Shown here: piece by piece, positions 1 through 64,000 of the stretch
Layout of the letters: each line of letters begins with the position of its first letter
Numbering within the stretch: the stretch's first letter is position 1
Notes under the pieces: generated by a model
Seen by the model: only the letters and a program-made list of their open reading frames with translations
What the model was told of the DNA's origin: nothing
Databases searched by the model: none
Origin: Escherichia coli
GTDB taxonomy: Bacteria; Pseudomonadota; Gammaproteobacteria; Enterobacterales; Enterobacteriaceae
Assembly: GCF_003991155.1 (NCBI RefSeq)
Contig: NZ_CP031293.1
Length of the DNA: 64,000 bases
Reading direction: 5' to 3' (one strand)
Translations under genes and position numbers: made by a program

Positions 1-769
1 GCAGGCGGTATTTCGGTTCGCCGTACTGATGAAACGGTAACAGATGGATCTGCCTGATATTCAGCGGGATCAGCACGTCCAGCGCCTGCTGCATATTCTC
101 CCGGCTGAGCGTGAAACCAGGGATCAGCGGTAAACGCGGGATCACGTTGACGCCCTCACTCACCAGCAAACGCAGATTCTCCAGCACGCGTGGCAGGTTC
201 ATCTTCACCACATCCCGCGCCTGAGTCGCGTCCATAATTTTTAAATCGAACAACACTTCATCGCACAATTTCGCCAGCGGTAACAGCTTGCTGGCTGGCG
301 CGTCTCCGGCAGTTTCAATGGCGCATGACACGCCCCACAACCGCAGCCGCTGTAAAAAACGGGTAGCAAACTCCGCCTGCATTAACACTTCGCCGCCAGA
401 AAGCGTGACGCCGCCGCCGGACGTGCGAAAGAAAATGTCATCTTTCATCACTTCCCGTTCCAGCGCGTCAAGGCTGATATCGCGGCCAATCCGTTCAAAC
501 GCCCCGGAGGGGCATTCATCCGCATCACGCAAACATTTCGCACAGTGCAGACATTTCGCCTCTCTGCGTACCGTCTGGATTTTGCCGGAGATCGACTCCG
601 GATTAGCACACCATGGGCAAAGATGCGGACAGCCTTTAAAAAAGACCACCGTACGAATGCCCTCGCCGTCATTCAGTGAATAACGCTGAATGTTGAAAAT
701 GCGCGCCACATCATCGCGGCGCGTTTCCACAACGTTACAGCTGATGCGCTGTCCGGCGGATGATGTCAT
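1..769 (-). CDS. pflC: Pyruvate formate-lyase 2 activating enzyme (glycyl-radical activase), 3' end truncated by the window edge
   Basis: Minus-strand translation begins MTSSAGQRISCNVV at 769 and contains the radical-SAM cluster motif CPHLCPWCANPE (around 590-630); overlaps the pflD stop by about 35 bp; runs off the window start. Confidence 0.85.
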   Translation of the reverse strand, partial: MTSSAGQRISCNVVETRRDDVARIFNIQRYSLNDGEGIRTVVFFKGCPHLCPWCANPESISGKIQTVRREAKCLHCAKCLRDADECPSGAFERIGRDISLDALEREVMKDDIFFRTSGGGVTLSGGEVLMQAEFATRFLQRLRLWGVSCAIETAGDAPASKLLPLAKLCDEVLFDLKIMDATQARDVVKMNLPRVLENLRLLVSEGVNVIPRLPLIPGFTLSRENMQQALDVLIPLNIRQIHLLPFHQYGEPKYRL

Positions 770-3032
770 CCTGGATCTCCTTCGACAGTTCGACAAAGAA
801 GGCGCTGTATCCGGCAACGCGCACCACCAGCCCGGCATAATCTTGTGGGCGCTGTTGCGCTTCCCGCAACGTGTCGGCGTTCACCACGTTAAACTGAATA
901 TGCTGCAACTTAAGCTGGGTAAACGCCCGTAAGAAGTCGGCCAGTTTGCGTAATCCCGCTTCACCTTCCAGGGTCGCCGGAGTGAATTTCACGTTCAGCA
1001 ACGTACCGTTAGACAGCAGCGTATTATCGAGCTTACTGACTGACTTCAGTACCGCCGTTGGCCCTTGTGCGTCCTGGCCCAGCATGGGTGACAAGCCGCC
1101 GTCTGCCAGCTGTTCTCCGGCAAAACGACCGTCTGGCGTCGCGCCAACCACCGATCCCAACGGGACGTGAGCAGAAACGGTATACGATCCCGGCGTGAAG
1201 TAGCCGCCGCGCGGGTTCTGGTATTTTTCCACTTCTTTGCAGTAGTGGCGTAACAGTTCGGCGCTGATGTTATCCACCTCGTCGATATCGTTACCGTATT
1301 TCTCGAAGCGGTTAATTAAGCGAGCACGGACTTTTTCGCCTTCTGGCGTTGCGAAGTTGGCTTTTAATACCGACAGCAATTCGTCAAAACTTAAACGCTG
1401 TTGCTCAAAAACCATACCTTTCAACGCATGGAGAGAATCGCTCAGGTTGGCGATACCGATCCCCTGTACGCCGGAGAAGTTATAACGCGCACCGCCATCG
1501 GTAATATCGCGGCCTTTTTCCAGACAATCGCTGATAAACGATGAGAGCAGCGGTACAGGTGCCCAGTCACGGTGACCGATATCGCAAATATTGCTGCCCT
1601 CAACCATCAGGGTGATGTAGTGGCTGATCTTGGCGCGGATCTGCTCCAGTAAACCTTCATAAGTCAGCGCAGCATTGCCTTCATTTTCATGCAGGCAGAT
1701 TTCCATCACTTTCAGCAGATTAAACATCGCGATGTCATGCAAGCCGTAGGTTCTGCCGGGAATAGATAATTCCACACAGCCCACTACGGAATAGTCGCGT
1801 GCATCTTCCAGCGAAACGCCACGGTTGAGGAACGCTGGCACCACTACTTCATCGTTAAAGATTTGCGGAATACCGGTGCCGAGGCGAATGGTTTCGGCGG
1901 TTTTCATCAGGAACGGCGTGTCGATCAAGGCGTTAGTGCGCACCCCCAGGTTCGGTTGCGGTAATTGCACGCTTTGATAGGCGTCAAGGCAAAGGAACGA
2001 AAGCACGTTCACCGCGCTACGTCCGTTCTCGGTTAACCCGCCGAGCAGTGCGGTATAGCCGGTCGGGAAACCGGCGAAATAACGCGCGCTACTGGTGGAG
2101 CGCAACAGCACGATGTCGTTGCATTTCACCCATAAAGATTCGAGCAGTTCTTTCAGGAACGCCGGATCTTCGCCCTGGGTTAATGATGCCTGATAGAACG
2201 GCAACATATACTGGTCGAAGCGCCCTAAAGACAGCGAACTGGCGTTGGATTCGTATTGCAGAATGATGTTCATGTACCAGAACAACTGGCACGCTTGCCA
2301 GAACGTCTGCGGCTTATGTTCGGCGTTATGGCGAGAGATCTCCGCAATAGTCAGCAGTTCTTCGCGACGCTGGGCATCTGTGCAGTTTGCCGCCATCGTT
2401 TCCGCCAGTTCGGCGTAACGCAAAATGTGTTTCTGTGAGGCTTCGAGCAGTAACAGCGCTGCCTGATAAAAGTGATTCTCCGGCTGTTGCTGACAATGTT
2501 GCTGCATTTGCGCTACCAGCTCACCCAGCCCGTGATTCAGCAGGCGCGGGTAATCAATAATAATGTGCCCCTGGCCTTTATCCGTCTGGTTGATGCTGAA
2601 AATCTGCGTGCTGGTCGCGGCTTTTACTTCATCCGTCATCTGCCCGTTGATGAAATCTTTCATCGAACGTTTTTCCCAGTACGGGAACAACTCTTCGCGG
2701 TAGATACGTTTATCTTCTTCGCTGATAGCAAAGCGGTCCTGCGGACGCGTCGGGAATTGATCCAGCTCTTTCAGCAGCCAGTAAGGGTCCATTTCCGGCG
2801 ACATAATCCCGGCGCGTGGTTTTACGGTGCGGTTACCGGCAATCAGTTCTTCATCACGAATCGAAATTTCAACGTGTTCAAGGATATACGCTGTTGCTTT
2901 CGCCCGGCGCAATATCACCGGTTCGCCTTCGGTTTGCCGATGGCTGGCGGTATAAAGCAGCGCCCGCTCCAGCGAGATTTCACGGGTATTGGCAAACAGT
3001 GCAGTTTTGAGGCGAGAGATACGATTCGTCAT
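735..3032 (-). CDS. pflD: Formate acetyltransferase 2-like glycyl radical enzyme
   Basis: 765 aa ORF; C-terminal glycyl-radical region RVAGYSAFF; recognised as E. coli PflD; sits in the frwCB-pflDC arrangement. Confidence 0.93.
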   Translation of the reverse strand: MTNRISRLKTALFANTREISLERALLYTASHRQTEGEPVILRRAKATAYILEHVEISIRDEELIAGNRTVKPRAGIMSPEMDPYWLLKELDQFPTRPQDRFAISEEDKRIYREELFPYWEKRSMKDFINGQMTDEVKAATSTQIFSINQTDKGQGHIIIDYPRLLNHGLGELVAQMQQHCQQQPENHFYQAALLLLEASQKHILRYAELAETMAANCTDAQRREELLTIAEISRHNAEHKPQTFWQACQLFWYMNIILQYESNASSLSLGRFDQYMLPFYQASLTQGEDPAFLKELLESLWVKCNDIVLLRSTSSARYFAGFPTGYTALLGGLTENGRSAVNVLSFLCLDAYQSVQLPQPNLGVRTNALIDTPFLMKTAETIRLGTGIPQIFNDEVVVPAFLNRGVSLEDARDYSVVGCVELSIPGRTYGLHDIAMFNLLKVMEICLHENEGNAALTYEGLLEQIRAKISHYITLMVEGSNICDIGHRDWAPVPLLSSFISDCLEKGRDITDGGARYNFSGVQGIGIANLSDSLHALKGMVFEQQRLSFDELLSVLKANFATPEGEKVRARLINRFEKYGNDIDEVDNISAELLRHYCKEVEKYQNPRGGYFTPGSYTVSAHVPLGSVVGATPDGRFAGEQLADGGLSPMLGQDAQGPTAVLKSVSKLDNTLLSNGTLLNVKFTPATLEGEAGLRKLADFLRAFTQLKLQHIQFNVVNADTLREAQQRPQDYAGLVVRVAGYSAFFVELSKEIQDDIIRRTAHQL

Positions 3033-3082
3033 GAGGAACTCCTGTGGGAAAGCGAACCCGCCCTTACGGGCGGGATAAGAAC

Positions 3083-3403
3083 TTAAGCGGTTTGTGCCAG
3101 GTGAGCTTCAATTTTGCTCATAATGGCATCAGCGCGTTTTACCGCGTCGCTGATGTTGACGCGCACGATGGTCTTGCCAGCAAAACGCTCTTCAAACTTG
3201 ATGCCGATATCTTTGGTCAGAATCACCATATCGGCGCTCGCCACGTCTTCCGCAGTCAGTTCATTTTCCAGACCAATCGAGCCCTGGGTTTCTACTTTCA
3301 CTTCCCAGCCTTTCGCTTTCGCGGCACTTTCCAGCGCCTCTGCCGCCATATAGGTATGGGCAACACCAGATGGACACGCGGTTACTGCAATAATTTTCGT
3401 CAT
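3083..3403 (-). CDS. frwB: PTS fructose-like enzyme IIB component
   Basis: 106 aa ORF starting MTKIIAVTACPSGVAHTYMAAE with the IIB phospho-cysteine motif; position between frwC and pflD. Confidence 0.9.
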   Translation of the reverse strand: MTKIIAVTACPSGVAHTYMAAEALESAAKAKGWEVKVETQGSIGLENELTAEDVASADMVILTKDIGIKFEERFAGKTIVRVNISDAVKRADAIMSKIEAHLAQTA

Positions 3404-3417
3404 GGCTCGTTCCTCAA

Positions 3418-4497
3418 TTAATTAATTTCAAAATCCAAATCCAGGTCGTCTTCTTTTTCATCAGTCGAAGACCCATTTTTACGCGCCAGACTTTTCAGCA
3501 CGTTCACACAAACAGCCGTCACCACTGCTCCGACAGCCACTGCTGCGATATAACCCAGCTTGCCTTCAACCACCGGCAGCACAATCAGACCACCCCAGCC
3601 TGCATAGCACTGCGCACCGACCAGCGCCGCAGTTACTGCACCACAAACTGAACCGCTCATGATGGAAGGAATAACACGCAGCGGATCGGCAGCGGCGAAA
3701 GGAATCGCCCCTTCAGTAACCCCAACGCACCCCATCACCAGCGCCGCTTTACCGGTTTCGCGCTCTTCTGCGGAGAAATTTTTACGACCAATCAGCGTCG
3801 CCAGCCCCATCCCCAGCGGCGGAACACAAATCCCCACGGCAGCAATGGCCACCACGGTATAAACACCCTGAGCAACGCAAATCAGCATGAAGGCATAGGC
3901 CACTTTGTTAACCGGACCGCCCATATCGAACGCCAGCATCAGCCCCATGATCACCGCCAGCATAACAATGCTGCCCTGCTGCATCCCCTGTAGCCACTGA
4001 GTCAGGCTGTTGGTCAACGCCCCCACCGGCTCGCCCAGCCCCCACATCATGACGCCAGCGGTAATCAGTGTGCCGACGATTGGAATGATGAAGATTGGCA
4101 TCACCGAGCGCAGAACTTTATGCACCGGAATTTTCTTCAGGTAATGCACCACGATGCCGCCGATAATCCCGGCGATCAGTGCACCAAAGAAGCCCGCGCC
4201 AAAGCTGTTACCAACCCAGGCACCGATAGCGCATGGAGCCAGCGCAGAACGTTCTGCAATGGAATAACCGATGTAAGCGGCGAGGAAAGGCACCATCAGC
4301 GTCAAACCTGCAACGCCGATATCAAACAGTTTTTTCAGATTCGGATCGGCTACGGCATCCGGCACTGCGCCTTTGCCATACAACATGACGGAAACCGCCA
4401 GCAAAATACCGCCCGATACCACGAAGGGAATCATGTGTGAAACGCCCGTCATTAAATGCTGACGGGTATTTTTCAGGATCTGCACCAACTCATTCAT
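3418..4497 (-). CDS. frwC: PTS fructose-like enzyme IIC permease component
   Basis: 359 aa polytopic membrane protein ORF; synteny with frwB/pflD. Confidence 0.9.
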   Translation of the reverse strand: MNELVQILKNTRQHLMTGVSHMIPFVVSGGILLAVSVMLYGKGAVPDAVADPNLKKLFDIGVAGLTLMVPFLAAYIGYSIAERSALAPCAIGAWVGNSFGAGFFGALIAGIIGGIVVHYLKKIPVHKVLRSVMPIFIIPIVGTLITAGVMMWGLGEPVGALTNSLTQWLQGMQQGSIVMLAVIMGLMLAFDMGGPVNKVAYAFMLICVAQGVYTVVAIAAVGICVPPLGMGLATLIGRKNFSAEERETGKAALVMGCVGVTEGAIPFAAADPLRVIPSIMSGSVCGAVTAALVGAQCYAGWGGLIVLPVVEGKLGYIAAVAVGAVVTAVCVNVLKSLARKNGSSTDEKEDDLDLDFEIN

Positions 4498-4805
4498 AAG
4501 CTGCTCCCGGGCTTGCGAAAGCCCATGTCCATATTTTTGATGGAAGAAACAATAGGCAATCGCAGGCGGAGCAAACAGTGGATAAAAAGGCCATTTACTG
4601 GACTTTTGTAATATCAGTACAAAAATGCGATCCGCCTCATAACTTGCGATAATCCGGAAGCATGCCGCAAAACGGCGTCTTGTGAGACGCGTCGCAAATT
4701 GACGGTTACATTACATTTGTCCAGCTTTTGGCAGATTTGTCACATGGCAGGCCGTTACCGTGCGCTCTTATCCTGTAAACAGAAAACCGTACCGGGAGAA
4801 AGGCA

Positions 4806-7307
4806 ATGGCCCTGATTGTGGAATTTATTTGTGAGCTACCTAACGGCGTCCATGCGCGTCCGGCAAGCCACGTTGAAACGCTGTGTAATACTTTTTCATC
4901 ACAAATTGAGTGGCATAACCTGCGCACTGACCGCAAGGGCAACGCCAAAAGCGCCCTTGCGCTGATTGGCACCGACACGCTGGCGGGCGATAACTGCCAG
5001 TTACTGATTTCCGGGGCCGACGAACAGGAAGCGCACCAGCGTTTAAGCCAATGGCTGCGCGATGAATTCCCCCACTGCGATGCGCCGCTGGCAGAAGTTA
5101 AATCTGACGAACTGGAACCACTGCCGGTTTCACTGACCAATCTGAATCCGCAAATTATCCGCGCCCGCACCGTGTGCAGCGGTAGCGCAGGCGGCATTCT
5201 GACGCCGATCTCTTCTTTAGATCTCAATGCGCTGGGTAATCTTCCCGCTGCCAAAGGCGTTGACGCCGAGCAATCCGCGCTGGAAAACGGCCTGACGCTG
5301 GTACTGAAAAACATTGAGTTTCGTCTGCTGGATAGCGACGGTGCTACCAGCGCGATTCTGGAAGCGCACCGATCCCTGGCTGGCGATACTTCCCTGCGCG
5401 AACATTTACTGGCAGGCGTCAGCGAGGGATTAAGCTGTGCCGAAGCGATTGTCGCCAGTGCACACCACTTCTGCGAAGAGTTTTCCCGTTCCAGCAGCAG
5501 CTACCTGCAAGAACGCGCCCTGGACGTACGCGACGTCTGCTTCCAGTTACTCCAGCAAATCTACGGTGAGCAACGCTTCCCGGCACCGGGCAAACTGACG
5601 CAGCCCGCCATTTGTATGGCGGATGAACTGACCCCCAGCCAGTTCCTCGAACTGGATAAAAATCACCTCAAAGGATTGTTGCTCAAAAGCGGCGGCACCA
5701 CCTCACATACGGTGATCCTTGCCCGTTCGTTCAACATTCCGACGCTGGTTGGTGTGGATATTGATGCCCTCACTCCGTGGCAGCATCAAACGATTTATAT
5801 CGACGGCAACGCTGGGGCGATTGTGGTTGAGCCAGGGGAAGCCGTAGCTCGTTATTATCAGCAGGAAGCCCGCGTACAGGATGCCCTGCGTGAGCAACAG
5901 CGAGTCTGGCTGACCCAACAAGCCCGTACCGCTGACGGTATCCGCATTGAAATTGCTGCTAACATCGCTCACTCCGTGGAAGCGCAGGCTGCATTCGGCA
6001 ATGGTGCGGAAGGCGTTGGTTTATTCCGCACTGAAATGCTCTATATGGATCGCACCAGTGCACCGGGCGAAAGCGAGCTGTACAACATTTTTTGTCAGGC
6101 GCTGGAGTCCGCCAACGGACGCAGCATTATTGTGCGCACTATGGATATTGGCGGTGACAAACCCGTTGATTATCTGAACATTCCCGCAGAGGCAAACCCG
6201 TTCCTCGGTTATCGCGCCGTGCGTATTTATGAAGAGTACGCGTCGTTATTTACCACACAACTACGGTCGATCCTGCGTGCCTCCGCTCACGGCAGCCTGA
6301 AAATCATGATCCCGATGATCTCCTCAATGGAAGAGATCTTATGGGTAAAAGAAAAACTGGCAGAAGCCAAACAGCAACTACGTAACGAACACATTCCGTT
6401 TGATGAGAAGATCCAGCTCGGCATTATGCTGGAAGTGCCGTCGGTGATGTTCATCATCGATCAATGCTGCGAAGAGATTGATTTCTTTAGTATCGGTAGT
6501 AATGACCTGACGCAATATCTGCTGGCAGTGGATCGCGATAACGCTAAGGTTACTCGTCACTATAACAGCCTGAATCCGGCATTCCTGCGGGCGCTCGATT
6601 ACGCCGTGCAGGCGGTGCATCGCCAGGGCAAATGGATTGGTCTGTGCGGTGAACTAGGAGCGAAAGGTTCCGTGCTGCCGTTGCTGGTCGGCTTAGGGCT
6701 GGATGAACTCAGCATGAGCGCACCATCAATTCCGGCGGCGAAAGCGCGGATGGCGCAACTTGATAGCCGTGAGTGCCGCAAGTTGCTCAACCAGGCAATG
6801 GCCTGCCGTACTTCGCTGGAAGTGGAACACCTGCTGGCGCAATTCCGCATGACCCAACAAGACGCACCGCTGGTCACCGCCGAGTGCATCACACTGGAAA
6901 GCGACTGGCGCAGCAAAGAAGAAGTGCTCAAAGGCATGACCGATAACCTGCTGCTGGCGGGCCGCTGTCGCTATCCGCGTAAACTGGAAGCCGACTTGTG
7001 GGCGCGCGAGGCCGTTTTCTCTACCGGTCTGGGCTTTAGTTTTGCCATTCCCCACAGCAAATCAGAACACATTGAGCAATCCACCATCAGCGTGGCGCGT
7101 CTGGCAGCGCCGGTGCGCTGGGGCGATGATGAAGCGCAATTCATCATTATGTTAACCCTGAACAAACACGCCGCGGGCGATCAACATATGCGCATTTTCT
7201 CGCGCCTCGCTCGCCGCATCATGCACGAAGAATTCCGTAACGCGCTGGTTAACGCCGCCTCTGCCGACGCTATCGCCAGCCTGCTGCAACATGAACTGGA
7301 ACTGTAA
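4806..7307 (+). CDS. ptsA: Multiphosphoryl transfer protein (HPr-like, enzyme I-like and IIA-like domains)
   Basis: 833 aa ORF; N-terminal HPr-like domain (GVHARPA), central PEP-utilising enzyme I domain ([19 protein letters not shown]), C-terminal IIA-like domain; divergent from frwC. Confidence 0.93.
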
Positions 7308-7318
7308 AAGGAAACATC

Positions 7319-7981
7319 ATGGAACTGTATCTGGACACCGCTAACGTCGCAGAAGTCGAACGTCTGGCACGCATATTCCCGATTGCCGGGGTGACAACTA
7401 ACCCGAGCATTATCGCTGCCAGCAAGGAGTCCATATGGGAAGTGCTGCCGCGTCTGCAAAAAGCGATTGGTGATGAGGGCATTCTGTTTGCTCAGACCAT
7501 GAGCCGCGACGCGCAGGGGATGGTGGAAGAAGCGAAGCGCCTGCGCGACGCCATTCCGGGCATTGTGGTGAAAATCCCGGTAACCTCTGAAGGTCTGGCA
7601 GCAATTAAAATGCTGAAGAAAGAAGGCATTACTACGCTGGGAACCGCAGTGTACAGCGCCGCGCAAGGATTACTGGCGGCGCTGGCTGGAGCCAAATACG
7701 TTGCTCCATACGTTAACCGCGTAGATGCCCAGGGCGGTGACGGCATTCGTACTGTACAGGAGTTGCAAGCGTTACTGGAAATGCATGCGCCAGAAAGCAT
7801 GGTGCTGGCTGCCAGCTTTAAAACACCACGTCAGGCGCTGGATTGTTTGCTGGCTGGATGTGAATCCATCACACTGCCCTTAGATGTAGCGCAACAAATG
7901 CTTAACACCCCTGCGGTAGAGTCAGCTATAGAGAAGTTCGAGCACGACTGGAATGCCGCATTTGGCACTACTCATCTCTAA
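7319..7981 (+). CDS. fsaB: Fructose-6-phosphate aldolase 2 (transaldolase-like)
   Basis: 220 aa ORF starting [13 protein letters not shown]; TalC/Fsa family; 11 bp after ptsA. Confidence 0.93.
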
Positions 7982-7991
7982 AGGAGTAATT

Positions 7992-9095
7992 ATGGACCGC
8001 ATTATTCAATCACCAGGTAAATACATCCAGGGCGCAGATGTAATTAATCGTCTGGGCGAGTACCTGAAGCCACTGGCGGAACGCTGGTTAGTGGTGGGTG
8101 ACAAATTTGTTTTAGGTTTTGCTCAATCCACTGTCGAGAAAAGCTTTAAAGATGCTGGACTGGTAGTAGAAATTGCGCCGTTTGGCGGTGAATGTTCGCA
8201 AAATGAGATCGACCGTCTGCGTGGCATCGCGGAGACTGCGCAGTGTGGCGCAATTCTCGGTATCGGTGGCGGAAAAACCCTCGATACTGCCAAAGCACTG
8301 GCACATTTCATGGGTGTTCCGGTAGCGATCGCACCGACTATCGCCTCTACCGACGCACCGTGCAGTGCGTTGTCTGTTATCTACACCGATGAGGGTGAGT
8401 TTGACCGCTATCTGATGTTGCCAAATAACCCGAATATGGTCATTGTCGACACCAAAATCGTCGCTGGCGCACCTGCACGTCTGTTAGCGGCGGGTATCGG
8501 CGATGCGCTGGCAACCTGGTTTGAAGCACGCGCCTGTTCCCGTAGCGGCGCGACCACCATGGCGGGCGGCAAGTGCACTCAGGCAGCGCTGGCACTGGCT
8601 GAACTGTGCTACAACACCCTGCTGGAAGAAGGCGAAAAAGCGATGCTTGCCGCCGAACAGCATGTAGTGACTCCGGCGCTGGAGCGCGTGATTGAAGCGA
8701 ACACCTATTTGAGCGGTGTTGGTTTTGAAAGCGGCGGGCTGGCGGCGGCACACGCGGTACATAACGGCCTGACCGCTATCCCGGACGCGCATCACTATTA
8801 TCATGGTGAAAAAGTGGCATTCGGTACGCTGACGCAGCTGGTTCTGGAAAACGCGCCGGTGGAGGAAATCGAAACCGTAGCTGCGCTTAGCCATGCGGTA
8901 GGTTTGCCAATAACTCTCGCTCAACTGGATATTAAAGAAGATGTCCCGGCGAAAATGCGAATTGTGGCAGAAGCGGCATGTGCAGAAGGTGAAACCATCC
9001 ACAACATGCCTGGCGGCGCAACGCCAGATCAGGTTTACGCCGCACTGCTGGTAGCTGACCAGTATGGACAACGTTTCCTGCAAGAGTGGGAATAA
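7992..9095 (+). CDS. gldA: Glycerol dehydrogenase
   Basis: 367 aa from [13 protein letters not shown]; iron-type alcohol dehydrogenase motifs ([12 protein letters not shown]); the ORF-track start at 7953 is an upstream in-frame extension overlapping fsaB. Confidence 0.93.
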
Positions 9096-9103
9096 CCTAC
9101 TCC

Positions 9104-9130
9104 AAACTCCCGGCTTGTCCGGGAGTTTGA
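9104..9130 (+). terminator. Hairpin immediately downstream of gldA (caaactcccgg-cttgt-ccgggagtttg)
   Basis: Perfect 11 bp inverted repeat 9 bp after the gldA stop; no strong T-run, so intrinsic-terminator function is uncertain. Confidence 0.5.
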
Positions 9131-9171
9131 GAGTGCAGGCAAAGTGGCTCACTCGTCACTGCGGGCATGTT

Positions 9172-9282
9172 TTTCCCCCTCGCCCTTTCAGGGAGAGGGG
9201 CGGGGTGAGGGTAAATATTCGCCCCGGAGCTGGCCTGTACCCCTCACCCTAACCCTCTCCCCAAAGGGGAGAGGGGACTGTT
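9172..9282. repeat. GC-rich imperfect palindromic intergenic repeat element (family not assigned)
   Basis: Segments gggagaggggcggggtgagggta and cccctcaccctaaccctctccccaaaggggagagggg are mutually complementary and internally palindromic; located in the gldA-yijF spacer. Confidence 0.5.
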
Positions 9283-9425
9283 CGAGCACTTTTTATACGT
9301 TATCACCCGTCTGAAACTCCCACGTTGTTCAGGAATTTTTTATCCGCTTCTGGACATTTTCTCCACAGAACAATCGTTAGCCCGGAAGGTCGAATCTGTG
9401 ACTCTTATTTTCACGGACGAAACAG

Positions 9426-10043
9426 ATGAAAGCTTCACTGGCGTTATTCAGTCTTCTGACGGTATTTACCAGTTACTCCTTAAAATCTCCCGCCGTTCCA
9501 CCAACCGTGGTACAAATCCAGGCCAACAGCAATCTTGCCATCGCAGACGGTGCCAGACAGCAAATCGGCAGCACGCTATTTTACGATCCGGCGTATGTGC
9601 AGCTTACCTATCCTGGCGGTGATGTCCCGCAAGAACGCGGCGTATGTTCCGATGTGGTGATCCGTGCATTGCGCAGCCAGAAGGTCGATTTGCAGAAACT
9701 GGTGCACGAAGATATGGCGAAGAATTTTGCTGCGTACCCGCAAAAATGGCAGTTAAAGCGCCCGGACAGCAACATCGATCACCGTCGGGTGCCTAATCTG
9801 GAAACCTGGTTTACCCGCCACGATAAAACACGCCCCACCAGCAAGAACCCCAGTGACTATCAATCGGGCGATATTGTCTCCTGGCGATTAGATAACGGGC
9901 TGGCACATATTGGGGTGGTGTCAGATGGCTTCGCCCGCGACGGTACGCCGCTGGTGATACATAACATTGGCGCAGGCGCGCAGGAAGAAGACGTGCTGTT
10001 TAGCTGGCGGATGGTGGGGCACTATCGGTATTTTGTTAAATAA
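9426..10043 (+). CDS. yijF: DUF1287-family secreted protein YijF
   Basis: 205 aa ORF with N-terminal signal peptide (MKASLALFSLLTVFTSYS); recognised as E. coli YijF; synteny. Confidence 0.88.
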   Translation: MKASLALFSLLTVFTSYSLKSPAVPPTVVQIQANSNLAIADGARQQIGSTLFYDPAYVQLTYPGGDVPQERGVCSDVVIRALRSQKVDLQKLVHEDMAKNFAAYPQKWQLKRPDSNIDHRRVPNLETWFTRHDKTRPTSKNPSDYQSGDIVSWRLDNGLAHIGVVSDGFARDGTPLVIHNIGAGAQEEDVLFSWRMVGHYRYFVK

Positions 10044-10069
10044 GCGATCGCCCCACATGAAGAAAAAAT

Positions 10070-10975
10070 TCAGATGTTTTTTACACTGACAGCTTCTTTT
10101 TTCTTACGGCTCACCAGCGCCAGTGCCAGCACAATCAGCACAATACCGCTACCTTCAACGGCCCCCGGATTCTCACCGAGCAGCCACCAGGAAAAGAGTA
10201 CGCCGCAAACGGGAACGGCCAGTGTGCTTAAGCTGGCAATACTGGCAGGCAAGTTTTTCAATACAAACAACCATAAGCTCCACGCCAGCGCTGTCGCCAG
10301 AATCGCACTGTAGGCCAGCGCCCAGAACACGGTGGGTTGCCAGTCAATTTCACGTTGCGGCACCAGTAAAGCGACCACGCTCATCACCAGCGCCGCATAC
10401 AGCATCTGCCAGGATGTTAGCGACAATAAATCCACGCGCGGATGGCGGGCATACAGACGTTTAGCAACAATCGCGCTCGCCCCCCAACTCACACCGGAGA
10501 GGATTGCCAGCATGGCGCTTTTCATCGAAGAGAAATCGAGTTGCCACGGCTGCAACACCAAAAATAAGCCGAAAGCGGCAATCAGTATCGCGAAATATTG
10601 CCCACGTCGCAGGCGTTCACCGAGAAACAACGCGGCGAAAATCACCACCCAGAACGGCATGGTATAGCTCAGGATTGCCACCTTCCCCGCTCCGCCGCTG
10701 ACCAGCGCCCACTGTGCCAGGCCGACCATCCCGCAGGTTTGTAACAGGGCAATGGCTAAGGTGTATTTAAACGGTGTCGGGCGCATTCCGCGACCACGTA
10801 ATAAAAGGACGATGAATAAAACGAGAGCGCCGAAAATGCAGCGTAAGGCGGTAAAGTCGAAGGCACCGATGTAGCTGGTGACTTGCTTCATGAAAATCCA
10901 GCTATAACTCCAGATAAGTGTGAGCACAACCAGGCCACTGATTGCCAGTGGGTTGCTCTTTCCTGCGGCAGACAT
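10070..10975 (-). CDS. yijE: EamA/DMT-family inner-membrane transporter (cystine exporter-like)
   Basis: About 301 aa polytopic membrane protein starting [17 protein letters not shown]; the ORF-track start at 11008 is an upstream extension. Confidence 0.88.
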
Positions 10976-11017
10976 GAGAGATCCAGTGTGTAGTTTTCCT
11001 GTGGACACTATACGCCG

Positions 11018-11062
11018 GTAAAGAAACTTCAGCGACTGCCTGAAAGGCAGTCGCTGAAGAAG
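11018..11062 (-). terminator. katG terminator hairpin (cttcagcgactgcc-tgaaa-ggcagtcgctgaag)
   Basis: Perfect 14 bp inverted repeat just downstream of the katG stop, in the katG-yijE spacer. Confidence 0.6.
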
Positions 11063-11068
11063 GTCAGA

Positions 11069-13303
<2,235 letters not shown>

Positions 13304-13576
13304 TTATAATTGAATTAATCCACGGATGCGATAGTTGAGATCTTACATATTGTTGGTTAAAGAGATGTAGATCAAATTGATCGTAATTAAGCTTTTTTGA
13401 TTATGTCCGATTTCGGACAAATACTTTATAAAAAAGGGTTTTAGATTCGTATCCTTCAAGAAATGAGGGAGAAAACGAGGCTGACTACCTTATTTTCTCA
13501 CTCGCATTTCAGGCAGCATTTTGTGCTCTGTTTAAAATTTGTGATCGCAGTGTGATTTTCACAAAAGTCACAGTAT

Positions 13577-14470
<894 letters not shown>

Positions 14471-14510
14471 TTACCTCATCAATCGCTTGTAGTTATATGT
14501 TGTGTTGTGA

Positions 14511-14542
14511 ACATCTATCCATTTAGACGTCCAGATGTAAAG
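14511..14542 (-). promoter_or_regulatory. Candidate MetJ operator (tandem met-boxes) upstream of metF
   Basis: On the metF strand the sequence reads ctttacatctggacgtctaaatggatagatgt, i.e. tandem 8-bp units resembling the AGACGTCT met-box consensus, about 45-75 bp upstream of the metF start. Confidence 0.55.
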
Positions 14543-14848
14543 ATGAAGGAAAAGCCGAGGGGCGTCAACCGAAAAATGACCAATGATGGTGAGGAAAAAT
14601 CAGGGAAGTTGAAAAAAACTCATCTTAATTAGAGGCGATAAAAGATTTCTCTATAGCGCAATCCACCTCGCACGTTTTGACTGATATTCTGACAACACAG
14701 CGACACCTGGGCTTATTCGAAAAACAACGTCCTGCCACCGGATGGTGATGCTAAGGCATCTGATTCGGCCTGCGCCCTCGCGTAGGCCGAATACTGGATC
14801 TGCAAAATCAACGGGTAACAAACAGATGAATCAACTCAATACGTACTT

Positions 14849-16408
14849 TTACTTGATATCTTTCACGCGCATACCGTTGATCTGTTCATCCGTGATGGTG
14901 TTACCCGCTTTGAAGTAATCAACCACGGCGTGATAAACGTAATAACCGCCCGTTGTGTTACGCGCTTTCCCTTCGGTAAAGGCGGTAAAACCATCTCCAC
15001 CATCAGCAAGGAAACTCTGGGTGGCAATAGAATAAACTGTCGCATCTTCAATGGGTTTGCCATTCAGAGTCAGTGTGATTACCCGCTGACCAACCGGTTT
15101 GCTGCTGTCGTACTTCATTTCCAGGCCTTTCGATACCTGTAAAACGCCATTACTTAAACTTGCGCCGTGTTCCATCAAACTGCGTAATTGTTTACCCGTG
15201 AGTTCCATCGTCACCAGTTCGTTGGGGAACGGGAAGGTACTGATGACGCCGCCCATCGTAATCGCCCCTGCGGGGATCTCATTGCGAATGCCGCCAGAGT
15301 TGGTTAACGCCAATTGGGTGTTTTTACCCGCCGCTACCAGTAAAGCATCAGCCGCCAGGTTCCCGAGGGAAGCCGATTCACCATAGGCACGTTTTAATTC
15401 AACCGGCGATTGCGCGACCGTTTGTTGCACCACTTCATCAAGCTTTTTATTCCAGCCGTCGATCACCTGTTTTGTTTGCGGATCGGGCTTCCACTCGTCG
15501 GCGTAAATGGTTTTAAGCTCGAAGTTTTTCACCGTAAAATCATGCGGCTTCTCTTTGTAGTCCAGTACCAGTTTACCGACATCAATCCCACCGCTGTCAG
15601 TGGAGAGGATGAGCGTATTGCCGACTTTAATCGGTTCCGGCGTACCCACATGTGCATGCCCGGTGATCAAAATATCCAGCCCTTTCACCTGACTTGCCGT
15701 CTGAATATCTTTATCCAGTGCGCGGCGCACATCTGTGCCCCCCATACTGGACTGGCGGGCCGGAACACCTTCGTGAATCAGCGCAACGGTCAAATCAACC
15801 TTGCCTTTGAGTTCATCGATATAACGTTGTAGCCATTTAATTTCATCACGCGCCTCAATACCCACTCGCGTTGCCGCAGATACCGTATCATTAAAGGCAA
15901 ATACACCGTGCAAACCAATCACGCCAATTTTCACGCCGTCTTTTTCAATGATGGTATAGGGCTTATCCCAGAATGATTTACTGCTGTTCTGATAAAAAAC
16001 ATTACCCTGCACAATCGGGAATTTTGCCTGACTCAACTGTAATAACGTATTGTCCCAGCCGTGATCAAATTCATGATTACCTATAGTGACCGCATCGAAT
16101 GGCATGGTATTCATAATATCGATAATCGCCTTGCCTTTAGTCAGGCTGCTGATATACGGCCCGGTAAAATAGTCACCCGCATCAAAAAACCAGGTCGCTT
16201 TGTTTTTAGCTTTTTCTTGTTTAACAAGCGTAGTGATATTTGCCCAGCCGCCAATATCTCGTTTACCGTCAGCAATCCACGGCACTTTATAAGGCTCTAC
16301 ATGTGCATGGAGGTCGTTGGTATAAATGATGGTGACATCTTTGGCGCAAGCCCAAAACGGCAGTGTTAATGCGATACCCGCAGCAAGCATTTTAATTTTC
16401 ATAAACAA
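14849..16408 (-). CDS. Secreted 5'-nucleotidase-family metallophosphoesterase, paralog 1
   Basis: 519 aa; N-terminal signal peptide; calcineurin-like phosphoesterase motifs [32 protein letters not shown]; C-terminal 5'-nucleotidase-type motifs (FPFPNEL, GGDGF). Confidence 0.85.
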
Positions 16409-16534
16409 TCCCTTCCAGTGAGATAAAGGATTGCTACATTACGTTCTGAAAGGCTTTTTTATGTGAGAATACTCACATCCAGAGGCGATAACTGTAGGAC
16501 AAAATCAACGACCTTATGAAATCGTTGGTGATAT

Positions 16535-17662
16535 ATGTCAAATCTGTTTGCGATTAATGTCTGTAAAACGTTCGGTTGTCGAAATTTGGGATTGGCCTCA
16601 TCGGAAGATTACAGTTGGCCAGACTATAAACTGGGTTTTCCGGCACTGCACTGCCAGGCATGCGGAAGTTACCCCCCTTTGTTTGATGAACAACAATTTC
16701 GTGACTGGTTGTCAGTTCACATGACTGCGTGTGCCATAGAAACAGGGCATTTTTGTCCATCATGCTATTGTAAAGAAAAGATTTTTTATGGCCACAACCC
16801 GCAGGGAACACAACGCGTTCAATGCCGTTCATGCAAAAAAGTCTGGACTCCGAAACAGCAGCCAGCAAGAGAAATTACGTATCCCCAGTCCATTGAAACC
16901 GTTCAACTGTTCATGCCCTTTCAAGGAGCCAGCGCAGTACAAAAGCTCTATGTTTTAGTCAGTCTTGACGCCACTCGTGGCAACATCCTTCATCTCTCCA
17001 CGAATTATACGCAACATCAGACAGGAGACAGTCTGCGGTACAGTTACAGAGGCAATACAGAACCAACTGAGCACCATAGCGATATTGTGCAGAGGGTAGA
17101 TATGCGTGAAGCGCAATTCTTGCGCCGGAGCCAGTTCGATGAAATTCAGTATGGCAGTGCTGTGCTCAAGCGCAATGGCAAGGGAGCCATACTACGCCCG
17201 GTTATCACGGCACACGGGCATTTCAGAATACTGAAAATCCGCTTTCCACATGTCAAAACGCATATCATTTCACACGAATGTTTTCTGAGAGGCGCAATTA
17301 TTACAGCCTGGGCAGATCAGTTCCGCCAACAACAAGGCGAACTTTGGTTCGTAGAAGAAGAAATCAGCGACCGTAACGCTGATATTCCCTGGCATTTTCA
17401 GGGAACGACATACCATGGTTGGTGGCAAAATCAGTGGCAACGCTGGGGGCAGGGGAATAACAGCAAGATGGTCTGCCTGCTCACAGGAGTCTCCTTAGAA
17501 AGGGGCGCAAATGTTTCTCTGGCAACCAGTCGTTGCTTTATCACATGGCTGACAGACCAACACGACTTTACCCAAAGCGCGTTATTATCCGCAGGTCGCG
17601 TAACGAAAATGCTGACCTCACTGGCGTTAAAATACAATGAATCGCTCACTCCATCTTGTTAG
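16535..17662 (+). CDS. Hypothetical Cys-rich protein (multiple CxxC pairs, possible zinc ribbon); function unknown
   Basis: 375 aa ORF; no signal peptide or TM segment; N-terminal CKTFGC, CQAC, CPSCYC, CRSC motifs; divergent from paralog 1 and upstream of paralogs 2 and 3. Confidence 0.6.
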   Translation: MSNLFAINVCKTFGCRNLGLASSEDYSWPDYKLGFPALHCQACGSYPPLFDEQQFRDWLSVHMTACAIETGHFCPSCYCKEKIFYGHNPQGTQRVQCRSCKKVWTPKQQPAREITYPQSIETVQLFMPFQGASAVQKLYVLVSLDATRGNILHLSTNYTQHQTGDSLRYSYRGNTEPTEHHSDIVQRVDMREAQFLRRSQFDEIQYGSAVLKRNGKGAILRPVITAHGHFRILKIRFPHVKTHIISHECFLRGAIITAWADQFRQQQGELWFVEEEISDRNADIPWHFQGTTYHGWWQNQWQRWGQGNNSKMVCLLTGVSLERGANVSLATSRCFITWLTDQHDFTQSALLSAGRVTKMLTSLALKYNESLTPSC

Positions 17663-17891
17663 TCAATACACTCGACAAACGACCATAAATTAATGGGATC
17701 ACTATTTCTCATTTAATTAAATATATGAATGTATGACTGAAAAATATAATCACAGTCAATGTTTAATTAATAACATTATTTGTTACTAAGATCACATAAT
17801 ACTTTCCTGACCTATGCTTACATAAAAATAAGACACGGTGTTCCTTTTATTTAAATAATTCAACCAATGTAACAACCCCTATCAAGGAGGG

Positions 17892-19445
17892 ATGATGAGA
17901 ACTGTATTTACGACTTTATCAGTCATATTCAGCGTGATGTTTTCTCACAGTATACTAGCTCAGGACGTTACTATTTATTATACGAATGATATTCACGCAC
18001 ATGTCAATCCGGCAAAAATTCCCGCTGTTGATAAGAACAGACTTGTAGGTGGTATGGCTAATATTGCAGGCATCGTTAATGAAGCGAAGAAAAAAAACAA
18101 AGATGTCTTTTTCTTTGATGCAGGCGACTATTTTACCGGTCCGTATATCAGTACCCTGACCAAAGGTGAAGCTATTATTGATATCATGAACACCATGCCC
18201 TTTGATGCGGTGTCCGTTGGTAATCACGAGTTCGATCACGGCGTGCCCAATATGGTATCTCAGTTATCAAAAGCAAAATTCCCCATTCTGCTGGGAAATA
18301 TTTACTACACCGATACAAATAAACCAGTTTGGGATCATCCGTGGACCATTATCGAAAAAGATGGTTTAAAGATTGGTGTGATTGGATTGCATGGTGCATT
18401 CGCTTTCTATGATACAGTCGCGGCAAAAGCACGTGAAGGCGTAGAAGCCAGAGACGAAATTAAATATTTAAATAAAGCACTTGCAGAATTAAAAGGTAAA
18501 GTCGACATTACCGTTTTGCTAATTCACGAAGGTGTTCCGGCGCGTCAATCAAGCTTTGGTAGTAAAGATGTGGAGCGGCTACTACAGGCAGATATTGAGA
18601 CAGCTAAAAAAGTGAATGGTGTTGATGTCTTAATTACCGGTCACGCACATGTCGGAACACCGCAACCAATAAAAGTTAATAACACATTAATTGTATCTAC
18701 CGATGCATACGGCACCGACATCGGAAAACTTGTGCTTGATTACAATCCGAAAACAAAGAAAATTGATAGTTATAATGGTGAGTTAATCACCATCTTTGCA
18801 GATCAATTTAAACCTGACACCATCGTTCAAAATACTATCGATAAATGGAGCGTAAAACTTAACAAAATAACACAGGAAGTTGTCGGCCATTCTCCCGTAG
18901 TTTTAACACGTGAGTATGGCAGTTCTTCTTCTACCGGTAATCTTATTCTGGATGCAATGATGGAAAAAACACCTGATGCCATTGCCGGATTTCAAAATAG
19001 CGGTGGGATGCGAGCTGATTTTCCTAAAGGTGATATCACACTGGGAGATGTTATTAGCACATTCCCCTTTAATAATGACCTCATCGAGATGGATTTGACG
19101 GGCCGCGATCTCAAATCGTTGATGACGCATGCAACCAATCTAACTAACGGTGTGTTACAGGTTTCAAAAAGCGTTGCGGTTGTCTATGACAGCAAAAAAC
19201 CACTCAACCAACGGTTAATCTCTTTCACCATTAACGGCAAACCCGTGGAAGATAATCAAACATATCGTATTGCCACGCACTCCTTTTGTGCCAGTGGTGG
19301 TGACGGTTTTGAAGCATTTTTGAATGGAAAAAATGTGAAGACGATACCGGGAACAACCTCGGCGGAATCTATCATCGATTATTTCAAAAATCATAAACCT
19401 GTCACCCCAGACTTAACTAAACGAGTCATGGACGTCGCCAAATAA
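17892..19445 (+). CDS. Secreted 5'-nucleotidase-family metallophosphoesterase, paralog 2
   Basis: 517 aa; signal peptide ending SILA-QD; same phosphoesterase motif set ([32 protein letters not shown]); SD aggagg upstream; the true start may be the second ATG at 17895. Confidence 0.85.
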   Translation: MMRTVFTTLSVIFSVMFSHSILAQDVTIYYTNDIHAHVNPAKIPAVDKNRLVGGMANIAGIVNEAKKKNKDVFFFDAGDYFTGPYISTLTKGEAIIDIMNTMPFDAVSVGNHEFDHGVPNMVSQLSKAKFPILLGNIYYTDTNKPVWDHPWTIIEKDGLKIGVIGLHGAFAFYDTVAAKAREGVEARDEIKYLNKALAELKGKVDITVLLIHEGVPARQSSFGSKDVERLLQADIETAKKVNGVDVLITGHAHVGTPQPIKVNNTLIVSTDAYGTDIGKLVLDYNPKTKKIDSYNGELITIFADQFKPDTIVQNTIDKWSVKLNKITQEVVGHSPVVLTREYGSSSSTGNLILDAMMEKTPDAIAGFQNSGGMRADFPKGDITLGDVISTFPFNNDLIEMDLTGRDLKSLMTHATNLTNGVLQVSKSVAVVYDSKKPLNQRLISFTINGKPVEDNQTYRIATHSFCASGGDGFEAFLNGKNVKTIPGTTSAESIIDYFKNHKPVTPDLTKRVMDVAK

Positions 19446-19485
19446 AATATCATTTATCAGTCTATATATTTAACAAGGAATGCGA

Positions 19486-21105
19486 ATGAAAACAGTGCAG
19501 CGTACTTTACTTGCCGCAACATTGCTGACTATTTTTTCGGTCTCAGTCATGGCGCAGGATGTCACGATTATTTATACAAATGATCTTCACGCTCATGTGG
19601 ATTCTTATAAAGTGCCGTATATCGCAGACGGAAAACGCGACATTGGCGGCTTTGCCAATATATCTACTTTAGTAAAACAAGAGAAAGCGAAAAATAAAGC
19701 CACCTTTTATTTTGATGCTGGAGACTATTTCACCGGCCCTTATATCAGCAGTCTGACAAAGGGCGAAGCAATAATTGACATTATGAATACCATGCCTTTT
19801 GACGCAGTATCAATCGGTAATCATGAGTTTGACCATGGCTGGGATAATGCCCTGCGACAATTAAGCAAAGCGAATTTTCCTGTTTTATTGGGCAATGTTT
19901 ATCATAAAGAGAGTGAGAACCCCTTCTGGAACAAGCCCTACACCATCCTGGAAAAAGATGGCATCAAGATTGGTATTATTGGGCTACACGGCGTATTTGC
20001 ATTTAATGATACGGTCTCGGAGCTCTCTCTCCAGGGACTCGATAATGACAATAATAACCGCTTTGATAAATCTTCCGAGACCCTTAAGAATCAGGGGATT
20101 GAAGCACGTGATGAAGTGAAGTATTTGCAGCATTATATCGACGAGTTACGTGATAAGGTTGACCTCACTGTGGCGCTGGTTCATGAAGGCGTTCCGGCGC
20201 GTCAGTCCAGCATTGGCAATACAGATGTTAGACGCGCTCTTGATAAAGATATTCAAACCGCTAGCAAGGTGAAAGGATTGGATATTCTGATTACCGGGCA
20301 TGCCCACGTCGGAACGCCAGAACCAATCAAAGTCGGCAACACCTTAATCCTTTCGACTGATAGTGGCGGTATCGATATTGGTAAATTAGTCCTTGATGTC
20401 AACCCTACAGCTCGTACCCATAAAATGAAGAGCTTTGAGCTGAAAACAGTTTATGCCGATGAATGGATACCCGATCCAACGACACAAAAAGTTATCAATG
20501 GCTGGAATAAAAAACTGGCGGATATTGTACGCCAACCAGTAGGTGAATCATCGATTGCATTAACTCGCGCCTATGGTGAGTCATCGCAACTAGGCAACCT
20601 GTTTACCGATGCAATGCTTGTCGCTGCTCCGACTGCACAGATTGCATTGATAAACTCCGGCAGCTTACGTGCGGATATAAATGCAGGCACGATTACCTTT
20701 GGCGACATTACCAGTACATTCCCCTTCAAGAATGAACTTACTGAAATGGATCTCAGCGGTAAGGATCTGCGTAACCTACTGGAACACGGGGCATCGCTTA
20801 CCAATGGCATCCTGCAAATGTCAAAAGGCGCAGAAATGCGCTATACCCCGCAGAAACCAGTAGGTCAGCGCATAGTATCTTTTAAAATTAATGGTGAAGA
20901 GATCGTTGATACGAATATTTACCATGTTGCAACAACGACTTTCCTTGCACTGGGGGGCGATGGTTTTCTGGCATTCAAAGAAGGGAAAAATGTTCAGGTC
21001 CGCGCCGGAAATAACATGTCCGATGTCGTGATCGATTATTTGAAGAAAGGCCACAAGATTACGCCTGCACAGGTAAATGAAATGCGGGTGGACGTTAGCA
21101 AATAA
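19486..21105 (+). CDS. Secreted 5'-nucleotidase-family metallophosphoesterase, paralog 3 (closest to paralog 1, with an extra low-complexity insert)
   Basis: About 539 aa from MKTVQRTLLAATLL (the ORF track starts two codons earlier at 19480); signal peptide VMA-QD; motifs as in paralog 1; insert SELSLQGLDNDNNNRFDKSSETLKNQ absent from paralogs 1 and 2. Confidence 0.85.
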   Translation: MKTVQRTLLAATLLTIFSVSVMAQDVTIIYTNDLHAHVDSYKVPYIADGKRDIGGFANISTLVKQEKAKNKATFYFDAGDYFTGPYISSLTKGEAIIDIMNTMPFDAVSIGNHEFDHGWDNALRQLSKANFPVLLGNVYHKESENPFWNKPYTILEKDGIKIGIIGLHGVFAFNDTVSELSLQGLDNDNNNRFDKSSETLKNQGIEARDEVKYLQHYIDELRDKVDLTVALVHEGVPARQSSIGNTDVRRALDKDIQTASKVKGLDILITGHAHVGTPEPIKVGNTLILSTDSGGIDIGKLVLDVNPTARTHKMKSFELKTVYADEWIPDPTTQKVINGWNKKLADIVRQPVGESSIALTRAYGESSQLGNLFTDAMLVAAPTAQIALINSGSLRADINAGTITFGDITSTFPFKNELTEMDLSGKDLRNLLEHGASLTNGILQMSKGAEMRYTPQKPVGQRIVSFKINGEEIVDTNIYHVATTTFLALGGDGFLAFKEGKNVQVRAGNNMSDVVIDYLKKGHKITPAQVNEMRVDVSK

Positions 21106-21117
21106 TAAAAAAATTAT

Positions 21118-21150
21118 AATGCCATTCATTCACTGAATGGCATTATTTTT
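21118..21150 (+). terminator. Intrinsic terminator after nucleotidase paralog 3
   Basis: Perfect palindrome aatgccattcattcactgaatggcatt followed by attttt. Confidence 0.65.
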
Positions 21151-21183
21151 CTCTAAATCAACAATAGATAATGAGATATATTT

Positions 21184-22044
21184 ATGTGTATAAAAAAGCA
21201 CGGGATAGCGTTATCGATTCTATTAATACCTTGCATTGGAAACGCTCAGGAAATTAAAAGTGAGGAAGGCTGGTTACATCAAAGCTTGAATGTCATTGGT
21301 CGCACAGACTCTCGCTTTGGCCCAAGGCTGACTAACGACCTCTACCCTGAATATACTGTAGCAGGAAGAAAAGACTGGTTTGATTTTTATGGTTATGTTG
21401 ATCTACCAAAATTCTTTGGCGTCGGCAGTCACTATGATGTTGGGATCTGGGATGAGGGCTCACCCCTATTTACGGAAATAGAACCTCGGTTTTCCATTGA
21501 CAAATTGACCGGATTAAATCTTGCGTTCGGCCCTTTTAAAGAATGGTTCATTGCAAACAACTATGTCTATGATATGGGTGACAACCAGTCATCCCGGCAA
21601 AGTACATGGTATATGGGGCTTGGTACAGATATCGACACGGGTCTACCAATTAAGCTTTCTGCCAATATATACGCCAAGTATCAGTGGCAAAACTATGGTG
21701 CCGCTAATGAAAATGAATGGGACGGATATCGATTCAAAATAAAATATAGCATTCCTCTTACCCATTTATTCGGAGGGCGATTGGTATACAATAGTTTTAC
21801 TAACTTTGATTTTGGCTCCGATCTTGCGGACAAATCACACAATAATAAACGAACCAGTAATGCTATTGCTTCAAGCCATATCCTTTCCCTGCTATATGAA
21901 CACTGGAAATTTGCATTTACACTACGTTATTTTCACAACGGTGGACAATGGAATGCTGGGGAGAAAGTTAACTTCGGAGATGGTCCATTTGAATTAAAAA
22001 ACACAGGATGGGGAACCTATACTACTATTGGTTATCAATTTTAA
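21184..22044 (+). CDS. Tsx-family outer-membrane nucleoside-specific channel protein (paralog of tsx)
   Basis: 286 aa; signal peptide; shares recalled Tsx blocks [79 protein letters not shown]; ends in a C-terminal aromatic residue (GYQF) typical of beta-barrels. Confidence 0.85.
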
Positions 22045-22221
22045 ATCAGGTGATGTTTTAGATATTTTTACTTAATGCCATTTTGTAATTGTCATAAATA
22101 ACTTCACCATTCACACTGTGAATTCATCGCTCAACACAAAAGCCCCCTTATTACCGGGGCACTGACCAAAGGCAAAATGACAATCAATCACCACCTCCGC
22201 AGGAGGTGGTTTAGAGGTGAC

Positions 22222-22250
22222 AACAAAAGCTGGCAACTGCCAGCTTTTGT
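22222..22250 (-). terminator. metL terminator hairpin (aaaagctggc-aact-gccagctttt)
   Basis: Perfect 10 bp inverted repeat flanked by A/T runs, about 12 bp downstream of the metL stop. Confidence 0.7.
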
Positions 22251-22260
22251 TCAATAATCA

Positions 22261-35606: not shown

Positions 35607-36293
35607 ATGGACGTATTCATGCAGAATATTATTCTTTTATTTATATATTTATTACTTATAGTCGTTAACCATTTCCGCTACAAATTCCTTTTGTCTGGCA
35701 ACACGGGTGAAATGATTTTATATTTTGCTAACGTATTTTTTAACCCACTTGCCTTATCATTTATTATCGCCGCAATCATCTGTATAACGATAAAAAAAAG
35801 AAGCAGCCACAGCTTTATTCGCGGCACTTGTTGGTTAATGGGATTATTTCTTATCTATAGCAGCTATACAGTGTGGGAACGACACAGCACATGGGATTAT
35901 ACTTTCCCGGGGCCAGGTATCACCGTCACAGTTCCGAGCAAACAGTGGGTTGCCAATATAGTAAAACAAGGACCAATCCTGGTGACTCGGGATGCCCATG
36001 CTATTTTAGTTATTGTTGCCTTCTCACAAAATGAACTCGGTGTGCATTCAATCGAGGAACTTACCGCGACTCAAAACGGAACTGCACAAATGCATGTTTG
36101 TGATGTTAAGGGATTTGCCTGCGCTTATCAGGAAGGAATTCAAACAATGAGTGATGGCAAAATAAGACATGCTATTTTCATGACTCTACTGGATAACACT
36201 AATTTGATACGACTGGTCGCAGCTATCGACCCAGATTATTTGGACGAATATCAAGAAGAAGTAATGAAAATGATACTTTCTGCCCATCAATAA
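35607..36293 (+). CDS. Hypothetical 3-TM membrane protein, islet paralog A
   Basis: 228 aa AT-rich ORF; three N-terminal hydrophobic helices then a soluble domain; shares motif blocks with the downstream paralog (LLSGxxG, IKK, RGxCWxxG, WxYTF, ITVTxP, MxSA); the start may be the internal ATG at 35619. Confidence 0.6.
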   Translation: MDVFMQNIILLFIYLLLIVVNHFRYKFLLSGNTGEMILYFANVFFNPLALSFIIAAIICITIKKRSSHSFIRGTCWLMGLFLIYSSYTVWERHSTWDYTFPGPGITVTVPSKQWVANIVKQGPILVTRDAHAILVIVAFSQNELGVHSIEELTATQNGTAQMHVCDVKGFACAYQEGIQTMSDGKIRHAIFMTLLDNTNLIRLVAAIDPDYLDEYQEEVMKMILSAHQ

Positions 36294-36325
36294 TCTGATG
36301 TGCATGTTAATAATAAGGGATTGAT

Positions 36326-37042
36326 ATGAGATACGTTATCTTATTAATACTATGGATAATAACTACTTTTCTTAGTCATCTTCAGCACAGCAACCTACTG
36401 TCTGGAGATCCTGGCATGGTTGGCGAGTATATCGGTTCAGTATTTCTGGGGCCGTTGTTACTTCCCGTGCTTGTGTCAGGTATTCTGTGCGCATTTATTA
36501 AAAAAACACGTAACTTCGCCAGTTTTACTCGCGGGTGCTGTTGGGTATTGGGAATCCTGCTTTTATCCAAAGTCGGCAATACGTTTCGTATGTTTACCCC
36601 GTGGCAATATACCTTTGAGAATGCTGCGATAACCGTGACTATCCCGAACCGACACTGGAATACGGTTTCCATTAGTACTAATGAAACCATTGATATAAGA
36701 AGTGAGGATAATAGCGTCTTCATTTCTGCTTTCCGCCTGCCCGCAGGACGTAGCGCCGATGACCCGCTGGAAGCGTTAAAGAAGAAGCAGCGAGACAATC
36801 TCAAGGATCAATACAATGAGGAAGCCTTCCAGTTTCATGATTGTAATGCCAAACATTTCACCTGTAAGTATCAGGATGTGTTGATAAATTTTGATGGTCA
36901 GCAGAAAAGAACCATCAGTGTTTATCTTGAAGACACCCCCAGGGCTGTGGGGATCATTGCATTAATGGCGCCAGATACGGCAGATAAATATCGCCAACAG
37001 GCGATGGAGATTATGCTTTCCGCTAAAAATGCAGTGAAGTAA
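36326..37042 (+). CDS. Hypothetical 3-TM membrane protein, islet paralog B
   Basis: 238 aa AT-rich ORF with the same topology and motif blocks as paralog A; followed by hairpin aaggcgccttgcggcgcct. Confidence 0.6.
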   Translation: MRYVILLILWIITTFLSHLQHSNLLSGDPGMVGEYIGSVFLGPLLLPVLVSGILCAFIKKTRNFASFTRGCCWVLGILLLSKVGNTFRMFTPWQYTFENAAITVTIPNRHWNTVSISTNETIDIRSEDNSVFISAFRLPAGRSADDPLEALKKKQRDNLKDQYNEEAFQFHDCNAKHFTCKYQDVLINFDGQQKRTISVYLEDTPRAVGIIALMAPDTADKYRQQAMEIMLSAKNAVK

Positions 37043-37080
37043 AAAATAAGGCGCCTTGCGGCGCCTCTACATGGAAGAGA

Positions 37081-37374
<294 letters not shown>

Positions 37375-37750
37375 TTACCGGTGACGCCTTAATAAATACG
37401 AGCGCACTTTAGTTAGCTCCGATTGTATGAAGCCGCGCTATCGCTGTCCAGCGGCACGCCTTGCAGATTACGGTTTGCCACACTTTTCATCCTTCTCCTG
37501 GTGACATAATCCACATCAATCGAAAATGTTAATAAATTTGTTGCGCGAATGATCTAACAAACATGCATCATGTACAATCAGATGGAATAAATGGCGCGAT
37601 AACGCTCATTTTATGACGAAGCACACACATTTTAAGTTCGATATTTCTCGTTTTTGCTCGTTAACGATAAGTTTACAGCATGCCTACAAGCATCGTGGAG
37701 GTCCGTGACTTTCACGCATACAACAAACATTAACTCTTCAGGATCCGATT

Positions 37751-40127
<2,377 letters not shown>

Positions 40128-40135
40128 TAATGATT

Positions 40136-40235
40136 GCCTGATGCGACGCTTGCGCGTCTTATCAGGCCTACGAGTCGGATACACATCCGGCATCACGCAG
40201 ACTCTGAAACCGTGCGGGGGCAACCCCGCACACAT
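40136..40235. repeat. REP (repetitive extragenic palindrome) elements in the glpK-glpX spacer
   Basis: gcctgatgcgacgcttgcgcgtcttatcaggcctac matches the REP consensus; a second GC-rich palindrome (gcgggggcaaccccgca) follows. Confidence 0.75.
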
Positions 40236-40297
40236 CAATAATCCAGCCCTTCCCCTGTGCTACACTTCGCGCCATTCCTTACTGCTTAGAGTTTGCT

Positions 40298-41308
40298 ATG
40301 AGACGAGAACTTGCCATCGAATTTTCCCGCGTCACCGAATCAGCGGCGCTGGCTGGCTACAAATGGTTAGGACGCGGCGATAAAAACACCGCGGACGGCG
40401 CGGCGGTAAACGCCATGCGTATTATGCTCAACCAGGTCAACATTGACGGCACTATCGTCATTGGTGAAGGTGAAATCGACGAAGCACCGATGCTCTACAT
40501 TGGTGAAAAAGTCGGTACTGGTCGCGGCGACGCGGTAGATATTGCTGTTGATCCGATTGAAGGCACGCGCATGACGGCGATGGGCCAGGCTAACGCGCTG
40601 GCGGTGCTGGCAGTAGGCGATAAAGGCTGTTTCCTCAACGCGCCAGATATGTATATGGAGAAGCTGATCGTCGGACCGGGAGCCAAAGGCACCATTGATC
40701 TGAACCTGCCGCTGGCGGATAACCTGCGCAATGTTGCGGCGGCGCTCGGCAAACCGTTGAGCGAACTGACGGTAACGATTCTGGCTAAACCACGCCACGA
40801 TGCCGTTATCGCTGAAATGCAGCAACTCGGCGTACGCGTATTTGCTATTCCGGATGGCGACGTTGCGGCCTCAATTCTCACCTGTATGCCAGACAGCGAA
40901 GTCGATGTGCTGTACGGCATTGGCGGCGCGCCGGAAGGCGTGGTTTCTGCGGCGGTGATCCGCGCATTAGATGGCGACATGAATGGTCGTCTGCTGGCAC
41001 GTCATGACGTCAAAGGCGACAACGAAGAGAATCGTCGCATTGGCGAGCAGGAGCTGGCGCGCTGCAAAGCGATGGGCATCGAAGCTGGTAAAGTTTTACG
41101 TCTGGGCGATATGGCGCGCAGCGACAACGTCATCTTTTCTGCCACCGGTATTACCAAAGGCGATCTGCTGGAAGGTATTAGCCGCAAAGGCAATATCGCC
41201 ACCACCGAAACGCTGCTGATCCGTGGTAAATCACGCACCATTCGCCGCATTCAGTCCATCCACTATCTGGATCGCAAAGACCCGGAAATGCAGGTGCACA
41301 TTCTCTGA
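40298..41308 (+). CDS. glpX: Fructose-1,6-bisphosphatase class II
   Basis: 336 aa ORF starting MRRELAIEFSRVTESAALAGYKWLGRGDKN. Confidence 0.95.
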   Translation: MRRELAIEFSRVTESAALAGYKWLGRGDKNTADGAAVNAMRIMLNQVNIDGTIVIGEGEIDEAPMLYIGEKVGTGRGDAVDIAVDPIEGTRMTAMGQANALAVLAVGDKGCFLNAPDMYMEKLIVGPGAKGTIDLNLPLADNLRNVAAALGKPLSELTVTILAKPRHDAVIAEMQQLGVRVFAIPDGDVAASILTCMPDSEVDVLYGIGGAPEGVVSAAVIRALDGDMNGRLLARHDVKGDNEENRRIGEQELARCKAMGIEAGKVLRLGDMARSDNVIFSATGITKGDLLEGISRKGNIATTETLLIRGKSRTIRRIQSIHYLDRKDPEMQVHIL

Positions 41309-41334
41309 GTGATTTGATCGATTGAGCCTTCCAG

Positions 41335-41365
41335 TCCTTCGGGACTGGAATTTTTTTGTTCGGAG
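41335..41365 (+). terminator. glpX intrinsic terminator
   Basis: ccagtccttcgggactgg followed by aattttttt. Confidence 0.7.
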
Positions 41366-41404
41366 AACGAAGATAAGGCAAGTCAATCAAAACAGGAGAA
41401 AAAC

Positions 41405-42151
41405 ATGGCTGATTGGGTAACAGGCAAAGTCACTAAAGTGCAGAACTGGACCGACGCCCTGTTTAGTCTCACCGTTCACGCCCCCGTGCTTCCGTTTACC
41501 GCCGGGCAATTCACCAAACTTGGCCTTGAAATTGACGGCGAACGCGTCCAGCGCGCCTACTCCTATGTTAACTCGCCCGATAATCCCGATCTGGAGTTTT
41601 ACCTGGTCACCGTCCCCGATGGCAAATTAAGCCCACTACTGGCGGCACTGAAACCGGGCGATGAAGTGCAGGTGGTTAGCGAAGCAGCTGGCTTCTTTGT
41701 GCTGGATGAAGTACCAGATTGCGAAACGCTATGGATGCTGGCAACCGGTACAGCGATTGGCCCTTATCTATCGATTCTGCAACTGGGTAAAGATTTAGAT
41801 CGCTTCAAAAATCTGGTCCTGGTTCACGCCGCACGTTATGCCGCCGACTTAAGCTATTTGCCACTGATGCAAGAACTGGAAAAACGCTACGAAGGCAAAC
41901 TGCGCATTCAGACGGTGGTCAGTCGGGAAACGGCTGCGGGTTCGCTCACTGGGCGGATACCGGCGTTAATTGAAAGTGGTGAACTGGAAAGCGCGGTTGG
42001 CCTGCCGATGAATAAAGAAACCAGCCATGTGATGCTGTGCGGCAATCCACAGATGGTGCGCGATACACAACAGTTGCTGAAGGAGACCCGGCAGATGACG
42101 AAACATTTACGTCGTCGACCGGGCCATATGACAGCGGAGCATTACTGGTAA
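41405..42151 (+). CDS. fpr: Ferredoxin/flavodoxin-NADP+ reductase
   Basis: 248 aa ORF starting MADWVTGKVTKVQNWTDALFSLTVHAP with FAD-binding RAYS motif. Confidence 0.94.
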   Translation: MADWVTGKVTKVQNWTDALFSLTVHAPVLPFTAGQFTKLGLEIDGERVQRAYSYVNSPDNPDLEFYLVTVPDGKLSPLLAALKPGDEVQVVSEAAGFFVLDEVPDCETLWMLATGTAIGPYLSILQLGKDLDRFKNLVLVHAARYAADLSYLPLMQELEKRYEGKLRIQTVVSRETAAGSLTGRIPALIESGELESAVGLPMNKETSHVMLCGNPQMVRDTQQLLKETRQMTKHLRRRPGHMTAEHYW

Positions 42152-42155
42152 GCGG

Positions 42156-42584
42156 TTACTTATCGATAAACGGCACGATGAGCAAATCCGCACTCAACTT
42201 ATTGATCATCCCGCGATATGCCGGCATCAAACGGTTGATAAATGAGTGGTGATGACCACAGACAAGGAGGTCGCACTGCTCTTTTTGCATAATTTCCAGC
42301 AGTGTTTCCGGCATTTCTCCGCGTTCAATACGCAGTTTTGTCTTCGGCCATTGAATATTTTTCGTCAGTTTATACAGCTTGTTATCCGACTTATTCTTCA
42401 ACAATTGAAGAATATCTTCTGTTGCAGGGAAGTAGATACCCGGATACAACTCGCTTAAGCCATCATCAATATGAATTAACGTCAGGTGAGCGTCATTATG
42501 TCTGGCGAGCTCCAGGGCTTTATTCACCAGTAAGGCATCTTCTTCATTCCCGGAAATTGCCACGCCAATGTGTTTATAAGCCAT
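42156..42584 (-). CDS. uspD: Universal stress protein D
   Basis: 142 aa ORF starting [27 protein letters not shown]; Usp fold. Confidence 0.92.
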
Positions 42585-42610
42585 GTTTAACTCCTTCTAA
42601 AGCAACTCCA

Positions 42611-42910
42611 TCAAGCTAACGAACGCAGTGATAACTCAAAAATAATCATCTCGGCCTGGCATGAGAAGGTGAAGGCCGCATCAAGCTCAACTTGCCCTTC
42701 CAGATCCTTAATCTTATAGGCTACGCTGGCCCCTTCATCTGCAGAGGATGCAGCGGCGGCAAGCTCTTTCAGTTTGGTCATAAAGGACTCTGCTTCTTCG
42801 CGGGTGGCAAAAAAGCGCGAAAACTTACTGGTACAGTTGTCGTTATCAATCACCGTACCGATATCAATCGCACATCCTTTAGTACTGCATTTATCTACGA
42901 CATCTTTCAT
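42611..42910 (-). CDS. yiiS: UPF0381/DUF406 family protein YiiS
   Basis: 99 aa ORF starting [30 protein letters not shown]; synteny. Confidence 0.85.
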
Positions 42911-43121
42911 AGGGCACCTCTGTATATTCGCCTCTCTGTCGATTACGACTTAAGAATAATGCGCCGTTAAAGGAAGAACAAACAAGTAATGATCTTATGG
43001 ATTACCATTTTTTTTGATATTGCTTAAGGTGAAGAGTTCAGAAGGATTTTCCGGGCATTGTCATTTGCATCGTGGAAATAACAATCCCGGAAAAAAATAG
43101 CAGTAAGAGATATATTAAAGG

Positions 43122-43562
43122 TTAATTACTTGATTTATTGTCGGCTTTATACTTCACATCCTGGGTATCTTTACCATATTTATTTTCGCCTTGTGTGCCA
43201 ACAAACGCACCAAGATCGATAAGCATCATCACCAGAATCAATGTCGGGACAAAACGCCCCACCGCCCATTGCCAGACACCCGGTAAAATCGCCCAGTTAC
43301 CCGCCAGCAGCATCCACGCCACAATCATCAGAAATGCCCATGCGCCGGAACGCCCGCGATCATGCAAGCGCTTAACGGTTACTGCCGCTGTTGGCCAAAG
43401 CAAGCACACAAGGCAAAACGCCGCGGTCTGAATATCGAGTAAATTTTTACCCGCCAGTGAGAAAAGCACCAGCATGCCTGCGAACCACAGGCCTATCCAA
43501 ATCCAGAAATCACGGCGTCCAATACGCCCTTTAAATGAGAATAACCATTGCTGTATGGTCAT
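43122..43562 (-). CDS. yiiR: DUF805 inner-membrane protein YiiR
   Basis: 146 aa ORF with several hydrophobic helices; synteny. Confidence 0.85.
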   Translation of the reverse strand: MTIQQWLFSFKGRIGRRDFWIWIGLWFAGMLVLFSLAGKNLLDIQTAAFCLVCLLWPTAAVTVKRLHDRGRSGAWAFLMIVAWMLLAGNWAILPGVWQWAVGRFVPTLILVMMLIDLGAFVGTQGENKYGKDTQDVKYKADNKSSN

Positions 43563-43662
43563 GTAAGTTCCTTGATGGTTGTCTTTTCCAGGATTCTACC
43601 CTTTTGACAAGGGCGACAGATATCGTTTTAATCGGAGCCAGTCATAACAAAAGGTACTGTCA

Positions 43663-44262
43663 ATGAAGCCAGGGTGTACGCTGTTTTTTCTCTTATATTC
43701 TGCATTAACCGTTACAACAACGGCGTATGCACAAACACCAGATACGGCAACGACCGCGCCTTATCTGCTGGCTGGAGCCCCTACTTTCGATCTCTCCATC
43801 AGCCAGTTTCGAGAAGACTTTAACAGCCAGAATCCCAGCCTGCCACTGAACGAATTTCGTGCCATCGACAGCAGTCCCGACAAAGCCAATCTCACTCGTG
43901 CTGCCAGTAAAATTAACGAGAACTTGTATGCTTCTACAGCGCTGGAGCGCGGTACCTTAAAAATCAAAAGCATTCAAATGACCTGGCTACCCATCCAGGG
44001 GCCAGAGCAAAAAGCCGCGAAAGCGAAAGCTCAGGAATACATGGCAGCGGTGATCCGCACACTCACCCCATTAATGACCAAAACACAAAGCCAGAAAAAA
44101 CTGCAGTCGCTACTAACGGCGGGGAAAAACAAACGTTATTACACCGAGACAGAAGGTGCACTGCGTTATGTTGTCGCGGACAACGGCGAAAAGGGGCTGA
44201 CCTTCGCTGTTGAACCGATTAAGCTGGCGCTATCTGAATCGCTTGAAGGTTTGAATAAATGA
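43663..44262 (+). CDS. yiiQ: DUF1454 secreted protein YiiQ
   Basis: 199 aa ORF with signal peptide; synteny upstream of tpiA. Confidence 0.85.
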   Translation: MKPGCTLFFLLYSALTVTTTAYAQTPDTATTAPYLLAGAPTFDLSISQFREDFNSQNPSLPLNEFRAIDSSPDKANLTRAASKINENLYASTALERGTLKIKSIQMTWLPIQGPEQKAAKAKAQEYMAAVIRTLTPLMTKTQSQKKLQSLLTAGKNKRYYTETEGALRYVVADNGEKGLTFAVEPIKLALSESLEGLNK

Positions 44263-44369
44263 CAAAAAGCAAAGCCTTTGTGCCGATGAATCTCTATACT
44301 GTTTCACAGACCTGCTGCCCTGCGGGGCGGCCATCTTCCTTTATTCGCTTATAAGCGTGGAGAATTAAA

Positions 44370-45137
44370 ATGCGACATCCTTTAGTGATGGGTAACTGGA
44401 AACTGAACGGCAGCCGCCACATGGTTCACGAGCTGGTTTCTAACCTGCGTAAAGAGCTGGCAGGTGTTGCTGGCTGTGCGGTTGCAATCGCACCACCGGA
44501 AATGTACATCGATATGGCGAAGCGCGAAGCTGAAGGCAGCCACATCATGCTGGGTGCGCAAAACGTGGACCTGAACCTGTCCGGCGCATTCACCGGTGAA
44601 ACCTCTGCTGCTATGCTGAAAGACATCGGCGCACAGTACATCATCATCGGCCACTCTGAACGTCGTACTTACCACAAAGAGTCTGACGAACTGATCGCGA
44701 AAAAATTCGCGGTGCTGAAAGAGCAGGGACTGACTCCGGTTCTGTGCATCGGTGAAACCGAAGCGGAAAACGAAGCGGGCAAAACTGAAGAAGTTTGTGC
44801 ACGTCAGATCGACGCGGTACTGAAAACTCAGGGGGCTGCGGCATTCGAAGGTGCGGTTATCGCTTACGAACCTGTATGGGCAATCGGTACTGGCAAATCT
44901 GCAACTCCGGCTCAGGCACAGGCTGTTCACAAATTCATCCGTGACCACATCGCTAAAGTTGACGCTAACATCGCTGAACAAGTGATCATCCAGTACGGCG
45001 GCTCTGTAAACGCGTCTAACGCTGCAGAACTGTTTGCTCAGCCAGACATCGACGGCGCGCTGGTTGGCGGTGCTTCTCTGAAAGCTGACGCTTTCGCAGT
45101 GATCGTTAAAGCTGCAGAAGCGGCTAAACAGGCTTAA
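44370..45137 (+). CDS. tpiA: Triosephosphate isomerase
   Basis: 255 aa ORF; active-site motifs [26 protein letters not shown]. Confidence 0.97.
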
Positions 45138-45147
45138 GTCTGACAGG

Positions 45148-45172
45148 TGCCGGATTTCATATCCGGCACTTA
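45148..45172. terminator. Hairpin between convergent tpiA and cdh
   Basis: gtgccggatttcatatccggcac, perfect 9 bp stem. Confidence 0.6.
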
Positions 45173-45191
45173 CTTTCCTTAACTCCTCGCC

Positions 45192-45947
45192 TTAACGCAA
45201 AATCTCACACTGATGATCCTGGATTTCCTCGGCTGAAGCACGGTTCAGCGTCAGTAGATTTCGTTGTGTCGCCAGCAATACAAATGAGTTATCACTCTGC
45301 CGTACCATTGCCAGCCCGTAGCTTCCCATATGTTCCCGCGCCTCAGGCACTTCTTCTGCAAGCATCATAAATGGGCTGCGTTGTACCAGTTCGCTTTCCG
45401 TTACCCGACGCGCCAGGTACTCATGCCCACGCAAACCACCTGGCAGTGGCAACCAGCGGCTACTGATGTTCGCCAGATTGTTATCCAGCTGTTCGCGCAC
45501 ATCAGGACGAATACAAGAAATATGAATATGAAAATGGTTTTGCGTACGCCCGGTGCGAGAGTTGATCGCCAAAGAAACCGCGCGATCGGGAACCGGCTGG
45601 CCGTATTTTTTGCTCATAAAATCACGCGCCTGCCAGGCCAACCAAAAGAAGTTCGGCGTTGAAGGATCGGTCAACAAAGGACTTTCAGTACCGTTAATAC
45701 GATACGTTGGCATCAACAGATATTGCAGTGGGCCATTAAGATCTTTTAAAACCACGTATCCGGCGTTGGGTTTGACTTCCGCACATGGCGAAGGATTTTG
45801 ATTTTGCTGCTGATTGGGCAAACATTCCTCAAGGACAATCTTACGTAATGTATCCGACTCTTCACCGGTTAATTTCCAGTAACCAATACCGGCAGCCACA
45901 ACGGCGATAACTATCATCACCAAAAAAAGAAGACCCGCTTTTTTCAT
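45192..45947 (-). CDS. cdh: CDP-diacylglycerol pyrophosphatase
   Basis: 251 aa from [26 protein letters not shown]; the ORF-track start at 46139 is an extension overlapping sbp. Confidence 0.9.
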
Positions 45948-46053
45948 CTTTTTTTCCCTGTACCTCAAAGAGATGCAAGGGTAACGCAAAATCGTGACAA
46001 ATAAAAAACCCGGTCGCGAGAAACCACCGGGTTTGATAATTATCCTGGAGAAA

Positions 46054-47043
46054 TCAGCGTTTGCTGATCTGATCGAACGTACCGCCGTTAGCAAAATGCT
46101 CTTTTTGCGCTTTCGTCCAGCCGCCGAACTCTTCATCAATGGTGAATAACTTCAGCTTTGGAAACGCATTTTCGTACTTTTTCGCCACCTCAGCATCGCG
46201 CGGACGGTAGTAGTTTTTCGCGGCAATTTCCTGACCTTCTGGCGAGTAGAGATATTTCAGGTAGGCTTCCGCCACCTCTTTGGTGCCTTTTTTCTCGACC
46301 ACTTTATCGACCACCGACACGGTTGGCTCTGCGAGGATAGACTCACTCGGCGTGACGATTTCGAATTTATCTTTCCCCAGTTCATTCGCTGCCAGCAGAG
46401 CTTCGTTTTCCCAGGCGATCAGTACATCGCCAATTCCGCGCTCGACAAAAGTGTTAGTGGAGCCGCGCGCGCCAGAATCCAGAACTTCGACGTTTTTATA
46501 CAGTGCCCGAACAAAATCCTGTGCTTTTGCCTGATCGTTGTTGTTGTGATGCAGCGCGTAGCCCCAGGCAGCCAGGTAGTTCCAGCGCGCGCCACCAGAG
46601 CTTTTCGGATTAGGCGTGATCACCGAAACACCCGGTTTAATCAGATCGTTCCAGTCATGGATCTGCTTCGGATTGCCCTTACGCACCAGGAAAACAATGG
46701 TGGAAGTGTACGGTGCGGAGTTATCCGGCAGACGTTTGATCCACTCTTTATCAATCCGCCCGCGTTCCGCAATCGCGTCCACGTCATAGGCCAGAGCCAG
46801 CGTGACAACATCAGCTTCAATACCATTGATTACCGACGTCGCTTGTTTGCCTGAACCACCGTGTGACTGACGAATCACCACGTTATCGCCAATTTGCTGT
46901 TTCCAGTGGGCGCTGAATGCCTTGTTGTACTGTTCGTACAATTCGCGCGTTGGATCATATGAAACGTTAAGAAGCTGAATATCCTTTGCCATAACGCTGG
47001 TTGCCGCCAGCAAAAATGTTAACCCTACGCCCCACTTGTTCAT
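46054..47043 (-). CDS. sbp: Periplasmic sulfate-binding protein
   Basis: 329 aa ORF with signal peptide [19 protein letters not shown]; recognised as E. coli Sbp. Confidence 0.94.
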
Positions 47044-47206
47044 CGCCCGACTCTCTTATGTTGTGTTGTGATGAGCAAAGCGTGCCAGAAGGTTAACCAA
47101 ACATTAAAGAATAAAAAAAGATTGGCTATAACTTGCGGGTATATGTTGAGGGATTAAAAAGGCGGAAGAAATCCGCCTCATATTGCTGACAAAGTGCGCT
47201 TTGTCC

Positions 47207-47307
47207 ATGCCGGATGCGGCGCGAACGCCTTATCCGGCCTACAAAAGTTTGCAAATTCAATAAATTGCAGAATTCATGTAGGCCTGATAAGCGAAGCGCA
47301 TCAGGCA
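47207..47307. repeat. BIME: two REP elements in inverted orientation (sbp-pfkA spacer)
   Basis: gccggatgcggcgcgaacgccttatccggcctaca and its inverted partner tgtaggcctgataagcgaagcgcatcaggcat, separated by an AT-rich linker. Confidence 0.8.
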
Positions 47308-47362
47308 TTTTTGCTTCTGTCATCGGTTTCAGGCTAAAGGAATCTGCCTTTTTCCGAAATCA

Positions 47363-48325
47363 TTAATACAGTTTTTTCGCGCAGTCCAGCCAGTCGCCTT
47401 TGAACGGACGCTTCATGTTTTCGATAGCGTCGATGATGTCGTGGTGAACCAGCTGTTCGTTCTGGATACCTACGCAACGACCGCCGTAGCCTGCCAGCAG
47501 CAGATCGATAGCGTAAGCGCCCATACGGGAAGCCAGAATACGGTCGTAAGGCACCGGAGAACCACCGCGCTGGATGTGGCCCAGCACAGTTGCGCGGGTT
47601 TCACGACCGGTTTCTTTCTCGATGAAATGCGCCAGTTCGTCAACATCACACATATGTTCGGTAATCGCCACGATCGCGTGTTTTTTACCTTTCGCGATAC
47701 CCGCTTTGATTTCGTTTACCAGGTCTTCACGGCTGAATTCAACTTCCGGAACTACAACGAATTCACAGCCACCGGCAATGGCCGCAGCCAGGGTCAGATC
47801 GCCACAATAACGACCCATCACTTCCACCACGGAAATACGCTGGTGAGAAGAAGAGGTGTCACGCAGACGGTCGATCGCTTCTACAACGGTGCTCAGCGCA
47901 GTGAAGAAACCGATAGTGTAGTCAGTGCCTTTGATGTCGTTGTCGATAGTGCCCGGCAGGCCGATGCACGGGAAGCCCATTTCGGTCAGACGCATTGCAC
48001 CCATGTAGGAACCGTCACCGCCGATAACCACCAGCGCGTCGATACCACGTTTTTTCAGGTTTTCGATAGCCACGGCGCGGATGTTCTCGTCGCGGAATTC
48101 CGGGAAACGCGCAGAACCGAGGAACGTACCGCCACGGTTGATCATGTCAGAAACGCTGTAACGGTCTAGCTGTACCATACGGTCTTCATACAGACCCAGA
48201 TAGCCGTCATAAATGCCCATTACTTCCAGACCTTCTGTCAGCGCAGAACGAACAACCCCGCGAATTGCGGCGTTCATGCCTGGCGCATCACCGCCGCTTG
48301 TCAACACACCGATTTTCTTAATCAT
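47363..48325 (-). CDS. pfkA: ATP-dependent 6-phosphofructokinase I
   Basis: 320 aa from [25 protein letters not shown]; the ORF-track start at 48421 is an extension. Confidence 0.97.
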
Positions 48326-48505
48326 GACTACCTCTGAACTTTGGAATGCAAAATGAAATCTGTTGCCGGAAGTCTTCTTGCACATCGAAGTGATCCAACG
48401 AATGTGCAAATAGTATAACAATCACTTCCTGCTGAATTGATTCAGGTCAGGCCAAATGGCGGTATTTTATACACAAAATGCGGGTCTGGCTCTCTTTTAT
48501 ACTGA

Positions 48506-49408
48506 TTATGAAAGCATAGACCGTTTACCCTCCCTGGGTACGACGGAACAGGGGTCCTGATGGATAATCACATCCGATCCCGGAAAACGCCGTAAAATAG
48601 CCTGCTCTACCTGATCCGCCACCATATGTGCCTGAACCAAAGGCAGAGAGTCTTCCATTTCCAAATGAATCTGAATAAAGCGGGTCGGCCCTGACTGCCG
48701 CGTGCGAAGATCGTGAGCGCCGCTAACACCCGGCCAGGAAGTCACGATATCAATAATTTCTTGCCGTTCCTCATCAGGTAATGCGCGATCCAGTAATGAC
48801 TGTACCGCCTCATATCCCATGCGTAACGCGCTATATAAAATATAGATGCCGATTCCCAATGCAAACAGAGCATCGGCGCGATGCCAGCCGTACCAGGACA
48901 ACCCCAGCGCCAGCAGAATTGCGCCGTTCATCATAACATCAGACTGGTAATGTAGCATATCAGCCCGCACCGCCTGGCTTTGCGTCCGGCGCACCACCCA
49001 ACGCTGAAACGAGACAAGGATAATCGTACAAATTAGCGCCACAATTGTCACGATAACCCCGACGCCTGGATCTGTCATCGGCGTTGGAGATACCAGATGT
49101 TGAATACCTGTCAAAAACAGGAATAGTGCCGAACCGGAGATAAACATACTTTGCGCCAGCGCCGCGAGGGACTCAGCTTTACCGTGACCAAACGAGTGAT
49201 TATCGTCGGCAGGTTGCAGGGAATATCGCACCACCAATAAATTCGTCAACGACGCGCCGATATCCACCAGCGAATCCACCAGCGCGGCGAGAATACTCAC
49301 CGACCCGGTATACCACCATGCAAAAATTTTAATCAGCAATAGCAGCGAAGCCATCGCCGTCGCAGCAATCGCCGCCCGACTGACCAGCCGTCCATAAGAT
49401 TGATTCAT
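48506..49408 (-). CDS. fieF: Cation-diffusion facilitator (Fe/Zn efflux) FieF
   Basis: 300 aa from [25 protein letters not shown]; the track ORF is extended by 14 codons. Confidence 0.93.
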
Positions 49409-49492
49409 AAATACTCCCGCTATCAACTGACGGTAGTATAACGGAAGCAAATCATCTGCAATGCATTAAGCAGCAGGCAAATTGAGGATAAA

Positions 49493-49556
49493 AAAAACCC
49501 CCACATCATGTGGGGGAAGACAGGGATGGTGTCTATGGCAAGGAAAACAGGGTTTA
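49493..49556 (-). ncRNA. cpxQ: cpxP 3'UTR with intrinsic terminator; location of the 3'UTR-derived sRNA CpxQ
   Basis: On the minus strand, directly after the cpxP stop, a hairpin cccccacatgatgtggggg is followed by a U-run; placement matches the described CpxQ sRNA processed from the cpxP mRNA 3' end. Confidence 0.55.
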
Positions 49557-50057
49557 CTACTGGGAACGTGAGTTGCTACTACTCAATAGCTTCAACGATG
49601 AACTTTTTTGCCATTGCGTCACGTCACGCAACTGCTCCATTCGTTGTTGATGTTTCTCATTTAAAACCGCTTGCTGCTCCGGCGTTAACAGGCGATACAT
49701 TTGGTTGCGGACTTTTGCCATCTCAACCTGACGAGCAATTTGCTCATTCGCCATTTTTTCTGCCTGTGCGCGCACAGCGTTTTCATCAAAATTTTCTGCG
49801 GTGACAAGGCGATGCATTGTCTCCAGTTCGCTAACATTAACAGGAGGCTGTTCGTGCCGGGCCTGTTGCATAAGATCTCGCATCTGCTGACGCTGATGTT
49901 CGGTTAAACTTATGCCGTCGAACATATGGCTCTGCGTACTGCGCTGCGTAAGTTCTTCACCCGGATGCCAGTTATCGCCTGAACCGACTTCAGCAGCGTG
50001 GCTTAATGAACTGACTGCCAGCGTTGAGGCCATGACGGCAGCGGTAACTATGCGCAT
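49557..50057 (-). CDS. cpxP: Periplasmic Cpx-pathway adaptor/inhibitor CpxP
   Basis: 166 aa from [21 protein letters not shown]; two LTxxQ motifs. Confidence 0.94.
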
Positions 50058-50134
50058 CATTTGCTCCCAAAATCTTTCTGTCGCGATTCAACGATAGAGA
50101 GTTTACGATTCAGGCTGCAAACATGCGTCAGGGG

Positions 50135-50153
50135 GTGTAAAACAACGTAAAGT
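50135..50153. promoter_or_regulatory. CpxR-P binding box (GTAAA-N5-GTAAA) in the cpxP/cpxRA divergent promoter region
   Basis: gtaaaacaacgtaaa at 50137-50151 matches the CpxR consensus direct repeat. Confidence 0.7.
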
Positions 50154-50206
50154 CATGGATTAGCGACGTCTGATGACGTAATTTCTGCCTCGGAGGTATT
50201 TAAACA

Positions 50207-50905
50207 ATGAATAAAATCCTGTTAGTTGATGATGACCGAGAGCTGACTTCCCTATTAAAGGAGCTGCTCGAGATGGAAGGCTTCAACGTGATTGTTGCCC
50301 ACGATGGGGAACAGGCGCTTGATCTTCTGGACGACAGCATTGATTTACTTTTGCTTGATGTAATGATGCCGAAGAAAAATGGTATCGACACATTAAAAGC
50401 ACTTCGCCAGACACACCAGACGCCTGTCATTATGTTGACGGCGCGCGGCAGTGAACTTGATCGCGTTCTCGGCCTTGAGCTGGGCGCAGATGACTATCTC
50501 CCGAAACCGTTTAATGATCGTGAGCTGGTGGCACGTATTCGCGCGATCCTGCGCCGTTCGCACTGGAGCGAGCAACAGCAAAACAACGACAACGGTTCAC
50601 CAACGCTTGAAGTTGATGCCTTAGTGCTGAATCCAGGCCGTCAGGAAGCCAGCTTCGACGGGCAAACGCTGGAGTTAACCGGTACTGAGTTTACCCTGCT
50701 CTACTTACTGGCACAGCATCTGGGTCAAGTGGTTTCCCGTGAGCATTTAAGCCAGGAAGTGCTGGGCAAGCGCCTGACGCCTTTCGACCGCGCTATTGAT
50801 ATGCACATTTCCAACCTGCGTCGTAAACTGCCGGATCGTAAAGATGGTCATCCGTGGTTTAAAACCTTGCGTGGTCGCGGCTATTTGATGGTTTCTGCTT
50901 CATGA
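50207..50905 (+). CDS. cpxR: Two-component response regulator CpxR (OmpR family)
   Basis: 232 aa ORF starting MNKILLVDDDRELTSLLKELLEMEGF; receiver plus winged-helix domains. Confidence 0.96.
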   Translation: MNKILLVDDDRELTSLLKELLEMEGFNVIVAHDGEQALDLLDDSIDLLLLDVMMPKKNGIDTLKALRQTHQTPVIMLTARGSELDRVLGLELGADDYLPKPFNDRELVARIRAILRRSHWSEQQQNNDNGSPTLEVDALVLNPGRQEASFDGQTLELTGTEFTLLYLLAQHLGQVVSREHLSQEVLGKRLTPFDRAIDMHISNLRRKLPDRKDGHPWFKTLRGRGYLMVSAS

Positions 50906-52275
50906 TAGGCAGCTTAACCGCGCGCATCTTCGCCATATTCTGGCTGACGCTGGCGCTGGTGTTGATGTTGGTTTTGATGTTACCCAAGCTCGATTCACGC
51001 CAGATGACCGAGCTTCTGGATAGCGAACAGCGTCAGGGTCTGATGATTGAGCAGCATGTCGAAGCGGAGCTGGCGAACGATCCGCCCAATGATTTAATGT
51101 GGTGGCGGCGTCTGTTCCGGGCGATTGATAAGTGGGCACCGCCAGGACAGCGTTTGTTATTGGTGACCACCGAAGGCCGCGTGATCGGCGCTGAACGCAG
51201 CGAAATGCAGATCATTCGTAACTTTATTGGTCAGGCCGATAACGCCGATCATCCGCAGAAGAAAAAGTATGGCCGCGTGGAACTGGTCGGTCCGTTCTCC
51301 GTGCGTGATGGCGAAGATAATTACCAACTTTATCTGATTCGTCCGGCCAGCAGTTCTCAATCCGATTTCATTAACTTACTGTTTGACCGCCCGCTATTAC
51401 TGCTGATTGTCACCATGTTGGTCAGTACGCCGCTGCTGTTGTGGTTGGCCTGGAGTCTGGCAAAACCGGCGCGTAAGCTGAAAAACGCTGCCGATGAAGT
51501 TGCCCAGGGAAACTTACGCCAGCACCCGGAACTGGAAGCGGGGCCACAGGAATTCCTTGCCGCAGGTGCCAGTTTTAACCAGATGGTCACCGCGCTGGAG
51601 CGCATGATGACCTCTCAGCAGCGTCTGCTTTCTGATATCTCTCACGAGCTGCGCACCCCGCTGACGCGTCTACAACTGGGTACGGCGTTACTGCGCCGTC
51701 GTAGCGGTGAAAGCAAGGAACTGGAGCGTATTGAAACCGAAGCGCAACGTCTGGACAGCATGATTAACGACCTGTTGGTGATGTCACGTAATCAGCAAAA
51801 AAACGCGCTGGTTAGCGAGACCATCAAAGCCAATCAGTTGTGGAGTGAAGTGCTGGATAACGCGGCGTTCGAAGCCGAGCAGATGGGCAAGTCGTTGACG
51901 GTTAACTTCCCGCCTGGGCCGTGGCCGCTGTACGGCAATCCGAACGCCCTGGAAAGTGCGCTGGAAAACATTGTTCGAAATGCTCTGCGTTATTCCCATA
52001 CGAAGATTGAAGTGGGCTTTGCGGTAGATAAAGACGGTATCACCATTACGGTGGACGACGATGGTCCTGGCGTTAGCCCGGAAGATCGCGAACAGATTTT
52101 CCGTCCGTTCTATCGTACCGATGAAGCACGCGATCGTGAATCTGGCGGTACAGGTTTGGGGCTGGCGATTGTTGAAACCGCCATTCAGCAGCATCGTGGC
52201 TGGGTTAAAGCAGAAGACAGCCCGCTGGGTGGTTTACGGCTGGTGATTTGGTTGCCGCTGTATAAGCGGAGTTAA
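50902..52275 (+). CDS. cpxA: Sensor histidine kinase CpxA
   Basis: 457 aa; H-box SHELRTPLTR; overlaps the cpxR stop by 4 bp. Confidence 0.96.
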   Translation: MIGSLTARIFAIFWLTLALVLMLVLMLPKLDSRQMTELLDSEQRQGLMIEQHVEAELANDPPNDLMWWRRLFRAIDKWAPPGQRLLLVTTEGRVIGAERSEMQIIRNFIGQADNADHPQKKKYGRVELVGPFSVRDGEDNYQLYLIRPASSSQSDFINLLFDRPLLLLIVTMLVSTPLLLWLAWSLAKPARKLKNAADEVAQGNLRQHPELEAGPQEFLAAGASFNQMVTALERMMTSQQRLLSDISHELRTPLTRLQLGTALLRRRSGESKELERIETEAQRLDSMINDLLVMSRNQQKNALVSETIKANQLWSEVLDNAAFEAEQMGKSLTVNFPPGPWPLYGNPNALESALENIVRNALRYSHTKIEVGFAVDKDGITITVDDDGPGVSPEDREQIFRPFYRTDEARDRESGGTGLGLAIVETAIQQHRGWVKAEDSPLGGLRLVIWLPLYKRS

Positions 52276-52282
52276 ACTCCGC

Positions 52283-53560
<1,278 letters not shown>

Positions 53561-53589
53561 CAACAGCGCCTGACGGCGCTGTGTCTGGC

Positions 53590-53650
<61 letters not shown>

Positions 53651-53658
53651 TCCGGGGG

Positions 53659-54333
53659 TTATTTTCCCCACAACCGGCGGGAAAAATCTTCGATCTTGCC
53701 GCTCAGTCGGCGCTTTTGCATCGTCCGCGTCCAGCTTTTCGATAACCCGGCGGCGGAGAGTAAACGGTGATACTGATCGTCATCAAACGGCATATGCCAT
53801 GCGATGGCGGCAGCCTCCTGCACGGTCACATCACTGACACGGGAAACCAACTCCAGTGGCGCATCAGCAGATACCAACCCTGGTGCAATTACGCTATACA
53901 ACCACCCCACTTTACCCGTGTTTTGCATCAACTGCGCTATGTCGCTGATATCAAAATGGTAATTGAGTTTATAGCAAGGCGAGCGCGGCTGGCTGACCTG
54001 AATTAATGCCTCTCCCCAGCGGAAAATATCGCCCATATAAACATTACTTTCCGTCAGACCGTCGGTTGAGAGATTTTCACCAAACGCAGGCGCAACAAAC
54101 AACTCCGCCTGTTCCGGAAATTCCCGCGCCCAGTAGAGATAGTGCTCACGAGGATAATGACACAGCGCTCTGTCTGGCCCGCCGTGAACCATTTTCTCCG
54201 CCTGCTCGTCACCTTCCAGCCCCAGCTCCGTCAGCATCAACTCACCATCAACCTGGATTTTGGCAATTGCGCTGGGTTTGCCTTCGGGATAAGCCTGAAT
54301 CTTGCCTGTGTATACATCAACCGGATATCGCAT
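53659..54333 (-). CDS. yiiM: MOSC-domain protein YiiM (hydroxylaminopurine detoxification)
   Basis: 224 aa from MRYPVDVYTGKIQAYPEGKPSAIAKIQ; the track ORF is extended by 10 codons. Confidence 0.9.
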   Translation of the reverse strand: MRYPVDVYTGKIQAYPEGKPSAIAKIQVDGELMLTELGLEGDEQAEKMVHGGPDRALCHYPREHYLYWAREFPEQAELFVAPAFGENLSTDGLTESNVYMGDIFRWGEALIQVSQPRSPCYKLNYHFDISDIAQLMQNTGKVGWLYSVIAPGLVSADAPLELVSRVSDVTVQEAAAIAWHMPFDDDQYHRLLSAAGLSKSWTRTMQKRRLSGKIEDFSRRLWGK

Positions 54334-54481
54334 CTGTTCCCTCTCCACGAGAAATTTCCCCATTAGACCATATTTATTTTATGTCAGGCGTGCTGTTTTC
54401 GCGGTATGTATCCAGGCAGGAGCTCAATAGCAAACCGGACGAACGTTAGTTCATCCGGCTGTGGGGATTAAGGAAGCAGGT

Positions 54482-55465
54482 TTATTTCACCGTACCTAAA
54501 ATTTCGATTTTCGCCGCTCTGGCTTTGACTTTACGTGACCAGATAGAGGTAAGAATTGGCACCAGAATCGAAGTCACAATGACCGCCGTCGCGACCAGCG
54601 AAGTTGCTGCCGGAGCCATCGGTTTAAACGCAGGCACCATTTCTGCAATCAGCACAGGTGTCGCTACCGCGGCCCCTGCGGAACTGGAAGCGGCAATTCC
54701 GGCAGTGCCATCGCCACCGCCAATCAATTTATCAGCGATAATCAACGGAATACCGGTCACGATAATTACTGCCACACCCAACAGGATCCCCAGCAAACCT
54801 GTCTGGGCAATTACAGTCAAATCAATGGTATTGCCCAGCGCGAAGGCAAAGAATGGAATCAGCGTCTGCACCGCTTTGCTGAAAAATTCTCGTAATTCAG
54901 GGTCAAGGTTCCCAAGGGCAAAGCCCACCAGGAACGGTAATACTGCGCCGACGAAAACATGCGGTTCAAACGAGGCAATCCCGGCAGTGCCCAGAATAAT
55001 CATCGTCATGAGCGGCCCGGACTCCAATGACATCAACACAAATGCCCCAGCTTCTTCTTTTGTGCCGTACTGCTGCATGATGGAAGCGTAAAGTCCGCCG
55101 TTGGTCATATCCATCGCCGCCACCAGCGCCAGCGTTGAAAGTCCGGCAAAGAATCCAACTTCAACACCATGTTCCGGAATAATGCGCGAGGCAATTGCCG
55201 CAACCACCCACGCGACGGCAATTTTTGTTACCACCAGCGTACCGGATTTACGCAATACCGTTCCCGTCGCGCTTAATTTTATTGACGCCCCCATGCAAAA
55301 AAACCACACCGCCAGAATGGGCACCGTACCGGTAATCATCCCGTTGGTGAATGATCCAAAATATTTCCCCGCCCCCGGCGAGAAGGTGTGGCACAGTGCG
55401 CCAAGGAATAGCGGGACGAGCATCATCCCCCCCGGGATTTTCTCAATCGAGCGTTTTATCTGCAT
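54482..55465 (-). CDS. kdgT: 2-keto-3-deoxygluconate permease
   Basis: 327 aa polytopic membrane protein from [24 protein letters not shown]; the track ORF is extended by 14 codons. Confidence 0.92.
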
Positions 55466-55724
55466 TTCCATCACCTGTCGGCATATTTTTAAGGGCTGAT
55501 GCGTCATTCCTCAATGGAGCATCAGTGTTGATGGAAACGAAGATAGACATTCATTTGATCAATAAAAGTGATCAAAACCACATCAATTGAAACACTGTTT
55601 TATTTTTATCGGATCATTGTTTTTATTTTGAAATTGATCACAAAAAAACCACCGCCGTTGGCGATGGTTCATTTTTTAAGCTGCAATGCGACGTAAACGC
55701 CTCATTGCAGCAGGCGGCAAATGA

Positions 55725-56345
55725 TTATTTTTTCGCCGCGAAACGTGCCGCTGCTTCGTCCCAGTTCACCACGTTCCAGAACTCTTTGATGTAGTCCGGA
55801 CGGCGGTTCTGGAATTTCAGGTAGTAAGCATGTTCCCACACATCCAGGCCCACAATCGGGAAGCCGGAAGCGCCAGAAATAGCTTCACCCATCAGCGGGG
55901 AGTCCTGGTTAGCAGTAGAAACCACCGCCAGTTTATCGCCTTTCAGCACCAGCCATGCCCAGCCGGAACCAAAGCGGGAAGCTGCCGCTTTCTCAAATTC
56001 TGCTTTGAAGTTATCAACGGAGCCGAAGTCACGTTCGATAGCCGCTTTCAGGTCACCCTGCAGGGTGGTGCCTTTTTTCAGACCTTTCCAGAACAGGCTG
56101 TGGTTAGCGTGACCGCCAGCGTTGTTGCGCAGTACGGTTTTCTTGTCTGCTGGCAGCTGGTCCAGTTTGGTGATCAGCTCTTCAACCGGCAGGTTAGCGA
56201 ATTCTGGCAGGCTTTCCAGCGCCGCGTTGGCGTTGTTGACGTAGGTCTGATGGTGTTTGGTGTGGTGGATTTCCATGGTCTGCTTATCGAAGTGCGGTTC
56301 CAGGGCATCGTAAGCATACGGCAGGGATGGCAGGGTATAGCTCAT
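55725..56345 (-). CDS. sodA: Manganese superoxide dismutase
   Basis: 206 aa from [32 protein letters not shown]; Mn ligand region DVWEHAYY. Confidence 0.97.
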
Positions 56346-56419
56346 ATTCATCTCCAGTATTGTCGGGCGGCCGATTGTTAATGCCGCGTAAGCAGTTGGT
56401 TCATTATAGTTAATTAAAT

Positions 56420-56443
56420 GATATTGAAAATGATTATCAATGC
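56420..56443. promoter_or_regulatory. Candidate Fur box in the sodA promoter region
   Basis: gatattgaaaatgattatcaatg resembles the Fur consensus GATAATGATAATCATTATC; about 75-100 bp upstream of the sodA start. Confidence 0.55.
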
Positions 56444-56629
56444 CGTACTTTTCGTAAGGGTATGGTTTTGCAGGAAAATGCCCAAGATGTGAAGCAAATC
56501 ACCCACTTAATGCCGTGATTGCCAGTAAATCGGCAGCGGCGGCAACAGGCGAAAGGTTAATCGACAGCACGATTTTTACACTCATCTCGTCGGAGATGTG
56601 ACGCGACGAAAAATGATGAGGATAAGAAG

Positions 56630-57664
56630 ATGAGTAACGCGATTACGATGGGGATATTTTGGCATTTGATCGGCGCGGCCAGTGCAGCCTGTTTTTACGC
56701 TCCGTTCAAAAAAGTAAAAAAATGGTCATGGGAAACCATGTGGTCAGTTGGTGGGATTGTTTCGTGGATTATTCTGCCGTGGGCCATCAGCGCCCTGTTA
56801 CTGCCGAATTTCTGGGCGTATTACAGCTCGTTTAGTCTCTCTACGCTGCTGCCTGTTTTTCTGTTCGGCGCTATGTGGGGGATCGGTAATATCAACTACG
56901 GCCTGACCATGCGTTATCTCGGCATGTCGATGGGAATTGGCATCGCCATTGGCATTACGTTGATTGTCGGTACGCTGATGACGCCAATTATCAACGGCAA
57001 TTTCGATGTTCTGATTAATACCGAAGGCGGACGCATGACGTTGCTCGGCGTTCTGGTGGCGCTGATTGGCGTAGGGATTGTGACTCGCGCCGGGCAGTTG
57101 AAAGAGCGCAAGATGGGCATTAAAGCCGAAGAGTTCAACCTGAAAAAAGGGCTGGTGCTGGCGGTGATGTGCGGCATTTTCTCTGCCGGGATGTCCTTTG
57201 CGATGAACGCCGCAAAACCGATGCATGAAGCAGCTGCCGCACTGGGCGTCGATCCACTGTATGTCGCTCTGCCAAGCTATGTTGTCATCATGGGCGGCGG
57301 CGCGATCATTAACCTCGGTTTCTGCTTCATTCGTCTGGCAAAAGTGAAGGATTTGTCGCTAAAAGCCGACTTCTCGCTGGCAAAACCGCTGATCATTCAC
57401 AATGTGTTACTCTCAGCACTGGGCGGGTTGATGTGGTATCTGCAATTCTTTTTCTATGCCTGGGGCCACGCGCGTATTCCGGCGCAGTATGACTACATCA
57501 GCTGGATGCTGCATATGAGCTTCTATGTATTGTGCGGCGGTATCGTCGGGCTGGTGCTGAAAGAGTGGAACAATGCAGGTCGCCGTCCGGTAACGGTGTT
57601 GAGCCTCGGTTGTGTGGTGATTATTGTCGCCGCCAACATCGTCGGCATGGGCATGGCGAATTAA
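56630..57664 (+). CDS. rhaT: L-rhamnose-proton symporter
   Basis: 344 aa polytopic membrane protein ORF starting [26 protein letters not shown]. Confidence 0.94.
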
Positions 57665-58509
57665 TCTTTCTGCGAATTGAGATGACGCCACTGGCTGGGC
57701 GTCATCCCGGTTTCCCGGGTAAACACCACCGAAAAATAGTTACTATCTTCAAAGCCACATTCGGTTGAAATATCACTGATTAACAGGCGGCTATGCTGGA
57801 GAAGATATTGCGCATGACACACTCTGACCTGCCGCAGATATTGATTGATGGTCATGCCAGTCTGCTGGCGAAATTGCTGACGCAAAACGCGCTCACTGCA
57901 CGATGCCTCATCACAAAAGTTATCCAGCGCAAAGGGACTTTTCAGGCTGGCCGCCAGCCGGGTAATCAGCTTATCCAGCAACGTTTCGCTGGATGTTGGC
58001 GGCAACGAATCACTGGTGTAACGATGGCGATTCAGCAACATCACCAACTGCCCGAACAGCAACTCAGCCATTTCGTTAGCAAACGGCACATGCTGACTAC
58101 TTTCATGTTCAAGCTGACCGATAATCTGCCGCGCCTGTGCCATCCCCATGCTACCTAAGCGCCAGTGTGGTTGCCCTGCGCTGGCGCTAAATCCCGGAAT
58201 CGCCCCCTGCCAGTCAAGATTCAGCTTCAGCCGCTCCGGGCAATAAATAATATTCTGCAAAACCAGATCGTTAACGGAAGCGTAGGAGTGTTTATCGTCA
58301 GCATGAATGTAAAAGAGATCGCCACGGGTAATGCGATAAGGGCGATCGTTGAGTACATGCAGACCATTACCGCGCCAGACAATCACCAGCTCACAAAAAT
58401 CATGTGTATGTTCGGCAAAGACATCTTGCGGATAACGGTCAGCCACAGCGACTGCCTGCTGGTCGCTGGCAAAAAAATCATCTTTGAGAAGTTTTAACTG
58501 ATGCGCCAC
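57661..58509 (-). CDS. rhaR: AraC-family transcriptional activator RhaR
   Basis: Stop at 57661 is firm; the start is ambiguous: a GTG start giving 282 aa ([13 protein letters not shown]) is used here, whereas the longest ORF extends to 58620 (319 aa). Confidence 0.8.
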
Positions 58510-58582
58510 CGTGGCTACCTCGGCCAGAGAACGAAGTTGATTATTCGCAATATGGCGTACAAATACGTTGAGAAGATTCGCG

Positions 58583-59419
58583 TTATTGCAGAAAACCATC
58601 CCGTCCCTGACGAATATCACGCGGTGACCAGTTAAACTCTCGGCGAAAAAGCGTCGAAAAGTGGTTACTGTCGCTGAATCCGCAGCGATAGGCGATGTCA
58701 GTAACGCTGGCCTCGCTGTGGCGTAGCAGATGTCGGGCTTTCATCAGTCGCAGGCGGTTCAGGTAACGCTGAGGCGTCAGTCCCGTTTGCTGCTTAAGCT
58801 GCCGATGTAGCGTACGCAGTGAAAGAGAAAATTGATCCGCCACGGCATCCCAATTCACCTCATCGGCAAAATGGTCCTCCAGCCAGGCCAGAAGCAAGTT
58901 GAGACGTGATGCGCTGTTTTCCAGGTTCTCCTGCAAACTGCTTTTACGCAGCAAGAGCAGTAATTGCATAAACAAGATCTCGCGACTGGCGGTCGAGGGT
59001 AAATCATTTTCCCCTTCCTGCTGTTCCATCTGTGCAACCAGCTGTCGCACCTGCTGCAATACGCTGTGGTTAACGCGCCAGTGAGACGGATACTGCCCAT
59101 CCTGCTCTTGTGGCAGCAACTGATTCAGCCCGGCGAGAAACTGAAATCGATCCGGCGAGCGATACAGCACATTGGTCAGACACAGATTATCGGTATGTTC
59201 ATACAGATGCCGATCATGATCGCGTACGAAACAGACCGTTCCACCGGTGATGGTATAGGGCTGCCCATTAAACACATGAATACCCGTGCCATGTTCGACA
59301 ATCACAATTTCATGAAAATCATGATGATGTTCAGGAAAATCCGCCTGCGGGAGCCGGGGTTCTATCGCCACGGACGCGTTACCAGACGGAAAAAAATCCA
59401 CACTATGTAATACGGTCAT
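58583..59419 (-). CDS. rhaS: AraC-family transcriptional activator RhaS
   Basis: 278 aa ORF starting [39 protein letters not shown]; C-terminal AraC HTH. Confidence 0.94.
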
Positions 59420-62432
<3,013 letters not shown>

Positions 62433-62439
62433 ACACTGC

Positions 62440-62672
62440 CGGATGCGGCACAAGTGCCTTATCCGGCCTACGGGTCGGCAATAGTTGTAGGCCTGATAAG
62501 ACGCGACAGCGTCGCATCAGGCATTGATTGCCGGATGCGGCACGAGCGCCATATCCGGCCTACGGGTCGGCAATAGTTGTAGGCCTGATAAGACGCGACA
62601 GCGTCGCATCAGGCATTGATTGCCGGATGCGGCACGAGTGCCTTATCCGGCCTACAGATCGTACATCCGGCA
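62440..62672. repeat. Tandem REP/BIME array in the rhaA-rhaD spacer (about 98 bp unit repeated)
   Basis: Unit ccggatgcggcacNagNgccNtatccggcctacgggtcggcaatagttgtaggcctgataagacgcgacagcgtcgcatcaggcattgattg occurs twice in tandem with a third partial copy. Confidence 0.8.
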
Positions 62673-62708
62673 ACAGGCACGGACGTCCAATTAACAGGAA
62701 CACAGAAC

Positions 62709-63533
62709 ATGCAAAACATTACCCAGTCCTGGTTTGTCCAGGGAATGATCAAAGCCACCACCGACGCCTGGCTGAAAGGCTGGGACGAGCGCAATGGTGG
62801 TAACCTGACGCTGCGCCTGGATGACGCCGATATCGCGCCTTATCACGGCAACTTTCATGCACAACCGCGCTATATCCCGCTCAGCCAGCCCATGCCTTTA
62901 CTGGCAAATACACCGTTTATTGTCACCGGCTCCGGCAAATTCTTCCGTAACGTCCAGCTTGATCCTGCGGCTAACTTAGGCGTCGTAAAAGTCGACAGCG
63001 ACGGCGCGGGCTACCATATTCTCTGGGGGTTAACCAACGAAGCCGTCCCGACATCCGAACTTCCGGCTCACTTTCTCTCTCATTGCGAGCGCATTAAAGC
63101 CACCAACGGTAAAGATCGGGTGATCATGCACTGCCATGCCACCAACCTGATCGCCCTTACCTACGTACTGGAAAACGACACCGCGGTCTTCACTCGCCAA
63201 CTGTGGGAAGGCAGCACCGAATGTCTGGTAGTGTTCCCGGATGGCGTCGGCATTTTGCCGTGGATGGTGCCCGGCACGGACGAAATCGGCCAGGCGACCG
63301 CACAGGAAATGCAAAAACATTCGCTGGTGTTGTGGCCCTTCCACGGCGTCTTCGGCAGCGGTCCGACACTGGATGAAACATTCGGTTTAATCGACACCGC
63401 AGAAAAATCAGCACAAGTATTAGTGAAGGTTTATTCGATGGGCGGCATGAAACAGACCATCAGTCGTGAAGAGCTGATAGCACTCGGCCAGCGTTTCGGC
63501 GTTACACCACTTGCCAGTGCGCTGGCGCTGTAA
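62709..63533 (+). CDS. rhaD: Rhamnulose-1-phosphate aldolase
   Basis: 274 aa from [27 protein letters not shown]; the ORF-track start at 62616 runs back into the REP array and is an artefact. Confidence 0.95.
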
Positions 63534-63542
63534 GGAGCAAAT

Positions 63543-63857
63543 ATGATCCGCAAAGCCTTTGTCATGCAGGTTAACCCCGACGCCCACGAAGAGTATCAGC
63601 GTCGGCATAATCCCATCTGGCCGGAACTGGAAGCAGTGTTGAAATCTCACGGTGCACATAACTACGCCATTTACCTCGACAAAGCGCGTAATCTGCTGTT
63701 TGCCACGGTAGAGATTGAATCTGAAGAACGGTGGAATGCGGTAGCCAGTACTGATGTTTGCCAACGTTGGTGGAAATATATGACCGACGTTATGCCAGCT
63801 AACCCGGATAACAGCCCAGTCAGTAGCGAGCTGCATGAAGTGTTTTACCTGCCTTAA
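63543..63857 (+). CDS. rhaM: L-rhamnose mutarotase
   Basis: 104 aa ORF starting [41 protein letters not shown]. Confidence 0.94.
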
Positions 63858-63863
63858 TGAGTT

Positions 63864-63890
63864 GCGGTGCCGGAAAATATCCAGCACCGC
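63864..63890. terminator. Bidirectional hairpin between rhaM and a convergent downstream gene
   Basis: gcggtgccggaaaatatccagcaccgc, 7 bp GC-rich stem. Confidence 0.55.
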
Positions 63891-63897
63891 GCCTTCA

Positions 63898-64000
63898 TCA
63901 GAAGAAGTATTTAAAGCGAACGCGTGCGCCGTAACGGTCATCAGTATCATCACCGTGTTTTTTATCACCGTCGCTATCCAGAATGGAGTAATACGTCCCG
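63898..64000 (-). CDS. 3' end of a convergent gene; C-terminus ...RYGARVRFKYFF suggests an outer-membrane beta-barrel protein (partial, start outside the window)
   Basis: Minus-strand frame ending at a TGA (63898-63900) translates to ...GTYYSILDSDGDKKHGDDTDDRYGARVRFKYFF*; a terminal aromatic residue with alternating pattern is typical of beta-barrel OMPs; only about 34 codons are visible. Confidence 0.4.
   Translation of the reverse strand, partial: GTYYSILDSDGDKKHGDDTDDRYGARVRFKYFF

Follow-up and report, generated by a model that had tools for sequence, protein, structure and literature searches.

The frw-pflDC locus of Escherichia coli raises the question of whether the activase gene pflC starts within the 3' end of pflD, the gene of the glycyl-radical enzyme that it activates, and which pathway the surrounding genes serve. 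The window, i.e., the whole stretch of 64,000 nucleotides analyzed, carries frwC, frwB, pflD and pflC within positions 1–4497, all four on the minus strand. This region is E. coli chromosomal DNA, 100% identical to several RefSeq genomes and with 97.8% DNA identity to K-12. The locus was found in 5425 of 5426 complete genomes and is an ordinary, well-conserved core gene cluster that is already known, in agreement with the initial annotation, which had described it as conserved and not novel. In K-12 the same locus is present as frwC-frwB-pflD-pflC-frwD (b3949–b3953) together with ptsA-fsaB-gldA (b3947–b3945), with the same gene order, 14-nt gap and 35-nt overlap. FrwB and residues 1–256 of PflC are identical to their K-12 counterparts, FrwC shows three substitutions and PflD differs in 5 of 765 residues; the differences are strain-level polymorphism only. 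The operon continues beyond the window with frwD, 1 nt past pflC, followed by the convergent regulator gene yijO, and the order ptsA← →frwC-frwB-pflD-pflC-frwD ←yijO is found throughout the Enterobacterales (Table 1).

Table 1. Features of the frw-pflDC locus and the divergent ptsA-fsaB-gldA genes (positions in the window).
Feature	Position	Strand	Details
pflC 5' part, codons 1–256 of 292, radical-SAM activase of PflD	1..769	-	NF007483 560 bits (cut-off 326), 1–256/292
pflD/pflC overlap, 35 nt, pflC in +1 frame of pflD	735..769	-	pflC ATG 769..767, pflD stop 737..735
pflD, glycyl-radical enzyme, 765 aa (1,5-anhydromannitol-6-phosphate C-O lyase / 'dehydratase', assigned from the literature)	735..3032	-	NF007437, 8YJO
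pflC translation-initiation region inside pflD	767..782	-	SD AAGGAG 782..777, 7-nt spacer, ATG 769..767
Intercistronic GC-rich stem-loop CCCGCCC-GUAA-GGGCGGG, then UUCGCUUUCC	3057..3074	-	inside frwB-pflD spacer
frwB, PTS fructose-type EIIB, 106 aa	3083..3403	-	NF007783 210 bits (cut-off 135), 1–106/106; PF02302
frwC-frwB spacer, 14 nt, UUGAGGAACGAGCC	3404..3417	-	contains frwB SD (GAGGA)
frwC, PTS fructose-type EIIC, 359 aa	3418..4497	-	NF007787 717 bits (cut-off 426), 1–359/359
frwC/ptsA divergent control region	4498..4805		conserved blocks ~4545–4650, 4706–4745
CRP-like site TGTGAgacgcgTCGCA	4681–4695		within frwC/ptsA divergent region
ptsA, HPr-EI-EIIA(Fru) multiphosphoryl transfer protein, 833 aa	4806..7307	+	PF00381, PF05524, PF00391, PF02896, PF00359; K-12 b3947
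fsaB, fructose-6-phosphate aldolase 2, 220 aa	7319..7981	+	PF00923; annotation
gldA, glycerol / L-1,2-propanediol dehydrogenase, 367 aa	7992..9095	+	PF00465; annotation

The gene identities given initially are right, as all four proteins match NCBIfam equivalogs above cut-off, FrwC, FrwB and PflD end to end and by a wide margin. The further statement that all genes are full-length holds for these three; pflC runs into the edge of the window and retains its first 256 of 292 codons. It is probably intact in the source genome, because genomes that are 100% identical over window positions 1–4900 carry the complete 879-nt (292-aa) gene. The 14 bp reported between frwC (stop 3418–3420) and frwB (ATG 3403–3401) are exact. 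FrwC and FrwB belong to the PTS fructose family, as judged from their full-length matches and from the cognate HPr, EI and EIIA_2 domains encoded by the divergent ptsA. The ptsA-fsaB-gldA operon at 4806–9095 lies in the same window and is functionally linked to frw-pflDC.

PflD matches NF007437 with 1727 bits (cut-off 1109) over residues 1–765 of 765, and the PDB entry 8YJO, the structure of the K-12 protein, with 1730 bits over the full length. It carries the Cys loop GCVE at 418–421 (C419, E421) and, within the PF01228 match at residues 645–747, the C-terminal glycyl-radical motif RVAGY at 738–742, with G741 encoded at window 812..810. PflC contains the radical-SAM CX3CX2C motif (C47/C51/C54) and auxiliary cysteines C73/C76/C79/C86 in a Cys-rich ferredoxin-like insert.

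The substrate of this glycyl-radical enzyme/PTS pair had initially been considered not established, a view that is outdated. Ma et al., in J Am Chem Soc 2024;146:26187, are said to have described the cleavage of 1,5-anhydromannitol-6-phosphate by PflD in the 1,5-anhydromannitol branch of a 'radical-mediated glycolysis' pathway. As far as the secondary account goes, PflD is assigned to this cleavage after PTS phosphorylation, and the YbiW branch yields the same product, 1-deoxyfructose-6-phosphate (Ma et al. 2024 as cited in PMC12441222). Support for the assignment comes from this secondary account and from the names of the PDB entries. Most likely, frwCB-pflDC(-frwD), with pflC translated from ATG 769, and the divergent ptsA-fsaB-gldA together serve anaerobic 1,5-anhydromannitol catabolism, with pflD and pflC possibly coupled in translation. 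PtsA (HPr-EI-EIIA), FrwB/FrwD (EIIB) and FrwC (EIIC) would import and phosphorylate the anhydro-sugar, PflC would place the glycyl radical on G741 of PflD, and PflD would open the ring by radical C-O cleavage to form 1-deoxyfructose-6-phosphate. FsaB would then split this product into glyceraldehyde-3-phosphate and hydroxyacetone, the latter being converted to 1,2-propanediol by GldA. The gene identities, the intact catalytic motifs and the gene association across phyla come from the present analysis, and substrate and reaction from the literature; for the window copy of PflD, five residues from that of K-12, conversion of 1,5-anhydromannitol-6-phosphate to 1-deoxyfructose-6-phosphate is thus presumed from published work. 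The association of PTS, glycyl-radical enzyme, activase, Fsa and GldA genes is conserved across phyla: in Vibrio and Gilliamella an fsa homologue lies directly 3' of pflC, and in Streptococcus IIA-frwB-frwC-pflD-pflC-fsa(-gldA) form one operon.

For pflC, the start reported 35 bp inside the 3' end of pflD is exact, positions 735–769 being common to both ORFs, and the start-codon context, which had been proposed as a check, consists of an AAGGAG Shine-Dalgarno (SD) sequence 7 nt ahead of ATG 769. Of 49 orthologous loci from Gammaproteobacteria, 48 have the pflC ATG at the same −35 position with AAGGAG-N7 ahead of it, and the exact 35-nt geometry is kept over four orders. The exception is Vibrio hannami, which has ACG at this position and must use another start, probably the ATG at −11. 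Among the 181 two-fold codon columns of pflD in 49 species, the GAT that supplies the pflC ATG shows the lowest synonymous variability (rank 1), and the other codons of the SD-ATG region follow closely (AAG rank 2, CAG 3–4, GAG 5, GAC 6–8). The SD-encoding AAG moreover departs from the preference for AAA that conserved lysine columns elsewhere in pflD show. The pair thus combines a same-strand overlap and an internal SD and start with the lowest synonymous-site entropies in pflD. The first 11 codons of pflC are overprinted on the C-terminus of PflD and are followed by a hypervariable linker of 11–29 residues before the catalytic core, which starts with IFNIQRY; the apparently conserved N-terminal peptide of PflC is, judged from the alignment, a mere shadow of the PflD C-terminus. 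These comparisons strongly support that the overlapping ATG is the selected pflC start and that the overlap is real and evolutionarily maintained, and they provide sequence-level proof for the start as annotated. A single synonymous GAT to GAC change (window 769) would yield a clean PflC-null/PflD-wild-type allele, of use in studies of activation or coupling.

The overlap arrangement is, in the loci compared, specific to Gammaproteobacteria. In the Firmicutes orthologue clusters (Streptococcus, Clostridium, Enterococcus; PflD 57–62%, PflC 41–48% identical), which are likewise associated with PTS IIA/IIB/IIC, fsa and sometimes gldA, the genes do not overlap, and the activase has only 5–10 residues ahead of the IFNIQRY core, lacking the PflC extension. 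The paralogous glycyl-radical enzyme YbiW (PDB 8YJN, 8ID7; 481 bits to PflD) belongs to the 1,5-anhydroglucitol-6-phosphate branch (ybiY-ybiW/fsaA). Its activase YbiY is in the same TIGR02494 family as PflC and an Fsa aldolase gene adjoins here as well. However, PTS genes do not adjoin this pair, in which the activase gene precedes the enzyme gene and is separated from it by 5 nt instead of overlapping it. YbiY lacks an N-terminal extension, and the homologous Asp-Asp of ybiW is encoded by GAC GAT, which, unlike in pflD, provides no ATG.

Two other readings of the pair have to be weighed. The product name 'formate C-acetyltransferase' in RefSeq and K-12 would make PflD a second pyruvate formate-lyase, and with it the frw PTS a fructose importer, as a 2019 paper cites PtsA in a putative PTS for anaerobic fructose catabolism. 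PflB/PflA do share with PflD/PflC the glycyl-radical fold, the C-terminal RVxG motif and the radical-SAM activation chemistry, but PflB catalyzes a different reaction and PflA has neither the ferredoxin-like insert nor the N-terminal extension found in PflC. PflD reaches 121 bits against the cut-off of 994 for TIGR01255 (true PFL), with only the C-terminal 190 residues aligning, whereas its best family is TIGR01774 (PFL2/glycerol-dehydratase type; 1349 bits, cut-off 678). Together with the depositors' name 'Probable dehydratase PflD', the substrate assigned by Ma et al. 2024 according to PMC12441222 and the conserved linkage to Fsa and GldA, which fits a 1-deoxyfructose-6-phosphate product, this makes a pyruvate formate-lyase extremely improbable. 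It is also very unlikely that the ATG is a gene-caller artefact and that pflC starts past the pflD stop, at GTG 730 (codon 14) or GTG 709 (codon 21). Such a start would be in line with a catalytic core beginning only at residue 21–24 (PflA residue 3 aligns to PflC residue 21), with YbiY beginning MIFNIQRYS, with the Firmicutes activases starting 10–24 nt past the glycyl-radical enzyme stop and with two JGI gene calls (P0097, P0103; 279 aa) that use codon 14. However, neither GTG (+4, +25) is conserved, codon 14 being Ile, Leu or Thr in many genera, neither is preceded by an SD in E. coli, and in at least 17 loci the stretch from the pflD stop to the conserved core contains no other start codon. 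The frame moreover stays open across linker indels (22–40 aa), and the strongest synonymous constraint in pflD falls on the ATG and its SD. The homologue alignment, named beforehand as the comparison able to overturn the overlapping ATG, backs it and not a downstream start.

The overlap had initially been taken to imply translational coupling of pflD and pflC. Given the overlapping ATG, such coupling is plausible from the structure predictions. Classical coupled pairs overlap by 1 or 4 nt, e.g., at the ATGA junctions of trp operon genes, and pflD/pflC resembles them in the same-strand overlap with the downstream SD within the upstream ORF. Unlike in these pairs, the overlap is 35 nt and translation of pflD ends downstream of the pflC start; for coupling, the structure would therefore have to be opened or the ribosome to move back. 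Ribosomes finishing pflD may open local hairpins hiding the pflC SD and AUG, or may reinitiate at pflC after termination 35 nt downstream; either route would tie synthesis of the activase to that of its substrate enzyme. It is also possible, albeit on balance doubtful, that pflC is translated independently from its strong internal SD and that the overlap, although real, is a by-product of a compact genome with no coupling function. An AAGGAG placed 7 nt ahead of the start is close to the optimum for de novo initiation, almost no covariation was found in the masking hairpins, and the predicted masking is not universal (median percentile 0.26), being at the level of synonymous controls in many genera, reversed in Rahnella and absent or reversed in several other genera. 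In E. coli, however, the minimum-free-energy fold has both SD and AUG base-paired (z = −2.5), and in Escherichia their unpaired probability is 0.013 compared to 0.35 in synonymous-recoded controls, none of 100 being as low; with SD and AUG almost fully paired, upstream ribosomes should therefore have to unwind the region before it can be reached. Accessibility of the initiation region falls below the control mean in 38 of 48 loci, and the conserved 35-nt geometry likewise speaks against independent initiation. A more far-reaching version of coupling, to which we give a little less than an even chance, is that the overlap arose by overprinting as a dedicated expression device in an ancestor of Enterobacterales, Vibrionales, Pasteurellales and Orbales. 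A functionless PflC leader of 22–40 residues would then have been acquired solely to reach the SD and start buried in the conserved sequence encoding the PflD C-terminus, PflC synthesis would be confined to the places and times at which PflD is being completed, and the structurally conserved frwB-pflD hairpin would in addition set the transporter-to-enzyme ratio. If true, this would be a clean natural case of translational coupling across a long overlap, with the selection discernible from synonymous sites.

Beyond this, frw-pflDC matters little except for bookkeeping, being a core locus with chemistry solved in 2024 and an overlap already in the reference annotation. The RefSeq product names 'formate C-acetyltransferase', its 'activating enzyme' and 'ptsP' for ptsA are misleading and outdated. 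The conserved blocks of the divergent region were taken from an alignment of 31 Enterobacterales spacers (301–328 nt), and no match to the sigma-70 consensus was found across positions 1–5000. The stem-loop in the 50-nt frwB-pflD spacer (3033–3082) is the top terminator-like match; a hairpin occurs at the same position in most genera with differing stem sequences, and 27 of 37 frwB-pflD spacers fold with z < −2.

Window 1-4900 is E. coli chromosome that has 100% identity with at least 12 RefSeq complete genomes and 97.8% identity with K-12 MG1655; it is present in 5425 of the 5426 complete genomes of the species and the locus is already known. The initial annotation described all genes of the cluster as full-length. 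This holds for FrwC, FrwB and PflD, the scores of which are far above the cut-offs of the NCBIfam equivalog models, but not for pflC, which leaves the left window edge after codon 256 of 292 (NF007483, positions 1-256/292). The pflC gene is likely intact because genomes identical across the whole stretch carry pflC at its complete length of 879 nt; in these genomes frwD begins 1 nt after pflC, and next comes yijO, a convergently oriented gene for an AraC-type regulator. The window itself ends at codon 256. The reported gap of 14 bp between frwC and frwB is exactly 14 nt long, and the reported overlap of 35 bp is confirmed with 35 nt shared by pflD and pflC, as is also the case in the RefSeq and K-12 annotations.

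Coordinates of genes and intergenic elements at the frw-pfl locus (window positions)
Feature	Position	Strand or arrangement	Description
pflC	start ATG 769..767, past left window edge	minus	codons 1-256/292
pflD/pflC overlap	735-769		
pflD stop codon	737..735	minus	
pflD	3032..735	minus	765 aa; NCBIfam equivalog end-to-end
frwB-pflD spacer	3033-3082		50 nt
GC-rich stem-loop	3057-3074	minus	CCCGCCC-GUAA-GGGCGGG, U-rich tail
frwB	3403..3083	minus	106 aa; NCBIfam equivalog end-to-end
frwC-frwB spacer	3404-3417		UUGAGGAACGAGCC; contains frwB Shine-Dalgarno sequence
frwC	4497..3418	minus	359 aa; NCBIfam equivalog end-to-end
frwC/ptsA control region	4498-4805	divergent	308 nt
frwC 5'-UTR hairpin	4509-4524		GGGCTTgcgaAAGCCC
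CRP-like site	4681-4695		TGTGAgacgcgTCGCA
ptsA	4806-7307	divergent operon	encodes HPr+EI+EIIA
fsaB	7319-7981	divergent operon	
gldA	7992-9095	divergent operon	

Several rare E. coli variants were observed among the protein calls (P0001, P0110, P0006-P0015, P0046), i.e., a PflC-FrwD fusion of 402 aa, the genes being 1 nt apart, a 322-aa protein in which a Gly_radical domain is joined to PflC, presumably by a frameshift within the overlap, and several PflC truncations of 252-274 aa. For E. coli SCPM-O-B-8794 (locus L002, 2354-2366) the tblastn coordinates seemingly give a frwC-frwB spacer of 10 nt, not 14 nt. Some PGAP names are misleading or outdated (loci L001, L082), naming PflD "formate C-acetyltransferase", PflC "[formate-C-acetyltransferase]-activating enzyme" and ptsA "ptsP".

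Doubt over a pflC start that lies within pflD is legitimate because the catalytic core of the activase starts only at about residue 21-24, residue 21 being aligned to residue 3 of PflA. In-frame GTG codons, which might serve a non-overlapping start, are present shortly 3' of the pflD stop codon (pflC codons 14 and 21). For comparison, 80 loci of PflC relatives from Enterobacterales, Vibrio, Gilliamella, Zophobihabitans and Necropsobacter were taken from 100,044 species genomes, with the stop codon of the preceding glycyl-radical enzyme gene as anchor. The alignment favors the overlapping ATG proposed by the initial annotation over a non-overlapping start: of 49 non-redundant gammaproteobacterial loci, 48 have an ATG at exactly the same position, 35 nt ahead of where the pflD stop codon ends (position -35), with the Shine-Dalgarno (SD) sequence AAGGAG upstream of it at a spacing of 7 nt. 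The GTG codons farther downstream show no conservation, and at least 17 loci lack any codon that could initiate translation in the interval from the pflD stop to the conserved core. Moreover, the reading frame from the ATG remains open across a linker of 22 to 40 residues, as only a translated linker of such variable length would be expected to do. The sole locus without the ATG at -35 is that of Vibrio hannami (L045, 4909-4945), having ACG at this position and an in-frame ATG at -11. An ATG at -11 also occurs in other Vibrio species and in Edwardsiella hoshinae (loci L048, L052, L022), originating from PflD His-Glu codons in Vibrio and from Met-Asn codons in E. hoshinae. Two further in-frame candidates upstream were rejected, i.e., a TTG at -62, which lacks an SD and is explained by PflD Phe-Val codons, and an ATG at -104, which lacks both an SD and conservation.

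The pflC ATG is generated by the PflD Asp-Asp codons GAT-GAC and its conservation might therefore mirror the PflD protein only; hence, variability at synonymous sites was ranked over all of pflD, in which 181 conserved codon columns are two-fold degenerate. The GAT codon that is the source of the ATG (used 48/49) is the least variable of all 181, followed by the SD codon AAG (41/43; rank 2), a CAG in the SD-ATG window (46/49; rank 3-4), the SD codon GAG (45/49; rank 5) and a GAC in the SD-ATG window (44/49; rank 6-8). The use of AAG in the SD is contrary to the preference for AAA at the other conserved lysine columns of pflD. All of the five lowest-entropy 5-codon windows of pflD are situated over the SD-ATG site, whereas the other pflD codons of the overlap vary freely at the wobble position. 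No gene overlaps the 3' end of the paralogue ybiW, and there the homologous Asp-Asp is encoded by GAC GAT instead. Judged from these sequence comparisons, the overlapping start is well supported as the correct pflC start.

The apparent conservation of PflC residues 1-11 (MTSxAxxRIxC) is a shadow of the PflD C-terminus, which ends in QDDIIRRTAHQL directly before the stop codon. Wobble changes in PflD codons are amino-acid changes in PflC (Ser/Phe, Ser/Leu), and from residue 12 onward PflC is hypervariable in sequence and length. The seemingly invariant Cys11 was considered as a possible ligand and rejected, as it is dictated by the cTG+T at the pflD Leu-stop, and a different last pflD codon gives Ser or Tyr in its place. 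An AlphaFold2 model of PflC (20-sequence alignment) gives residues 1-17 a pLDDT below 50 and no secondary structure, in a model that is mediocre as a whole (mean 67) and equally poor in the Fe-S insert; a disordered leader is thereby weakly favored. The E. coli paralogue YbiY begins directly with MIFNIQRYS. In Firmicutes orthologues (PflD 57-62% identical) the activase starts 10-24 nt past the stop codon of the glycyl-radical enzyme and only 5-10 residues ahead of the core; therefore, overlap and leader are a gammaproteobacterial innovation by overprinting. The PflC leader apparently serves no other purpose than to extend pflC to the start site within pflD.

How this start is used by the ribosome allows for two explanations. 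In the predicted E. coli fold the SD pairs with upstream Phe-Phe-Val codons and the AUG lies inside a GGAUG/CAUCC hairpin (folding z = -2.5 for the 151-nt region around the pflC start). When flanking pflD codons were changed synonymously with the SD-ATG window held fixed, the unpaired probability of SD and AUG was 0.35 in the recoded controls vs 0.013 in E. coli, and 0/100 controls were as low. Masking of SD and AUG in Escherichia, followed by unwinding by the ribosome, would couple translation of pflC to that of pflD, and such a masking-based coupling is a plausible model for Escherichia. Across the loci, 38 of 48 are below their own control mean, with a median percentile of only 0.26 and Rahnella showing the opposite direction. 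The two sequestering hairpins are paired in 91.5% of alignment cells; their RNAalifold covariation term amounts to only -1.1 kcal/mol, because coding constraint or the SD/ATG itself leaves almost no column free to vary. A live rival to the coupling model is that pflC initiates independently at its own strong SD.

The spacer between frwB and pflD contains the region's best terminator-like site, a hairpin with a 7-bp all-GC stem and a GNRA loop. Most loci of Enterobacterales, Vibrio and Gilliamella likewise have a hairpin at this spacer position, with unrelated stem sequences; REP/BIME-like elements take its place in Citrobacter and Phytobacter, and the folding z is < -2 for 27 of 37 spacers. 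The hairpin is missing where the spacer is only 16-27 nt long (Rahnella, loci L005, L016, L028). Lying between transporter and enzyme genes, it may act as a partial terminator or stabilise the mRNA 3' end.

The view of the initial annotation that the substrate of the PflD/PTS combination is not established is obsolete: as far as reported in PMC12441222, a PTS phosphorylates anhydro-sugars, YbiW cleaves 1,5-anhydroglucitol-6-phosphate and PflD, as assigned in 2024, cleaves 1,5-anhydromannitol-6-phosphate, each yielding 1-deoxyfructose-6-phosphate (Ma et al., J Am Chem Soc 2024;146:26187). PflD (8YJO) and YbiW (8YJN, 8ID7) are named "probable dehydratases" in the PDB. PflD is below the cut-off of the true pyruvate formate-lyase model (121 vs 994 bits), matches the PFL2/dehydratase family and contains the motifs RVAGY (G741) and GCVE (C419/E421), while PflC has CX3CX2C and an auxiliary Cys cluster. 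Genes for PTS, glycyl-radical enzyme, activase, Fsa and sometimes GldA are linked repeatedly, in Enterobacterales as well as in Vibrio, Gilliamella and Streptococcus. PDB names, profile scores, motifs, the divergent ptsA-fsaB-gldA operon and the recurrent linkage fit the anhydro-sugar assignment. FsaA/FsaB reportedly yield glyceraldehyde-3-phosphate and hydroxyacetone, the latter of which is said to be reduced to 1,2-propanediol by GldA. Kluyvera, Pseudocitrobacter and Edwardsiella (loci L021, L024, L027, L032, L037) have pflD-pflC with the 35-nt overlap and without adjoining frwC, frwB or ptsA; therefore, the PTS link is not obligatory. The K-12 ybiY-ybiW locus (L083, 6608-6612) differs by its reversed order, with the activase first, a 5-nt gap and a divergent fsaA alongside.

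The frwC/ptsA control region is 301-328 nt long in 31 Enterobacterales, in which near-invariant blocks (~4545-4650 and ~4706-4745) and a repeated CCAGTAAATG / CTGGACAAATG-like motif are found. The blocks are candidate sites for YijO (AraC-type) and CRP. A sigma-70 consensus scan of window 1-5000 found 0 promoter-like sites vs 3.8 expected, and an Rfam scan of the same interval at E <= 1 gave no match and thus nothing in favor of a riboswitch or leader of a known kind. Conserved blocks and a CRP-like site without a sigma-70 consensus promoter fit an activator-dependent, normally silent operon. Finally, the short hairpin in the frwC 5'-UTR adjoins the frwC SD; the Enterobacter clade has lost it by deletion, and other genera have compensatory variants (GGGCCT..GGCCC, GAGCG..CGCTC).

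Follow-up and report, generated by a model that had tools for sequence, protein, structure and literature searches.

The G/C-rich intergenic motif of Escherichia coli that was described in the 1990s as BoxC (Bergler/Bachellier) and later as PIT elements (Hoyne/Maher, 2000) was renamed TMECO by Holder et al (2015; PMC4666352), who treat it as a triplex motif with the consensus 5'-CCCTCNCCC-N3-6-GGGNGAGGG-N3-GGGNGAGGG-3'. MG1655 carries 23 TMECO copies (PMC4666352, Table 1), which are divided by their second loop into type A (TTA) and type B (CCG-like, a class that in the same table also includes TCG and CTG). Five inverted pairs are found in K-12, each always made of one A and one B copy (PMC4666352). 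The motif is always intergenic, occurs irrespective of what the neighbouring genes do and of how far away they lie, and has been reported in more than 260 genomes (PMC4666352). The G-quadruplex-hairpin-duplex switch motifs HPG1 and HPG2 (Kaplan et al, 2016; PMC5100583) have the same sequences as BoxC and are another description of this repeat family.

The structural behaviour of these repeats has been studied directly. In vitro, the isolated G-rich TMECO strand forms a stable intrastrand triplex, as seen by CD and NMR (PMC4666352), and the near-identical HPG sequences form a G-quadruplex (PMC5100583). In the work summarised in PMC4666352, DNA polymerase was blocked by PIT/TMECO elements in vitro, with no effect in vivo; the elements had neither promoter nor terminator activity and left RNA polymerase unaffected, and triplex protection was absent in in vivo DMS footprinting. 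Variability is greater around TMECO motifs than around control intergenic sites, and Holder et al sorted it into the categories "region missing", "TMECO mutated" and "palindrome effect" (PMC4666352).

We analysed a stretch of E. coli DNA of 64,000 nucleotides (hereafter the window), in which an initial annotation, made from the sequence alone, had pointed out a self-complementary element at 9172-9282 and assigned it to a family of dispersed intergenic repeats for which it had no confident name. In the window, the published TMECO consensus occurs exactly twice, against 0.00 expected (100 shuffles), and both matches coincide with the two arms of this element. Since both arms match the consensus exactly, the element is, by its sequence, a convergent inverted pair of BoxC (PIT/TMECO) copies, type-B-like on the plus strand and type A on the minus strand, and the unnamed family is BoxC. 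The element does lie where the initial annotation placed it; the strain-specific insert that contains it is larger and extends over about 9132-9309. The features of the region are as follows:

9103-9129, plus strand: gldA 3' hairpin with an 11-bp perfect stem (CAAACTCCCGG / CCGGGAGTTTG), at the left boundary of the insert; context.
About 9132-9309, no strand: strain-specific insert that represents the BoxC-pair unit in its long form, as delimited by allele alignment.
9132-9169, plus strand: left extension module of about 38 nt, shared among the copies examined only with the ygfF-gcvP copy.
9177-9211, plus strand: BoxC/TMECO motif, type-B-like, CCCTCGCCC-TTTCA-GGGAGAGGG-GCG-GGGTGAGGG; exact consensus match.
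9212-9240, no strand: central spacer of 29 nt, TAAATATTCGCCCCGGAGCTGGCCTGTAC, kept in the pairs at ygfF-gcvP, alx-sstT and fepB-entC.
9241-9275, minus strand: BoxC/TMECO motif, type A, CCCTCTCCC-CTTTG-GGGAGAGGG-TTA-GGGTGAGGG; exact consensus match.
9277-9309, plus strand: right flank module, ACTGTTCGAGCACTTTTTATACGTTATCACCCG, also present in the copies at ygfF-gcvP and alx-sstT and ending (9309) at the boundary of the polymorphism described below.
9314-9338, plus strand: degenerate repeat of the gldA hairpin, with 76% identity to 9104-9128 and a T-run after it; context.

The pair lies between the gldA stop codon (9095) and the yijF start (9426), and is thus intergenic, in a spacer of 330 bp (9096-9425) that is 100% identical to that of E. 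coli strain 2016C-3878. RefSeq annotation of the syntenic region identified the neighbours as gldA and yijF, in agreement with the earlier proposal. Beyond the consensus and the intergenic site, the element has the many dispersed copies and the inverted A+B pairing of BoxC. The left arm is one base away from K-12 TMECO no. 10, and one base also separates the right arm from no. 11. In its intergenic location, its A and B loops and its inverted A+B pairing the element resembles the five paired sites of K-12. It differs from the K-12 repeats in three respects: K-12 lacks BoxC at gldA-yijF; the left arm has GCG as its second loop, where type B copies in K-12 have CCG, TCG or CTG (the right arm has the TTA of type A); and the left extension of about 38 nt has a counterpart only at ygfF-gcvP among the copies examined. 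[quoted passage not shown] The name RU-3 of Delihas was considered for the family and rejected, as the published RU-3 sequence is a BIME (PMC2759123, Table 1b). Another set of E. coli repeats, RSA, is annotated in the original K-12 GenBank record as six copies of 150/151 bp (PMC5172473, Table 1); compared by length and copy number alone, these repeats fall in the same size class as the BoxC-pair unit and share its low copy number.

A repeat search of the window delimited two inverted arms of 36 nt each (9176-9211 and 9241-9276), 81% complementary and separated by 29 nt. The strings on which the initial annotation had based its long imperfect hairpin were located at 9191-9213 (gggagaggggcggggtgagggta) and 9240-9276 (cccctcaccctaaccctctccccaaaggggagagggg), and the predicted folds bear out that structure. 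RNA from 9160-9290 is predicted to form one long hairpin on either strand, with -73.8 kcal/mol (z -4.8) for the plus strand and -69.7 kcal/mol (z -4.5) for the minus strand, and none of 200 shuffles was as stable in either case. The DNA fold of 9168-9285 (-31.3 kcal/mol, z -4.1) was likewise not equalled by any shuffle. Each 36-nt arm also contains a small separate hairpin of its own; this had been described for the right arm, correctly, and the left arm turned out to have one too.

The element is the minority form of a polymorphic locus. A match over at least 80% of the spacer, taken as the BoxC-pair version, was found in 635 of 5426 complete E. coli genomes, 43 of these records being at least 99% identical to the window and 592 between 95 and 99%; the pair is therefore absent from gldA-yijF in 88% of E. 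coli genomes. In K-12 (KLY; extract 636-758) and CFT073, a BIME of two REPs lies between boundaries identical to those of the window insert, GGGAGTTTGA on the left and TCTGAAACTCCC on the right in both alleles, and O157:H7 gave the two-piece match and the spacer length seen in K-12 and CFT073. The BoxC pair is thus an alternative allele to the BIME present at this position in most E. coli strains. No alignment was obtained between the window insert and the REPs of K-12 or CFT073, and the REP (PU) palindrome was not found in the insert, in line with the earlier view that the element is of a type different from REP. Like REP/BIME sequences, BoxC is dispersed, intergenic, hairpin-forming and typically located just 3' of genes, but the two have no sequence similarity, BoxC being a mirror-repeat purine/pyrimidine block and REP a palindrome. 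About 115 bp directly upstream of yijF are conserved in both alleles.

Three other carriers of the BoxC pair were compared with the window. They show G>T at 9200, which converts the left loop into the TCG of K-12 B-type copies, a change at 9239, and G>A at 9204 or 9205, which breaks the third G-block of the left arm that is intact in the window copy. All three sit on flanking haplotypes different from that of the window. These differences fit an old allele that has been moved by homologous recombination and is slowly decaying.

Both inserts are framed by a duplicated hairpin. The gldA 3' hairpin just past the stop codon is conserved in K-12 and CFT073 and is predicted to be stable as DNA (-13.0 kcal/mol, z -6.4); the right copy at 9314-9338 no longer folds (-1.8 kcal/mol, z 0.0). 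The insert boundaries fall inside this duplicated hairpin. As its two copies also flank the BIME allele, the duplication cannot be assigned to either insert, and the 24% divergence between the copies indicates that it is old.

The spacer is also variable beyond E. coli. In Salmonella (extract 2243-2500) it contains a different, unrelated insert, starting TTTCAGCTTGCTGACACAAC, for which no E. coli homologue was found, and in Pseudocitrobacter (extract 2319-2500) another unrelated insert, with a REP-like unit; no empty site was found, and the sequence directly upstream of yijF is partly conserved in both. Additional look-ups with YijF yielded frameshifted E. coli assemblies alone, in which the spacer has the K-12 length (about 274 bp). 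As different strains and genera hold different inserts, the position immediately past the gldA hairpin is a hot spot of repeat insertion. At another E. coli locus, roughly 2400 genomes lack the block made up of ygfF and its BoxC pair, and a REP is found instead in their bglA-gcvP spacer; on the right, this indel stops exactly where the BoxC-pair unit ends. In one strain, a 6-bp deletion lies inside a BoxC arm. The suggestion that such elements mark recombination-prone sites agrees both with the published local variability and with the BIME/BoxC-pair polymorphism seen here.

Other copies of the element, the existence of which the initial annotation had proposed to check, are numerous. Using 9126-9300 as a blastn query, we obtained 73,509 places, spread over 5396 of the 5426 complete genomes of E. 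coli. Single genomes had between 1 and 27 places (median 15), and nine were counted in the genome with a 100% match to the window. The arms and short flanks aligned with the K-12 paired copies at ygfF-gcvP, alx-sstT, fepB-entC and hrpB-mrcB. The 29-nt central spacer aligned at the first three of these loci and is shorter and different at hrpB-mrcB; its retention among paired copies shows that the pair spreads as one unit. The closest paralogue is the ygfF-gcvP copy (84-87% identity over 168 bp), which also aligned with the left 51 nt of the unit (window 9126-9176; score 27). The right flank module scored 18 against alx-sstT and 13 against ygfF-gcvP, and none of 2000 shuffles reached the score in any of these three comparisons. 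The consensus hairpin is kept in all seven aligned paralogous copies, so that neither of the findings named beforehand as contradicting a repeat family, a lack of other copies and a lack of conserved structure, was made. Across these seven copies, none of the 31 hairpin pairs showed a compensatory change. The conservation of the hairpin thus follows from that of the sequence and provides no independent evidence of selection on the structure.

No evidence of a dedicated role emerged from the remaining analyses. An Rfam scan of 8800-9700 (E <= 10) gave no family at or above its gathering threshold; the best matches were microRNA-precursor models with 20-28 bits against thresholds of 58-160, that is, generic long-hairpin matches. 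No sigma-70-like promoter was found in 9000-9500. No intrinsic terminator was called at the large hairpin, the next T5 beginning 15 nt downstream, and the sole terminator-like site called was a weak 5-bp stem in the left extension (9152-9165). No annotated feature lies beneath the element in any RefSeq record examined, including NC_000913.3 at the K-12 copies. The suggestion that such elements can be expressed as stable structured RNAs receives no support here, neither from Rfam nor from the promoter search. Taken together with the negative results in the literature, the lack of a promoter, terminator, Rfam family or annotation makes a function-less dispersed repeat the best explanation. We put the probability that the element is a copy of a known dispersed non-coding repeat, a BoxC inverted pair without dedicated cellular function, at about 0.8; on this negative evidence, such a function is probably absent. 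The long hairpin or cruciform would then be a by-product of having inverted copies of a purine/pyrimidine mirror motif, and the triplex or G-quadruplex potential of each arm a by-product of the mirror motif itself. The BoxC-pair allele would spread among strains mainly through homologous recombination in the flanking genes, and its main consequence, if any, would be a somewhat raised local sequence instability while the DNA is single-stranded during replication or repair.

The main rival to this explanation, which we regard as unlikely, is an effect on the 3' end of the gldA mRNA by analogy with BIMEs, in which the hairpin would act at the RNA level to protect or attenuate the gldA transcript and take over the job done by the BIME in other strains. 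BIMEs have been reported to act as mRNA stabilisers or attenuators, stabilising the upstream mRNA (PMC2267715), and as the BoxC pair replaces a BIME in exactly its place, a similar effect on gldA is conceivable. The position of the element would allow it, since it lies 37 nt past the gldA hairpin, which has no T-run (GGGAGTTTGAGAG), and would be co-transcribed on read-through, and the predicted RNA hairpin is very stable (-73.8 kcal/mol). However, earlier experiments with PIT/TMECO elements revealed neither terminator activity nor any influence on RNA polymerase (PMC4666352), no T-run directly follows the large hairpin and no terminator was called there. The pair is moreover a minority allele that is decaying by point mutation in other carriers, and compensatory changes were seen at 0 of the 31 hairpin pairs.

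The breadth of the motif outside E. coli counts against a reading without function. Scanning species-representative genomes for GGGTGAGGG-N15-45-CCCTCACCC gave at least 120 loci, and the matches listed were all outside Enterobacteriaceae. Among the matches listed, the same inverted-pair layout (CCCTCTCCC-loop-GGGAGAGGG beside GGGTGAGGG) occurs in Polaromonas, Methylomagnum, Archangium, Pseudolabrys and a planctomycete, and dozens of times in Bradyrhizobium, with dozens of copies per MAG; the Polaromonas inverted pairs have the TTA loop, and 46 of the 120 loci listed match the E. coli consensus in full. Such wide taxonomic recurrence is hard to explain by neutrality alone, and is a hint that a mechanism of spread or a binding partner has been conserved. 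In a plasmid collection, matches were mostly mislabelled chromosomes or chromids, with Azospirillum chromids among those that scored. The element was essentially absent from a phage collection, where the only matches, at 88-89% identity to part of the unit, were the Campylobacter phages A18a/A11a and a 2.5-kb record labelled "Escherichia phage". The Campylobacter matches are odd and may reflect contamination or chance GC-rich similarity.

Another rival explanation, which we consider improbable, is that the composite is a MITE-like element related to Yersinia YPAL/RU-2 (De Gregorio, 2006; Delihas, 2007) that inserts at hairpin targets and duplicates them. The element shares with YPAL/RU-2 a size of about 168 bp (168-178 bp for the long form), inverted repeats that are internal rather than terminal, and the adjacency to dyad-symmetric, terminator-like targets, at which YPAL is reported to make duplications of 3-26 bp (PMC2229807). 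The gldA hairpin on both sides of the insert (9104-9128 and 9314-9338, 76% identical) would correspond to such a duplication, yet it is equally present in the BIME allele and hence cannot be ascribed to the BoxC pair. Target-site duplications, in the form of flanking direct repeats, were found at none of the five K-12 paired copies, and neither 5'-TA-3' termini, nor a transposase, nor terminal inverted repeats apart from the BoxC motifs were found. The central hairpin is unrelated to that of YPAL. At ygfF-gcvP, the left module of the copy is similar to the 5' end of YPAL (TTGAGATTGCTAACAAAC versus TTCAGACTGCTGACAAAC; a score reached by 0 of 2000 shuffles). In the window copy, neither end has significant similarity to YPAL, and the local alignment of this copy with the 168-nt YPAL unit scored 15-16 against a null of 15.7 +/- 2.3. 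The likeness at ygfF-gcvP remains a lead only. The left extension of the long form has, in addition, some resemblance to the start of the Salmonella insert as well as to the YPAL/RU-2 5' end, significant only for the ygfF-gcvP copy.

A more general reading, to which we also give little credence, is that the BoxC pair forms a discrete cassette (about 125-180 bp) that moves as a whole, by exchange or insertion, into sites flanked by hairpins just 3' of genes. It is similarly doubtful that all parts of this reading hold together, namely that the same sites accept BIMEs and the Salmonella and Pseudocitrobacter repeats, and that the long form may have a YPAL-related end module. If true, it would mean that a hairpin-targeting mobilisation mechanism is common to several enterobacterial repeat families, and perhaps operates also in the look-alike units of Polaromonas and Bradyrhizobium.

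That the element encodes a small non-coding RNA, or serves yijF as a regulatory operator, is very improbable. Its place in a spacer of 330 bp upstream of yijF and the strong structure predicted on both strands speak for such a role. Against this, 9000-9500 contains no promoter-like site, no Rfam family was recognised, 88% of E. coli genomes lack the element, the conserved sequence before yijF (about 115 bp) is that common to both alleles, and the motif is unrelated to the functions of its neighbouring genes in the published analysis (PMC4666352). A chance GC-rich palindrome without a family, for which only the short length speaks, is refuted by the shuffles, of which 0 of 200 fold as well, by the two occurrences of the consensus against 0.00 expected, and by thousands of related places across E. 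coli genomes.

Taken alone, the element is of little importance, being an ordinary member of a published family. It is an already known repeat in a known configuration, and the polymorphism of the locus is of a kind already published for BoxC; the family, its A and B types, the inverted-pair layout, the structural potential and the link with local variability have all been reported previously. What gldA-yijF offers is a natural pair of alleles, BoxC pair versus BIME (635 versus roughly 4790 genomes), with identical boundaries and similar flanks, which could serve as a comparison for the effects of repeats on 3'-end formation, on the expression of neighbouring genes and on the local mutation rate.

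Other changes were seen around yijF itself. A Logan contig (1828-3121) of Escherichia-like gene order has yijF directly after an fsaB-like gene, with a 10-bp spacer and with gldA and its spacer missing. At the 5' end of yijF (9444-9474), the window differs from K-12 and from other BoxC-pair carriers by about nine substitutions in 31 bp, which suggests a mosaic (recombinant) yijF 5' end in the strain of the window.

Follow-up and report, generated by a model that had tools for sequence, protein, structure and literature searches.

Tsx is known for nucleoside-specific diffusion across the outer membrane and as the receptor of phage T6 and colicin K. Because the canonical protein passes nucleosides and not nucleotides, the pairing of a Tsx channel with nucleotidases is not self-evident. 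The InsA-type zinc ribbon of the insertion sequence IS1 is a DNA-binding module. The region between metL and metF has been catalogued as "GR 31" of APEC BEN2908 and of B2 ExPEC/AIEC strains; the metal and active sites of its nucleotidases are preserved, and its annotation proposes a role in nucleotide/nucleoside processing (PMC12928451). We analyzed this interval in a stretch of 64,000 nucleotides of Escherichia coli DNA (contig NZ_CP031293.1), referred to here as the window. On the chromosome, the metF-metL interval occurs in three states, of which the window bears the longest haplotype.

Architecture and states of the metF-metL locus

The variable segment of the window encodes three paralogous, putatively secreted 5'-nucleotidases (NT1–3), a Tsx paralogue (TSXL), and a Cys-rich protein (CYS). 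All five genes were found in the ORF list of the window at the positions given in the initial annotation, and the calls agree with the RefSeq annotation of 2016C-3878, a strain 100% identical to the window. The genes and segments are as follows.

13577–14467, minus strand: metF, left flanking gene
14468–14617: metF upstream region with promoter and met boxes, found in all locus states; left anchor of the variable segment
14618–22260: entire segment differing from K-12, 7,643 bp (7.6 kb) where K-12 has 198 bp of unrelated filler
14849–16402, minus strand: NT1, predicted periplasmic two-domain 5'-nucleotidase-family metallophosphoesterase of 517 aa, the resident ancestral gene (3IVD/3IVE match, intact motifs)
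16453–22260: segment specific to the five-gene haplotype, with resident CYS replaced by CYS*-NT2-NT3-TSXL (breakpoint vs. strain GF131)
16535–17662, plus strand: CYS, a probable regulator of 375 aa, cytoplasmic, with two predicted Cys4 zinc ribbons and a fold of the RNase-H-like (transposase/integrase) type
17892/17895–19445, plus strand: NT2, paralogous predicted periplasmic 5'-nucleotidase, 58% identical to NT1
19480/19486–21105, plus strand: NT3, paralogous predicted periplasmic 5'-nucleotidase, 66% identical to NT1 and carrying an Asn/Asp-rich insertion of 20 residues
21184–22044, plus strand: TSXL, outer-membrane Tsx paralogue of 286 aa (NF011686, 1TLW alignment)
22261–24693, minus strand: metL, right flanking gene

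The absence of the cluster from K-12, noted in the initial annotation, was borne out. The metF-metL spacer of K-12 ER3413 measures 348 bp, and its initial 150 bp align to positions 14468–14617 (97% identity; 75–85% for other genera). Homology to K-12 stops at 14617, so the variable segment was set at 14618–22260; its right edge coincides exactly with the metL stop codon. Nothing in the window, nor in the related loci retrieved for other genera and further Escherichia species, matched the last 198 bp of the K-12 spacer.

Presence and absence of the genes resolved into three states across 5,426 complete E. coli genomes. The empty, K-12-like state was the most frequent (3579 genomes, 66%), followed by a state with NT1 and CYS only (about 1184, about 22%) and by the five-gene state (658–660, 12%). 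An allele typical of B2 ExPEC/APEC/AIEC strains accounted for 563 of 660 five-gene carriers, and the allele of the window belongs to the rarer group, with 97 genomes at ≥99% identity. The five-gene haplotype thus marks the B2 ExPEC lineages and a second, rarer allele group, and is therefore usable as a population marker and is a candidate fitness locus. NT3 is frameshifted in UPEC 26-1, and therefore the full gene set is not maintained by every carrier.

Outside E. coli, NT1 and CYS occupy the metF-metL interval in at least 10 other genera or species, including Citrobacter, Klebsiella, Kluyvera, Kosakonia, Phytobacter, Pseudocitrobacter, Superficieibacter, Salmonella arizonae, E. whittamii, and other Escherichia species. 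The only part of the cluster missing from this site in the outgroups is NT2-NT3-TSXL. Because the two genes sit between metF and metL across genera, synteny identifies NT1 and CYS as the ancestral resident pair and the K-12 state as a deletion; the K-12 gene order would then be the derived one. The initial annotation had instead treated the whole 7.5 kb as one acquired unit, that is, a single horizontally acquired 7.6 kb island in an ancestrally K-12-like spacer. The lack of the region in K-12 and 66% of genomes, its polymorphism within the species, and a GC content lower than the flanks throughout agree with such an island. It is nevertheless very improbable, as outgroup synteny already contradicts it and NT1 is conserved like a core gene, with 94–100% DNA identity between five-gene and two-gene E. 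coli and a dN/dS of 0.02–0.05. Truncated forms of NT1 and CYS that survive as a remnant in another strain and the failure of the K-12 filler to match any fetched relative also count against it. Hallmarks of mobility were looked for at the locus, and, as the initial annotation had noted, there was no integrase among the ORFs of the cluster, no tRNA, and no detectable flanking direct or inverted repeat; an Rfam search gave no match.

The part specific to the haplotype starts at 16453. The window is identical to the two-gene strain GF131 through 16452 and diverges from the next position, inside the NT1/CYS promoter region. CYS shares just 63–78% DNA identity with the two-gene alleles, and its dS is 1.6, vs. 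0.33 for NT1. As read from these alignments, the five-gene haplotype arose via replacement at a defined breakpoint in the conserved promoter. Composition follows the same boundary. Against the 44 long ORFs of the window (median GC3 0.58, 10th percentile 0.49), the atypical composition suspected initially held for the right two-thirds, 16453–22260 (CYS 0.47, NT2 0.37, NT3 0.44, TSXL 0.37), but not for NT1, which at 0.51 falls inside the window range.

Nucleotidases and the Tsx paralogue

NT1, NT2, and NT3 are 54–66% identical to one another in pairwise comparison. Each gave full-length NCBIfam alignments and has a Metallophos N-terminal domain and a 5_nucleotid_C domain; PF00149 and PF02872 are on record for the cluster representative of NT2 and for NT1 orthologues. 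The D-x-H, G-D, G-N-H-E-x-D, H, and G-H-x-H motifs and the substrate motifs of the C-domain are complete in all three. Signal-peptide-like N-termini predict that the three proteins are exported to the periplasm. The NT1 protein is 87–99% identical to its metF-metL orthologues in other genera, and its residues 19–517 are near-identical, with few substitutions only, to PDB 3IVD/3IVE ("Nucleotidase"), which we take to represent CFT073 c4898, solved by structural genomics with pyrimidine nucleosides bound. We found no functional paper in the literature on 3IVD/3IVE. A conserved nucleotidase gene that has a crystal structure but is not known from any functional study is retained by a third of the sequenced E. 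coli and by many other Enterobacteriaceae.

Assignment of NT1–3 to a described equivalog was also attempted. Scores were 152–166 bits for UshA (cut-off 600), 121–133 for NadN (cut-off 436), 83–103 for CpdB (cut-off 486), and 148–154 for SoxB (cut-off 550). As every score was far under the curated NCBIfam cut-off, all four assignments were rejected.

TSXL scored 492 bits against NF011686, the NCBIfam model of the Tsx subfamily (cut-off 311), and is thereby a member. Its residues 29–286 align to E. coli Tsx (PDB 1TLW) over the whole barrel (E 1e-114). The protein is 67% identical to Salmonella Tsx (PMC12928451).

The divergent control region and CYS

NT1 and CYS are divergently transcribed from a shared region, which was aligned across 17 loci from two locus types. 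The elements of this region and the other noncoding features are as follows.

14764–14791: hairpin downstream of NT1, 8–9 bp stem, without a U-tract (folds, z −1.8)
16403–16534: divergent NT1/CYS control region, with blocks invariant across genera
16462–16477: perfect CRP core TGTGAGAATACTCACA, its centre 67.5 nt away from the start codon (ATG) of NT1 and 65.5 nt from that of CYS
16506–16527: inverted repeat CAACGA-N10-TCGTTG, a candidate operator just upstream of the CYS start
17663–17891: AT-rich spacer, the presumed NT2-NT3-TSXL promoter region
21116–21146: AT-rich hairpin between NT3 and TSXL, 13-bp stem, T-runs on both sides
22190–22251: two strong hairpins between the convergent TSXL and metL, a putative bidirectional terminator region

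The CRP core is the sole zero-mismatch site in the window. Among 20 related loci checked, it was perfect in 14 and had one mismatch in 4 more. Judged by its match to TGTGA-N6-TCACA, the NT1/CYS promoter has a predicted CRP site that is conserved across orthologous promoters. The right half of the inverted repeat (AAATCGTTGGT) is invariant, and the element is also present in L054. The spacer upstream of NT2, described as AT-rich from the outset, measured 28% GC; a candidate CRP-like site with one mismatch lies within it at 17781–17796. The hairpin at 21116–21146 is possibly a partial terminator. On the metL side, the terminator hairpin proposed initially proved strong (22222–22251, z −8.1), and the neighboring one at 22190–22210 reached z −5.4. 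The REP-like palindrome called near the metF side does exist and fold and is at most a candidate REP element, as the 64 kb of the window hold a single copy at ≤3 mismatches.

The initial annotation described CYS as a Cys-rich protein. It is no neutral passenger; CYS appears to derive from an IS1-like transposase and to be domesticated rather than mobile. PF03811, the InsA-type zinc ribbon, matched the CYS of the window weakly (E 0.043), and 8 of 53 family members reached ≤1e-3 (best 1.4e-7). CYS also has an RNase-H-like catalytic-core fold. In the alignment of the 53 members, which is one of sequences and not a structural superposition, there was no conserved DDE triad, position 145 was acidic in just 40, R198 and H229 were invariant, and H247 and E/D248 were nearly so, E/D248 being the sole universal acidic position. 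No recognized helix-turn-helix was found in CYS.

That CYS still works as an IS1-like transposase, with the cluster forming a composite mobile element, is extremely unlikely. The weak IS1/InsA matches and the automatic annotation of CYS relatives as "IS1 family transposase" in databases would suit this, but the score against the NCBIfam IS1 model was 20 bits (cut-off 100) and the DDE triad is not conserved. CYS is single-copy and always chromosomal in complete E. coli genomes, neither terminal inverted repeats nor target duplications were found around it, and its long-standing synteny across genera is accompanied by purifying selection (dN/dS 0.10–0.24).

Gene neighborhoods of eight distant CYS relatives were examined, and all eight adjoin nucleotide or nucleoside scavenging genes: a 5'-nucleotidase; an operon of a porin, an AphA-like protein, and PDEase_II; nupC with PNP; and deoD-deoB-nupC with add. 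Four of the eight are divergent, and the other four are co-directional, just downstream of a nucleotidase, a placement that would also suit a non-regulatory partner.

CYS is probably a regulator of the adjacent nucleotidase. A broader proposal, which we advance tentatively and at somewhat under even confidence, is that the CYS family of Enterobacterales, Vibrionales, and Alteromonadales, with its two putative zinc ribbons and degenerate RNase-H-like domain, is transposase-derived and was domesticated as a dedicated transcription regulator of scavenging genes (5'-nucleotidases, Tsx or porin channels, AphA-like and PDE-like phosphoesterases, deo, and nupC), its RNase-H-like domain re-purposed as a ligand sensor. 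If true, the family would represent a bacterial IS transposase turned metabolic regulator. CYS could instead be an enzymatic or structural partner and no transcription factor, for example a metal-dependent nuclease with an RNase-H-like fold, acting to supply or assist the breakdown of nucleotides. The fold itself, the invariant and nearly invariant residues, and the four co-directional loci are in keeping with such a partner. We consider it unlikely, since the acidic triad is not conserved, the InsA-type ribbon binds DNA in IS1, the gene is transcribed divergently from a conserved control region that it shares with its neighbor in Enterobacteriaceae and is also divergent in four distant loci, and the partner genes vary in fold and cell compartment, which a regulator fits better than an enzyme complex.

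A putative scavenging module and its known counterparts

The gene content would fit the periplasmic nucleotide-to-nucleoside scavenging suggested in the initial annotation, and the GR 31 paper proposes the same idea (PMC12928451). Our preferred reading, of moderate confidence, is that the core unit and the operon form a CRP-dependent scavenging module of this kind with a transposase-derived regulator at a three-state locus. The core would be an old two-gene unit kept across Enterobacteriaceae, consisting of Sec-exported NT1, divergent cytoplasmic CYS, and their shared control region, in the middle of which lies a CRP site. In the window haplotype, a divergent CYS allele would stand in place of the resident one, followed by NT2, NT3, and TSXL, and the whole unit would have been lost from K-12 and from two in three of the sequenced E. 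coli. Under carbon limitation, cAMP-CRP would activate the divergent promoters. NT1–3 would then dephosphorylate extracellular nucleotides arriving in the periplasm, where three paralogues may widen the substrate range, and TSXL may add outer-membrane capacity for nucleosides or related compounds. The products would enter the cell via the core Nup transporters, and CYS would control the genes as their own DNA-binding regulator, with a nucleoside or nucleotide as its probable signal.

The module could alternatively serve mainly in host interaction or virulence, degrading host or bacterial signaling nucleotides (extracellular ATP, NAD, cyclic dinucleotides) or making adenosine. This would explain the enrichment in extraintestinal pathogenic lineages, as the allele of 563 of the 660 carriers is typical of the strains in which GR 31 was defined, and NadN and CD73-type ecto-nucleotidases are among the family relatives. 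Clinical isolates are over-represented in the genome collection, however, and environmental and commensal Enterobacteriaceae keep the core pair. NT1–3 are predicted to be periplasmic and not surface-anchored, and CRP control together with the deo, nupC, and add neighborhoods of distant CYS relatives points to catabolism. A primarily virulence-related role therefore appears improbable, and we retain scavenging as the preferred function.

As an accessory metabolic module, the cluster is in itself ordinary, and ExPEC comparative genomics has already listed it. CYS, an apparent domesticated IS1-like transposase tightly linked to scavenging genes across gamma-proteobacteria, is a candidate for a new regulator family.

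The window has the same locus, gene order, and proposed role as GR 31, and the B2 allele is about 95–97% identical to it. Unlike the present analysis, the GR 31 paper treats the entire region as absent from MG1655, does not split ancestral NT1 and CYS from the added operon, and leaves the CYS gene uncharacterized in its table (PMC12928451). New here are the predicted zinc ribbon and transposase-like fold of CYS lacking a conserved triad, its single-copy, selected status with scavenging neighbors in eight of eight distant relatives, and the putative perfect CRP site of the divergent promoter, conserved across genera. Like UshA, NadN, CpdB, YfkN, and CD73, NT1–3 combine a metallophosphatase domain with a 5'-nucleotidase C-terminal domain, carry all motifs, and are predicted to be exported; unlike the UshA relatives, they form a distinct subfamily with three paralogues at one locus. 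TSXL resembles Tsx in its subfamily score and fully aligned barrel, but is an accessory copy additional to Tsx, with about two-thirds identity, and is linked to nucleotidases rather than to the tsx locus. The CRP consensus in the NT1/CYS promoter region and the deoD, deoB, nupC, and add neighbors of distant CYS relatives recall the CytR/DeoR-CRP control of tsx, deo, nupC, nupG, udp, and cdd, whereas CYS, the putative specific regulator, has no relationship to the LacI and DeoR families. With the IS1 InsA/InsAB' transposase, CYS shares an RNase-H-like catalytic-core fold, which in CYS follows a putative Cys4 zinc ribbon of InsA type. It differs from that transposase in its extra predicted N-terminal zinc ribbon, in having neither a conserved DDE triad nor inverted repeats, and in being single-copy, syntenic across genera, and under purifying selection.

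Layout and borders of the metF–metL interval

The genes of the interval were delineated from the ORFs of the window and from the RefSeq annotation of strain 2016C-3878, which is 100% identical to the window over 14400–22300. The two sources agreed, which bears out the coordinates and gene content of the initial annotation. For katG and metB, ORF order and the same RefSeq annotation supplied the placement.

katG, minus strand
13577–14467, minus strand, metF
14849–16402, minus strand, NT1, 5'-nucleotidase paralogue
16535–17662, plus strand, CYS, Cys-rich protein divergent from NT1
17892–19445, plus strand, NT2, 5'-nucleotidase paralogue
19480–21105, plus strand, NT3, 5'-nucleotidase paralogue
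21184–22044, plus strand, TSXL, Tsx paralogue
22261–24693, minus strand, metL
metB, minus strand

The metF–metL spacer of K-12 is 348 bp long. Its first 150 bp correspond to window positions 14468–14617, the conserved metF upstream region, and on the right the match to K-12 begins again precisely with the stop codon of metL, which leaves 14618–22260 as the variable segment. The K-12-only DNA (198 bp, hereafter K-12 filler) includes a REP-like palindrome and had no match in the window or in 40-odd fetched related loci, consistent with the earlier proposal that the cluster is absent from K-12. RefSeq annotates a 44-codon "hypothetical protein" in the K-12 spacer (WP_000660586.1; 4144–4278 of comparison locus L002), the ORF of which straddles the point where the conserved sequence upstream of metF gives way to the filler. 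In the window, a longer spurious ORF (14129–14632) crosses the same region.

The spacers had been described as AT-rich, and 17663–17891 was measured at 28% GC; the two terminator hairpins reported beside metL are also present. The reported lack of tRNA genes and obvious direct repeats held as well: a tRNA scan of the region returned zero tRNAs, and a search for repeats that might mark the borders of an island or the ends of an IS recovered only the similarity among the paralogues NT1, NT2 and NT3 and short matches at chance level, with no flanking repeat. A 16-nt pair of this chance-level class brackets CYS (16456–16471 and 17813–17828) and is missing in two-gene strains, which carry NT1 and CYS only. 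An Rfam scan of 14000–22600 gave no family at E ≤ 0.1, and none of the five cluster proteins matched the PADLOC defence models.

Distribution and origin of the locus states

Of 5,426 complete E. coli genomes, 3,579 had the K-12 filler and 1,844 had NT1+CYS, together approximately the entire collection, which is skewed to clinical isolates, so that the state percentages describe the database and not nature. NT2-NT3-TSXL were additionally found in 658–660 of the 1,844 NT1+CYS genomes, always chromosomal and single-copy; two plasmid matches were also reported in the searches behind the NT1+CYS and five-gene counts. In an outgroup survey, a CYS-family scan of one genome per species followed by gene mapping placed NT1 (minus strand) and CYS (plus strand) at metF–metL in Citrobacter youngae, C. 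braakii, C. portucalensis and C. werkmanii; in Klebsiella pneumoniae, K. oxytoca and K. spallanzanii; in Kosakonia, Phytobacter, Kluyvera, Superficieibacter and Pseudocitrobacter; and in Salmonella enterica arizonae, Escherichia whittamii and a cryptic Escherichia clade. Pseudocitrobacter cyperus also carries NT1/CYS there. NT1 protein identity across these genera was 87–99%, with a core-gene-like dN/dS of 0.02–0.05. Parsimony suggests that NT1+CYS is ancestral at metF–metL and that the K-12-type state arose by deletion or replacement.

The origin of the five-gene haplotype was investigated by sliding identity. NT1 DNA was 94–100% identical between five-gene and two-gene strains, and CYS dropped sharply to 63–78%; between-haplotype dS was 0.33 for NT1 and 1.6 for CYS. 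The window is identical to the two-gene strain GF131 through 16452, and divergence begins at 16453, within the divergent promoter region. This breakpoint and the divergence of CYS indicate that the resident CYS was replaced by a foreign CYS allele together with NT2-NT3-TSXL. The replaced stretch (16453–22260, 5.8 kb) is also the compositionally deviant part, with a GC3 of 0.37–0.47. The initial annotation had read the whole cluster as acquired; acquisition stands for this stretch. A single foreign island is contradicted by the synteny of NT1+CYS across many genera and the core-like conservation of NT1. The comparisons indicate that the region is an ancestral, widely conserved pair, apparently lost in K-12, to which a replacement event in some lineages added two nucleotidases and a Tsx paralogue.

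When a recent donor was sought for NT2-NT3-TSXL, none was identified. The closest NT2 relatives outside E. coli showed only 76% identity and are found at another site, where the genes run CYS-like | NT2-Tsx-NT3. E. coli itself has two allele groups of the five-gene haplotype, comprising 97 genomes with ≥99% identity to the window and 563 with about 96.6%, the latter including the ExPEC type. Related modules of five or six genes, with the arrangement NT3-Tsx-NT2(-NT2)-NT1 | CYS, are located off metF–metL in Enterobacter, Citrobacter, a cryptic Escherichia and E. coli SCPM-O-B-8794 (loci L015, on contig 31 of the latter, L012, L033 and L037). The E. coli with such a module also has a two-gene metF–metL locus, and the Tsx of these modules is only 57–59% identical to TSXL.

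Several further variants of the locus were observed. A fourth state, seen in one E. coli strain (L044, NZ_AP027877.1 4380612–4389107, locus positions 1498–4705), has the order metF, PTS EIIC, MalI-like regulator, truncated NT1, truncated CYS, metL, the PTS and MalI-like genes being an insertion. The C-terminal 165 codons of NT1 and the C-terminal end of CYS remain, an internal deletion having taken the divergent promoter and the 5' ends of both genes. In several species, extra genes spanning 1.5–5.6 kb separate metF from NT1 (L006, L008, L009, L017–L020, L022, L030 and L045; in P. cyperus, for instance, a LysR regulator and a carboxymuconolactone-decarboxylase-like gene), which makes the side next to metF another variable site. 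The NT1 protein of L006 (Pseudocitrobacter vendiensis) is 98% identical to that of the window, compared with 94% for the flanking metF, 93% for metL and 89% for katG, which hints at either NT1 exchange between Escherichia and Pseudocitrobacter or unusually strong constraint. In two-gene E. coli (L003 7230–7266; L004 6230–6266; L043 6781–6817), the CYS frame overlaps the convergent metL 3' end by 37 bp, with no terminator between them and the final CYS residues encoded opposite the metL C-terminus.

Nucleotidases, Tsx paralogue and control region

NT1, NT2 and NT3 are paralogues of the two-domain 5'-nucleotidase family with a mutual identity of 54–66%. In each, the five metallophosphatase motifs are all intact, as are those of the C domain, and each has a signal-peptide-like N-terminus as judged by reading the sequence, not by a predictor. 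All three scored far under every curated NCBIfam equivalog cut-off checked (UshA, NadN, CpdB and SoxB), and homology therefore cannot assign a substrate. NT1 is near-identical, with few substitutions, to PDB 3IVD/3IVE, a chain that carries the deposited name "Nucleotidase" and presumably represents CFT073 c4898, solved in a structural-genomics project with pyrimidine nucleosides bound. TSXL cleared the Tsx subfamily model (492 bits vs. a cut-off of 311), and the E. coli Tsx barrel aligned to it along its entire length. Compared with NT1 and NT2, NT3 carries an Asn/Asp-rich 20-residue insertion beginning LQGLDNDNNNRFDKSSE (window 19999–20070, residues about 179–199) between metallophosphatase motifs III and IV. 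In UPEC 26-1 (L042, locus positions 8084–9702) the annotation marks a frameshift in NT3, so the three-nucleotidase set is not kept in every carrier.

The 132-bp NT1/CYS spacer contains a perfect CRP core (16462–16477), the sole perfect one in the 64 kb window, approximately equidistant from the two start codons. Across 20 related loci the core was perfect in 14 and had one mismatch in four more. Alignment of 17 loci of both locus types revealed the invariant blocks TTACGTTCTGAAAG, CAAAAT and AAATCGTTGGT, the last inside an inverted repeat; these candidate promoter and operator elements reappear in the unlinked L054 module. A CRP-like site with one mismatch also lies upstream of NT2 (17781–17796). 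From the CRP cores and conserved blocks we infer that expression may be under catabolite control, as it is for known genes of nucleoside catabolism, and that CYS would be the specific regulator. The most likely function is a CRP-dependent periplasmic nucleotide scavenging module.

The CYS family and relation to previous work

CYS contains two Cys4 ribbons built from eight conserved cysteines, the second of which gave weak but consistent InsA/IS1 matches. Family members are often annotated automatically as "IS1 family transposase", and the only PHROGs match for the cluster was a weak transposase zinc-ribbon. In a PDB profile search with the family, the only matches were to the Cys pattern of eukaryotic zinc fingers and were judged uninformative. 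The properties of CYS are not those of a transposase: the gene is present in one copy, keeps its synteny across genera and has a dN/dS of 0.10–0.24, the repeat search found no terminal repeats around it, and the family has no conserved acidic triad (R198 and H229 are invariant, H247 and E/D248 nearly so).

The family is small, with 138 representatives among 1.84 billion proteins. Its AFDB range covers Enterobacterales and Vibrionales only, to which the one-genome-per-species scan adds Motilimonas, presumably of the Alteromonadales. Gene neighbourhood is the strongest functional clue: all eight distant members examined (19–27% identical) adjoin nucleotide or nucleoside scavenging genes. Specifically, the neighbours were a 5'-nucleotidase in five cases, and in one case each nupC with a nucleoside phosphorylase, deoD-tal-deoB-nupC with add downstream, and an operon of a porin, a class-B acid phosphatase and a class-II phosphodiesterase.

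Literature searches, among them ones by WP accession, PDB code and CFT073 locus tag, turned up neither experiments on the five genes nor anything relevant on a transposase-derived nucleoside regulator. The region corresponds to "GR 31 (metL..metF)", missing from MG1655, in a comparative study from 2026 of APEC BEN2908 and B2 ExPEC/AIEC strains, which suggested a similar function in nucleotide and nucleoside processing but neither characterized the CYS gene nor recognized the ancestral pair (PMC12928451). As a probable scavenging module, the locus is of an ordinary kind and had been catalogued before. The apparently transposase-derived CYS family is its most interesting element and a specific candidate for a novel regulator class in nucleoside and nucleotide scavenging.

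Follow-up and report, generated by a model that had tools for sequence, protein, structure and literature searches.

A metF–metL island of Escherichia coli with three long-diverged nucleotidase paralogs and a second Tsx-type channel: a probable CRP-linked nucleotide-scavenging module

Introduction

Why should a single Escherichia coli locus carry three related genes for predicted periplasmic nucleotidases, and did these arise by duplication where they now lie? A preliminary description, made from the sequence of a 64-kb window (the whole stretch of DNA analysed here), drew attention to the three genes, here termed P1, P2 and P3, and read them as old duplicates whose inverted pair, P1 and P3, might still recombine. 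The trio was rightly noticed, while the neighbouring gene for a Tsx-like channel, a conserved partner gene (HYP) and the genomic island that contains them were overlooked. In this work we examine the integrity, divergence, distribution and candidate regulation of these genes, and weigh what they might do together.

Results

Layout of the locus

The genes occupy a variable island of ~7.6 kb (14618..22261) between the core genes metF and metL (Table 1), with a GC content of 41-48% against ~54% in the flanks. Alignment to the K-12 chromosome stops at window position 14617 and restarts at 22262; in place of the island K-12 has ~200 bp of REP-containing filler, in which no gene remnants were detectable and at which no deletion scar was seen. 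Since P3 begins only 40 bp past P2, these two genes are probably co-transcribed. The hairpin downstream of P3 looks like a terminator or attenuator and may uncouple expression of P3 from that of the Tsx-like gene, which counts against reading the locus as one module. Defence-system models gave no matches to the locus.

Table 1. Genes and candidate regulatory features of the metF–metL island and its flanks (window coordinates).
Feature	Position	Strand	Description
metF	13577..14467	-	core gene, left island flank
P1	14849..16402	-	517 aa, 1554 bp; RefSeq start
Candidate CRP site TGTGAgaatacTCACA	16462..16477		centre ~66 bp from both P1 and HYP start codons
Inverted repeat CAACGA-N10-TCGTTG	16506..16527		directly 5' of HYP ribosome-binding site
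HYP	16535..17662	+	375 aa, divergent to P1
Second CRP-like site TGTTACTAAGATCACA	17781..17796		1 mismatch; ~100 bp upstream of P2
Promoter-like -35/-10 pair	17830-17859		upstream of P2
P2	17895..19445	+	516 aa; opens accessory cassette; RefSeq start
P3	19486..21105	+	539 aa; RefSeq start
Hairpin	21116..21146		13-bp stem, T-runs both sides; between P3 and Tsx-like gene
Tsx-like channel gene	21184..22044	+	286 aa; NCBIfam Tsx subfamily profile match
metL	22261..24693	-	core gene, right island flank

Three intact enzymes of a separate nucleotidase subfamily

P1, P2 and P3 are intact open reading frames within 14849-21105, as first described, with 0 frameshifts and 0 internal stops. The length given for P3 (539 aa) stands, while the 519 and 517 aa given for the other two become 517 and 516 aa with the RefSeq starts, which lie 2 and 1 codons downstream. 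The signal peptides that had been proposed are again recognizable, the N-termini of all three reading as Sec signal peptides that would end before KD in P1, at FSHSILA before QD in P2 and at FSVSVMA before QD in P3; the crystallized construct corresponding to P1 (PDB 3IVD/3IVE, see below) begins at residue 19. P1 combines an N-terminal Metallophos domain (PF00149, E 4e-12) with a C-terminal 5_nucleotid_C domain (PF02872, E 5e-39), and the same pair is precomputed for homologs of the P1, P2 and P3 types. This architecture, an N-terminal metallophosphoesterase followed by a C-terminal nucleotidase domain, defines the 5'-nucleotidase / UshA-CD73 superfamily.

The metal-site motifs noted earlier proved to be complete. 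Taking as reference the metal-ligand, catalytic, arginine and phenylalanine-clamp residues described for UshA in the structural literature, all metal-ligand positions are filled in P1, P2, P3 and 40 orthologs, with equivalents of Asp41, His43, Asp84, Asn116, His117, Asp120, His217 and His252 retained and the position of Gln254 occupied by His. The same proteins keep the catalytic His-Asp pair, Arg410, the Phe429/Phe498 clamp and Asp504.

Profile comparison with UshA, CpdB and NadN, the families against which the preliminary description had advised a phylogeny, left all three proteins below the curated cutoffs. For P1, P2 and P3, respectively, scores were 152, 166 and 155 bits against the UshA equivalog (NF007109, cutoff 600), 133, 123 and 121 bits against NadN (TIGR01530, cutoff 436), and 103, 83 and 100 bits against CpdB (NF006938, cutoff 486), where only the N-terminal domain was covered. 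The thiosulfohydrolase SoxB (TIGR04486, cutoff 550) gave 148-154 bits, and neither annotation nor open reading frames of the neighbourhood revealed sox genes near the locus. Judged by sequence, the trio belongs to a subfamily apart from UshA, NadN, CpdB and SoxB. Because none of the three reached a curated NCBIfam equivalog cutoff, their substrates could be UDP-sugars, NAD, or cyclic or dinucleotides rather than simple NMPs.

Divergence, selection and phylogeny of the paralogs

P1 and P3 are the closest pair, as had been judged by eye, with 68% protein identity overall, 77% in the N-terminal half (near the guessed ~80%) and 60% in the C-terminal half. P2 is more divergent, again as described, at 57% to both P1 and P3. 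Nucleotide identities are 67% (P1/P3), 58% (P1/P2) and 59% (P2/P3), falling to 35-42% at third positions across the paralogs, and 187 of the 352 residues that P1 and P3 share are encoded by different codons, in keeping with the many synonymous differences reported. Similarity extends over the full length of the proteins instead of being limited to the metallophosphatase motifs. C-terminal halves (50-60% identical) have diverged further than N-terminal halves (63-77%). The extra length of P3 is due to an insertion, SLQGLDNDNNNRFDKSSETLKN, of ~20 residues in the three-way alignment and 23 in the pairwise alignment with P1.

Codon alignments gave a dN of 0.22-0.39 between paralogs, with dS saturated and not estimable. 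Among orthologs, compared between the window, CFT073 and one short-form strain, dN/dS was 0.02-0.05 for P1, 0.11 for P2, 0.08 for P3 and 0.10 for the Tsx-like gene. In the phylogenetic tree the three paralogs fall into separate clades, each joined by orthologs from other genera; that of P2 includes Siccibacter, E. albertii and Enterobacter, and that of P3 is sister to the P1 clade. Saturated dS, low ortholog dN/dS and separate clades together bear out the earlier reading of old duplicates under purifying selection, and the tree suggests that the paralogs diverged before the enteric genera split.

With regard to the sub-functionalised substrate specificities that the preliminary description had suggested, residues that canonically contact the substrate are identical across the three clades. 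Eight positions of the C-terminal substrate domain discriminate between clades, of which only three lie near pocket motifs. Positions 375 and 377 are close to the phosphate-binding Arg373, at distances of two and four residues, and position 465 adjoins the stacking Phe.

HYP, the divergent partner

HYP comprises two invariant Cys4 zinc ribbons and an RNase-H-like (DDE transposase/integrase) fold, and we regard it as a cytoplasmic, transposase-derived zinc-ribbon protein. It is always divergent to a nucleotidase gene, a pairing that recurs in three genomic contexts at HYP identities from 37% to 100%. Its N-terminal InsA-type zinc ribbon and DDE fold resemble those of IS1 / IS1595 transposases, and its structural neighbours in AFDB are annotated as IS1 family transposases. 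Unlike these elements, HYP is syntenic across genera and occurs once per genome in all 752 genomes in which it was detected. Its score against the IS1 transposase profile is 20.4 bits (NF033558, cutoff 100), and a repeat scan of the island reported no flanking inverted repeats. With the DDE triad assigned on the predicted structure, the place past beta4 of the AF2 model where the second Asp would be expected carries no conserved acidic residue. Given this low score, the single syntenic copy, the lack of flanking repeats and the lack of that conserved residue, HYP looks domesticated rather than mobile, and its constant pairing is consistent with a likely role as a specific regulator of nucleotidase genes.

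The Tsx-like channel

The product of the last island gene scores 492 bits against the Tsx profile NF011686 (cutoff 311), residues 2-286 aligning to positions 6-289 of 289, and matches the Tsx structures 1TLW, 1TLY and 1TLZ with E values of ~1e-114 (1.4e-114 to 1TLW). Its identity to Tsx is given as 67% in a recent genomic account (PMC12928451), and in CFT073 the gene is c4894 (PMC5956150).

Candidate regulatory elements

Apart from the 16-bp element between P1 and HYP, the 64-kb window contains no perfect TGTGA-N6-TCACA. Of 19 orthologous P1-HYP intergenic regions, 15 retain both half-sites, while the 6-bp spacer varies. The match of this element to the consensus, together with its conservation, points to a putative CRP-dependent promoter. 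An imperfect CRP-like site and a promoter-like pair weakly suggest a similar arrangement upstream of P2. The inverted repeat CAACGA-N10-TCGTTG is unique in the window, was also detected in a stem-loop scan and is conserved across 15 P1-type loci from several genera; it may serve as an operator or form a hairpin in the 5'-UTR. On reading the island sequence we saw neither tandem CRP sites nor a clear CytR operator, which leaves any assignment to the CytR regulon tentative.

With regard to expression, c4894 is induced by overexpression of TosR (PMC5956150), which agrees better with relief from the silencing of AT-rich DNA than with a nutrient signal. Our literature search found no other expression data for island genes.

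Distribution and history of the island

At a coverage of at least 80%, the full P2-P3-Tsx cassette was counted in 658 (~12%) of 5,426 complete E. coli genomes, CFT073 among them; the remainder are short (~1,180) or empty (~3,580). P1-HYP occupies the same metL-metF site in Citrobacter, Kluyvera, Kosakonia, Phytobacter, Superficieibacter and Salmonella arizonae, the order metL-HYP-P1-metF is kept in at least 8 genera, and P1 shares 87-91% amino-acid identity with its orthologs between metL and metF in the six taxa just named. Because several other genera carry the pair at this site, synteny suggests that P1-HYP is probably ancestral here and was lost in K-12-like lineages. A single gene cluster with three or four paralogs (one P1-type, one P3-type and one or two P2-types) was found in Enterobacter, E. 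albertii and a contig labelled E. coli SCPM-O-B-8794.

The three genes are therefore not duplicates that arose and were retained within the present genome, since P1 is a cross-genus syntenic resident and P2-P3 belong to an accessory cassette with the Tsx-like gene. We propose that this low-GC cassette, in which P2 has the lowest GC of the three paralogs (40.7%), would have been added downstream of HYP and would then have reached ~12% of E. coli, among them the ExPEC/B2 strain CFT073, through homologous recombination.

Discussion

We consider it reasonably probable (roughly 0.6) that the locus is a CRP-linked module for nucleotide scavenging, belongs to the accessory genome of E. coli and has the history proposed above, its likely function being catabolite-controlled scavenging in the periplasm. 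In this scheme P1, P2 and P3 would be exported by Sec and would dephosphorylate nucleotides, or nucleotide-containing compounds, entering the periplasm; the second Tsx-type channel would add nucleoside permeability to the outer membrane, and the products would be imported by the normal inner-membrane nucleoside transporters. cAMP-CRP would probably activate at least the P1/HYP pair from the single central site, such that expression of the pair would be a response to carbon limitation, with HYP as a likely specific regulator. We favour scavenging because catalytic and clamp residues are complete in all three clades, because of the Tsx-like partner and the conserved CRP core, and because an independent in-silico account of the island makes the same functional suggestion (PMC12928451). 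Against it stands the fact that E. coli already possesses UshA, CpdB, AphA and Tsx, which leaves the added value of a second system unexplained.

Two other functions deserve consideration. The three enzymes might be redundant isozymes kept for dosage or robustness, with no sub-functionalised specificity and with P2 and P3 hitch-hiking with the cassette, as the identical substrate-binding residues and the scarcity of clade-specific positions near the pocket would allow. We consider this unlikely, since the clades have stayed distinct under purifying selection since before the genera split, their C-terminal halves have diverged more than their N-terminal halves, and the long-term co-retention of three or four paralogs in single clusters elsewhere argues against pure redundancy. 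Alternatively, released or periplasmic nucleotidases could degrade ATP, NAD or cyclic dinucleotides outside the cell, or make adenosine, and so damp innate immunity, for which Staphylococcus AdsA and CpdB of avian pathogenic E. coli provide precedents. Such a role would account for an ExPEC enrichment of the cassette. ExPEC/B2 CFT073, APEC strains and Nissle (EcN) are among the full-island carriers listed, the closest solved relatives after 3IVD are CD73 ecto-nucleotidases and T. thermophilus 5'-nucleotidase, and TosR, which induces c4894, is a UPEC regulator (PMC5956150). However, the sources of full-island carriers also include pig, sheep, marmot, mouse and a native rodent, P1-HYP is kept in environmental or plant-associated Kosakonia, Phytobacter, Rahnella and Superficieibacter, a nutritional role is indicated by the Tsx partner and the conserved CRP site, and our literature search found no infection phenotype for the island. 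A part in virulence thus seems to us quite improbable.

The earlier suggestion that P1 and P3 serve as a substrate for homologous recombination, occasionally inverting the HYP-P2 segment (16.4-19.5 kb), did not survive closer inspection, and we give it almost no credence. The two genes are indeed inverted, with detectable aligned arms of 461 and 303 nt, but these are only 75-76% complementary. The longest exact P1/P3 match is 17 nt in both genomes compared, and no two paralogs of a single genome have an exact match longer than 20 nt; these values are below the minimum of ~23-27 nt for RecA-dependent recombination in E. coli, which makes recombination between the genes unlikely. As no 60-nt window exceeds 83% identity, there is also no sign of gene conversion. 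Furthermore, annotation and profile searches revealed no site-specific recombinase in the island, and at least 658 of 660 cassette genomes are collinear (658 with the cassette, 658 with the whole 8.8-kb region). We rejected an invertible segment, which calls for long near-identical repeats or a recombinase, together with both orientations, since we observed none of these.

Comparison with known systems

The island itself is already known. It corresponds to GR31 (metL..metF) of APEC BEN2908 and other ExPEC/AIEC, for which the accessible part of a 2026 PLoS One article describes three ORFs with UshA domains (1554, 1551 and 1620 bp) and an 861-bp Tsx homolog, read in silico as a system for the coordinated processing and transport of nucleosides and common to APEC BEN2908, UTI89, RS218 and AIEC LF82 and NRG857c (PMC12928451), a distribution that would also suit a role in virulence. 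That part of the article does not discuss HYP, the CRP site, the conserved synteny of P1-HYP between genera, the short form or the phylogeny of the paralogs. P1 is likewise represented by a structural-genomics entry for an E. coli protein, 3IVD/3IVE ('Nucleotidase'), which at ~98.5% identity over residues 19-517 without gaps is essentially the same protein, and which is also the closest solved structure to P2 and P3. We take this entry to represent c4898 of CFT073, with uridine and cytidine as the bound ligands; our literature search found no publication on it or biochemical characterisation of it.

UshA, the E. coli periplasmic UDP-sugar hydrolase / 5'-nucleotidase (PDB 1USH), shares with P1, P2 and P3 the two-domain architecture, periplasmic location, dimetal site, catalytic His-Asp pair, Arg410 and Phe-Phe base clamp. 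It differs in lying on a long separate branch of the tree and in having Gln254 as a metal ligand and Gly458, where all three paralogs have His and Leu, respectively, and the phmmer match to 1USH is restricted to the N-terminal domain. The island channel, compared with K-12 Tsx, is a second, diverged paralog. The promoters of tsx, deo, udp and cdd are CRP-dependent, and in carrying a sequence match to the CRP consensus the island may resemble this nucleoside catabolic regulon.

Gene content and integrity of the metF-metL island

The three 5'-nucleotidase paralogs (P1, P2 and P3) share an island with a gene for a hypothetical protein (HYP) and a Tsx-like gene. By megablast the window belongs to E. 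coli and is 100% identical to strain 2016C-3878. In the ORF list katG and metF flank the trio on one side and metL on the other, and GC content falls from ~54% in the flanks to 41-49% between metF and metL. Searches of the island returned no Rfam family matches and no PADLOC matches, the latter leading us to reject a role in anti-phage defence. The 231-bp metF-P1 spacer occurs once per genome, and the empty site of K-12 has a different REP-like filler. Outside the island, the two genes between zapB and rraA may represent another small accessory insertion.

Features of the metF-metL island and of the window around it
Feature	Coordinates	Strand	Length (aa)	Annotation or remark
metF-metL island	~14618-22261			~200 bp of REP-containing filler at the same K-12 site (alignment to K-12)
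REP-like hairpin	14741-14800			GC-rich, downstream of P1 (TTCGGCCTGCG...CGTAGGCCGAA)
P1	14849-16402	minus	517	RefSeq: bifunctional metallophosphatase/5'-nucleotidase
Candidate CRP site	16462-16477			TGTGAgaatacTCACA, in the 132-bp P1-HYP divergent region
HYP	16535-17662	plus	375	RefSeq: hypothetical protein
P2	17895-19445	plus	516	RefSeq: metallophosphatase/5'-nucleotidase
P3	19486-21105	plus	539	RefSeq: metallophosphatase/5'-nucleotidase
Tsx-like gene	21184-22044	plus	286	RefSeq: nucleoside-specific channel-forming protein Tsx
L31 leader	27398			Outside the island
cytR	~29948-30973			Repressor of the nucleoside catabolic regulon
ClpQY promoter element	32062			Outside the island
Two genes, zapB-rraA interval	~35619-37042			RefSeq: hypothetical proteins; partly in a ~44% GC patch
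ES036	47244			Outside the island
naRNA4 (three)	52289-52366; 62490-62560; 62582-62652			Rfam, REP-derived

With the RefSeq starts, all three nucleotidase ORFs are intact, with none of the disabling frameshifts that might have escaped inspection by eye. Each encodes Metallophos and 5_nucleotid_C domains (Pfam), and the metal-site motifs read in the preliminary description are borne out by the retention of UshA catalytic and substrate-binding residues in P1, P2, P3 and 40 orthologs; in the alignment of the paralogs, His stands at the position equivalent to UshA Gln254. The residue list used for this mapping is that of the UshA structural literature. At the N-termini, the charge, the hydrophobic core and the small residues around the cleavage site are those of Sec-type signal peptides, as read from sequence and as previously proposed, and the crystallised P1 construct begins at residue 19. 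Global alignment upholds P1 and P3 as the closest pair, at 68% identity overall, with the estimate of roughly 80% for the N-terminal half lowered slightly to 77% and the C-terminal half at 60%; P2 is indeed more divergent (57% to both P1 and P3). Similarity extends well beyond generic metallophosphatase motifs, the three-way alignment being collinear over the full length apart from an insertion of 20-23 residues in P3. The original observation is thus confirmed, as real but ordinary.

Age, selection and specificity of the paralogs

The paralogs share 58-67% nucleotide identity and 35-42% identity at third positions, and more than half of the amino acids that are identical between them are encoded by differing codons. 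While dN between paralogs is 0.22-0.39, dS is saturated (undefined by NG86, with meaningless maximum-likelihood values of 8-25), so that paralog dN/dS is unreliable and ortholog comparisons were used instead. Across the window, CFT073 and one short-form strain, which carries P1 and HYP without the remaining island genes, ortholog dN/dS for P1 is 0.02-0.05, leaving it as constrained as metF (0.00-0.03 in the same three strains); ortholog comparisons gave 0.11 for P2, 0.08 for P3 and 0.10 for the Tsx-like gene. When 48 homologs from 35 of the retrieved loci were placed in a neighbour-joining tree, with the K-12 proteins UshA and CpdB serving as outgroups, three orthologous clades were resolved. 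The P1 and P3 clades are sister groups to the exclusion of P2; each of the three spans several genera, and all remain far from UshA and CpdB. Saturated dS, ortholog dN/dS of 0.02-0.11 and multi-genus clades together bear out the view of these genes as old paralogs under purifying selection.

The three clades share the same canonical pocket residues. Of 34 positions conserved within clades and differing between them, 289 among them, eight fall in the C-terminal domain, and three clade-specific C-terminal positions lie within pocket motifs: 375 and 377 (two and four residues away from Arg373, which binds phosphate) and 465, which adjoins the stacking Phe464. All three clades have been retained together over the long term, in some cases within one operon, and this speaks against simple redundancy.

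Distribution and history of the island

The P2-P3-tsx cassette is present in 658 of 5,426 complete E. coli genomes and the P1-HYP pair in 1,839, the remainder having an empty, K-12-like junction. In a cross-genus survey, for which one genome per species was scanned and hits were then mapped by tblastn, the order metL-HYP-P1-metF was recovered in many Citrobacter species, Pseudocitrobacter, Kosakonia, Phytobacter, Superficieibacter, Kluyvera, Salmonella enterica subsp. arizonae and Escherichia whittamii, with P1 87-99% identical in these syntenic loci and MetL likewise 87-99%. Because this order recurs across genera, the simplest reading would have the short form as ancestral and lost in K-12; a deletion scar is not detectable at the K-12 empty site, so such a loss would have left no surviving proof. 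Partial P1-like proteins of ~330-370 aa, annotated as hypothetical and 91-94% identical over half the length, were also found in Salmonella Typhi and Newport assemblies (P0088 and P0101), and may be pseudogene remnants of the P1 locus in Salmonella enterica.

At other chromosomal sites HYP is divergent from a P1-P2-(P2')-Tsx-P3 series, where P2' is a second P2-type paralog. Enterobacter asburiae offers a complete example (L009), and incomplete loci of E. cloacae, E. albertii and one Citrobacter species fit the same arrangement, the E. albertii locus (L029) being truncated upstream and retaining the P2-P2'-Tsx-P3 part only. The window differs in having P2-P3-tsx downstream of HYP, and the trio thus comprises a resident gene and an imported cassette, a layout that contradicts local triplication as its origin. 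A contig labelled E. coli SCPM-O-B-8794 (L025, NZ_JAATUR010000031.1, 4591-13462) carries HYP divergent from P1-P2-P2'-Tsx-P3. We considered this as a second nucleotidase cluster in E. coli, but the cluster occurs in none of the 5,426 complete genomes and its adjoining kdsA is ~90% identical to that of E. coli; judging from sequence, the contig probably derives from another species or from contamination.

Between full- and short-form strains, identity falls sharply from ~16350-16650 onward, near the P1-HYP junction. HYP differs between the forms with a dS of 1.2-1.8 and 72-76% amino-acid identity, while the adjacent P1 has a dS of 0.15-0.27 and is 98-99% identical. Such an abrupt drop points to an old recombination breakpoint or allelic replacement and, taken with the excess of HYP dS over that of P1, suggests that the full form spread by homologous replacement, with crossovers near the P1-HYP junction and in metL. 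A truncated or fused HYP in the short form, where megablast homology ends at 17475, was dismissed by protein alignment, which gives a full-length protein with a divergent C-terminus. B2 strains in which matches fell in two places per genome raised the prospect of an additional copy or of HYP being mobile; both HYP and the REP-like spacer proved to be single-copy, and the extra megablast place results from a chance 28-nt exact word shared by P1 of the window (16147-16174) and P2 of CFT073 (L002).

A different kind of rearrangement had been envisaged in the preliminary description, namely that P1 and P3, as an inverted pair, could support rare homologous recombination inverting the 16.4-19.5 kb segment. 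The repeat finder does detect inverted arms; they measure 461 and 303 nt and are 76% and 75% complementary, respectively. In E. coli, RecA-dependent exchange requires ~23-27 nt of identity and becomes steeply rarer as sequences diverge. P1 and P3 share an exact match of at most 17 nt, in the window as in CFT073; for any paralog pair within one genome the maximum is 20 nt, and no 60-nt window exceeds 83% identity. The island contains no recombinase gene. The whole 8.8-kb region is collinear in 658 genomes, a number equal to that of genomes carrying the cassette at a coverage of at least 80%, and at most two of 660 genomes are potentially rearranged, one of these being a small fragment. Inversion by homologous recombination between P1 and P3 is therefore not supported.

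Regulatory signals and the HYP protein

The candidate CRP site is the only perfect match to TGTGA-N6-TCACA within the 64-kb window. Both half-sites are kept, with a variable spacer, in 15 of 19 aligned orthologous intergenic regions, which is the pattern expected of a CRP site. Its centre lies ~66 bp from the start codons of both P1 and HYP, a spacing that would suit class II activation at the two divergent promoters, provided that their leaders were ~25 nt. Two further conserved elements, a CAAAAT hexamer and a CAACGA-N10-TCGTTG repeat, lie between the site and the HYP start, and the conserved P1-HYP motifs did not recur elsewhere, including upstream of P2, where they were sought as a shared operator. 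A CRP-like site with one mismatch precedes P2, and a hairpin with a 13-bp stem lies between P3 and the Tsx-like gene. Inspection of the island by eye gave a single weak half-site and no clear CytR operator. The cytR gene itself lies ~8 kb from the island; this proximity reflects normal K-12 gene order and is probably a coincidence.

HYP, the most interesting loose end of the locus, has a weak match to the InsA/IS1 zinc ribbon and to no other Pfam or NCBIfam family. A word-index search recovered homologs in Enterobacteriaceae only, annotated as 'cytoplasmic protein'. An alignment of 27 sequences gave a confident AlphaFold2 model (pLDDT 80.5, pTM 0.85), and Foldseek relates it to a broader family in gammaproteobacteria whose members are annotated as IS1 family transposases or as InsA-domain proteins. 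Two Cys4 ribbons are apparent, each of their eight cysteines being absent from at most one of the aligned sequences. On the model, D145 could be the first Asp of a DDE triad and E248 its Glu, and the 27-sequence alignment has no conserved acidic residue after beta4 that could supply the second Asp.

HYP is present in one copy in every one of the 752 genomes in which it was detected, is syntenic across genera, and stands divergent to a nucleotidase gene in three genomic contexts. We infer that it may be a domesticated transposase-like protein acting as the specific regulator of these nucleotidase genes. In a more ambitious version, a domesticated IS1-like transposase, with its two ribbons and a DDE-fold domain without the canonical triad, would have been co-opted across Enterobacteriaceae to serve periplasmic nucleotidase genes as their own transcription factor, the trio being the output of a so far unrecognised regulon under joint CRP and HYP control; the deep allelic divergence of HYP would then represent a regulator co-evolving with the imported cassette. 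This version is tentative and in our estimation rather unlikely. In Salmonella enterica subsp. arizonae (L070, 2608-11530), a distant HYP-like gene (25% identity) has genes for a sulfatase and for an anaerobic sulfatase maturase beside it, and a P2-like nucleotidase gene lies ~4 kb away. The wider HYP family may therefore accompany other scavenging hydrolases; on the more ambitious version, distant relatives may also regulate such enzymes, sulfatases being one example.

Likely function and relation to known systems

We consider catabolite-controlled periplasmic nucleotide scavenging to be the most likely function of the island, with a probability of roughly 60%. The locus matters little as such: this accessory island is annotated and already in print, one of its proteins has been crystallised, and a role in nutrition is plausible. 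It nevertheless shows K-12 to lack a pair, nucleotidase and putative regulator, taken to be ancestral in enterobacteria, and flags a transposase-derived protein family, that of HYP, which is consistently coupled to nucleotidase genes. Should the enzymes differ in specificity (cyclic dinucleotides, NAD and UDP-sugars are conceivable substrates), the cassette might account in part for the ways in which ExPEC/B2 strains differ from K-12-like E. coli in metabolism or host interaction.

None of the curated NCBIfam equivalog cutoffs is reached by P1, P2 or P3, which score 152-166 bits for UshA (cutoff 600), 121-133 for NadN (436), 83-103 for CpdB (486) and 148-154 for SoxB (550). They define a 5'-nucleotidase subfamily distinct from UshA, NadN and CpdB, for which a structure exists: PDB 3IVD/3IVE, deposited as 'Nucleotidase', is ~98.5% identical to P1. 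The next-nearest solved relatives are Thermus thermophilus 5'-nucleotidase (2Z1A) and CD73, whereas alignment of P1 to UshA and NadN structures is confined to the N-terminal domain. The two entries are presumably structural-genomics depositions for CFT073 c4898, with uridine and cytidine bound. The assignment of these entries to c4898 is consistent with the locus-tag series, in which c4894 is the island's tsx gene (PMC5956150). A literature search on c4898, 3IVD and 3IVE yielded no relevant match, and the c4895 of one preprint is a gene of another strain, not of the island. The Tsx-like protein scores above the Tsx family threshold and matches the Tsx crystal structure with an E-value of 1e-114.

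The island has been published as GR31 (metL..metF), which the paper describes as common to APEC BEN2908, CFT073, UTI89, RS218, LF82 and NRG857c, as containing three UshA-domain ORFs and a Tsx homolog (67% identity), and as suggestive of a coordinated nucleoside processing and transport system (PMC12928451). Given this description, the RefSeq annotation and the PDB entries, the trio and the island as such are already known. As far as our limited searches extend, what may be new relative to these accounts is the cross-genus synteny of P1 and HYP, the conserved CRP core, the DDE fold of HYP and the explicit rejection of the inversion.

Follow-up and report, generated by a model that had tools for sequence, protein, structure and literature searches.

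A cysteine-rich IS1-like protein encoded beside a secreted 5'-nucleotidase gene of Escherichia coli: a transposase derivative and possible local regulator of nucleotide scavenging

Introduction

The closest described relatives of the protein studied here are InsA and InsAB' of IS1 (PF03811, PF12759 HTH_Tnp_IS1 and PF03400 DDE_Tnp_IS1), in which a CxxC...CxxC zinc ribbon is followed by an RNase H-fold domain. The zinc ribbon of InsA binds the ends of IS1 and represses the IS1 promoter, and end binding in IS1 requires the HTH as well as the zinc finger. Transposase-derived transcription factors are found in eukaryotes, as represented by FHY3/FAR1 (from Mutator), SETMAR and the PGBD proteins, and the bacterial TldR proteins are regulators derived from TnpB. 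To our knowledge, the conversion of a DDE transposase into a host regulator is well known in eukaryotes and barely documented in bacteria. The uptake and catabolism of nucleosides (deo, tsx, udp and cdd) in Enterobacteria and Vibrio are controlled by the classical regulators CytR and DeoR.

Here we describe a Cys-rich open reading frame (ORF) in an E. coli IAI39-type genome, analyzed within a 64-kb stretch of DNA (hereafter, the window). Its product has the same order of zinc ribbon and RNase H-fold domain as InsA and InsAB', and most members of its family, although not the window protein itself, also have the same HTH after the ribbon as InsAB'. Unlike the IS1 proteins, the window protein carries an extra N-terminal zinc module, lacks the HTH and is encoded by one continuous ORF with no frameshift; D1 and D2 of InsAB' appear to be replaced by T/S and R/K, and the C-terminal domain is larger, with an inserted beta-sheet bearing a GWWxNxW motif. 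The gene also differs from IS1 in having no terminal inverted repeats, in being single-copy and syntenic in 36 species, and in being under purifying selection. The proposed history resembles that of FHY3/FAR1, SETMAR, PGBD and TldR in that a DNA-recognition module was kept, catalysis was lost and the protein would have been recruited as a host regulator, a role to which synteny points in the present case; it differs from them in the IS1 superfamily and the host concerned, and no guide RNA is involved. As in the CytR and DeoR systems, the genes concerned are of the target type (Tsx channel, deo, and nucleotide and nucleoside hydrolases) and their control region contains a cAMP-CRP site, but the window protein is unrelated in sequence and fold to these LacI-type and DeoR-type HTH proteins, and a single CRP site lies in the middle of a divergent spacer. 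The layout, with the gene divergent to and approximately 130 bp from its presumed target and a conserved shared spacer, is like that of LysR-type regulators, although the window protein is unrelated to them and has neither a winged HTH nor a LysR substrate domain. A literature search found nothing on this Cys-rich IS1-like family and no bacterial IS1-derived domesticated regulator.

Results

The ORF (16535..17662, + strand), which we interpret as encoding a domesticated IS1-like transposase derivative, starts with ATG and specifies a protein of 375 amino acids identical to WP_000067197.1 of E. coli IAI39, annotated there as a "hypothetical protein". The frame is uninterrupted, and the insA/insB organization with a programmed -1 frameshift was not found. 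The protein contains 7.7% Gln, 4.3% His and 2.9% Trp. No TM helix or signal peptide was detected in a Kyte-Doolittle scan of the whole sequence (the highest 19-residue mean was 1.1), in agreement with a preceding sequence-only reading of this DNA, and the protein is cytoplasmic. The AF2 structure prediction was confident (pLDDT 93.4, pTM 0.93) and gave one compact, rigid globule in which the zinc modules pack against the core. The ORF is carried by 34% of E. coli genomes, about a third of the complete ones, and occupies a single site in each carrier among 1841 E. coli genomes; no second copy of the ORF and no IS1 element was found within the 64-kb window. Carriers include the ExPEC lineages ST131, LF82 and IAI39, and the family also occurs in Citrobacter, Klebsiella, Enterobacter, Salmonella and Vibrio.

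The gene belongs to an island (14618..22261) that stands in place of approximately 199 bp of the K-12 spacer between metF and metL; its GC content is low (0.35-0.49 vs 0.52-0.59 in the flanks). As the sequence-only reading described, the ORF is divergent to nucleotidase 1 (14849..16408, - strand), a secreted metallophosphatase/5'-nucleotidase, and stands upstream of nucleotidase 2 (17892-19445), nucleotidase 3 (19480-21105) and a Tsx-like channel gene (21184-22044), which together span 17892..22044 on the + strand. A locus search with a narrower family alignment, which reached Enterobacterales genera only (Enterobacteriaceae and one Rahnella), found a 5'-nucleotidase gene divergent to the ORF at approximately 130 bp in 35 of the 36 species genomes. 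The three genes on the other side are accessory members that are absent from the two-gene form of the locus, the commoner form, and in Enterobacter-type loci the accessory genes stand on the nucleotidase-1 side. These data show that the conserved partner of the ORF is nucleotidase 1 together with the shared spacer. The earlier proposal of a regulator dedicated to the cluster is supported by this very strong conservation of neighborhood, in which nucleotidase 1 is constant across genomes and the other two nucleotidases and the Tsx-like gene are not.

Cys residues are located at positions 10, 15, 40, 43, 66, 74, 77, 79, 97, 100, 249, 314, 334 and 375. The four pairs recognized in the sequence-only reading (C10-x4-C15, C40-x2-C43, C74-x2-C77 and C97-x2-C100) are present. 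Each paired Cys is kept in 43-51 of the 51 family members, with no exception at C97 and C100, and this conservation is far above chance. Zinc module 1 (aa 8-48; 16556..16678, + strand), with the pattern N-x-C10-K-x3-C15 ... C40-x2-C43-G-x-Y-P-P, was delimited by conservation; N8, C10, C15, C40 and C43 are kept in at least 90% of the 51 members, and no Pfam model matched this module in the window protein or the 51 family members. Zinc module 2 (aa 74-105; 16754..16849, + strand; C74-x2-C77 ... C97-x2-C100) was identified by profiles as a zinc ribbon of the IS1 InsA type. Its matches to Pfam PF03811 (Zn_ribbon_InsA) and NCBIfam NF050000 are weak for the window protein alone and significant across the family, PF03811 matching 21 of the 51 members at E<=0.1 with a best value of 5.7e-6. 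NF033558 also matched this module, with a score for the window protein of 20.4 bits vs a cut-off of 100, and NCBIfam scores were 20-37 bits in all, well under the IS1 cut-off of 100. An hhalign comparison of the family profile with IS1 InsAB' gave a probability of 96.3% and an E value of 1.6e-9 over InsAB' residues 4-87, the profile alignments to IS1 (hhalign and hmmsearch) being reliable over the InsA part only and unreliable beyond the HTH. A search seeded with IS1 InsAB' returned nearly all near-identical IS1 copies, and this set was unfit as a diverse profile for that reason. A PHROG search gave an InsA-like match only. The HTH that follows the ribbon in InsA (approximately 45-80 aa) has been lost in the enterobacterial clade that includes the window protein, which has a gap over InsAB' residues ~47-87 (alignment columns ~165-250), and is retained by the rest of the family. 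No Pfam or NCBIfam model of known regulator families (LacI/CytR, DeoR, LysR and others) matched the window protein or the family. Taken together, the ribbon results upheld the suggestion of a zinc-ribbon transposase derivative.

The remainder of the protein, which the sequence-only reading could not place, proved to be an RNase H/DDE-transposase fold occupying the C-terminal two thirds. This domain (aa 119-371; 16889..17647, + strand) has the beta1-beta2-beta3-alpha-beta4-alpha-beta5-alpha core of the RNase H-like (retroviral integrase) superfamily. A Foldseek search against the PDB gave no significant match. A PDB sequence-profile search produced C2H2 zinc-finger matches only, which were judged compositional and set aside. 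From the order of secondary structure elements and their spacing, we infer that T122, R221 and E248 occupy the D-D-E positions. No acidic residue is conserved in beta1 among the 51 family members; position 122, at the IS1 D1 spacing, is Thr in 39 and Ser in 9 (T/S in 48/51), position 221, after beta4, is Arg in 26 and Lys in 10 (R/K in 36/51), and position 248 is Glu or Asp in all 51. By this mapping, the intact D-D-E triad of IS1 transposases is missing, and the catalytic triad appears to have been destroyed, with D1 replaced by T/S122, D2 by R/K221 and only E248 kept. R198, H229, H247 and E/D248 are invariant or nearly so across the family, and W301 is also invariant. The conserved His/His/Glu/Arg set could represent a new catalytic or metal site and not a dead one.

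Homologues numbered 252 at E<=1e-3 in a 90%-identity cluster database, with 123 representatives at the 50% level. The ORF is a real gene under purifying selection, with dN/dS values of 0.07-0.24 against orthologues and intact ORFs of 371-391 aa in dozens of species, and the word "decayed", which the sequence-only reading had attached to one of its hypotheses, is therefore unsupported. Faster divergence than that of the neighbors (58-80% identity vs 87-99% for nucleotidase 1) and the occasional frameshifted or truncated copies are what a decaying remnant without function would display; the low dN/dS values, the intact frames, the persistence of invariant residues among relatives at 20-30% identity and the confident AF2 fold stand against such a remnant, and these signs of selection and conservation in effect refute it. 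Since frameshifted or truncated copies occur in some lineages, the gene is dispensable.

Mobility was also considered. If the protein were still active as an unusual recombinase or transposase and moved the nucleotidase module, this could account for the occurrence of the nucleotidase 1/ORF pair in two unrelated chromosomal contexts, its carriage by a third or so of E. coli genomes and the low GC content of the island, and relatives carry the name "IS1 family transposase" in some annotation pipelines. This explanation is nevertheless very improbable: a repeat search found no pair of inverted repeats flanking 16535-17662, no target-site duplication was evident at the island ends in comparison with K-12, the gene has one copy per genome at a position syntenic across many genera, the first catalytic position has no conserved Asp, and the NCBIfam scores fall far below the cut-off. 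The same observations bear on the earlier idea that the cluster is a former mobile element: inverted repeats at the ORF and an evident duplication at the island ends are absent, and only the low GC content and variable presence point that way. No PADLOC defence model matched the window protein; one distant member (P0142) had two weak CARF3--CARF matches (E 0.0022 and 0.033), and the neighbors are metabolic genes, not a defence island.

Distant relatives, with 22-33% identity, were found beside a 5'-nucleotidase gene, Tsx/sulfatase/anSME genes or a radical-SAM gene, a porin/acid phosphatase/PDEase_II operon, a nucleoside phosphorylase gene of the PNP_UDP_1 (deoD) type, an endonuclease I gene, and a deo operon that includes add and a nucleoside ABC transporter of the Bmp type. 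Because the ORF stands beside nucleotide and nucleoside scavenging genes in many bacteria, its most likely role is that of a regulator dedicated to them. In several cases, a relative lies 12-110 bp downstream of an enzyme gene and in the same direction, in an operon-like arrangement. Together with the near-invariant R198, H229, H247 and E/D248, the clade without the HTH and the rigid packing of the zinc modules, this arrangement would suit a scavenging-linked protein that is not a DNA-binding factor, with the repurposed RNase H-like domain serving either as a cytoplasmic enzyme or sensor of nucleic acids, nucleotides or nucleosides that uses a new His-His-Glu(-Arg) site, or as an adaptor in contact with CRP or RNA polymerase. 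We regard this alternative as unlikely, however, as profile and structure searches of the window protein and the family gave no match to any known enzyme family, the only characterized relatives use the InsA-type ribbon to bind DNA, and the divergent layout with a conserved spacer is classic for regulators. Moreover, the linked genes are chemically diverse (nucleotidase, sulfatase, nuclease and phosphorylase), so that a regulator fits better than one enzyme.

The 126-bp divergent control region common to the ORF and nucleotidase 1 (16409..16534) is conserved across genera, with a mean column identity of 87% in an alignment of five sequences and conserved blocks kept in 25 loci from approximately 12 genera. 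Judged by these alignments, the spacer is conserved far more than the protein divergence would predict. It contains three boxes that are invariant or nearly invariant in the 25 loci, the CRP site included. Box 1, TTACGTTCTGAAAG (16439..16452), is nearly invariant, has its unique exact copy in the window here and is probably an operator or the core promoter of nucleotidase 1. The middle of the spacer holds a perfect CRP consensus, TGTGA-N6-TCACA (16462..16477), the only zero-mismatch site in the 64 kb, whose TCACA half is invariant in the 25 loci. Box 3, AAATCGTTGGT (16519..16529, + strand), is invariant, precedes the start codon of the ORF by 5 nt and is a candidate auto-operator and/or RBS context; a related element, AAAATC(N)GTTGG, persists even at loci where protein identity has fallen to 38-40%. 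The region upstream of nucleotidase 2 contains a CRP-like site that departs from the consensus at one position (17781..17796), but no repeat of boxes 1 and 3, and elsewhere in the window these boxes are no more frequent than expected by chance. A by-eye comparison of the spacer with the IS1 inverted repeat showed weak resemblance, and this likeness was rejected.

The position of box 3 within the probable 5'-UTR, and the frequency of RNA binding among zinc ribbons and RNase H-like folds, would be in keeping with a post-transcriptional regulator that binds the conserved box 3 leader in the transcript of the ORF, in that of the nucleotidase or in both. An RNA hairpin formed by the palindrome CAACGA-N10-TCGTTG, which precedes the start codon, was rejected, being no more stable than shuffled sequences (z -0.13) and showing no compensatory changes, and Rfam gave no match; with these results against it, post-transcriptional control appears improbable.

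Discussion

Domestication of an IS1-type transposase is well supported by our analysis. We lean, with modest confidence, towards the fuller reading that the ORF encodes a domesticated IS1-family transposase derivative that no longer transposes and serves as a locus-specific regulator of genes for the scavenging of nucleotides and nucleosides. The two hypotheses of the sequence-only reading, a regulator and a transposase derivative, are then each partly right and are not alternatives. In the proposed mechanism, the basic zinc modules would bind the spacer, with box 3 and box 1 as candidate sites, and the protein together with cAMP-CRP would modulate transcription of nucleotidase 1 and of the ORF itself, while the dead RNase H-like domain (R198/H229/H247/E248/W297/W301) may serve in oligomerisation and/or in sensing a small-molecule signal. 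Counting against a regulator are the loss of the HTH in this clade and the absence of boxes 1 and 3 upstream of nucleotidase 2, and further the frameshifted or truncated copies, the indirect mapping of the D-D-E positions and the unreliability of the IS1 alignment past the HTH.

More tentatively, and as a joint proposal that we would put forward as possible, the whole family may consist of IS1-derived, catalytically dead transposases that act as local transcription factors in Enterobacterales and Vibrionales. Each paralogue would be wired to one scavenging step (nuclease, nucleotidase, phosphatase/phosphodiesterase, Tsx/porin or deo) or to sulfatases, and the RNase H pocket, formed by the six residues named above, would have turned into a metal or small-molecule sensor.

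Family members are at present labeled "hypothetical", "cytoplasmic protein" or, wrongly, "IS1 family transposase", and correcting the last of these would remove an annotation error that inflates IS counts. If the proposal is true, this would be one of the first clear bacterial cases in which a domesticated DDE transposase has given rise to a family of regulators, and it would offer a tractable model for the repurposing of a transposase active site. Should the ORF control secreted nucleotidases and nucleoside channels, CytR, DeoR and CRP would be joined by a further regulator of growth on extracellular nucleotides and DNA, a process that bears on gut and urinary-tract colonization.

Location and Features of the ORF

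The Cys-rich ORF lies at 16535-17662 on the + strand, starts with ATG, and encodes 375 aa, as the sequence-only reading had described; its product is WP_000067197.1, annotated "hypothetical protein". The four Cys pairs (C10/C15, C40/C43, C74/C77, and C97/C100) and the richness in Gln, His, and Trp were likewise confirmed, as was the absence of a signal peptide or transmembrane helix, no hydrophobic segment being found (maximum 19-residue Kyte-Doolittle mean, 1.1). The gene layout was also as claimed, with the ORF divergent to nucleotidase 1 (14849-16408, -) and upstream of nucleotidase 2 (17892-19445, +), nucleotidase 3 (19480-21105, +), and the Tsx-like channel gene (21184-22044, +). These genes form an island bordered by metF (13577-14467, -) and metL (22261-24693, -). 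The island (14618-22261), with a GC content of 0.35-0.49 versus 0.52-0.59 in the flanks, stands in for ~199 bp of the metL-metF spacer of K-12. The ~199 bp at the K-12 site (comparison locus L060, 3269-3616) are unrelated in sequence and contain an apparent REP-type palindrome; the difference between the two states is therefore a replacement and not a simple insertion. Over the ORF plus its flanking spacers, IAI39, CE10, and other strains are 100% identical to the window.

The 286-aa ORF of the Tsx-like gene is intact and equals the LF82 protein WP_000275563.1 in length; the IAI39 copy is nevertheless called a pseudogene by RefSeq ("missing C-terminus"). At the nucleotidase 1 start (16402-16408), the mechanically called ORF begins with TTG (MFMKIK...), and RefSeq places the ATG two codons later (MKIK...).

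Domain Organization and Relationship to IS1

On its own, the ORF protein matched the InsA zinc ribbon of IS1 only weakly, over aa 74-105 (PF03811, E 0.043; NF033558, 20 bits). Beyond this segment it was not placed by Pfam or NCBIfam. Across the family, the InsA-type signal was significant, upholding the zinc-ribbon module that had been proposed from the Cys pairs: PF03811 matched 21 of 51 members at E <= 0.1 (best E 5.7e-6), and hhalign aligned the family profile with IS1 InsAB' residues 4-87, which comprise the zinc ribbon and HTH (96.3% probability, E 1.6e-9). The cut-off of NF050000 (IS1/IS1595 zinc-binding domain) was passed by three of ten distant relatives scanned (P0142, P0158, and P0140), and in P0140 and another relative, P0240, the NCBIfam IS1 profile aligned to position 130-137 of 199, i.e., into the catalytic domain. 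Most family members carry an HTH-like insert of ~45-80 aa behind the ribbon, as seen by hhalign and multiple alignment, which is lost in the enterobacterial nucleotidase-linked clade, including the ORF protein. Segment 74-112 of the latter is strongly basic by count from the sequence.

Fold matches covering about 130-186 residues were obtained to PFV integrase (listed value 10.0), the integrase chain of the TnsABCD transpososome (9bw1_M, 9.7), ISCth4 transposase (9.5), type V-K TnsB (8aa5, 9.1), and the Mos1 (8.7), Tn5 (8.1), and Mu (8.1) transposases. Foldseek found no close solved relative in the PDB, only weak RNase H-like matches, and a sequence-profile search of the PDB gave only compositional zinc-finger matches. 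The secondary structure runs beta1 (119-129), beta2 (136-145), beta3 (151-156), helix (184-197), beta4 (218-220), helix (222-236), beta5 (242-246), and helix (249-264), a modelled order that agrees with an integrase core. The first Asp of IS1 (MDEQW) precedes the conserved Trp of beta2 (RWLFYAYD) by 14 residues, and in indel-free family members a conserved Thr precedes the conserved LW of beta2 by exactly 14. Among 51 sequences, position 122 is Thr in 39 and Ser in 9, position 221, directly after beta4, is Arg in 26 and Lys in 10, and position 248, directly after beta5, is Glu in 46 and Asp in 5; no beta1 column contained a conserved acidic residue. On these counts, D1 would have become Thr/Ser and D2 Arg/Lys with Glu alone kept, and the catalytic triad appears to be lost, as judged from secondary-structure order and spacing, the profile alignment to IS1 being unreliable past the HTH.

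An active recombinase, a very unlikely rival reading, is opposed by this apparent loss and by the genomic behavior of the ORF. All 1841 E. coli genomes with the ORF have it at a single place, and its chromosomal position is common to many genera; no flanking inverted repeats were found, nor was a second copy or an IS1 in the window. It is a single reading frame without a frameshift, and the NCBIfam scores of the protein and family fall far under the IS1 cut-off. Compared with IS1 InsA/InsAB', its closest characterised relative, the ORF protein fails five of the six defining features of an IS1 element, namely the HTH, the DDE triad (as deduced here), inverted repeats with target-site duplication, copy number with cut-off score, and frameshift organisation. 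The ORF is not an insertion sequence, and neither classification nor annotation as an IS1 transposase would be appropriate. Conceptual parallels are offered by eukaryotic transposase-derived transcription factors and bacterial TnpB-derived TldR regulators; CytR/DeoR systems and local divergent regulators resemble it in function without relatedness. Transposase domestication is already known as a kind; a full-text literature search, incomplete in coverage, returned no description of this family.

Conservation and Selection

A search of the 90%-identity cluster database yielded 252 homologues (E <= 1e-3). Almost all are called "hypothetical protein" or "cytoplasmic protein", and no precomputed Pfam domain is recorded for any of them. 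The 50%-level database gave 123 representatives, some of them full-length relatives (400-650 aa) with 22-33% identity. The genera of the named relatives are Escherichia, Citrobacter, Klebsiella, Enterobacter, Kluyvera, Salmonella, Atlantibacter, Serratia, Proteus, Vibrio, Photobacterium, Enterovibrio, and Thaumasiovibrio. In pairwise comparisons with 14 orthologues, where dS was unsaturated, dN/dS was 0.07-0.24 for the ORF and 0.02-0.07 for nucleotidase 1; the ORF is therefore under purifying selection, more relaxed than that on nucleotidase 1. A decaying remnant, a very unlikely rival reading, is at odds with such selection, and the suggestion that the ORF is "decayed" was not sustained.

Five residues are invariant in the 51-sequence alignment (C97, C100, R198, H229, and W301), and N8, C10, C15, C40, C43, C77, G86, R94, G149, N157, Y169, P222, H247, E248, W297, and N368 are kept in at least 90%. 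A conserved His/His/Glu/Arg set might form a novel active or metal site, which would suit an enzyme or sensor rather than a regulator; the zinc-ribbon signal and the gene arrangement described below bear on the opposite side.

Gene Neighborhood

The strongest evidence came from the gene neighborhood. E. coli has two forms of the locus. One is the five-gene island as in the window, for which 658 genomes, including LF82, carry alleles 91-100% identical to the window over at least 80% of the query; the other is a two-gene form, exemplified by ST131, with nucleotidase 1 and the ORF only. In the two-gene form (ST131 locus L002, 8221-8257; L004), the 3' end of the ORF overlaps that of convergent metL by ~37 nt, and the ETEC4077 copy of the ORF is frameshifted. 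When a single genome of each species was scanned, 36 loci emerged, from Escherichia, Citrobacter, Pseudocitrobacter, Pluralibacter, Silvania, Enterobacter, Kosakonia, Klebsiella, Phytobacter, Superficieibacter, Kluyvera, Salmonella arizonae, and Rahnella. A nucleotidase-1-type gene was immediately upstream and divergent in 35, the exception lying at a contig edge; 23 loci were at the metF-metL site and 12 elsewhere, some of the latter ordered nuc3-tsx-nuc2-nuc1 with the ORF next in line and divergent. The constant unit therefore consists of nucleotidase 1, the spacer, and the ORF; the Tsx-like gene and nucleotidases 2 and 3, absent from the two-gene form, are accessory. Some genomes (E. coli SCPM-O-B-8794, L025/L030; Escherichia sp. 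MOD1-EC7003, L023/L048; Citrobacter sp. wls619, L038/L052) have the nucleotidase-1/ORF module as two paralogues, of which one is at metF-metL and the other lies elsewhere together with nuc3-tsx-nuc2.

Among distant relatives, a 5'-nucleotidase gene lies divergently 128 bp from P0140 of Vibrio taketomensis (29% identity), 16 bp upstream of P0161 of Vibrio mimicus, and 110 bp upstream of P0163. P0142 of Salmonella Give faces a divergent operon for a porin, a class B acid phosphatase, and a class II cyclic-nucleotide phosphodiesterase; metagenomic P0149 faces a divergent TAL-add-deoC-deoA-deoB-deoD cluster with TatD and a Bmp nucleoside ABC transporter adjoining; and a PNP_UDP_1 (deoD-type) nucleoside phosphorylase gene lies 42 bp upstream of P0201 of Thaumasiovibrio. 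P0178 adjoins endonuclease I and an LTD-domain protein, P0158 of Atlantibacter is preceded by Tsx, sulfatase, and anSME genes, and metagenomic P0224 lies on a short, uninformative contig. In 10 of 11 contexts examined, the genes directly adjoining the family member or clustered closely with it were thus extracytoplasmic hydrolase, channel, or nucleoside-catabolic genes or, in the case of P0165, a radical-SAM gene only. In Salmonella enterica serovar Give and others (L009-L012), the small island of the distant family member comprises the porin, the class B acid phosphatase, the class II cyclic-nucleotide phosphodiesterase, and a PAP2 phosphatase, with IS3-family (rve) transposase genes at its borders. 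In Enterobacter hormaechei (L006-L008, 9282-10808) and Atlantibacter (L017, 8284-8628), arylsulfotransferase-type genes follow closely behind family members; together with the sulfatase/anSME-linked subfamily, they indicate that the family extends beyond nucleotide metabolism.

Control Regions

The 126-bp spacer between the ORF and nucleotidase 1 (16409-16534) is much better conserved than the ORF, with 87% mean column identity in five sequences from three genera. Comparison of 25 loci from about a dozen genera revealed three invariant or nearly invariant blocks: box 1 (TTACGTTCTGAAAG, 16439-16452), a perfect-consensus CRP site (TGTGA-N6-TCACA, 16462-16477), the sole zero-mismatch site in the 64-kb window, and box 3 (AAATCGTTGGT, 16519-16529), 5 nt ahead of the ORF start codon. 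AAAATC(N)GTTGG, related to box 3, and a CRP-like site are kept in loci whose protein is 38-40% identical. Upstream of nucleotidase 2, a CRP site with one mismatch was present (17781-17796), and no repeat of boxes 1 and 3 was found; the 229-bp spacer there (17663-17891) is very AT-rich (GC about 0.35), with a promoter-like site at 17830-17859. As an RNA hairpin, the palindrome around box 3 was not significant and showed no compensatory substitutions, and the control region had no Rfam match. These results speak against an RNA-binding regulator, an unlikely rival reading.

Divergence over 14849-17662 was compared using L002 (ST131) and L021. Nucleotidase 1 of the window and ST131 are 98% identical (dS 0.27), and the adjacent ORFs 72% (dS 1.6); this sharp drop suggests that the ORF allele was replaced by recombination, with an old breakpoint within the spacer or adjoining it. 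Measured from the window allele, those of ST131 and Pseudocitrobacter are equally distant.

Proposed Role of the ORF Protein

The data fit a domesticated IS1-type transposase that has lost catalysis and mobility, has kept its nucleic-acid-binding zinc modules, and is now the fixed divergent neighbor of a secreted nucleotidase gene, with which it shares a putatively CRP-dependent control region. We consider it highly probable that the protein derives from a transposase and is linked in function to the scavenging of nucleotides; that it is a DNA-binding transcription regulator is an evenly balanced proposition, the main caveats being the loss of the HTH in its clade and the conserved His/His/Glu/Arg set. 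InsA is a repressor of its own promoter that also binds the ends of IS1. By analogy, the ORF protein would bind the spacer and tune transcription of nucleotidase 1 and of its own gene, and its presumably dead RNase H-like domain may serve in oligomerisation or signal sensing.

Follow-up and report, generated by a model that had tools for sequence, protein, structure and literature searches.

An island that carries three or four paralogs of the same periplasmic enzyme, a 5'-nucleotidase, raises the question of what distinguishes them from one another. The window analysed here, a stretch of 64,000 nucleotides from Escherichia coli (contig NZ_CP031293.1), comprises three such genes, paralogs 1, 2, and 3 (Table 1), and the clearest structural difference among the island paralogs is an insert in the protein encoded by paralog 3. 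This insert goes back to one ancient in-frame insertion of 60 nt in one lineage of the enterobacterial periplasmic 5'-nucleotidase family.

Table 1. Coordinates of the nucleotidase paralogs, their neighbour, and features of paralog 3 in the window
Feature	Position	Strand	Remarks
Paralog 1, insert-free (VSAATRVG)	14849..16402	-	protein of PDB 3IVD/3IVE
Paralog 2, insert-free (VAAKAREG)	17895..19445	+	three-paralog alignment
Paralog 3, insert-bearing; periplasmic bifunctional metallophosphatase/5'-nucleotidase	19486..21105	+	539 aa by RefSeq start
Predicted Sec signal peptide M1-A23, ending in VMA, followed by QD	19486..19554	+	translation; helix 3-19 in AlphaFold model
Perfect 9-bp inverted repeat, GGTCTCGGA / TCCGAGACC	20013-20021 and 20074-20082		encloses the greater part of the insert in this allele; regarded as due to chance
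Insert proper, E179-Q203	20020..20094	+	stands in place of AATRV (5 residues) of paralog 1
Asp/Asn core, D186-S197 (12 residues), DNDNNNRFDKSS	20041..20076	+	EF-hand/DxDxDG-like at positions 1-9, position 12 not acidic
I389-N390-S391-G392-S393, nucleoside-binding N-x-G-G motif (CD73 N390-G393)	20650..20664	+	clade-specific T389I and G393S; profile alignment
F414-K415, base-clamp Phe (aligned with CD73 F417) and next residue	20725..20730	+	clade-specific P415K; profile alignment
T485-F486, residue adjoining the second base-clamp Phe (aligned with CD73 F500)	20938..20943	+	clade-specific S485T; profile alignment
Tsx-like nucleoside-channel gene	21184..22044	+	Pfam Channel_Tsx, E 4.9e-70

The insert-bearing gene and its product

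The open reading frame of paralog 3 begins at 19480, upstream of the RefSeq start. With no lipobox in its predicted signal peptide, the product is expected to be a soluble enzyme of the periplasm. Two Pfam domains are found in the protein, Metallophos (PF00149, residues 27-275, E 3.9e-11) and 5_nucleotid_C (PF02872, residues 357-499, E 5.8e-37). The first contains all the dimetal motifs (D-x-H, G-D, G-N-H-E, H, and G-H-x-H), whose residues D33, H35, D77/D80, N112-H113-E114, H233, H272, and H274 are invariant in the 61 sequences aligned; the second, the nucleotide-binding domain, has the base-clamp aromatics and the N-x-G-G-x-R motif, with N390, R395, F414, F486, and D492 opposite N390, R395, F417, F500, and D506 of CD73 in a profile alignment. 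An AlphaFold model built from 61 sequences (pLDDT 85.8) displays the two-domain fold of the 5'-nucleotidase/UshA/CD73 family, and a Foldseek search with it retrieved 3IVD (E 1e-83, TM 0.96) as well as CD73 and UshA (E ~1e-39). By sequence and predicted fold the protein is a member of this family, and hydrolysis of nucleoside 5'-phosphates is its putative activity, the one hint of it being the nucleoside ligands in the titles of 3IVD and 3IVE.

The closest structures, PDB 3IVD and 3IVE, are those of the putative 5'-nucleotidase c4898 of E. coli, i.e., of paralog 1, solved with uridine and with cytidine. They are 66-67% identical to paralog 3 over the full length (rmsd of the model 2.3 Å) and have all the metal-ligand and nucleoside-binding motifs in common with it, but their loop is short, VSAATRVG, against 28 residues in paralog 3, and they have T, G, P, and S in place of I389, S393, K415, and T485. 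Human ecto-5'-nucleotidase CD73 (e.g., PDB 4H2I, 9HD5) and E. coli UshA (1USH) share with paralog 3 both Pfam domains, the dimetal ligands, the two-Phe base clamp, and N-x-G-G-x-R, although the identity is only 22-25%; among their structures the model is closest to CD73 in the closed state (TM 0.77-0.80). A short conserved (S/G)-N-P-(G/E) sequence stands at the insert loop in CD73, UshA, and the Thermus enzyme, whereas paralog 3 has an unrelated sequence of 25 residues. Unlike CD73 and UshA, the enterobacterial family also has an additional loop, EGVPARQSS, after the H233 ligand. A literature search covering 3IVD and c4894-c4898 found no biochemical reports on paralogs 1, 2, or 3.

Extent and composition of the insert

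Positions 20017-20094 lie in frame within paralog 3 and code for S178-Q203, SELSLQGLDNDNNNRFDKSSETLKNQ, of which E179-Q203, ELSLQGLDNDNNNRFDKSSETLKNQ, is the insert proper, the exact placement of its borders being uncertain by 1-2 codons. In the alignment of the three paralogs a 20-column gap in paralogs 1 and 2 lies opposite the insert. The preliminary description of this locus had spoken of about 25 extra residues, which is the length of E179-Q203; paralog 3 has gained 20 residues net (60 nt), about five ancestral residues, AATRV, having been substituted. The segment is a real addition: the distance between two family-wide anchors, GLHG..AF.DT and [IV]EA.DE, is 28 residues in 16 insert-bearing proteins and 8 residues in every other close match with both anchors (~100 relatives).

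The Asp/Asn-rich character noted earlier was borne out, with a DNDNNN core and eight D or N among 26 residues, while the DNA is not distinctly AT-rich as had been stated: the G+C content of 20017-20094 is 0.436 vs 0.443 for the whole gene, and 56% of 78-nt windows of the gene have a G+C content equal to or below that of the insert. AT-richness is confined to the 18-nt run of Asp/Asn codons, being due to the GAY and AAY codons themselves. No donor or duplicate of the insert better than E ~1 was found in the rest of the window by tblastn or blastn-short; the insert peptide had no match at E up to 10 among PDB sequences (phmmer), nor did the insert with its flanks in Pfam.

Origin and conservation

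The insert is not ancestral to the family, since the alignment shows the short form in every anchor-bearing close relative outside the insert clade. In a tree built without the insert columns the bearers are monophyletic, and both the sister clade and the next outgroup are insert-free; the bearers thus form one clade nested among insert-free clades, which points to a single old insertion. The gene is present in 658 of 5,426 complete E. coli genomes, including that of UPEC 536, and all the carriers have one copy of the insert in its full length. The earlier statement that it is unique to paralog 3 therefore applies to the three paralogs of the window, as orthologues from Citrobacter, Enterobacter, and E. 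albertii carry the same insert. Its length is identical in the eight orthologue genes compared and fixed in all 16 clade members and across four genera.

The insert is under purifying selection and conserved in related genera. The summed pN/pS is 0.115 within it vs 0.099 in the remaining protein, at pS ~0.7, i.e., with synonymous sites near saturation. Fourteen of its 25 residues are invariant (L180, S181, G184, L185, D186, N187, R192, F193, K195, S196, L200, K201, N202, and Q203), the hydrophobic anchors L180, L185, F193, and L200 among them. Moreover, the equivalent segment is 12-17 residues long in 186 of 196 domains from 150 distant representatives, so that in 95% of them the loop keeps within a range indicating a normally constrained length; the 36 residues of paralog 3 are the longest seen.

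These data bear directly on the view that the insert is a neutral, tolerated surface decoration which arose by replication slippage or illegitimate recombination and merely persists. The low complexity of the core, its low pLDDT with no predicted secondary structure, and a peptide with no detectable homologue in Pfam, PDB sequences, or the window agree with such a view, but it is made improbable by the pN/pS ratio at near-saturated synonymous sites, the invariance of over half of the residues, the lack of any length change in four genera and 658 E. coli genomes, and the fact that the loop enlarged is one of constrained length across the family. Nor is the DNA a repeat tract: the codons of the Asn run are mixed, with AAT and AAC alternating and differing between species. 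A slippage-type insertion, suggested previously, is contradicted by the fixed length, the single copy with no donor in the window, and the purifying selection, and neither repetitive DNA nor length polymorphism between strains, the marks of a slippage-prone tract, was found.

An in-frame relic of a small MITE-like mobile element ending in inverted repeats (cf. the Rickettsia palindromic elements) was considered on account of the perfect 9-bp inverted repeat that encloses 52 nt of the insert, and was rejected as having a negligible probability. The repeat is missing from the orthologues and is broken in the common E. coli allele (GCG vs GAG here); an equal one occurs in 4.6% of shuffles of the region, and two more of the same kind are present in the gene. 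The RNA fold of the region is no better than that of shuffled sequences (z = +0.5), and the insert sequence occurs once per genome in the 658 genomes and nowhere else in the 5,426.

Location of the enlarged loop in the fold

The insert had been placed in the linker after the phosphoesterase core. It lies instead within the Metallophos match, between the GNHE motif (N112/H113) and the metal ligand H233 of the N-terminal metallophosphatase domain, the predicted interdomain helix being formed by residues 331-349 of the AlphaFold model. In the profile alignment T176-V177-S178 are opposite P182-F183-L184 of CD73, and the replaced residues, at the AATRV position, are opposite CD73 S185-T189. The posterior probability in the insert stretch is 0.4-0.7, so the equivalence holds at the level of the loop and not of single residues. 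As judged by this alignment, the loop enlarged in paralog 3 is the equivalent of CD73 S185-T189, an SNPG loop that is conserved in classical 5'-nucleotidases and that in the closed enzyme is the N-domain wall of the interdomain cleft, beside the nucleobase. In a co-crystal structure (PMC13077603) the N6-substituents of adenine nucleotides bound to CD73 are in contact with N186, and P182, F183, L184, and N186 line the inhibitor pocket of CD73 in a docking study (PMC8657903). In the drug target CD73 the counterpart of the insert loop contributes to the active-site cleft on its nucleobase side.

The surface loop proposed in the preliminary description is compatible with the AlphaFold model, in which residues 178-202 have no secondary structure and a pLDDT below 50. 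Structure prediction, recommended there for placing the loop, gave a good overall fold but no confident conformation of the insert (pLDDT ~32 over residues 178-202), and a model from 13 insert-bearing orthologues alone had a mean pLDDT of 32 over its whole length.

The insert probably reshapes the edge of the substrate cleft. We tentatively favour, with confidence falling somewhat short of even, an old expansion of a cleft loop that now serves specificity or gating in a diverged paralog. In one lineage a single in-frame 60-nt insertion enlarged this loop of the N-terminal metallophosphatase domain, and purifying selection has kept it since; the resulting 25-residue loop would serve the cleft as a longer rim or as a lid, and we infer that its effect may be on the nucleotides accepted by paralog 3 or on the closure of the two domains. 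If the insert does change specificity, it offers a natural handle on how this cleft loop tunes the substrate choice of 5'-nucleotidases, and would help to explain why some E. coli lineages (658 of the 5,426 genomes) retain the full island. Otherwise paralog 3 represents an ordinary enzyme variant, with a loop enlarged in one lineage of a well-known family.

Clade-specific substitutions near the nucleoside site

The loop might work jointly with the clade-specific substitutions T389I, G393S, P415K, and S485T, located near the nucleoside-binding residues. The roles of the latter are those described for CD73 (PMC8657903). The second Gly of the N-x-G-G motif is replaced by Ser in 14 of 15 clade members, and four of the 13 clade-diagnostic substitutions are at most one residue away from positions aligned to CD73 N390, G392, G393, R395, F417, F500, and D506 (hypergeometric P 4e-4, in a post hoc test designed after the data had been seen). 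P0014, the bearer that has diverged most, carries the insert but keeps the ancestral T389, G393, and I409, so the insert and those substitutions are not strictly linked.

The Asp/Asn core as a putative cation-binding loop

An EF-hand loop comprises 12 residues, with ligands at positions 1, 3, 5, 7, and 9, I, L, or V at position 8, and a bidentate Glu or Asp at position 12. The core D186-N-D-N-N-N-R-F-D194 could be a loop of the EF-hand/DxDxDG type binding calcium or another divalent cation, mainly as a structural metal site: the ion would stiffen the insert in the cation-rich periplasm, a role compatible with that of a cleft rim. On its sequence, calcium binding by the core is possible, though we regard such a site as unlikely on balance. 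The pattern D-x-[DN]-x-[NS]-[NH]-x-F-[DS] of the insert fits ligand positions 1, 3, 5, and 9 and has tolerated residues at position 6, and positions 1-9 are fitted by all 16 bearers if Phe is allowed at position 8. Six core residues (D186, N187, R192, F193, K195, and S196) are invariant, and variation occurs only where the EF-hand pattern tolerates it (D/N at position 3, N/K/E at 4, N/S at 5, N/H at 6, and D/S at 9). The nine-position pattern has a rate of ~1e-4 per residue in 255 other proteins fetched, but an Asp/Asn-rich composition meets an EF-hand-like pattern more easily than this background rate implies. The core is flanked by amphipathic, helix-like sequence, and a weak hint of helix at 179-183 and 197-202 appears solely in the orthologues-only model mentioned above.

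The core is similar to EF-hand loops without belonging among them; it departs from them at two positions, with positions 1-7 and 9 fitting, Phe instead of I, L, or V at position 8, and S or A instead of an acid at position 12 in 16 of 16 sequences; it is also a single, unpaired loop. E198 of paralog 3 is a minority allele, most orthologues having Ala there. The full PROSITE-type EF-hand pattern fails in all 16 sequences; a Pfam scan gave no EF-hand hit even when E values up to 10 were admitted, and no PDB sequence matched. Compared with DxDxDG, a turn whose further ligands come from other parts of the fold, the core reads D-N-D-N-N-N, with N for D at position 5 and N for G at position 6, in a stretch of local pLDDT below 50.

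The Tsx-like neighbour

In all seven distinct loci examined a Tsx-like gene adjoins the insert-bearing nucleotidase gene, in either gene order, and the Tsx-like proteins are 58-64% identical between loci; at one locus (L006) the two genes are the entire module. The expansion of a specificity or gating loop would fit a setting of subfunctionalisation in a multi-paralog nucleotide-scavenging island, with the Tsx-like outer-membrane nucleoside channel as the constant partner.

The same neighbourhood admits a different function, that of a docking surface for a partner from the module, either the adjacent Tsx-like channel, which would hold the nucleotidase by its periplasmic turns, or another island protein. 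The constant adjacency, the reduction of one locus to just these two genes, and the location of insert-free sister-clade genes away from tsx (two such genes examined had no tsx neighbour) are consistent with docking, and the combination of conservation and poor modelling seen in the loop is characteristic of segments folding upon binding. Nevertheless, shared metabolism, from nucleotide to nucleoside to uptake, alone predicts the adjacency with no need of physical contact, the periplasmic turns of Tsx are short, and docking has, in our estimation, a low probability.

A bolder proposal, which we consider quite doubtful, extends the gating loop to a cation-stabilised lid that would give paralog 3 a range of substrates lacking in the short-loop paralogs, e.g., dinucleotides, cyclic nucleotides, NAD, or nucleotide sugars; together with its obligatory Tsx-like neighbour the enzyme would then constitute a two-gene nucleotide-harvesting module spreading horizontally in Enterobacteriaceae and found in E. 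coli strains like UPEC 536. The gene of paralog 1 lies away from tsx and forms a divergent pair with a hypothetical gene coding for 375 aa.

The insert in paralog 3

Paralog 3, one of the three neighbouring periplasmic 5'-nucleotidase genes of the window, carries extra Asp/Asn-rich residues (E179-Q203) facing a 20-column gap in both paralogs 1 and 2 in the three-paralog alignment, and the segment outlined in the preliminary description is in frame and encodes S178-Q203, SELSLQGLDNDNNNRFDKSSETLKNQ. Among the 120 closest database proteins, the family-wide anchors GLHG..AF.DT and [IV]EA.DE are separated by 28 residues in 16 proteins and by 8 in all others having both anchors; the insertion is thus real, having added 20 residues net and overwritten ca. 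five ancestral ones (AATRV). Its proposed uniqueness to paralog 3 holds among the three genes of the window but not overall, as the insert is also found, at constant length, in orthologous proteins 81-88% identical to paralog 3, with Citrobacter, Enterobacter, and E. albertii among their sources. Nor is it a feature of most family members: in a library clustered at 50% identity (196 5'-nucleotidase domains, 150 best representatives) the equivalent segment has 12-17 residues in 186 of the 196 domains, while the 36 residues of paralog 3 are the maximum, and the handful of other long loops show no sequence relationship to the insert.

The coding stretch had been called distinctly AT-rich, but its G+C content is 0.436 vs 0.443 for the gene, with the same or a lower value in 56% of the gene's equal-sized windows, and AT-richness is limited to the Asp/Asn codon run. 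The insert was also misplaced in a linker following the phosphoesterase core. It is internal to the region matched by Pfam Metallophos (27-275), with the GNHE motif (N112-E114) before it and the metal ligand H233 after it; the interdomain helix is predicted at 331-349 in the AlphaFold model.

Origin and selective constraint

In a neighbour-joining tree built with the insert columns removed, the insert-bearing proteins form one clade. Its sister, a clade of the Cronobacter and Atlantibacter type (70-73% identity), lacks the insert, and the paralog 1 clade branches next. Because the bearers are monophyletic and the tree contains an insert-free sister and an outgroup, the sequences point to one insertion event at the base of the bearer clade. 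The 75-nt insert sequence is present as one full-length copy per genome in 658 of 658 carrier E. coli genomes, 97 of them at least 99% identical to the window over the insert, and nowhere else in the collection of 5,426 E. coli genomes; no donor sequence was found within the window. With full length in these genomes and fixed length in orthologues, a slippage-type origin is unsupported.

Summed over a codon alignment of eight orthologue genes, pS, pN, and pN/pS are 0.70, 0.080, and 0.115 for the insert, and 0.59, 0.059, and 0.099 for the rest of the mature protein. Synonymous sites are near saturation and the insert peptide is preserved, 14 of its 25 residues being invariant, the hydrophobic L180, L185, F193, and L200 included. 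The insert may be functionally neutral, but this fits the selection data poorly.

A perfect 9-bp inverted repeat flanks the insert in the window. A small mobile element, which it suggested, was rejected: the repeat is not present in orthologues and is disrupted in the common E. coli allele (GCG vs GAG here), being perfect in the window because of the single GAG (E198) change. Such a repeat arises in 4.6% of shuffles of the region, two more like it occur in the gene, and RNA folding of the region gave no improvement over shuffled sequence; the single-copy insert sequence also contradicts a mobile element. The repeat is treated as a chance feature. E198 is a minority E. coli allele, the usual one and most other genera having Ala, and P0014, the most divergent bearer, Gly.

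In another bearer, P0015 (L009 3398-5011, E. coli draft GCA_001520995.1), encoded at the paralog 1 position, both ends are those of paralog 1, while the middle (roughly alignment columns 150-300) matches paralog 3 exactly, insert included. This mosaic arose either through conversion of one paralog by another or as a chimera in the draft assembly; the contig stops 355 nt past paralog 2, where paralog 3 would start.

Position in the enzyme and possible function

The enzyme family, its fold, and even a crystal structure of a sibling are already on record, and annotation of the gene is routine; no description of the subfamily or of its enlarged cleft loop was found in the available literature. PDB entries 3IVD and 3IVE (titled 'putative 5'-nucleotidase c4898', with uridine and cytidine as ligands) represent the paralog 1 protein. 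The AlphaFold model of paralog 3 (61-sequence alignment, mean pLDDT 85.8) superimposes on 3IVD with a TM of 0.96, and is closer to closed-state structures of human ecto-5'-nucleotidase CD73 (TM 0.77-0.80) than to open-state ones (about 0.54). The insert (178-202), modelled at a pLDDT of about 32, is devoid of secondary structure and is bordered by a helix (170-176) and a strand (205-207).

When the family profile is aligned with PDB sequences (chain index equal to canonical CD73 numbering, verified at N390 and R395), T176-V177-S178 match CD73 P182-F183-L184, and the residues replaced by the insert match S185-N186-P187-G188-T189 with a posterior of 0.4-0.7, i.e., a loop-level equivalence. It is the (S/G)-N-P-(G/E) loop common to CD73, snake-venom, and Thermus enzymes that the insert replaces. 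In a co-crystal structure of CD73, N186 touches the N6-substituents of adenine nucleotides (PMC13077603), and a CD73 docking study names Pro182, Phe183, Leu184, and Asn186 among pocket residues (PMC8657903). Since the aligned CD73 loop residues line the pocket, the insert would enlarge the wall that the N-domain contributes to the substrate cleft, beside the base.

The insert clade is uniform at thirteen positions that differ in nearly all remaining family members: E39D, L124R, Y140H, R202N, T389I, G393S, I409T, P415K, S485T, G507A, A514V, D537V, and V538S. Four of them (389, 393, 415, and 485) lie at or beside residues aligned with N390, G392/G393, F417, and F500, in CD73 the Asn that contacts the base, the Gly-Gly pocket, and the adenine-clamp Phe pair (F417 and F500), respectively, a roughly ten-fold near-pocket enrichment (post hoc hypergeometric P about 4e-4). 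Position 393 is Gly in 92 of 93 non-clade sequences. P0014 combines the insert with K415 and T485 yet retains T389, G393, and I409, which implies that the insertion came first and some pocket changes later.

Beyond location, age, and constraint, which the data establish, we infer a functional consequence: tentatively, the insert is a loop kept by selection as a rim or lid to the substrate cleft and would, in combination with the pocket substitutions, give paralog 3 a substrate range or domain closure distinct from its short-loop siblings. The enlargement would matter if this loop indeed switches substrate specificity. The insert may, judging from its residues, also hold a calcium site, which is compatible with a cleft-rim position. 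Its core, D-N-D-N-N-N-R-F-D, fits positions 1-9 of the EF-hand loop (PROSITE PS00018) in 16 of 16 proteins, varying only where the rule permits, but it has S or A at position 12 and Phe at position 8, and no Pfam or PDB sequence matches, so that it resembles an EF-hand or DxDxDG loop without qualifying as an EF-hand.

Another extra loop (residues 234-251), directly following H233, is found in the whole enterobacterial family and corresponds to gaps in CD73 and the Thermus 5'-nucleotidase. Family-specific and near the active site, it is more conserved than the insert, nearly invariant, with R239, Q240, S241, and S242 unchanged; the pLDDT of residues 237-245 is below 50.

The host island

The window is chromosomal. 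Paralog 3, identical to a RefSeq 'bifunctional metallophosphatase/5'-nucleotidase', is one of five genes that make up an accessory island in the metF/metL interval. Of 5,426 complete E. coli genomes, 658 carry paralog 3, and the same 658, including UPEC 536, have the complete island; ca. 1,100 more have only paralog 1 and the hypothetical gene. The G+C content of paralog 3 is 0.44 vs 0.51 for the entire window.

Coordinates of the island and of features within paralog 3
Feature	Position	Strand	Remark
Nucleotidase/Tsx island	14849-22044		
Paralog 1	14849-16402	-	island gene
375-aa hypothetical protein	16535-17662	+	island gene
Paralog 2	17895-19445	+	island gene
Paralog 3	19486-21105	+	island gene, insert-bearing; RefSeq start
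ORF opening of paralog 3	19480-19485		ATG CGT (M-R), two codons before RefSeq start
Left repeat arm	20013-20021		GGTCTCGGA
Segment encoding S178-Q203	20017-20094		
Right repeat arm	20074-20082		TCCGAGACC
Codon 198	20077-20079		GAG
Post-H233 loop	20185-20238		
Tsx-like channel	21184-22044	+	island gene

The island is mobile between genomes (the window and the compared loci L002, L004, L005, and L006): it occupies the metF/metL interval in E. coli and Citrobacter enshiensis, and other chromosomal positions in L002, L005, and L006, with one (L006) to four (L002) nucleotidase paralogs. At all loci readable (the window, L002/L003, L004, L005, L006, L007, and L008) the Tsx-like gene directly adjoins the insert-bearing gene, in either order, and in L006 the two constitute the whole module. 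The Tsx-like proteins of different loci share 58-64% identity. Two insert-free sister-clade genes have no tsx neighbour, their partner being a homologue of the 375-aa protein gene. The cleft-rim reading would suit a periplasmic nucleotide-to-nucleoside scavenging module; the insert may alternatively dock to the Tsx-like channel.

The 375-aa protein, which may be a dedicated regulator, is Cys-rich and cytoplasmic, with CxxC pairs; it has no Pfam family, and its zinc-ribbon InsA/Dof matches are weak (E about 0.6). Its gene is divergent from a paralog-1-type nucleotidase gene in every case (the window, L002, L004, L005, and L009), and a 422-aa homologue (37% identity) is the equivalent neighbour in both L011 (Cronobacter) and L012.

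Follow-up and report, generated by a model that had tools for sequence, protein, structure and literature searches.

An accessory islet between metF and metL

The window analyzed here, a stretch of 64,000 nucleotides of the Escherichia coli chromosome, carries the gene order katG-metF-[islet]-metL-metB-metJ...priA-cytR. When this region was aligned with that of K-12, homology was lost after approximately position 14632, on the metF side, and resumed at the metL stop codon (22261). The metL-metF spacer of K-12, which is 349 bp long, is thus replaced by an islet whose GC content (0.40 to 0.46) is lower than that of its flanks (0.52 to 0.60). The islet comprises five genes: nt1 on the minus strand, a divergent gene encoding a 375-aa protein, and then the plus-strand genes nt2, nt3, and tsx2, in this order. 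The intergenic gaps are 34 nt between nt2 and nt3 and 78 nt between nt3 and tsx2. The main features are as follows:

14633..22260: accessory islet of ~7.6 kb, standing in place of the K-12 metL-metF spacer, with the metF promoter region retained
14849..16408, minus strand: nt1, putatively secreted UshA-superfamily metallophosphoesterase/5'-nucleotidase (RefSeq start at 16402, giving 517 aa)
16462..16477: perfect CRP consensus TGTGAGAATACTCACA in the divergent promoter region of nt1 and the Zn-ribbon gene
16535..17662, plus strand: uncharacterized "cytoplasmic protein" of 375 aa, in which two Cys4 Zn ribbons at the N terminus are combined with an RNase-H-like (transposase/integrase) core
17758..17796: conserved block upstream of the nt2 operon, with AATGTTTAATTAATAACATT preceding the CRP-like site TGTTACTAAGATCACA
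17892..19445, plus strand: nt2, putatively secreted UshA-superfamily phosphoesterase (RefSeq start at 17895, giving 516 aa)
19480..21105, plus strand: nt3, putatively secreted UshA-superfamily phosphoesterase carrying an insert of 24 aa (RefSeq start at 19486, giving 539 aa)
21116..21146, plus strand: 13-bp stem-loop and T run, located after the stop codon of nt3 and ahead of tsx2
21184..22044, plus strand: tsx2, paralog of the Tsx family of 12-stranded outer membrane nucleoside channels, 286 aa, with a predicted mature protein starting at Q22

The three UshA-superfamily genes agree with the initial annotation of this DNA, in which the tsx2 product had been placed next to three phosphoesterases.

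tsx2 encodes an intact Tsx-family channel

The tsx2 open reading frame (ORF) starts with ATG and encodes a protein of 286 residues. In a genome that is 100% identical, the RefSeq coding sequence has the same extent (861 nt) and its product is named "nucleoside-specific channel-forming protein Tsx" (WP_000334959.1). The Tsx2 protein scored 491.8 bits against the NCBIfam model NF011686 (residues 2 to 286), well over the curated cut-off of 311, and matched the Pfam family Channel_Tsx (PF03502) over residues 30 to 286 with an E value of 5.6e-70. The Tsx structures deposited in the PDB (1TLW, 1TLY, and 1TLZ) were matched with an E value of 1.4e-114. According to the BLASTP alignment, Tsx2 shares 65% identity with K-12 Tsx over 262 residues, including several identical blocks of 12 to 26 residues each. 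The long, near-identical Tsx blocks that had first drawn attention to the gene are therefore confirmed, and the similarity goes far beyond a superficial one.

The structural prediction is in line with these matches. The AlphaFold2 model of Tsx2 (pLDDT of 83.9) contains 12 long strands and superimposes on 1TLW chain A with a TM score of 0.93 and a root mean square deviation of 1.2 Å (Foldseek E value, 6.9e-35), the runners-up being unrelated barrels with E values of ~1e-5. Tsx2 is thus predicted to be a monomeric 12-stranded beta-barrel, as seen in 1TLW. By inspection, its N terminus resembles a Sec signal peptide: the n-region is basic, the core is hydrophobic, and a small-x-small motif marks cleavage before QE. 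Its C terminus, GYQF, ends with a phenylalanine, as had been pointed out initially, which is a putative outer membrane insertion signal. Judged from its sequence, tsx2 is a real, intact, and distinct paralog of the Tsx family.

Three phosphoesterases of the UshA superfamily

The structural-genomics entry 3IVD/3IVE of the PDB, entitled "Nucleotidase," is ~98% identical to Nt1 over residues 19 to 517, and Nt2 matched 3IVD with an E value of 2.6e-190. The three paralogs are 57 to 68% identical (57% between Nt2 and Nt1 and 68% between Nt3 and Nt1), and the Nt3 insert, LSLQGLDNDNNNRFDKSSETLKNQ, is found in neither Nt1 nor Nt2. The metallophosphatase motifs DxHxH, GD, GNHE, HEG, and GHxH (as GHAHV) are intact and invariant in all three proteins, and the C-terminal motifs FPF and GGDGF, belonging to the 5'-nucleotidase-C domain, are intact as well. 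Both the Metallophos and the 5_nucleotid_C Pfam domains are recorded for the orthologs of Citrobacter enshiensis. The dN/dS of nt2 ranges from 0.04 to 0.10.

When compared with the NCBIfam equivalog models, Nt1 to Nt3 scored below the cut-offs for UshA (152 to 166 bits; cut-off, 600), CpdB (82 to 103 bits; cut-off, 486), NadN (121 to 133 bits; cut-off, 436), and SoxB (148 to 154 bits; cut-off, 550). Because all scores are far under these cut-offs, none of the three is an ortholog of a characterized enzyme. They are best regarded as uncharacterized paralogs, for one of which a crystal structure exists. The N termini of all three resemble signal peptides of the SPase-I type, and no canonical lipobox or anchor was found in any of them. 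Consequently, the three enzymes should be periplasmic.

Distribution and age of the islet

The full islet, including tsx2, was found in 658 of 5426 complete E. coli genomes (12%). At a coverage of at least 80%, nt1 and the 375-aa gene were present in 1840 of these genomes and the canonical tsx gene in 5420. From the counts for the two islet portions (1840 versus 658), a short form without nt2-nt3-tsx2 is deduced for ~1180 genomes (22%), and the remainder are K-12-like with no islet. Since canonical tsx is almost universal, tsx2 is a true second copy, as expected for the distinct paralog initially proposed. Among the records listed, the four that bear the paralog each show two tsx places. The gene is also dispensable, because ~88% of E. 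coli strains do without it.

Carriers of the long form include APEC O1 and ATCC 25922. The islet region of the window is 100% identical over 7.9 kb to that of many RefSeq genomes, such as that of strain 2016C-3878, and this allele group differs by 2 to 7% at the DNA level from the APEC O1-type allele. At the protein level, the Tsx2 copies of APEC O1 and of the window are 97.9% identical. The long form is also present at the metL-metF locus of C. enshiensis, with the same gene order and a Tsx2 that is 85% identical, and Citrobacter freundii carries the short form at this locus. Between E. coli and C. enshiensis, dS is 1.7 for tsx2 and 1.27 for the flanking metF gene.

The low GC content of the islet would suggest recent horizontal acquisition. 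This explanation is countered by the presence of the same islet at the same locus in C. enshiensis, with a dS similar to that of metF, as well as by the short form of C. freundii. Because the tsx2 dS resembles that of metF and the locus is shared with C. enshiensis, these comparisons make an ancient presence of the islet followed by repeated loss at least as likely as a recent import.

Conserved elements in the promoter regions and upstream of tsx2

The CRP consensus TGTGAGAATACTCACA at positions 16462 to 16477 is the sole zero-mismatch CRP match in the window. Its half-sites are invariant and its spacer is variable in six loci, drawn from long and short forms of E. coli, C. enshiensis, and C. 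freundii. The second CRP-like site, TGTTACTAAGATCACA (positions 17781 to 17796), has one mismatch to the consensus. The block to which it belongs (17758..17796) hardly differs between E. coli and C. enshiensis, whereas the neighboring spacer has diverged and is of unequal length. No convincing match to CytR or DeoR operators was seen by eye.

Between nt3 and tsx2, the RNA fold of positions 21100 to 21200 reached -21.7 kcal/mol (z = -3.9), with a terminator-like match at 21116..21146. The stem is preserved in C. enshiensis, where both arms carry changes; the APEC O1 sequence shows two internal mismatches. No Rfam family matched the islet at an E value of 0.1 or below, and the hairpin thus does not belong to the known RNA elements. 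It may act as a partial terminator, an attenuator, or an mRNA-stabilizing hairpin. A distance of 37 nt separates its end from the tsx2 start codon, which is preceded by a weak Shine-Dalgarno sequence.

A Zn-ribbon/RNase-H-fold protein encoded beside nucleoside- or nucleotide-scavenging genes

The remaining islet gene encodes the 375-aa protein, in which no Pfam domains were found. Its family is small (123 clusters at 50% identity among 1.8 billion representatives), with AlphaFold database matches confined to Enterobacterales and Vibrionales. Profile matches of the family in the PDB were limited to cysteine-driven C2H2 zinc fingers, which we judged to be compositional and set aside. We also discarded a defense-system or prophage origin: PADLOC gave no match for tsx2, nt1, or the 375-aa protein, and PHROGs gave only a marginal match to a Zn-ribbon "transposase." Between the alleles of the window and APEC O1, the dN/dS of the 375-aa gene is 0.24. 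The gene occupies a single place in the short-form genomes listed and is syntenic at metL-metF across Escherichia and Citrobacter, and the only inverted repeat flanking it coincides with the two CRP-like palindromes. The only conserved acidic positions in the family are D145 (73%), D202 (86%), and E248 (100%), and a canonical DDE triad is not assignable from the sequence without coordinates. Given these three positions, the protein may retain residual catalysis.

Beyond the metL-metF loci, we examined seven other contexts, six of which encode homologs that are only 29 to 33% identical. In all seven, the immediate neighbor of the homolog is a gene for nucleoside or nucleotide scavenging. These neighbors include UshA-type nucleotidases, either divergent or directly upstream (gaps of 18 to 25 nt); a nucleoside phosphorylase together with a NupC-type transporter; a phosphorylase and a phosphopentomutase-like gene that accompany a NupG-type symporter; and a porin (Porin_1) grouped with genes for class B acid phosphatase and class II phosphodiesterase. 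The literature search found no publication on this Zn-ribbon/RNase-H-fold family, and searches by name on the islet genes, 3IVD, and Tsx paralogs returned nothing relevant.

We read the 375-aa protein as a possible domesticated transposase with a regulatory or other role in nucleotide scavenging. A broader proposal is that an unrecognized, transposase-derived Zn-ribbon/RNase-H family controls the islet and many scavenging loci of Enterobacterales and Vibrionales, or that these loci depend on it. We regard this proposal as tentative and rather doubtful. If it holds, the 375-aa protein would be a regulator of nt1 and of the nt2-nt3-tsx2 operon derived from an IS1-like transposase, the conserved operators in both promoter regions would be its binding sites, and Tsx2 would be an output of a new regulon distinct from the CytR/DeoR regulon that controls canonical tsx. 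A domesticated transposase regulating nucleotide scavenging would represent a new class of bacterial regulator. In our opinion, this neighbor is the more interesting and the most novel item of the islet, and tsx2 is ordinary by comparison.

Conservation of the transport residues and selection on tsx2

According to the passages of PMC6499177 dealing with transport, which credit the list to Fsihi 1993 and to Ye & van den Berg 2004, substitution of F27, G28, S217, G239, or G240 (mature numbering) abolishes nucleoside transport by K-12 Tsx. In our alignment, all five of the residues named in these passages are kept in Tsx2, as F45, G46, S231, G253, and G254. Tsx2 also retains 55 of 56 invariant columns of the family and 92 of the 98 family positions that show at least 95% conservation. 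An altered specificity of nucleoside uptake, which had been envisaged for the paralog, is therefore not indicated. The six departures among the 98 positions, compared with a median of one in other Tsx members, may reflect some shift in specificity.

The dN/dS of tsx2 is 0.094 in the comparison with the APEC O1 allele and 0.046 in that with C. enshiensis, and neither the E. coli alleles compared nor the C. enshiensis gene shows a disrupted ORF. By these ratios, tsx2 is under purifying selection. A truncated allele of 196 aa also exists, in 137 member sequences.

Alternative roles for Tsx2

Tsx2 could be a gate for the phosphorylated substrates of the neighboring enzymes, i.e., NMPs, NMN/NAD, or cyclic nucleotides, rather than for nucleosides. 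Pathway logic favors an outer membrane channel placed ahead of periplasmic enzymes, and the Porin_1 locus described above, with its acid phosphatase and phosphodiesterase genes beside a Zn-ribbon homolog, offers a parallel. Mature Tsx2 is also less acidic than K-12 Tsx (net charge of -6 versus -12), and changes at positions that are otherwise at least 90% conserved are fixed in its clade, including S22 to R40 and E40 to T58. However, the residues required for nucleoside transport and nearly all highly conserved positions are kept. Furthermore, the charge changes predicted to face the pore (+R40, -D42, loss of R32, and loss of E40), placed by strand alternation without coordinates, roughly cancel each other, and an argument for an electropositive, nucleotide-accepting pore was therefore set aside. 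Canonical Tsx is not known to pass nucleotides. Overall, we consider a substrate gate improbable.

The sequence comparison also touches on the role of Tsx as a receptor. The passages of PMC6499177 on phage T6 reception place the determinants of K-12 Tsx in segment 198-207, N249, and N254, with K or Y substitutions of N254 impairing T6 reception. Tsx2 does not match these determinants: segment 198-207 (loop L5) carries a 5-residue deletion with most of the other residues substituted, and N249 is kept but N254 is replaced by proline (N254P). In the comparison with K-12 Tsx, conservation is also lowest in the extracellular loops (54%, versus 68% in the strands). From this alignment, it is plausible that the receptor properties of Tsx2 differ from those of Tsx. 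One may ask whether tsx2 is selected mainly for surface recognition, with Tsx2 as an alternative, decoy, or resistant receptor in the face of Tsx-specific phages, colicin K, CDI toxins, or albicidin. This seems to us unlikely, slightly more so than the substrate gate. A short L5 loop and a proline at position 254 prevail in the Tsx family and are not derived, and it is K-12 Tsx that is unusual. The two E. coli alleles compared differ at seven residues, none of which is located in the extracellular loops, which argues against a role in an arms race. In addition, dN/dS values of 0.05 to 0.09 give no signal of diversifying selection, and the conserved linkage to nucleotidases points to metabolism. 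A resistant second copy could not protect the cell either, because the canonical Tsx receptor remains in all but 6 of the genomes surveyed. The pattern of alleles and conservation fits a conserved transport function, not a receptor arms race. Nonetheless, tsx2 could affect susceptibility to Tsx-dependent agents such as T6-like phages, colicin K, and albicidin. If Tsx2 substitutes for Tsx, loss of canonical tsx may give no resistance; conversely, Tsx2 may be invisible to T6.

An equally unlikely view is that tsx2 is a silent or decaying passenger insulated by the upstream terminator-like hairpin, as its position directly behind a 13-bp hairpin and T run with a poor ribosome-binding site, the truncated allele, and the absence of the gene from most E. 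coli strains might suggest, but the low dN/dS (0.05 to 0.09) has persisted to a dS of ~1.7 between E. coli and C. enshiensis, both of which keep the ORF intact, and the conservation of the hairpin through changes on both arms suggests regulated read-through rather than decay.

A proposed nucleotide- and nucleoside-scavenging islet

We favor the interpretation that tsx2 encodes a functional Tsx-type nucleoside channel and closes an accessory nucleotide/nucleoside-scavenging islet at metL-metF, an interpretation to which we assign a probability of roughly two in three (0.68). Tsx2 would be a beta-barrel that admits nucleosides and deoxynucleosides to the periplasm by diffusion at low external concentrations. 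Nucleotides, which we infer to be the substrates of the three Sec-exported UshA-superfamily phosphoesterases, would enter through general porins and then be dephosphorylated, while free nucleosides would cross the outer membrane through Tsx2. Both routes would converge on a single periplasmic pool of nucleosides taken up by core inner membrane transporters. The islet is probably induced by cAMP-CRP under carbon limitation, and tsx2 is presumed to be cotranscribed with nt2-nt3.

This arrangement differs from the dedicated uptake route for dephosphorylated products that had been advanced at first, which is topologically doubtful. Enzymes with SPase-I-type signal peptides and no lipobox or anchor should reside in the periplasm, so that the nucleosides they release would already be on the inner side of the outer membrane. 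It is more likely that Tsx2 and the enzymes feed the same periplasmic pool in parallel. Several observations count against a functional nucleoside channel: canonical Tsx is already present in the carrier strains, tsx2 is preceded by a hairpin and a weak Shine-Dalgarno sequence, a 196-aa truncated allele is in circulation, and ~88% of strains do without the gene. Any physiological benefit would concern the carriers, which include ExPEC/APEC lineages (such as APEC O1 and BEN2908) and ATCC 25922, and in which two Tsx-type pores could affect nucleoside scavenging in nutrient-poor host niches.

Comparison with known systems

The islet has been described previously. The passages of a 2026 PLoS One article (PMC12928451) devoted to it report a region named "GR 31 (metL..metF)" in APEC BEN2908 and in other ExPEC/AIEC strains, the named carriers being BEN2908, UTI89, RS218, and LF82, among others. 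ORF 1 of GR 31 is listed there as an 861-bp Tsx homolog, three ORFs are listed as UshA-like, and a coordinated system for nucleoside processing and transport is proposed. These passages thus reach independently the same inference as the one favored here. GR 31, as presented in them, is the same islet as that of the window, which carries a different allele group. In these passages, the ORF table of GR 31 omits the 375-aa protein, and the CRP sites, the hairpin, and the topology problem do not appear. Since RefSeq names the gene Tsx and the parts of PMC12928451 cited here publish both the islet and the hypothesis, tsx2 is already known. As a Tsx paralog, it matters little, being cataloged, belonging to a well-understood family, and having its scavenging hypothesis in print in those passages. 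What is added here is the conservation of the transport residues, the differences in the receptor determinants, the polymorphism of the locus with its three states, the CRP sites, the nt3-tsx2 hairpin, and the topological correction.

The enzymes of the islet share with UshA, CpdB, NadN, and 3IVD the two-domain architecture of a metallophosphatase and a 5'-nucleotidase-C domain, along with the catalytic motifs. Nt1 is essentially the same protein as 3IVD/3IVE, and all three enzymes differ from UshA, CpdB, and NadN in falling far under the respective equivalog cut-offs. The closest relatives of the 375-aa protein are transposases of the IS1/IS1595 type, which combine an InsA-like Zn ribbon with a DDE/RNase-H core. 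Unlike these, the 375-aa gene is single copy in the short-form genomes listed, is syntenic at metL-metF, and adjoins scavenging genes in every context examined.

Finally, Tsx2 resembles K-12 Tsx in its Pfam and NCBIfam family, its predicted 12-strand barrel, its signal peptide, and its C-terminal phenylalanine. The two differ at the receptor determinants, as K-12 Tsx has an L5 loop that is 5 residues longer and an asparagine at position 254, in contrast to the short L5 loop and the proline of Tsx2. They also differ in their genomic setting. In K-12, tsx is monocistronic and located between yajI and yajD, whereas tsx2 is placed after nucleotidase genes in the metL-metF islet.

Alternative states of the metL-metF locus

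Comparison of positions 14633-22260 of the window with L011 (Ecol_881), L006-L008 and L004 (K-12) separates the metL-metF locus of E. coli into three states, which differ in how many of the UshA-superfamily phosphoesterase genes (nt1, nt2 and nt3) and their neighbors they carry:

Null: K-12-like; about 66% of E. coli
Short: nt1 and the Zn-ribbon gene; about 22% of E. coli
Long: the short-state genes plus nt2-nt3-tsx2, the last encoding the Tsx-family channel paralog; 12% of E. coli

In the short form, the 3′ ends of the Zn-ribbon gene and metL overlap by 37 nt. The same nt1 protein accession (WP_000694759.1) occurs in one short-form and one long-form strain, which suggests that the locus is a recombination mosaic. 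Just within the metF-side boundary of this accessory islet lies a REP-like, GC-rich palindromic element (…CGGCCTGCGCCCTCGCGTAGGCCG…, 14730-14790). Elsewhere in the window, where GC content averages about 0.52, it falls to 0.42-0.47 at about 35000-38000 and 42000-44000, and these low-GC stretches may represent further accessory segments.

Repeats and hairpin within the islet

Palindromic elements lie between or next to the islet genes as follows:

16506-16527: inverted repeat CAACGA-N10-TCGTTG, directly 5′ of the Zn-ribbon gene start; invariant in 6 loci
17758-17777: inverted repeat AATGTT-N8-AACATT, upstream of nt2; identical in E. coli and C. enshiensis
21116-21146: AT-rich hairpin with a perfect 13-bp stem and a TTTTT run after it, between nt3 and tsx2

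In addition, the transposase-like Zn-ribbon gene is bracketed by the CRP-like regions at 16456-16477 and 17781-17828, which match each other imperfectly in inverted orientation over 16 nt (88%) and 19 nt (74%). This flanking repeat is most simply read as two predicted CRP sites, each palindromic; alternatively, it may be a relic of terminal inverted repeats. The hairpin between nt3 and tsx2 has a terminator-like appearance on either strand; it is preserved in C. enshiensis with changes on both arms, carries two mismatches in APEC O1, and may act as an attenuator, terminator or stabilizer.

Variation in nt3 and tsx2, and other Tsx paralogs

The nt3 product (gene at 19480-21105) contains a 24-residue Asn/Asp-rich insert, LSLQGLDNDNNNRFDKSSETLKNQ, at residues about 183-206, which is missing from nt1, nt2 and PDB 3IVD. 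A C-terminally truncated tsx2 allele (P0003; 196 aa, ending ...PLTHLF) is without strands 9-12; over the part that it retains, it shares 100% identity with the window allele. Since P0003 stands for 137 member sequences in a metagenome/genome protein collection, tsx2 has been inactivated in some lineages.

Second-copy Tsx paralogs are also present outside the metL-metF locus (P0004, P0117, P0110, P0077 and P0087):

L003 10001-10849: P0004, with sprT/endA on one side and a galP-like MFS gene on the other; 68% identity to tsx2

More divergent copies, labeled as E. coli, Salmonella, Enterobacter and Citrobacter, share 54-59% identity. Tsx has undergone recurrent duplication in the Enterobacteriaceae.

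Follow-up and report, generated by a model that had tools for sequence, protein, structure and literature searches.

The stretch of Escherichia coli DNA analysed here (64 kb in its whole length, and referred to as the window) carries the Cpx genes in the order cpxA-cpxR (plus strand, 50207-52275), cpxP and fieF (both on the minus strand), followed by pfkA. Just past the stop codon of cpxP (TAG, 49559-49557, minus strand) lies a segment of 58 nt, 49547 to 49490 on the minus strand, which we identify with high confidence as cpxQ, the gene of the already known CpxQ sRNA of the cpxP 3' UTR. The coordinates of this gene, of its parts and of its neighbors are collected in Table 1. At the 5' end of cpxP two ATG codons are found adjacent and in frame (MMRIV..., 50055-50060, minus strand); the start used in K-12 is the second one, which gives a protein of 166 residues.

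Table 1. Features of the cpxA-cpxR-cpxP-cpxQ-fieF region of the window.
Feature	Position	Strand	Description or basis
CpxR box	50137-50151	+	GTAAAACAACGTAAA, GTAAA-N5-GTAAA; divergent cpxP/cpxRA control region
cpxR	50207-50905	+	ORF; CpxR identical to K-12 in 232/232 aa
cpxA	50902-52275	+	ORF; CpxA identical to K-12 in 457/457 aa
cpxP CDS	49557-50057	-	166 aa plus stop, parental mRNA of CpxQ; ORF and K-12 record
Linker, cpxP stop codon to CpxQ 5' end	49548-49556	-	UAAACCCUG; 9 nt, identical to K-12
cpxQ, mature sRNA	49490-49547	-	58 nt, UUUUCCUUGCCAUAGACACCAUCCCUGUCUUCCCCCACAUGAUGUGGGGGUUUUUUUU; mapped from K-12 ncRNA cpxQ b4716
5' single-stranded seed, CpxQ nt 1-14	49534-49547	-	UUUUCCUUGCCAUA; unpaired in the MFE fold
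Small internal hairpin, CpxQ nt 14-30	49518-49534	-	AGACA/UGUCU, 7-nt loop; MFE and RNAalifold consensus
C/U-rich second pairing region (probable), CpxQ nt 22-34	49514-49526	-	UCCCUGUCUUCCC; predicted cfa duplex
Terminator hairpin	49498-49516	-	CCCCCACA-UGA-UGUGGGGG, 8 bp, 3-nt loop; fold and terminator scan
Loop-apex SNP	49506	-	A here, C in K-12; sole cpxQ difference from K-12
U8 tail	49490-49497	-	With the hairpin, intrinsic terminator of cpxP and 3' Hfq-binding module (Hfq role from the literature)
attB core of WPhi-type P2-like phages	49487-49533	-	47 nt, CpxQ nt 15-58 plus AUC; 47/47 phage/host identity
fieF	48506-49408	-	Native downstream neighbor, directly after cpxQ

Identity of the locus with cpxQ of K-12

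In the curated annotation of K-12 MG1655, cpxQ (b4716; NC_000913.3, 4106330-4106387) is 58 nt long and starts 10 nt past the last base of the stop codon of cpxP. Alignment of this gene with the window gives 57 identical positions out of 58, which confirms the proposal, made in an earlier note on this DNA, that the region is the CpxQ locus. Locus, strand, length and processing context are those of the K-12 gene (EcoGene b4716), and the processing region, the 5' seed, the internal hairpin, the terminator stem and the U8 tail are all identical in the two sequences; the only difference, A in place of C at the apex of the terminator loop, leaves both the predicted fold and its energy unchanged. The earlier note had named beforehand a divergence in the processing site or in the seed as the observation that would speak against CpxQ. 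None is present, and since both regions are identical to K-12 the identification is not refuted. The strong terminator (hairpin plus U-run on the minus strand) that had been described is likewise found, at 49516-49490. The proposed boundaries were less exact: the interval 49493-49556 falls on the right element, but it takes in 9 nt ahead of the processing site and misses the last 3 U, and the distance of roughly 60 nt given from stop codon to terminator corresponds in reality to the whole sRNA with its terminator, whereas only about 40 nt separate the stop codon from the hairpin. From the alignment, the predicted coordinates of cpxQ are corrected here to 49490-49547 on the minus strand.

The surrounding sequence is also very close to that of K-12. 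Over 776 aligned nt, which include the start of cpxR, cpxP, cpxQ and the region upstream of fieF, only 2 bases differ; cpxP has a single synonymous SNP (AAT/AAC), and the CpxP protein (166 aa) is 100% identical. The 77-nt allele of the window is found as an exact match in 4105 of 5426 complete E. coli genome records, while an exact match to the K-12 allele is found in 894; thus the window carries the common form of cpxQ in E. coli, and its loop base is the commoner allele. Overall, cpxQ of the window strain is intact and ordinary, a well-described sRNA gene and not a new one.

Fold of the RNA and predicted pairing with its targets

The minimum free energy of the 58-nt RNA is -17.4 kcal/mol (z = -2.7 with respect to shuffled sequences), and the corresponding fold consists of a single-stranded 5' end of about 13-14 nt, a 5-bp hairpin and the terminator. 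In the stem of the latter 6 of the 8 pairs are GC, and the U8 that follows makes of it, by sequence, an Hfq-type 3' module; this site (49516-49498) is the only terminator-like one on the minus strand between 49300 and 50300.

Toward nhaB and cfa it is the 5' end of CpxQ that acts as seed (PMC6755755), and the RNA represses nhaB, skp, agp, ydjN and fimA, as well as cfa (PMC9438474, PMC6755755). In E. coli CpxQ lowers the level of Skp, and OMPs are thereby kept from being misdirected into the inner membrane (PMC4817254); the regulation of nhaB is conserved in the same species, and the half-life of CpxQ is longer than 16 min (PMC10250213). We have calculated duplexes between CpxQ of the window and the target sequences of K-12 (the target genes of the strain itself lie outside the window), with shuffled seeds as a control, and all three published sites considered were recovered: nt 3-22 are predicted to pair with the coding sequence of nhaB at +295..+315 (published site at ~+312), nt 2-14 with the Shine-Dalgarno region of skp at -17..-5, and a bipartite site is predicted far upstream in the 5' UTR of cfa (nt 3-12 with -135..-126, nt 24-33 with -176..-167; E = -28.4 kcal/mol). 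The cfa duplex, which is equalled by 1 of 200 shuffled seeds, is the only one that stands out; over such long target windows shuffled seeds do as well in energy as the nhaB and skp duplexes. Judging from these duplexes, the C/U-rich stretch of nt 22-34 probably acts as a second pairing region. The boundaries of the seeds (R1/R2) used here are based on secondary papers and on our own duplex predictions.

Conservation across the Enterobacterales

The conservation of the locus was studied by scanning one genome per species with a pattern anchored in the 5' seed, which returned at least 120 loci. The pattern fixes 20 conserved bases, and for this reason unbiased evidence comes only from the positions that it leaves unconstrained (nt 1-4, nt 13-21 and the terminator); cpxP loci without the motif are outside the sample. 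Among the matches listed, 118 are true loci from species of the Enterobacterales, with genera that include Citrobacter, Klebsiella, Enterobacter, Pantoea, Erwinia, Serratia, Rahnella, Hafnia, Edwardsiella, Photorhabdus, Tatumella and Rosenbergiella. A homologue of CpxP is encoded directly upstream, on the same strand, in 113 of these 118 listed loci (41-98% aa identity), and in the other 5 there is too little upstream sequence to judge. Two further matches, one in a Bacteroidales MAG (L030) and one at L117, have neither cpxP nor a terminator in their context and were discarded as chance matches.

In 109 of the loci among the matches listed CpxQ nt 1-32 are on average 98.5% identical to E. coli, and the terminator 87.9%; the corresponding values for the flanks of the same 109 loci are 66.8% (last 90 nt of the cpxP coding sequence) and 56.9% (60 nt downstream). 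In the species alignment of the matches listed the unconstrained nt 1-4 and 13-21 are almost invariant, the seed (nt 1-14) is invariant across the order, and most of the 89 aligned sequences have CCCUG with a U-run behind it. The terminator stem covaries: 4 of its 8 pairs change on both sides in the alignment of 89 sequences from the matches listed, with 67 cells showing changes on both sides versus 22 in shuffled alignments. None of 500 shuffles reaches 67, and the signal collapses when the partners are slid. The 5 pairs of the internal hairpin are all invariant in the 88 distinct sequences among the matches listed, so that covariation neither supports nor contradicts this element. The overall pattern is that of a seed acting in trans, constrained in its primary sequence, to which a terminator constrained in its structure is attached; the species scan agrees with the literature, where the 3' UTR is described as the best conserved portion of cpxP (PMC9438474).

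According to a different view, the segment would be nothing else than a passive 3' UTR of cpxP closed by an intrinsic terminator, with no function as a trans-acting RNA, and a strong terminator is indeed expected after any highly induced monocistronic gene. This view appears very unlikely to be correct, because a passive UTR would not keep the 32 nt ahead of the hairpin ~98.5% identical while, among the matches listed, the coding sequence falls to 41% aa identity and the flanks to 57-67%. In a passive UTR one would also not expect the stem of the terminator to vary and the unpaired part to stay constant, and a stable regulator of 58 nt has been demonstrated by direct experiment in E. coli and Salmonella (PMC4817254, PMC9438474, PMC6755755, PMC10250213).

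Overlap with the attachment site of WPhi-type phages

A BLAST search that returned more places than records drew attention to an att site at this locus: CpxQ nt 15-58 and the AUC that follows are the 47-nt core of the attB site of WPhi-type P2-like phages (Table 1). An exact copy of the 47 nt is found in WPhi (AY135739.1/AJ245959.1) and in dozens of Peduovirus records with Escherichia, Salmonella and Yersinia hosts. The 47-nt identity, at 88.6 min, is said to have been described by Liu and Haggard-Ljungquist in 1999. In E. coli W the WPhi1 prophage occupies 'cpxP-fieF', beside P2-type prophages at the sRNA genes rybB and cyaR (PMC3032704), and the logic of the latter sites is the same, as the phage carries the 3' end of the sRNA gene and integration restores the gene. 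The window has this same cpxP-fieF site, with the same 47-nt identity, but here attB is empty, as can be recognized from the presence of a single copy of the core in the entire 64 kb and of fieF directly downstream.

When attB, attL, attR and attP are aligned, the core is seen to be duplicated at the two ends of the prophage, with cpxP-cpxQ intact at attL and the native leader of fieF after attR. As an example, in E. coli strain 20 a P2-like prophage lies right after the terminator of cpxQ, in the order attL, int ... ogr, attR, fieF. As CpxQ nt 15-58 are brought in by the phage, a complete cpxQ is formed anew at attL upon integration. Of 5425 complete E. coli genomes, 4590 have an uninterrupted match to a symmetric probe of 167 nt, and in the other 835 (15.4%) the match is broken exactly at the end of the core. 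Among the matches listed, a homologous integrase is found directly downstream at 12 of 111 species loci of other genera.

Two side observations concern the downstream region and the phages. At 23 of the listed species loci (L019, L088, L122 and ~20 more) neither fieF nor a WPhi-type integrase is found downstream of cpxQ, and ~7 have too little downstream sequence; at some of these 23 loci the terminator is immediately followed by a phage-like ATCA..CTTAC, pointing to integrases of a more divergent kind, or to insertions of another type, at this site. One of the matches, L002 (NZ_JBQJRQ010000002.1; 32,330 bp), is labelled 'plasmid unnamed3' of E. coli 2020N21-246-1 but is the circular genome of a P2-like phage, with genes for an integrase, Cox, Ogr/Delta, gpD and the tail sheath; beside the integrase it has 45 nt identical to the 3' part of CpxQ (the attP core).

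The overlap could be taken to mean that the conservation of the locus derives mainly from phage attachment, either by selection on the att core or by homogenisation through integration and excision, and not from the function of the sRNA. The 47 nt are carried identically by many phages of three host genera, the site is occupied in 15% of the E. coli genomes and in 12 of the 111 listed species genomes, and the loop allele of the window is the phage allele: the SNP lies inside the core, and 55 of the 62 phage records at 99% identity or more match the window sequence, with its A, exactly. Against these points it must be considered that CpxQ nt 1-14 are outside the phage-borne core and equally invariant, and that the stem, inside the core, is the most variable part and has compensatory changes, the opposite of what homogenisation would produce; on these grounds homogenisation by phages was rejected as the cause of the conservation. 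The host, moreover, gains nothing by preserving a landing site for phages, and causation usually runs the other way, with phages targeting the conserved ends of RNA genes, as at the rybB, cyaR, ssrA and tRNA sites (PMC3032704). Thus, we consider it very improbable that phage attachment is what has kept the sequence constant. The landing site of WPhi-type phages, whose overlap with cpxQ is seen directly in the alignment, is apparently the most invariant small-RNA sequence of the Enterobacterales.

It is tempting to speculate that the phage copy (attP, or attR in lysogens) might be transcribed, and might act as a partial mimic of CpxQ or as an Hfq decoy that alters the Cpx response of the host to inner-membrane stress, although we give this idea little chance. 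The phage-borne nt 15-58 comprise the second C/U-rich pairing region and the Hfq-binding terminator, with the 5' seed absent. A function of the phage copy as RNA is made unlikely both by this absence and by the fact that ogr of WPhi has a terminator-like hairpin of its own. In WPhi (AY135739.1; L125, 1390-1500) ogr is followed by this hairpin, GCCCCTCAGTTGAGGGGC, and a T-run, ~85 nt before the CpxQ-derived core, whose terminator is the second in tandem after the ogr hairpin and faces int. The notion that the core terminator serves as the terminator of ogr was downgraded, as the stop codon of ogr is directly followed by a hairpin and T-run that belong to ogr itself. A search of the literature retrieved no paper tying CpxQ to attB, to an integrase or to P2-like phages; the one match for CpxQ together with integrase was a lambda-att cloning vector.

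Processing from the cpxP mRNA

CpxQ is released from the cpxP transcript by an RNase E cut close to the stop codon; Hfq makes this cut sharper and shields the product (PMC9438474), which is seen on Northern blots of E. coli as an RNA of 58 nt (PMC6755755). In the window the upstream half of the processing site, CCCUG↓UUUU, is carried by the linker UAAACCCUG. With the cut at the annotated 5' end (G↓UUUU), the RNase E motif RN↓WUU is matched only at +1 to +3; the match becomes complete if the cut is moved 1 nt further 3', where many species have one extra U. The logic of this biogenesis (a parental mRNA, RNase E and Hfq) is shared with SdhX, SroC, NarS and other sRNAs that RNase E processes from 3' UTRs (PMC9438474). 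These differ from CpxQ in their genes and regulons, and CpxQ comes instead from a monocistronic, stress-induced mRNA.

Some 3'-UTR sRNAs, for example MicL, have internal promoters according to the literature, and in the same way CpxQ could be a primary transcript started from its own promoter inside the 3' end of cpxP. The RNA that has been published is, however, a 5'-monophosphate product of RNase E that depends on the cpxP promoter (PMC9438474, PMC6755755, PMC10250213), which makes an internal start extremely unlikely. A promoter scan of 49300-50300 also found no sigma-70-like site, although this is weak evidence against an internal promoter because the known cpxP promoter was missed as well.

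The Hrs1 family of Rfam and the annotation of cpxQ

Rfam 15 has no family for CpxQ, and no match in the cpxQ region reaches the gathering threshold; at a permissive threshold one recovers just weak matches driven by the terminator and a reversed match to Hrs1. This last one (RF02628, E = 1.2e-7) is the best sub-threshold match, with 44.5 bits versus a gathering threshold of 56.4, and it runs along 49490-49562 on the plus strand, antisense to cpxP. With such a score, and with the strand opposite to cpxP, CpxQ of the window does not reach the threshold of RF02628 on the strand of the RNA. Elsewhere in the window, matches above threshold were found for naRNA4 (CssrE; REP-type repeats) at 52289-52366 (+), just downstream of cpxA, 62490-62560 (-) and 62582-62652 (-), for ES036 (CssrF) near pfkA at 47244-47285 (+), for the ClpQY (hslVU) promoter element at 32062-32119 (+), and for the L31 ribosomal protein leader at 27398-27450 (-).

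Hrs1 of Erwinia amylovora was described as an Hfq-dependent RNA of 74 nt, located between cpxP and fieF on their same strand ('> > >') and ending in a Rho-independent terminator (PMC4070566). The consensus of RF02628, on the other hand, opens with A7 and a GC hairpin, that is, with a reverse-complemented terminator, and the matches above threshold (69-83 bits) that the family has in four Erwinia species (L032, L033, L074, L081) are all antisense to cpxP/cpxQ. Since the consensus is reversed, the matches are opposite to cpxP and hrs1 was published on the cpxP strand, RF02628 has been modelled on the wrong strand. Once the consensus is reverse-complemented, it aligns with CpxQ through CCUUGCCA...UCCCUGUCU...terminator. 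Location and strand, Hfq dependence and the intrinsic terminator are common to the two RNAs, while Hrs1 differs in its annotated length and in having been described as Erwinia-specific; judged by synteny and sequence, Hrs1 (Zeng and Sundin 2014) is the orthologue of CpxQ. A literature search found no paper that names both CpxQ and Hrs1.

A separate plus-strand RNA, antisense to the 3' end of cpxP, is what the orientation of the best Rfam match would call for, but it has next to no chance of being real, as that match is below threshold and due to a reversed consensus, and is likewise opposite to cpxP in four Erwinia species, while hrs1 was published on the strand of cpxP (PMC4070566). The plus strand also folds no better than shuffled sequences (z = -1.6), and no promoter-like site was found in the scan of 49300-50300. 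Two plus-strand ORFs (49508-49804, 98 aa; 49510-49650, 46 aa) were set aside as mechanical ORFs antisense to a conserved coding sequence and to the sRNA.

As RF02628 was seeded only from Erwinia-like sequences in the opposite orientation, CpxQ of E. coli falls below threshold and on the wrong strand. Complete E. coli genomes annotated by PGAP have no cpxQ feature, and the curated K-12 MG1655 record is the only one of those examined in which it is annotated; because Rfam has no usable family, PGAP leaves cpxQ without annotation in RefSeq genomes by the thousand. This gap would be closed by a CpxQ family on the sense strand, for which the species alignment can serve as the basis.

The Cpx regulatory module

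The CpxR box that the earlier note had placed upstream of cpxP at 50137-50151 is present and identical to K-12, as is the entire intergenic region between cpxP and cpxR. The pattern GTAAA-N5-GTAAA is matched only once in the 64-kb window, versus 0.12 matches expected by chance; it is the established consensus of the CpxR box (De Wulf et al. 2002, as cited in PMC4817254). As CpxP, CpxR and CpxA are also all identical to their K-12 counterparts, the statement that the Cpx module is complete in this strain holds at the level of sequence. The predicted expression of CpxQ from the cpxP promoter under the control of CpxR is in agreement with this sequence, and, given the identity with strains that have been studied experimentally, the window strain would be expected to express and process the RNA.

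Discussion

These observations can be placed in the framework of a mechanism, known for the most part from the literature, in which envelope stress would act through CpxA to produce phosphorylated CpxR, whose binding to the box at 50137-50151 would activate the cpxP promoter. The monocistronic cpxP mRNA would stop at the intrinsic terminator (49516-49490), and RNase E, aided by Hfq, would cut it ~10 nt past the stop codon at CCCUG↓UUUU, freeing a stable 58-nt RNA with a 5'-monophosphate, to be gripped by Hfq via the terminator hairpin and the U-tail. The seed (nt 1-14) and, as we infer, probably also the C/U-rich nt 22-34 would then pair with mRNAs such as those of nhaB, skp, cfa, agp, ydjN and fimA, and this pairing would block translation or promote decay by RNase E, with a lower load on the inner membrane as the final outcome.

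With cpxQ confirmed in the window, one more E. coli strain is seen to have this textbook 3'-UTR sRNA, together with its regulatory module, in intact form. The by-products of the analysis (the overlap of cpxQ with the WPhi attB and its occupancy, the reversed Rfam family, the annotation gap) are housekeeping observations and not discoveries. In practical terms, prophage callers and pangenome studies should regard cpxP-fieF as an integration hotspot at an sRNA gene, occupied in ~15% of complete E. coli genomes, and the deletion or tagging of cpxQ removes or alters the attB site of a phage.
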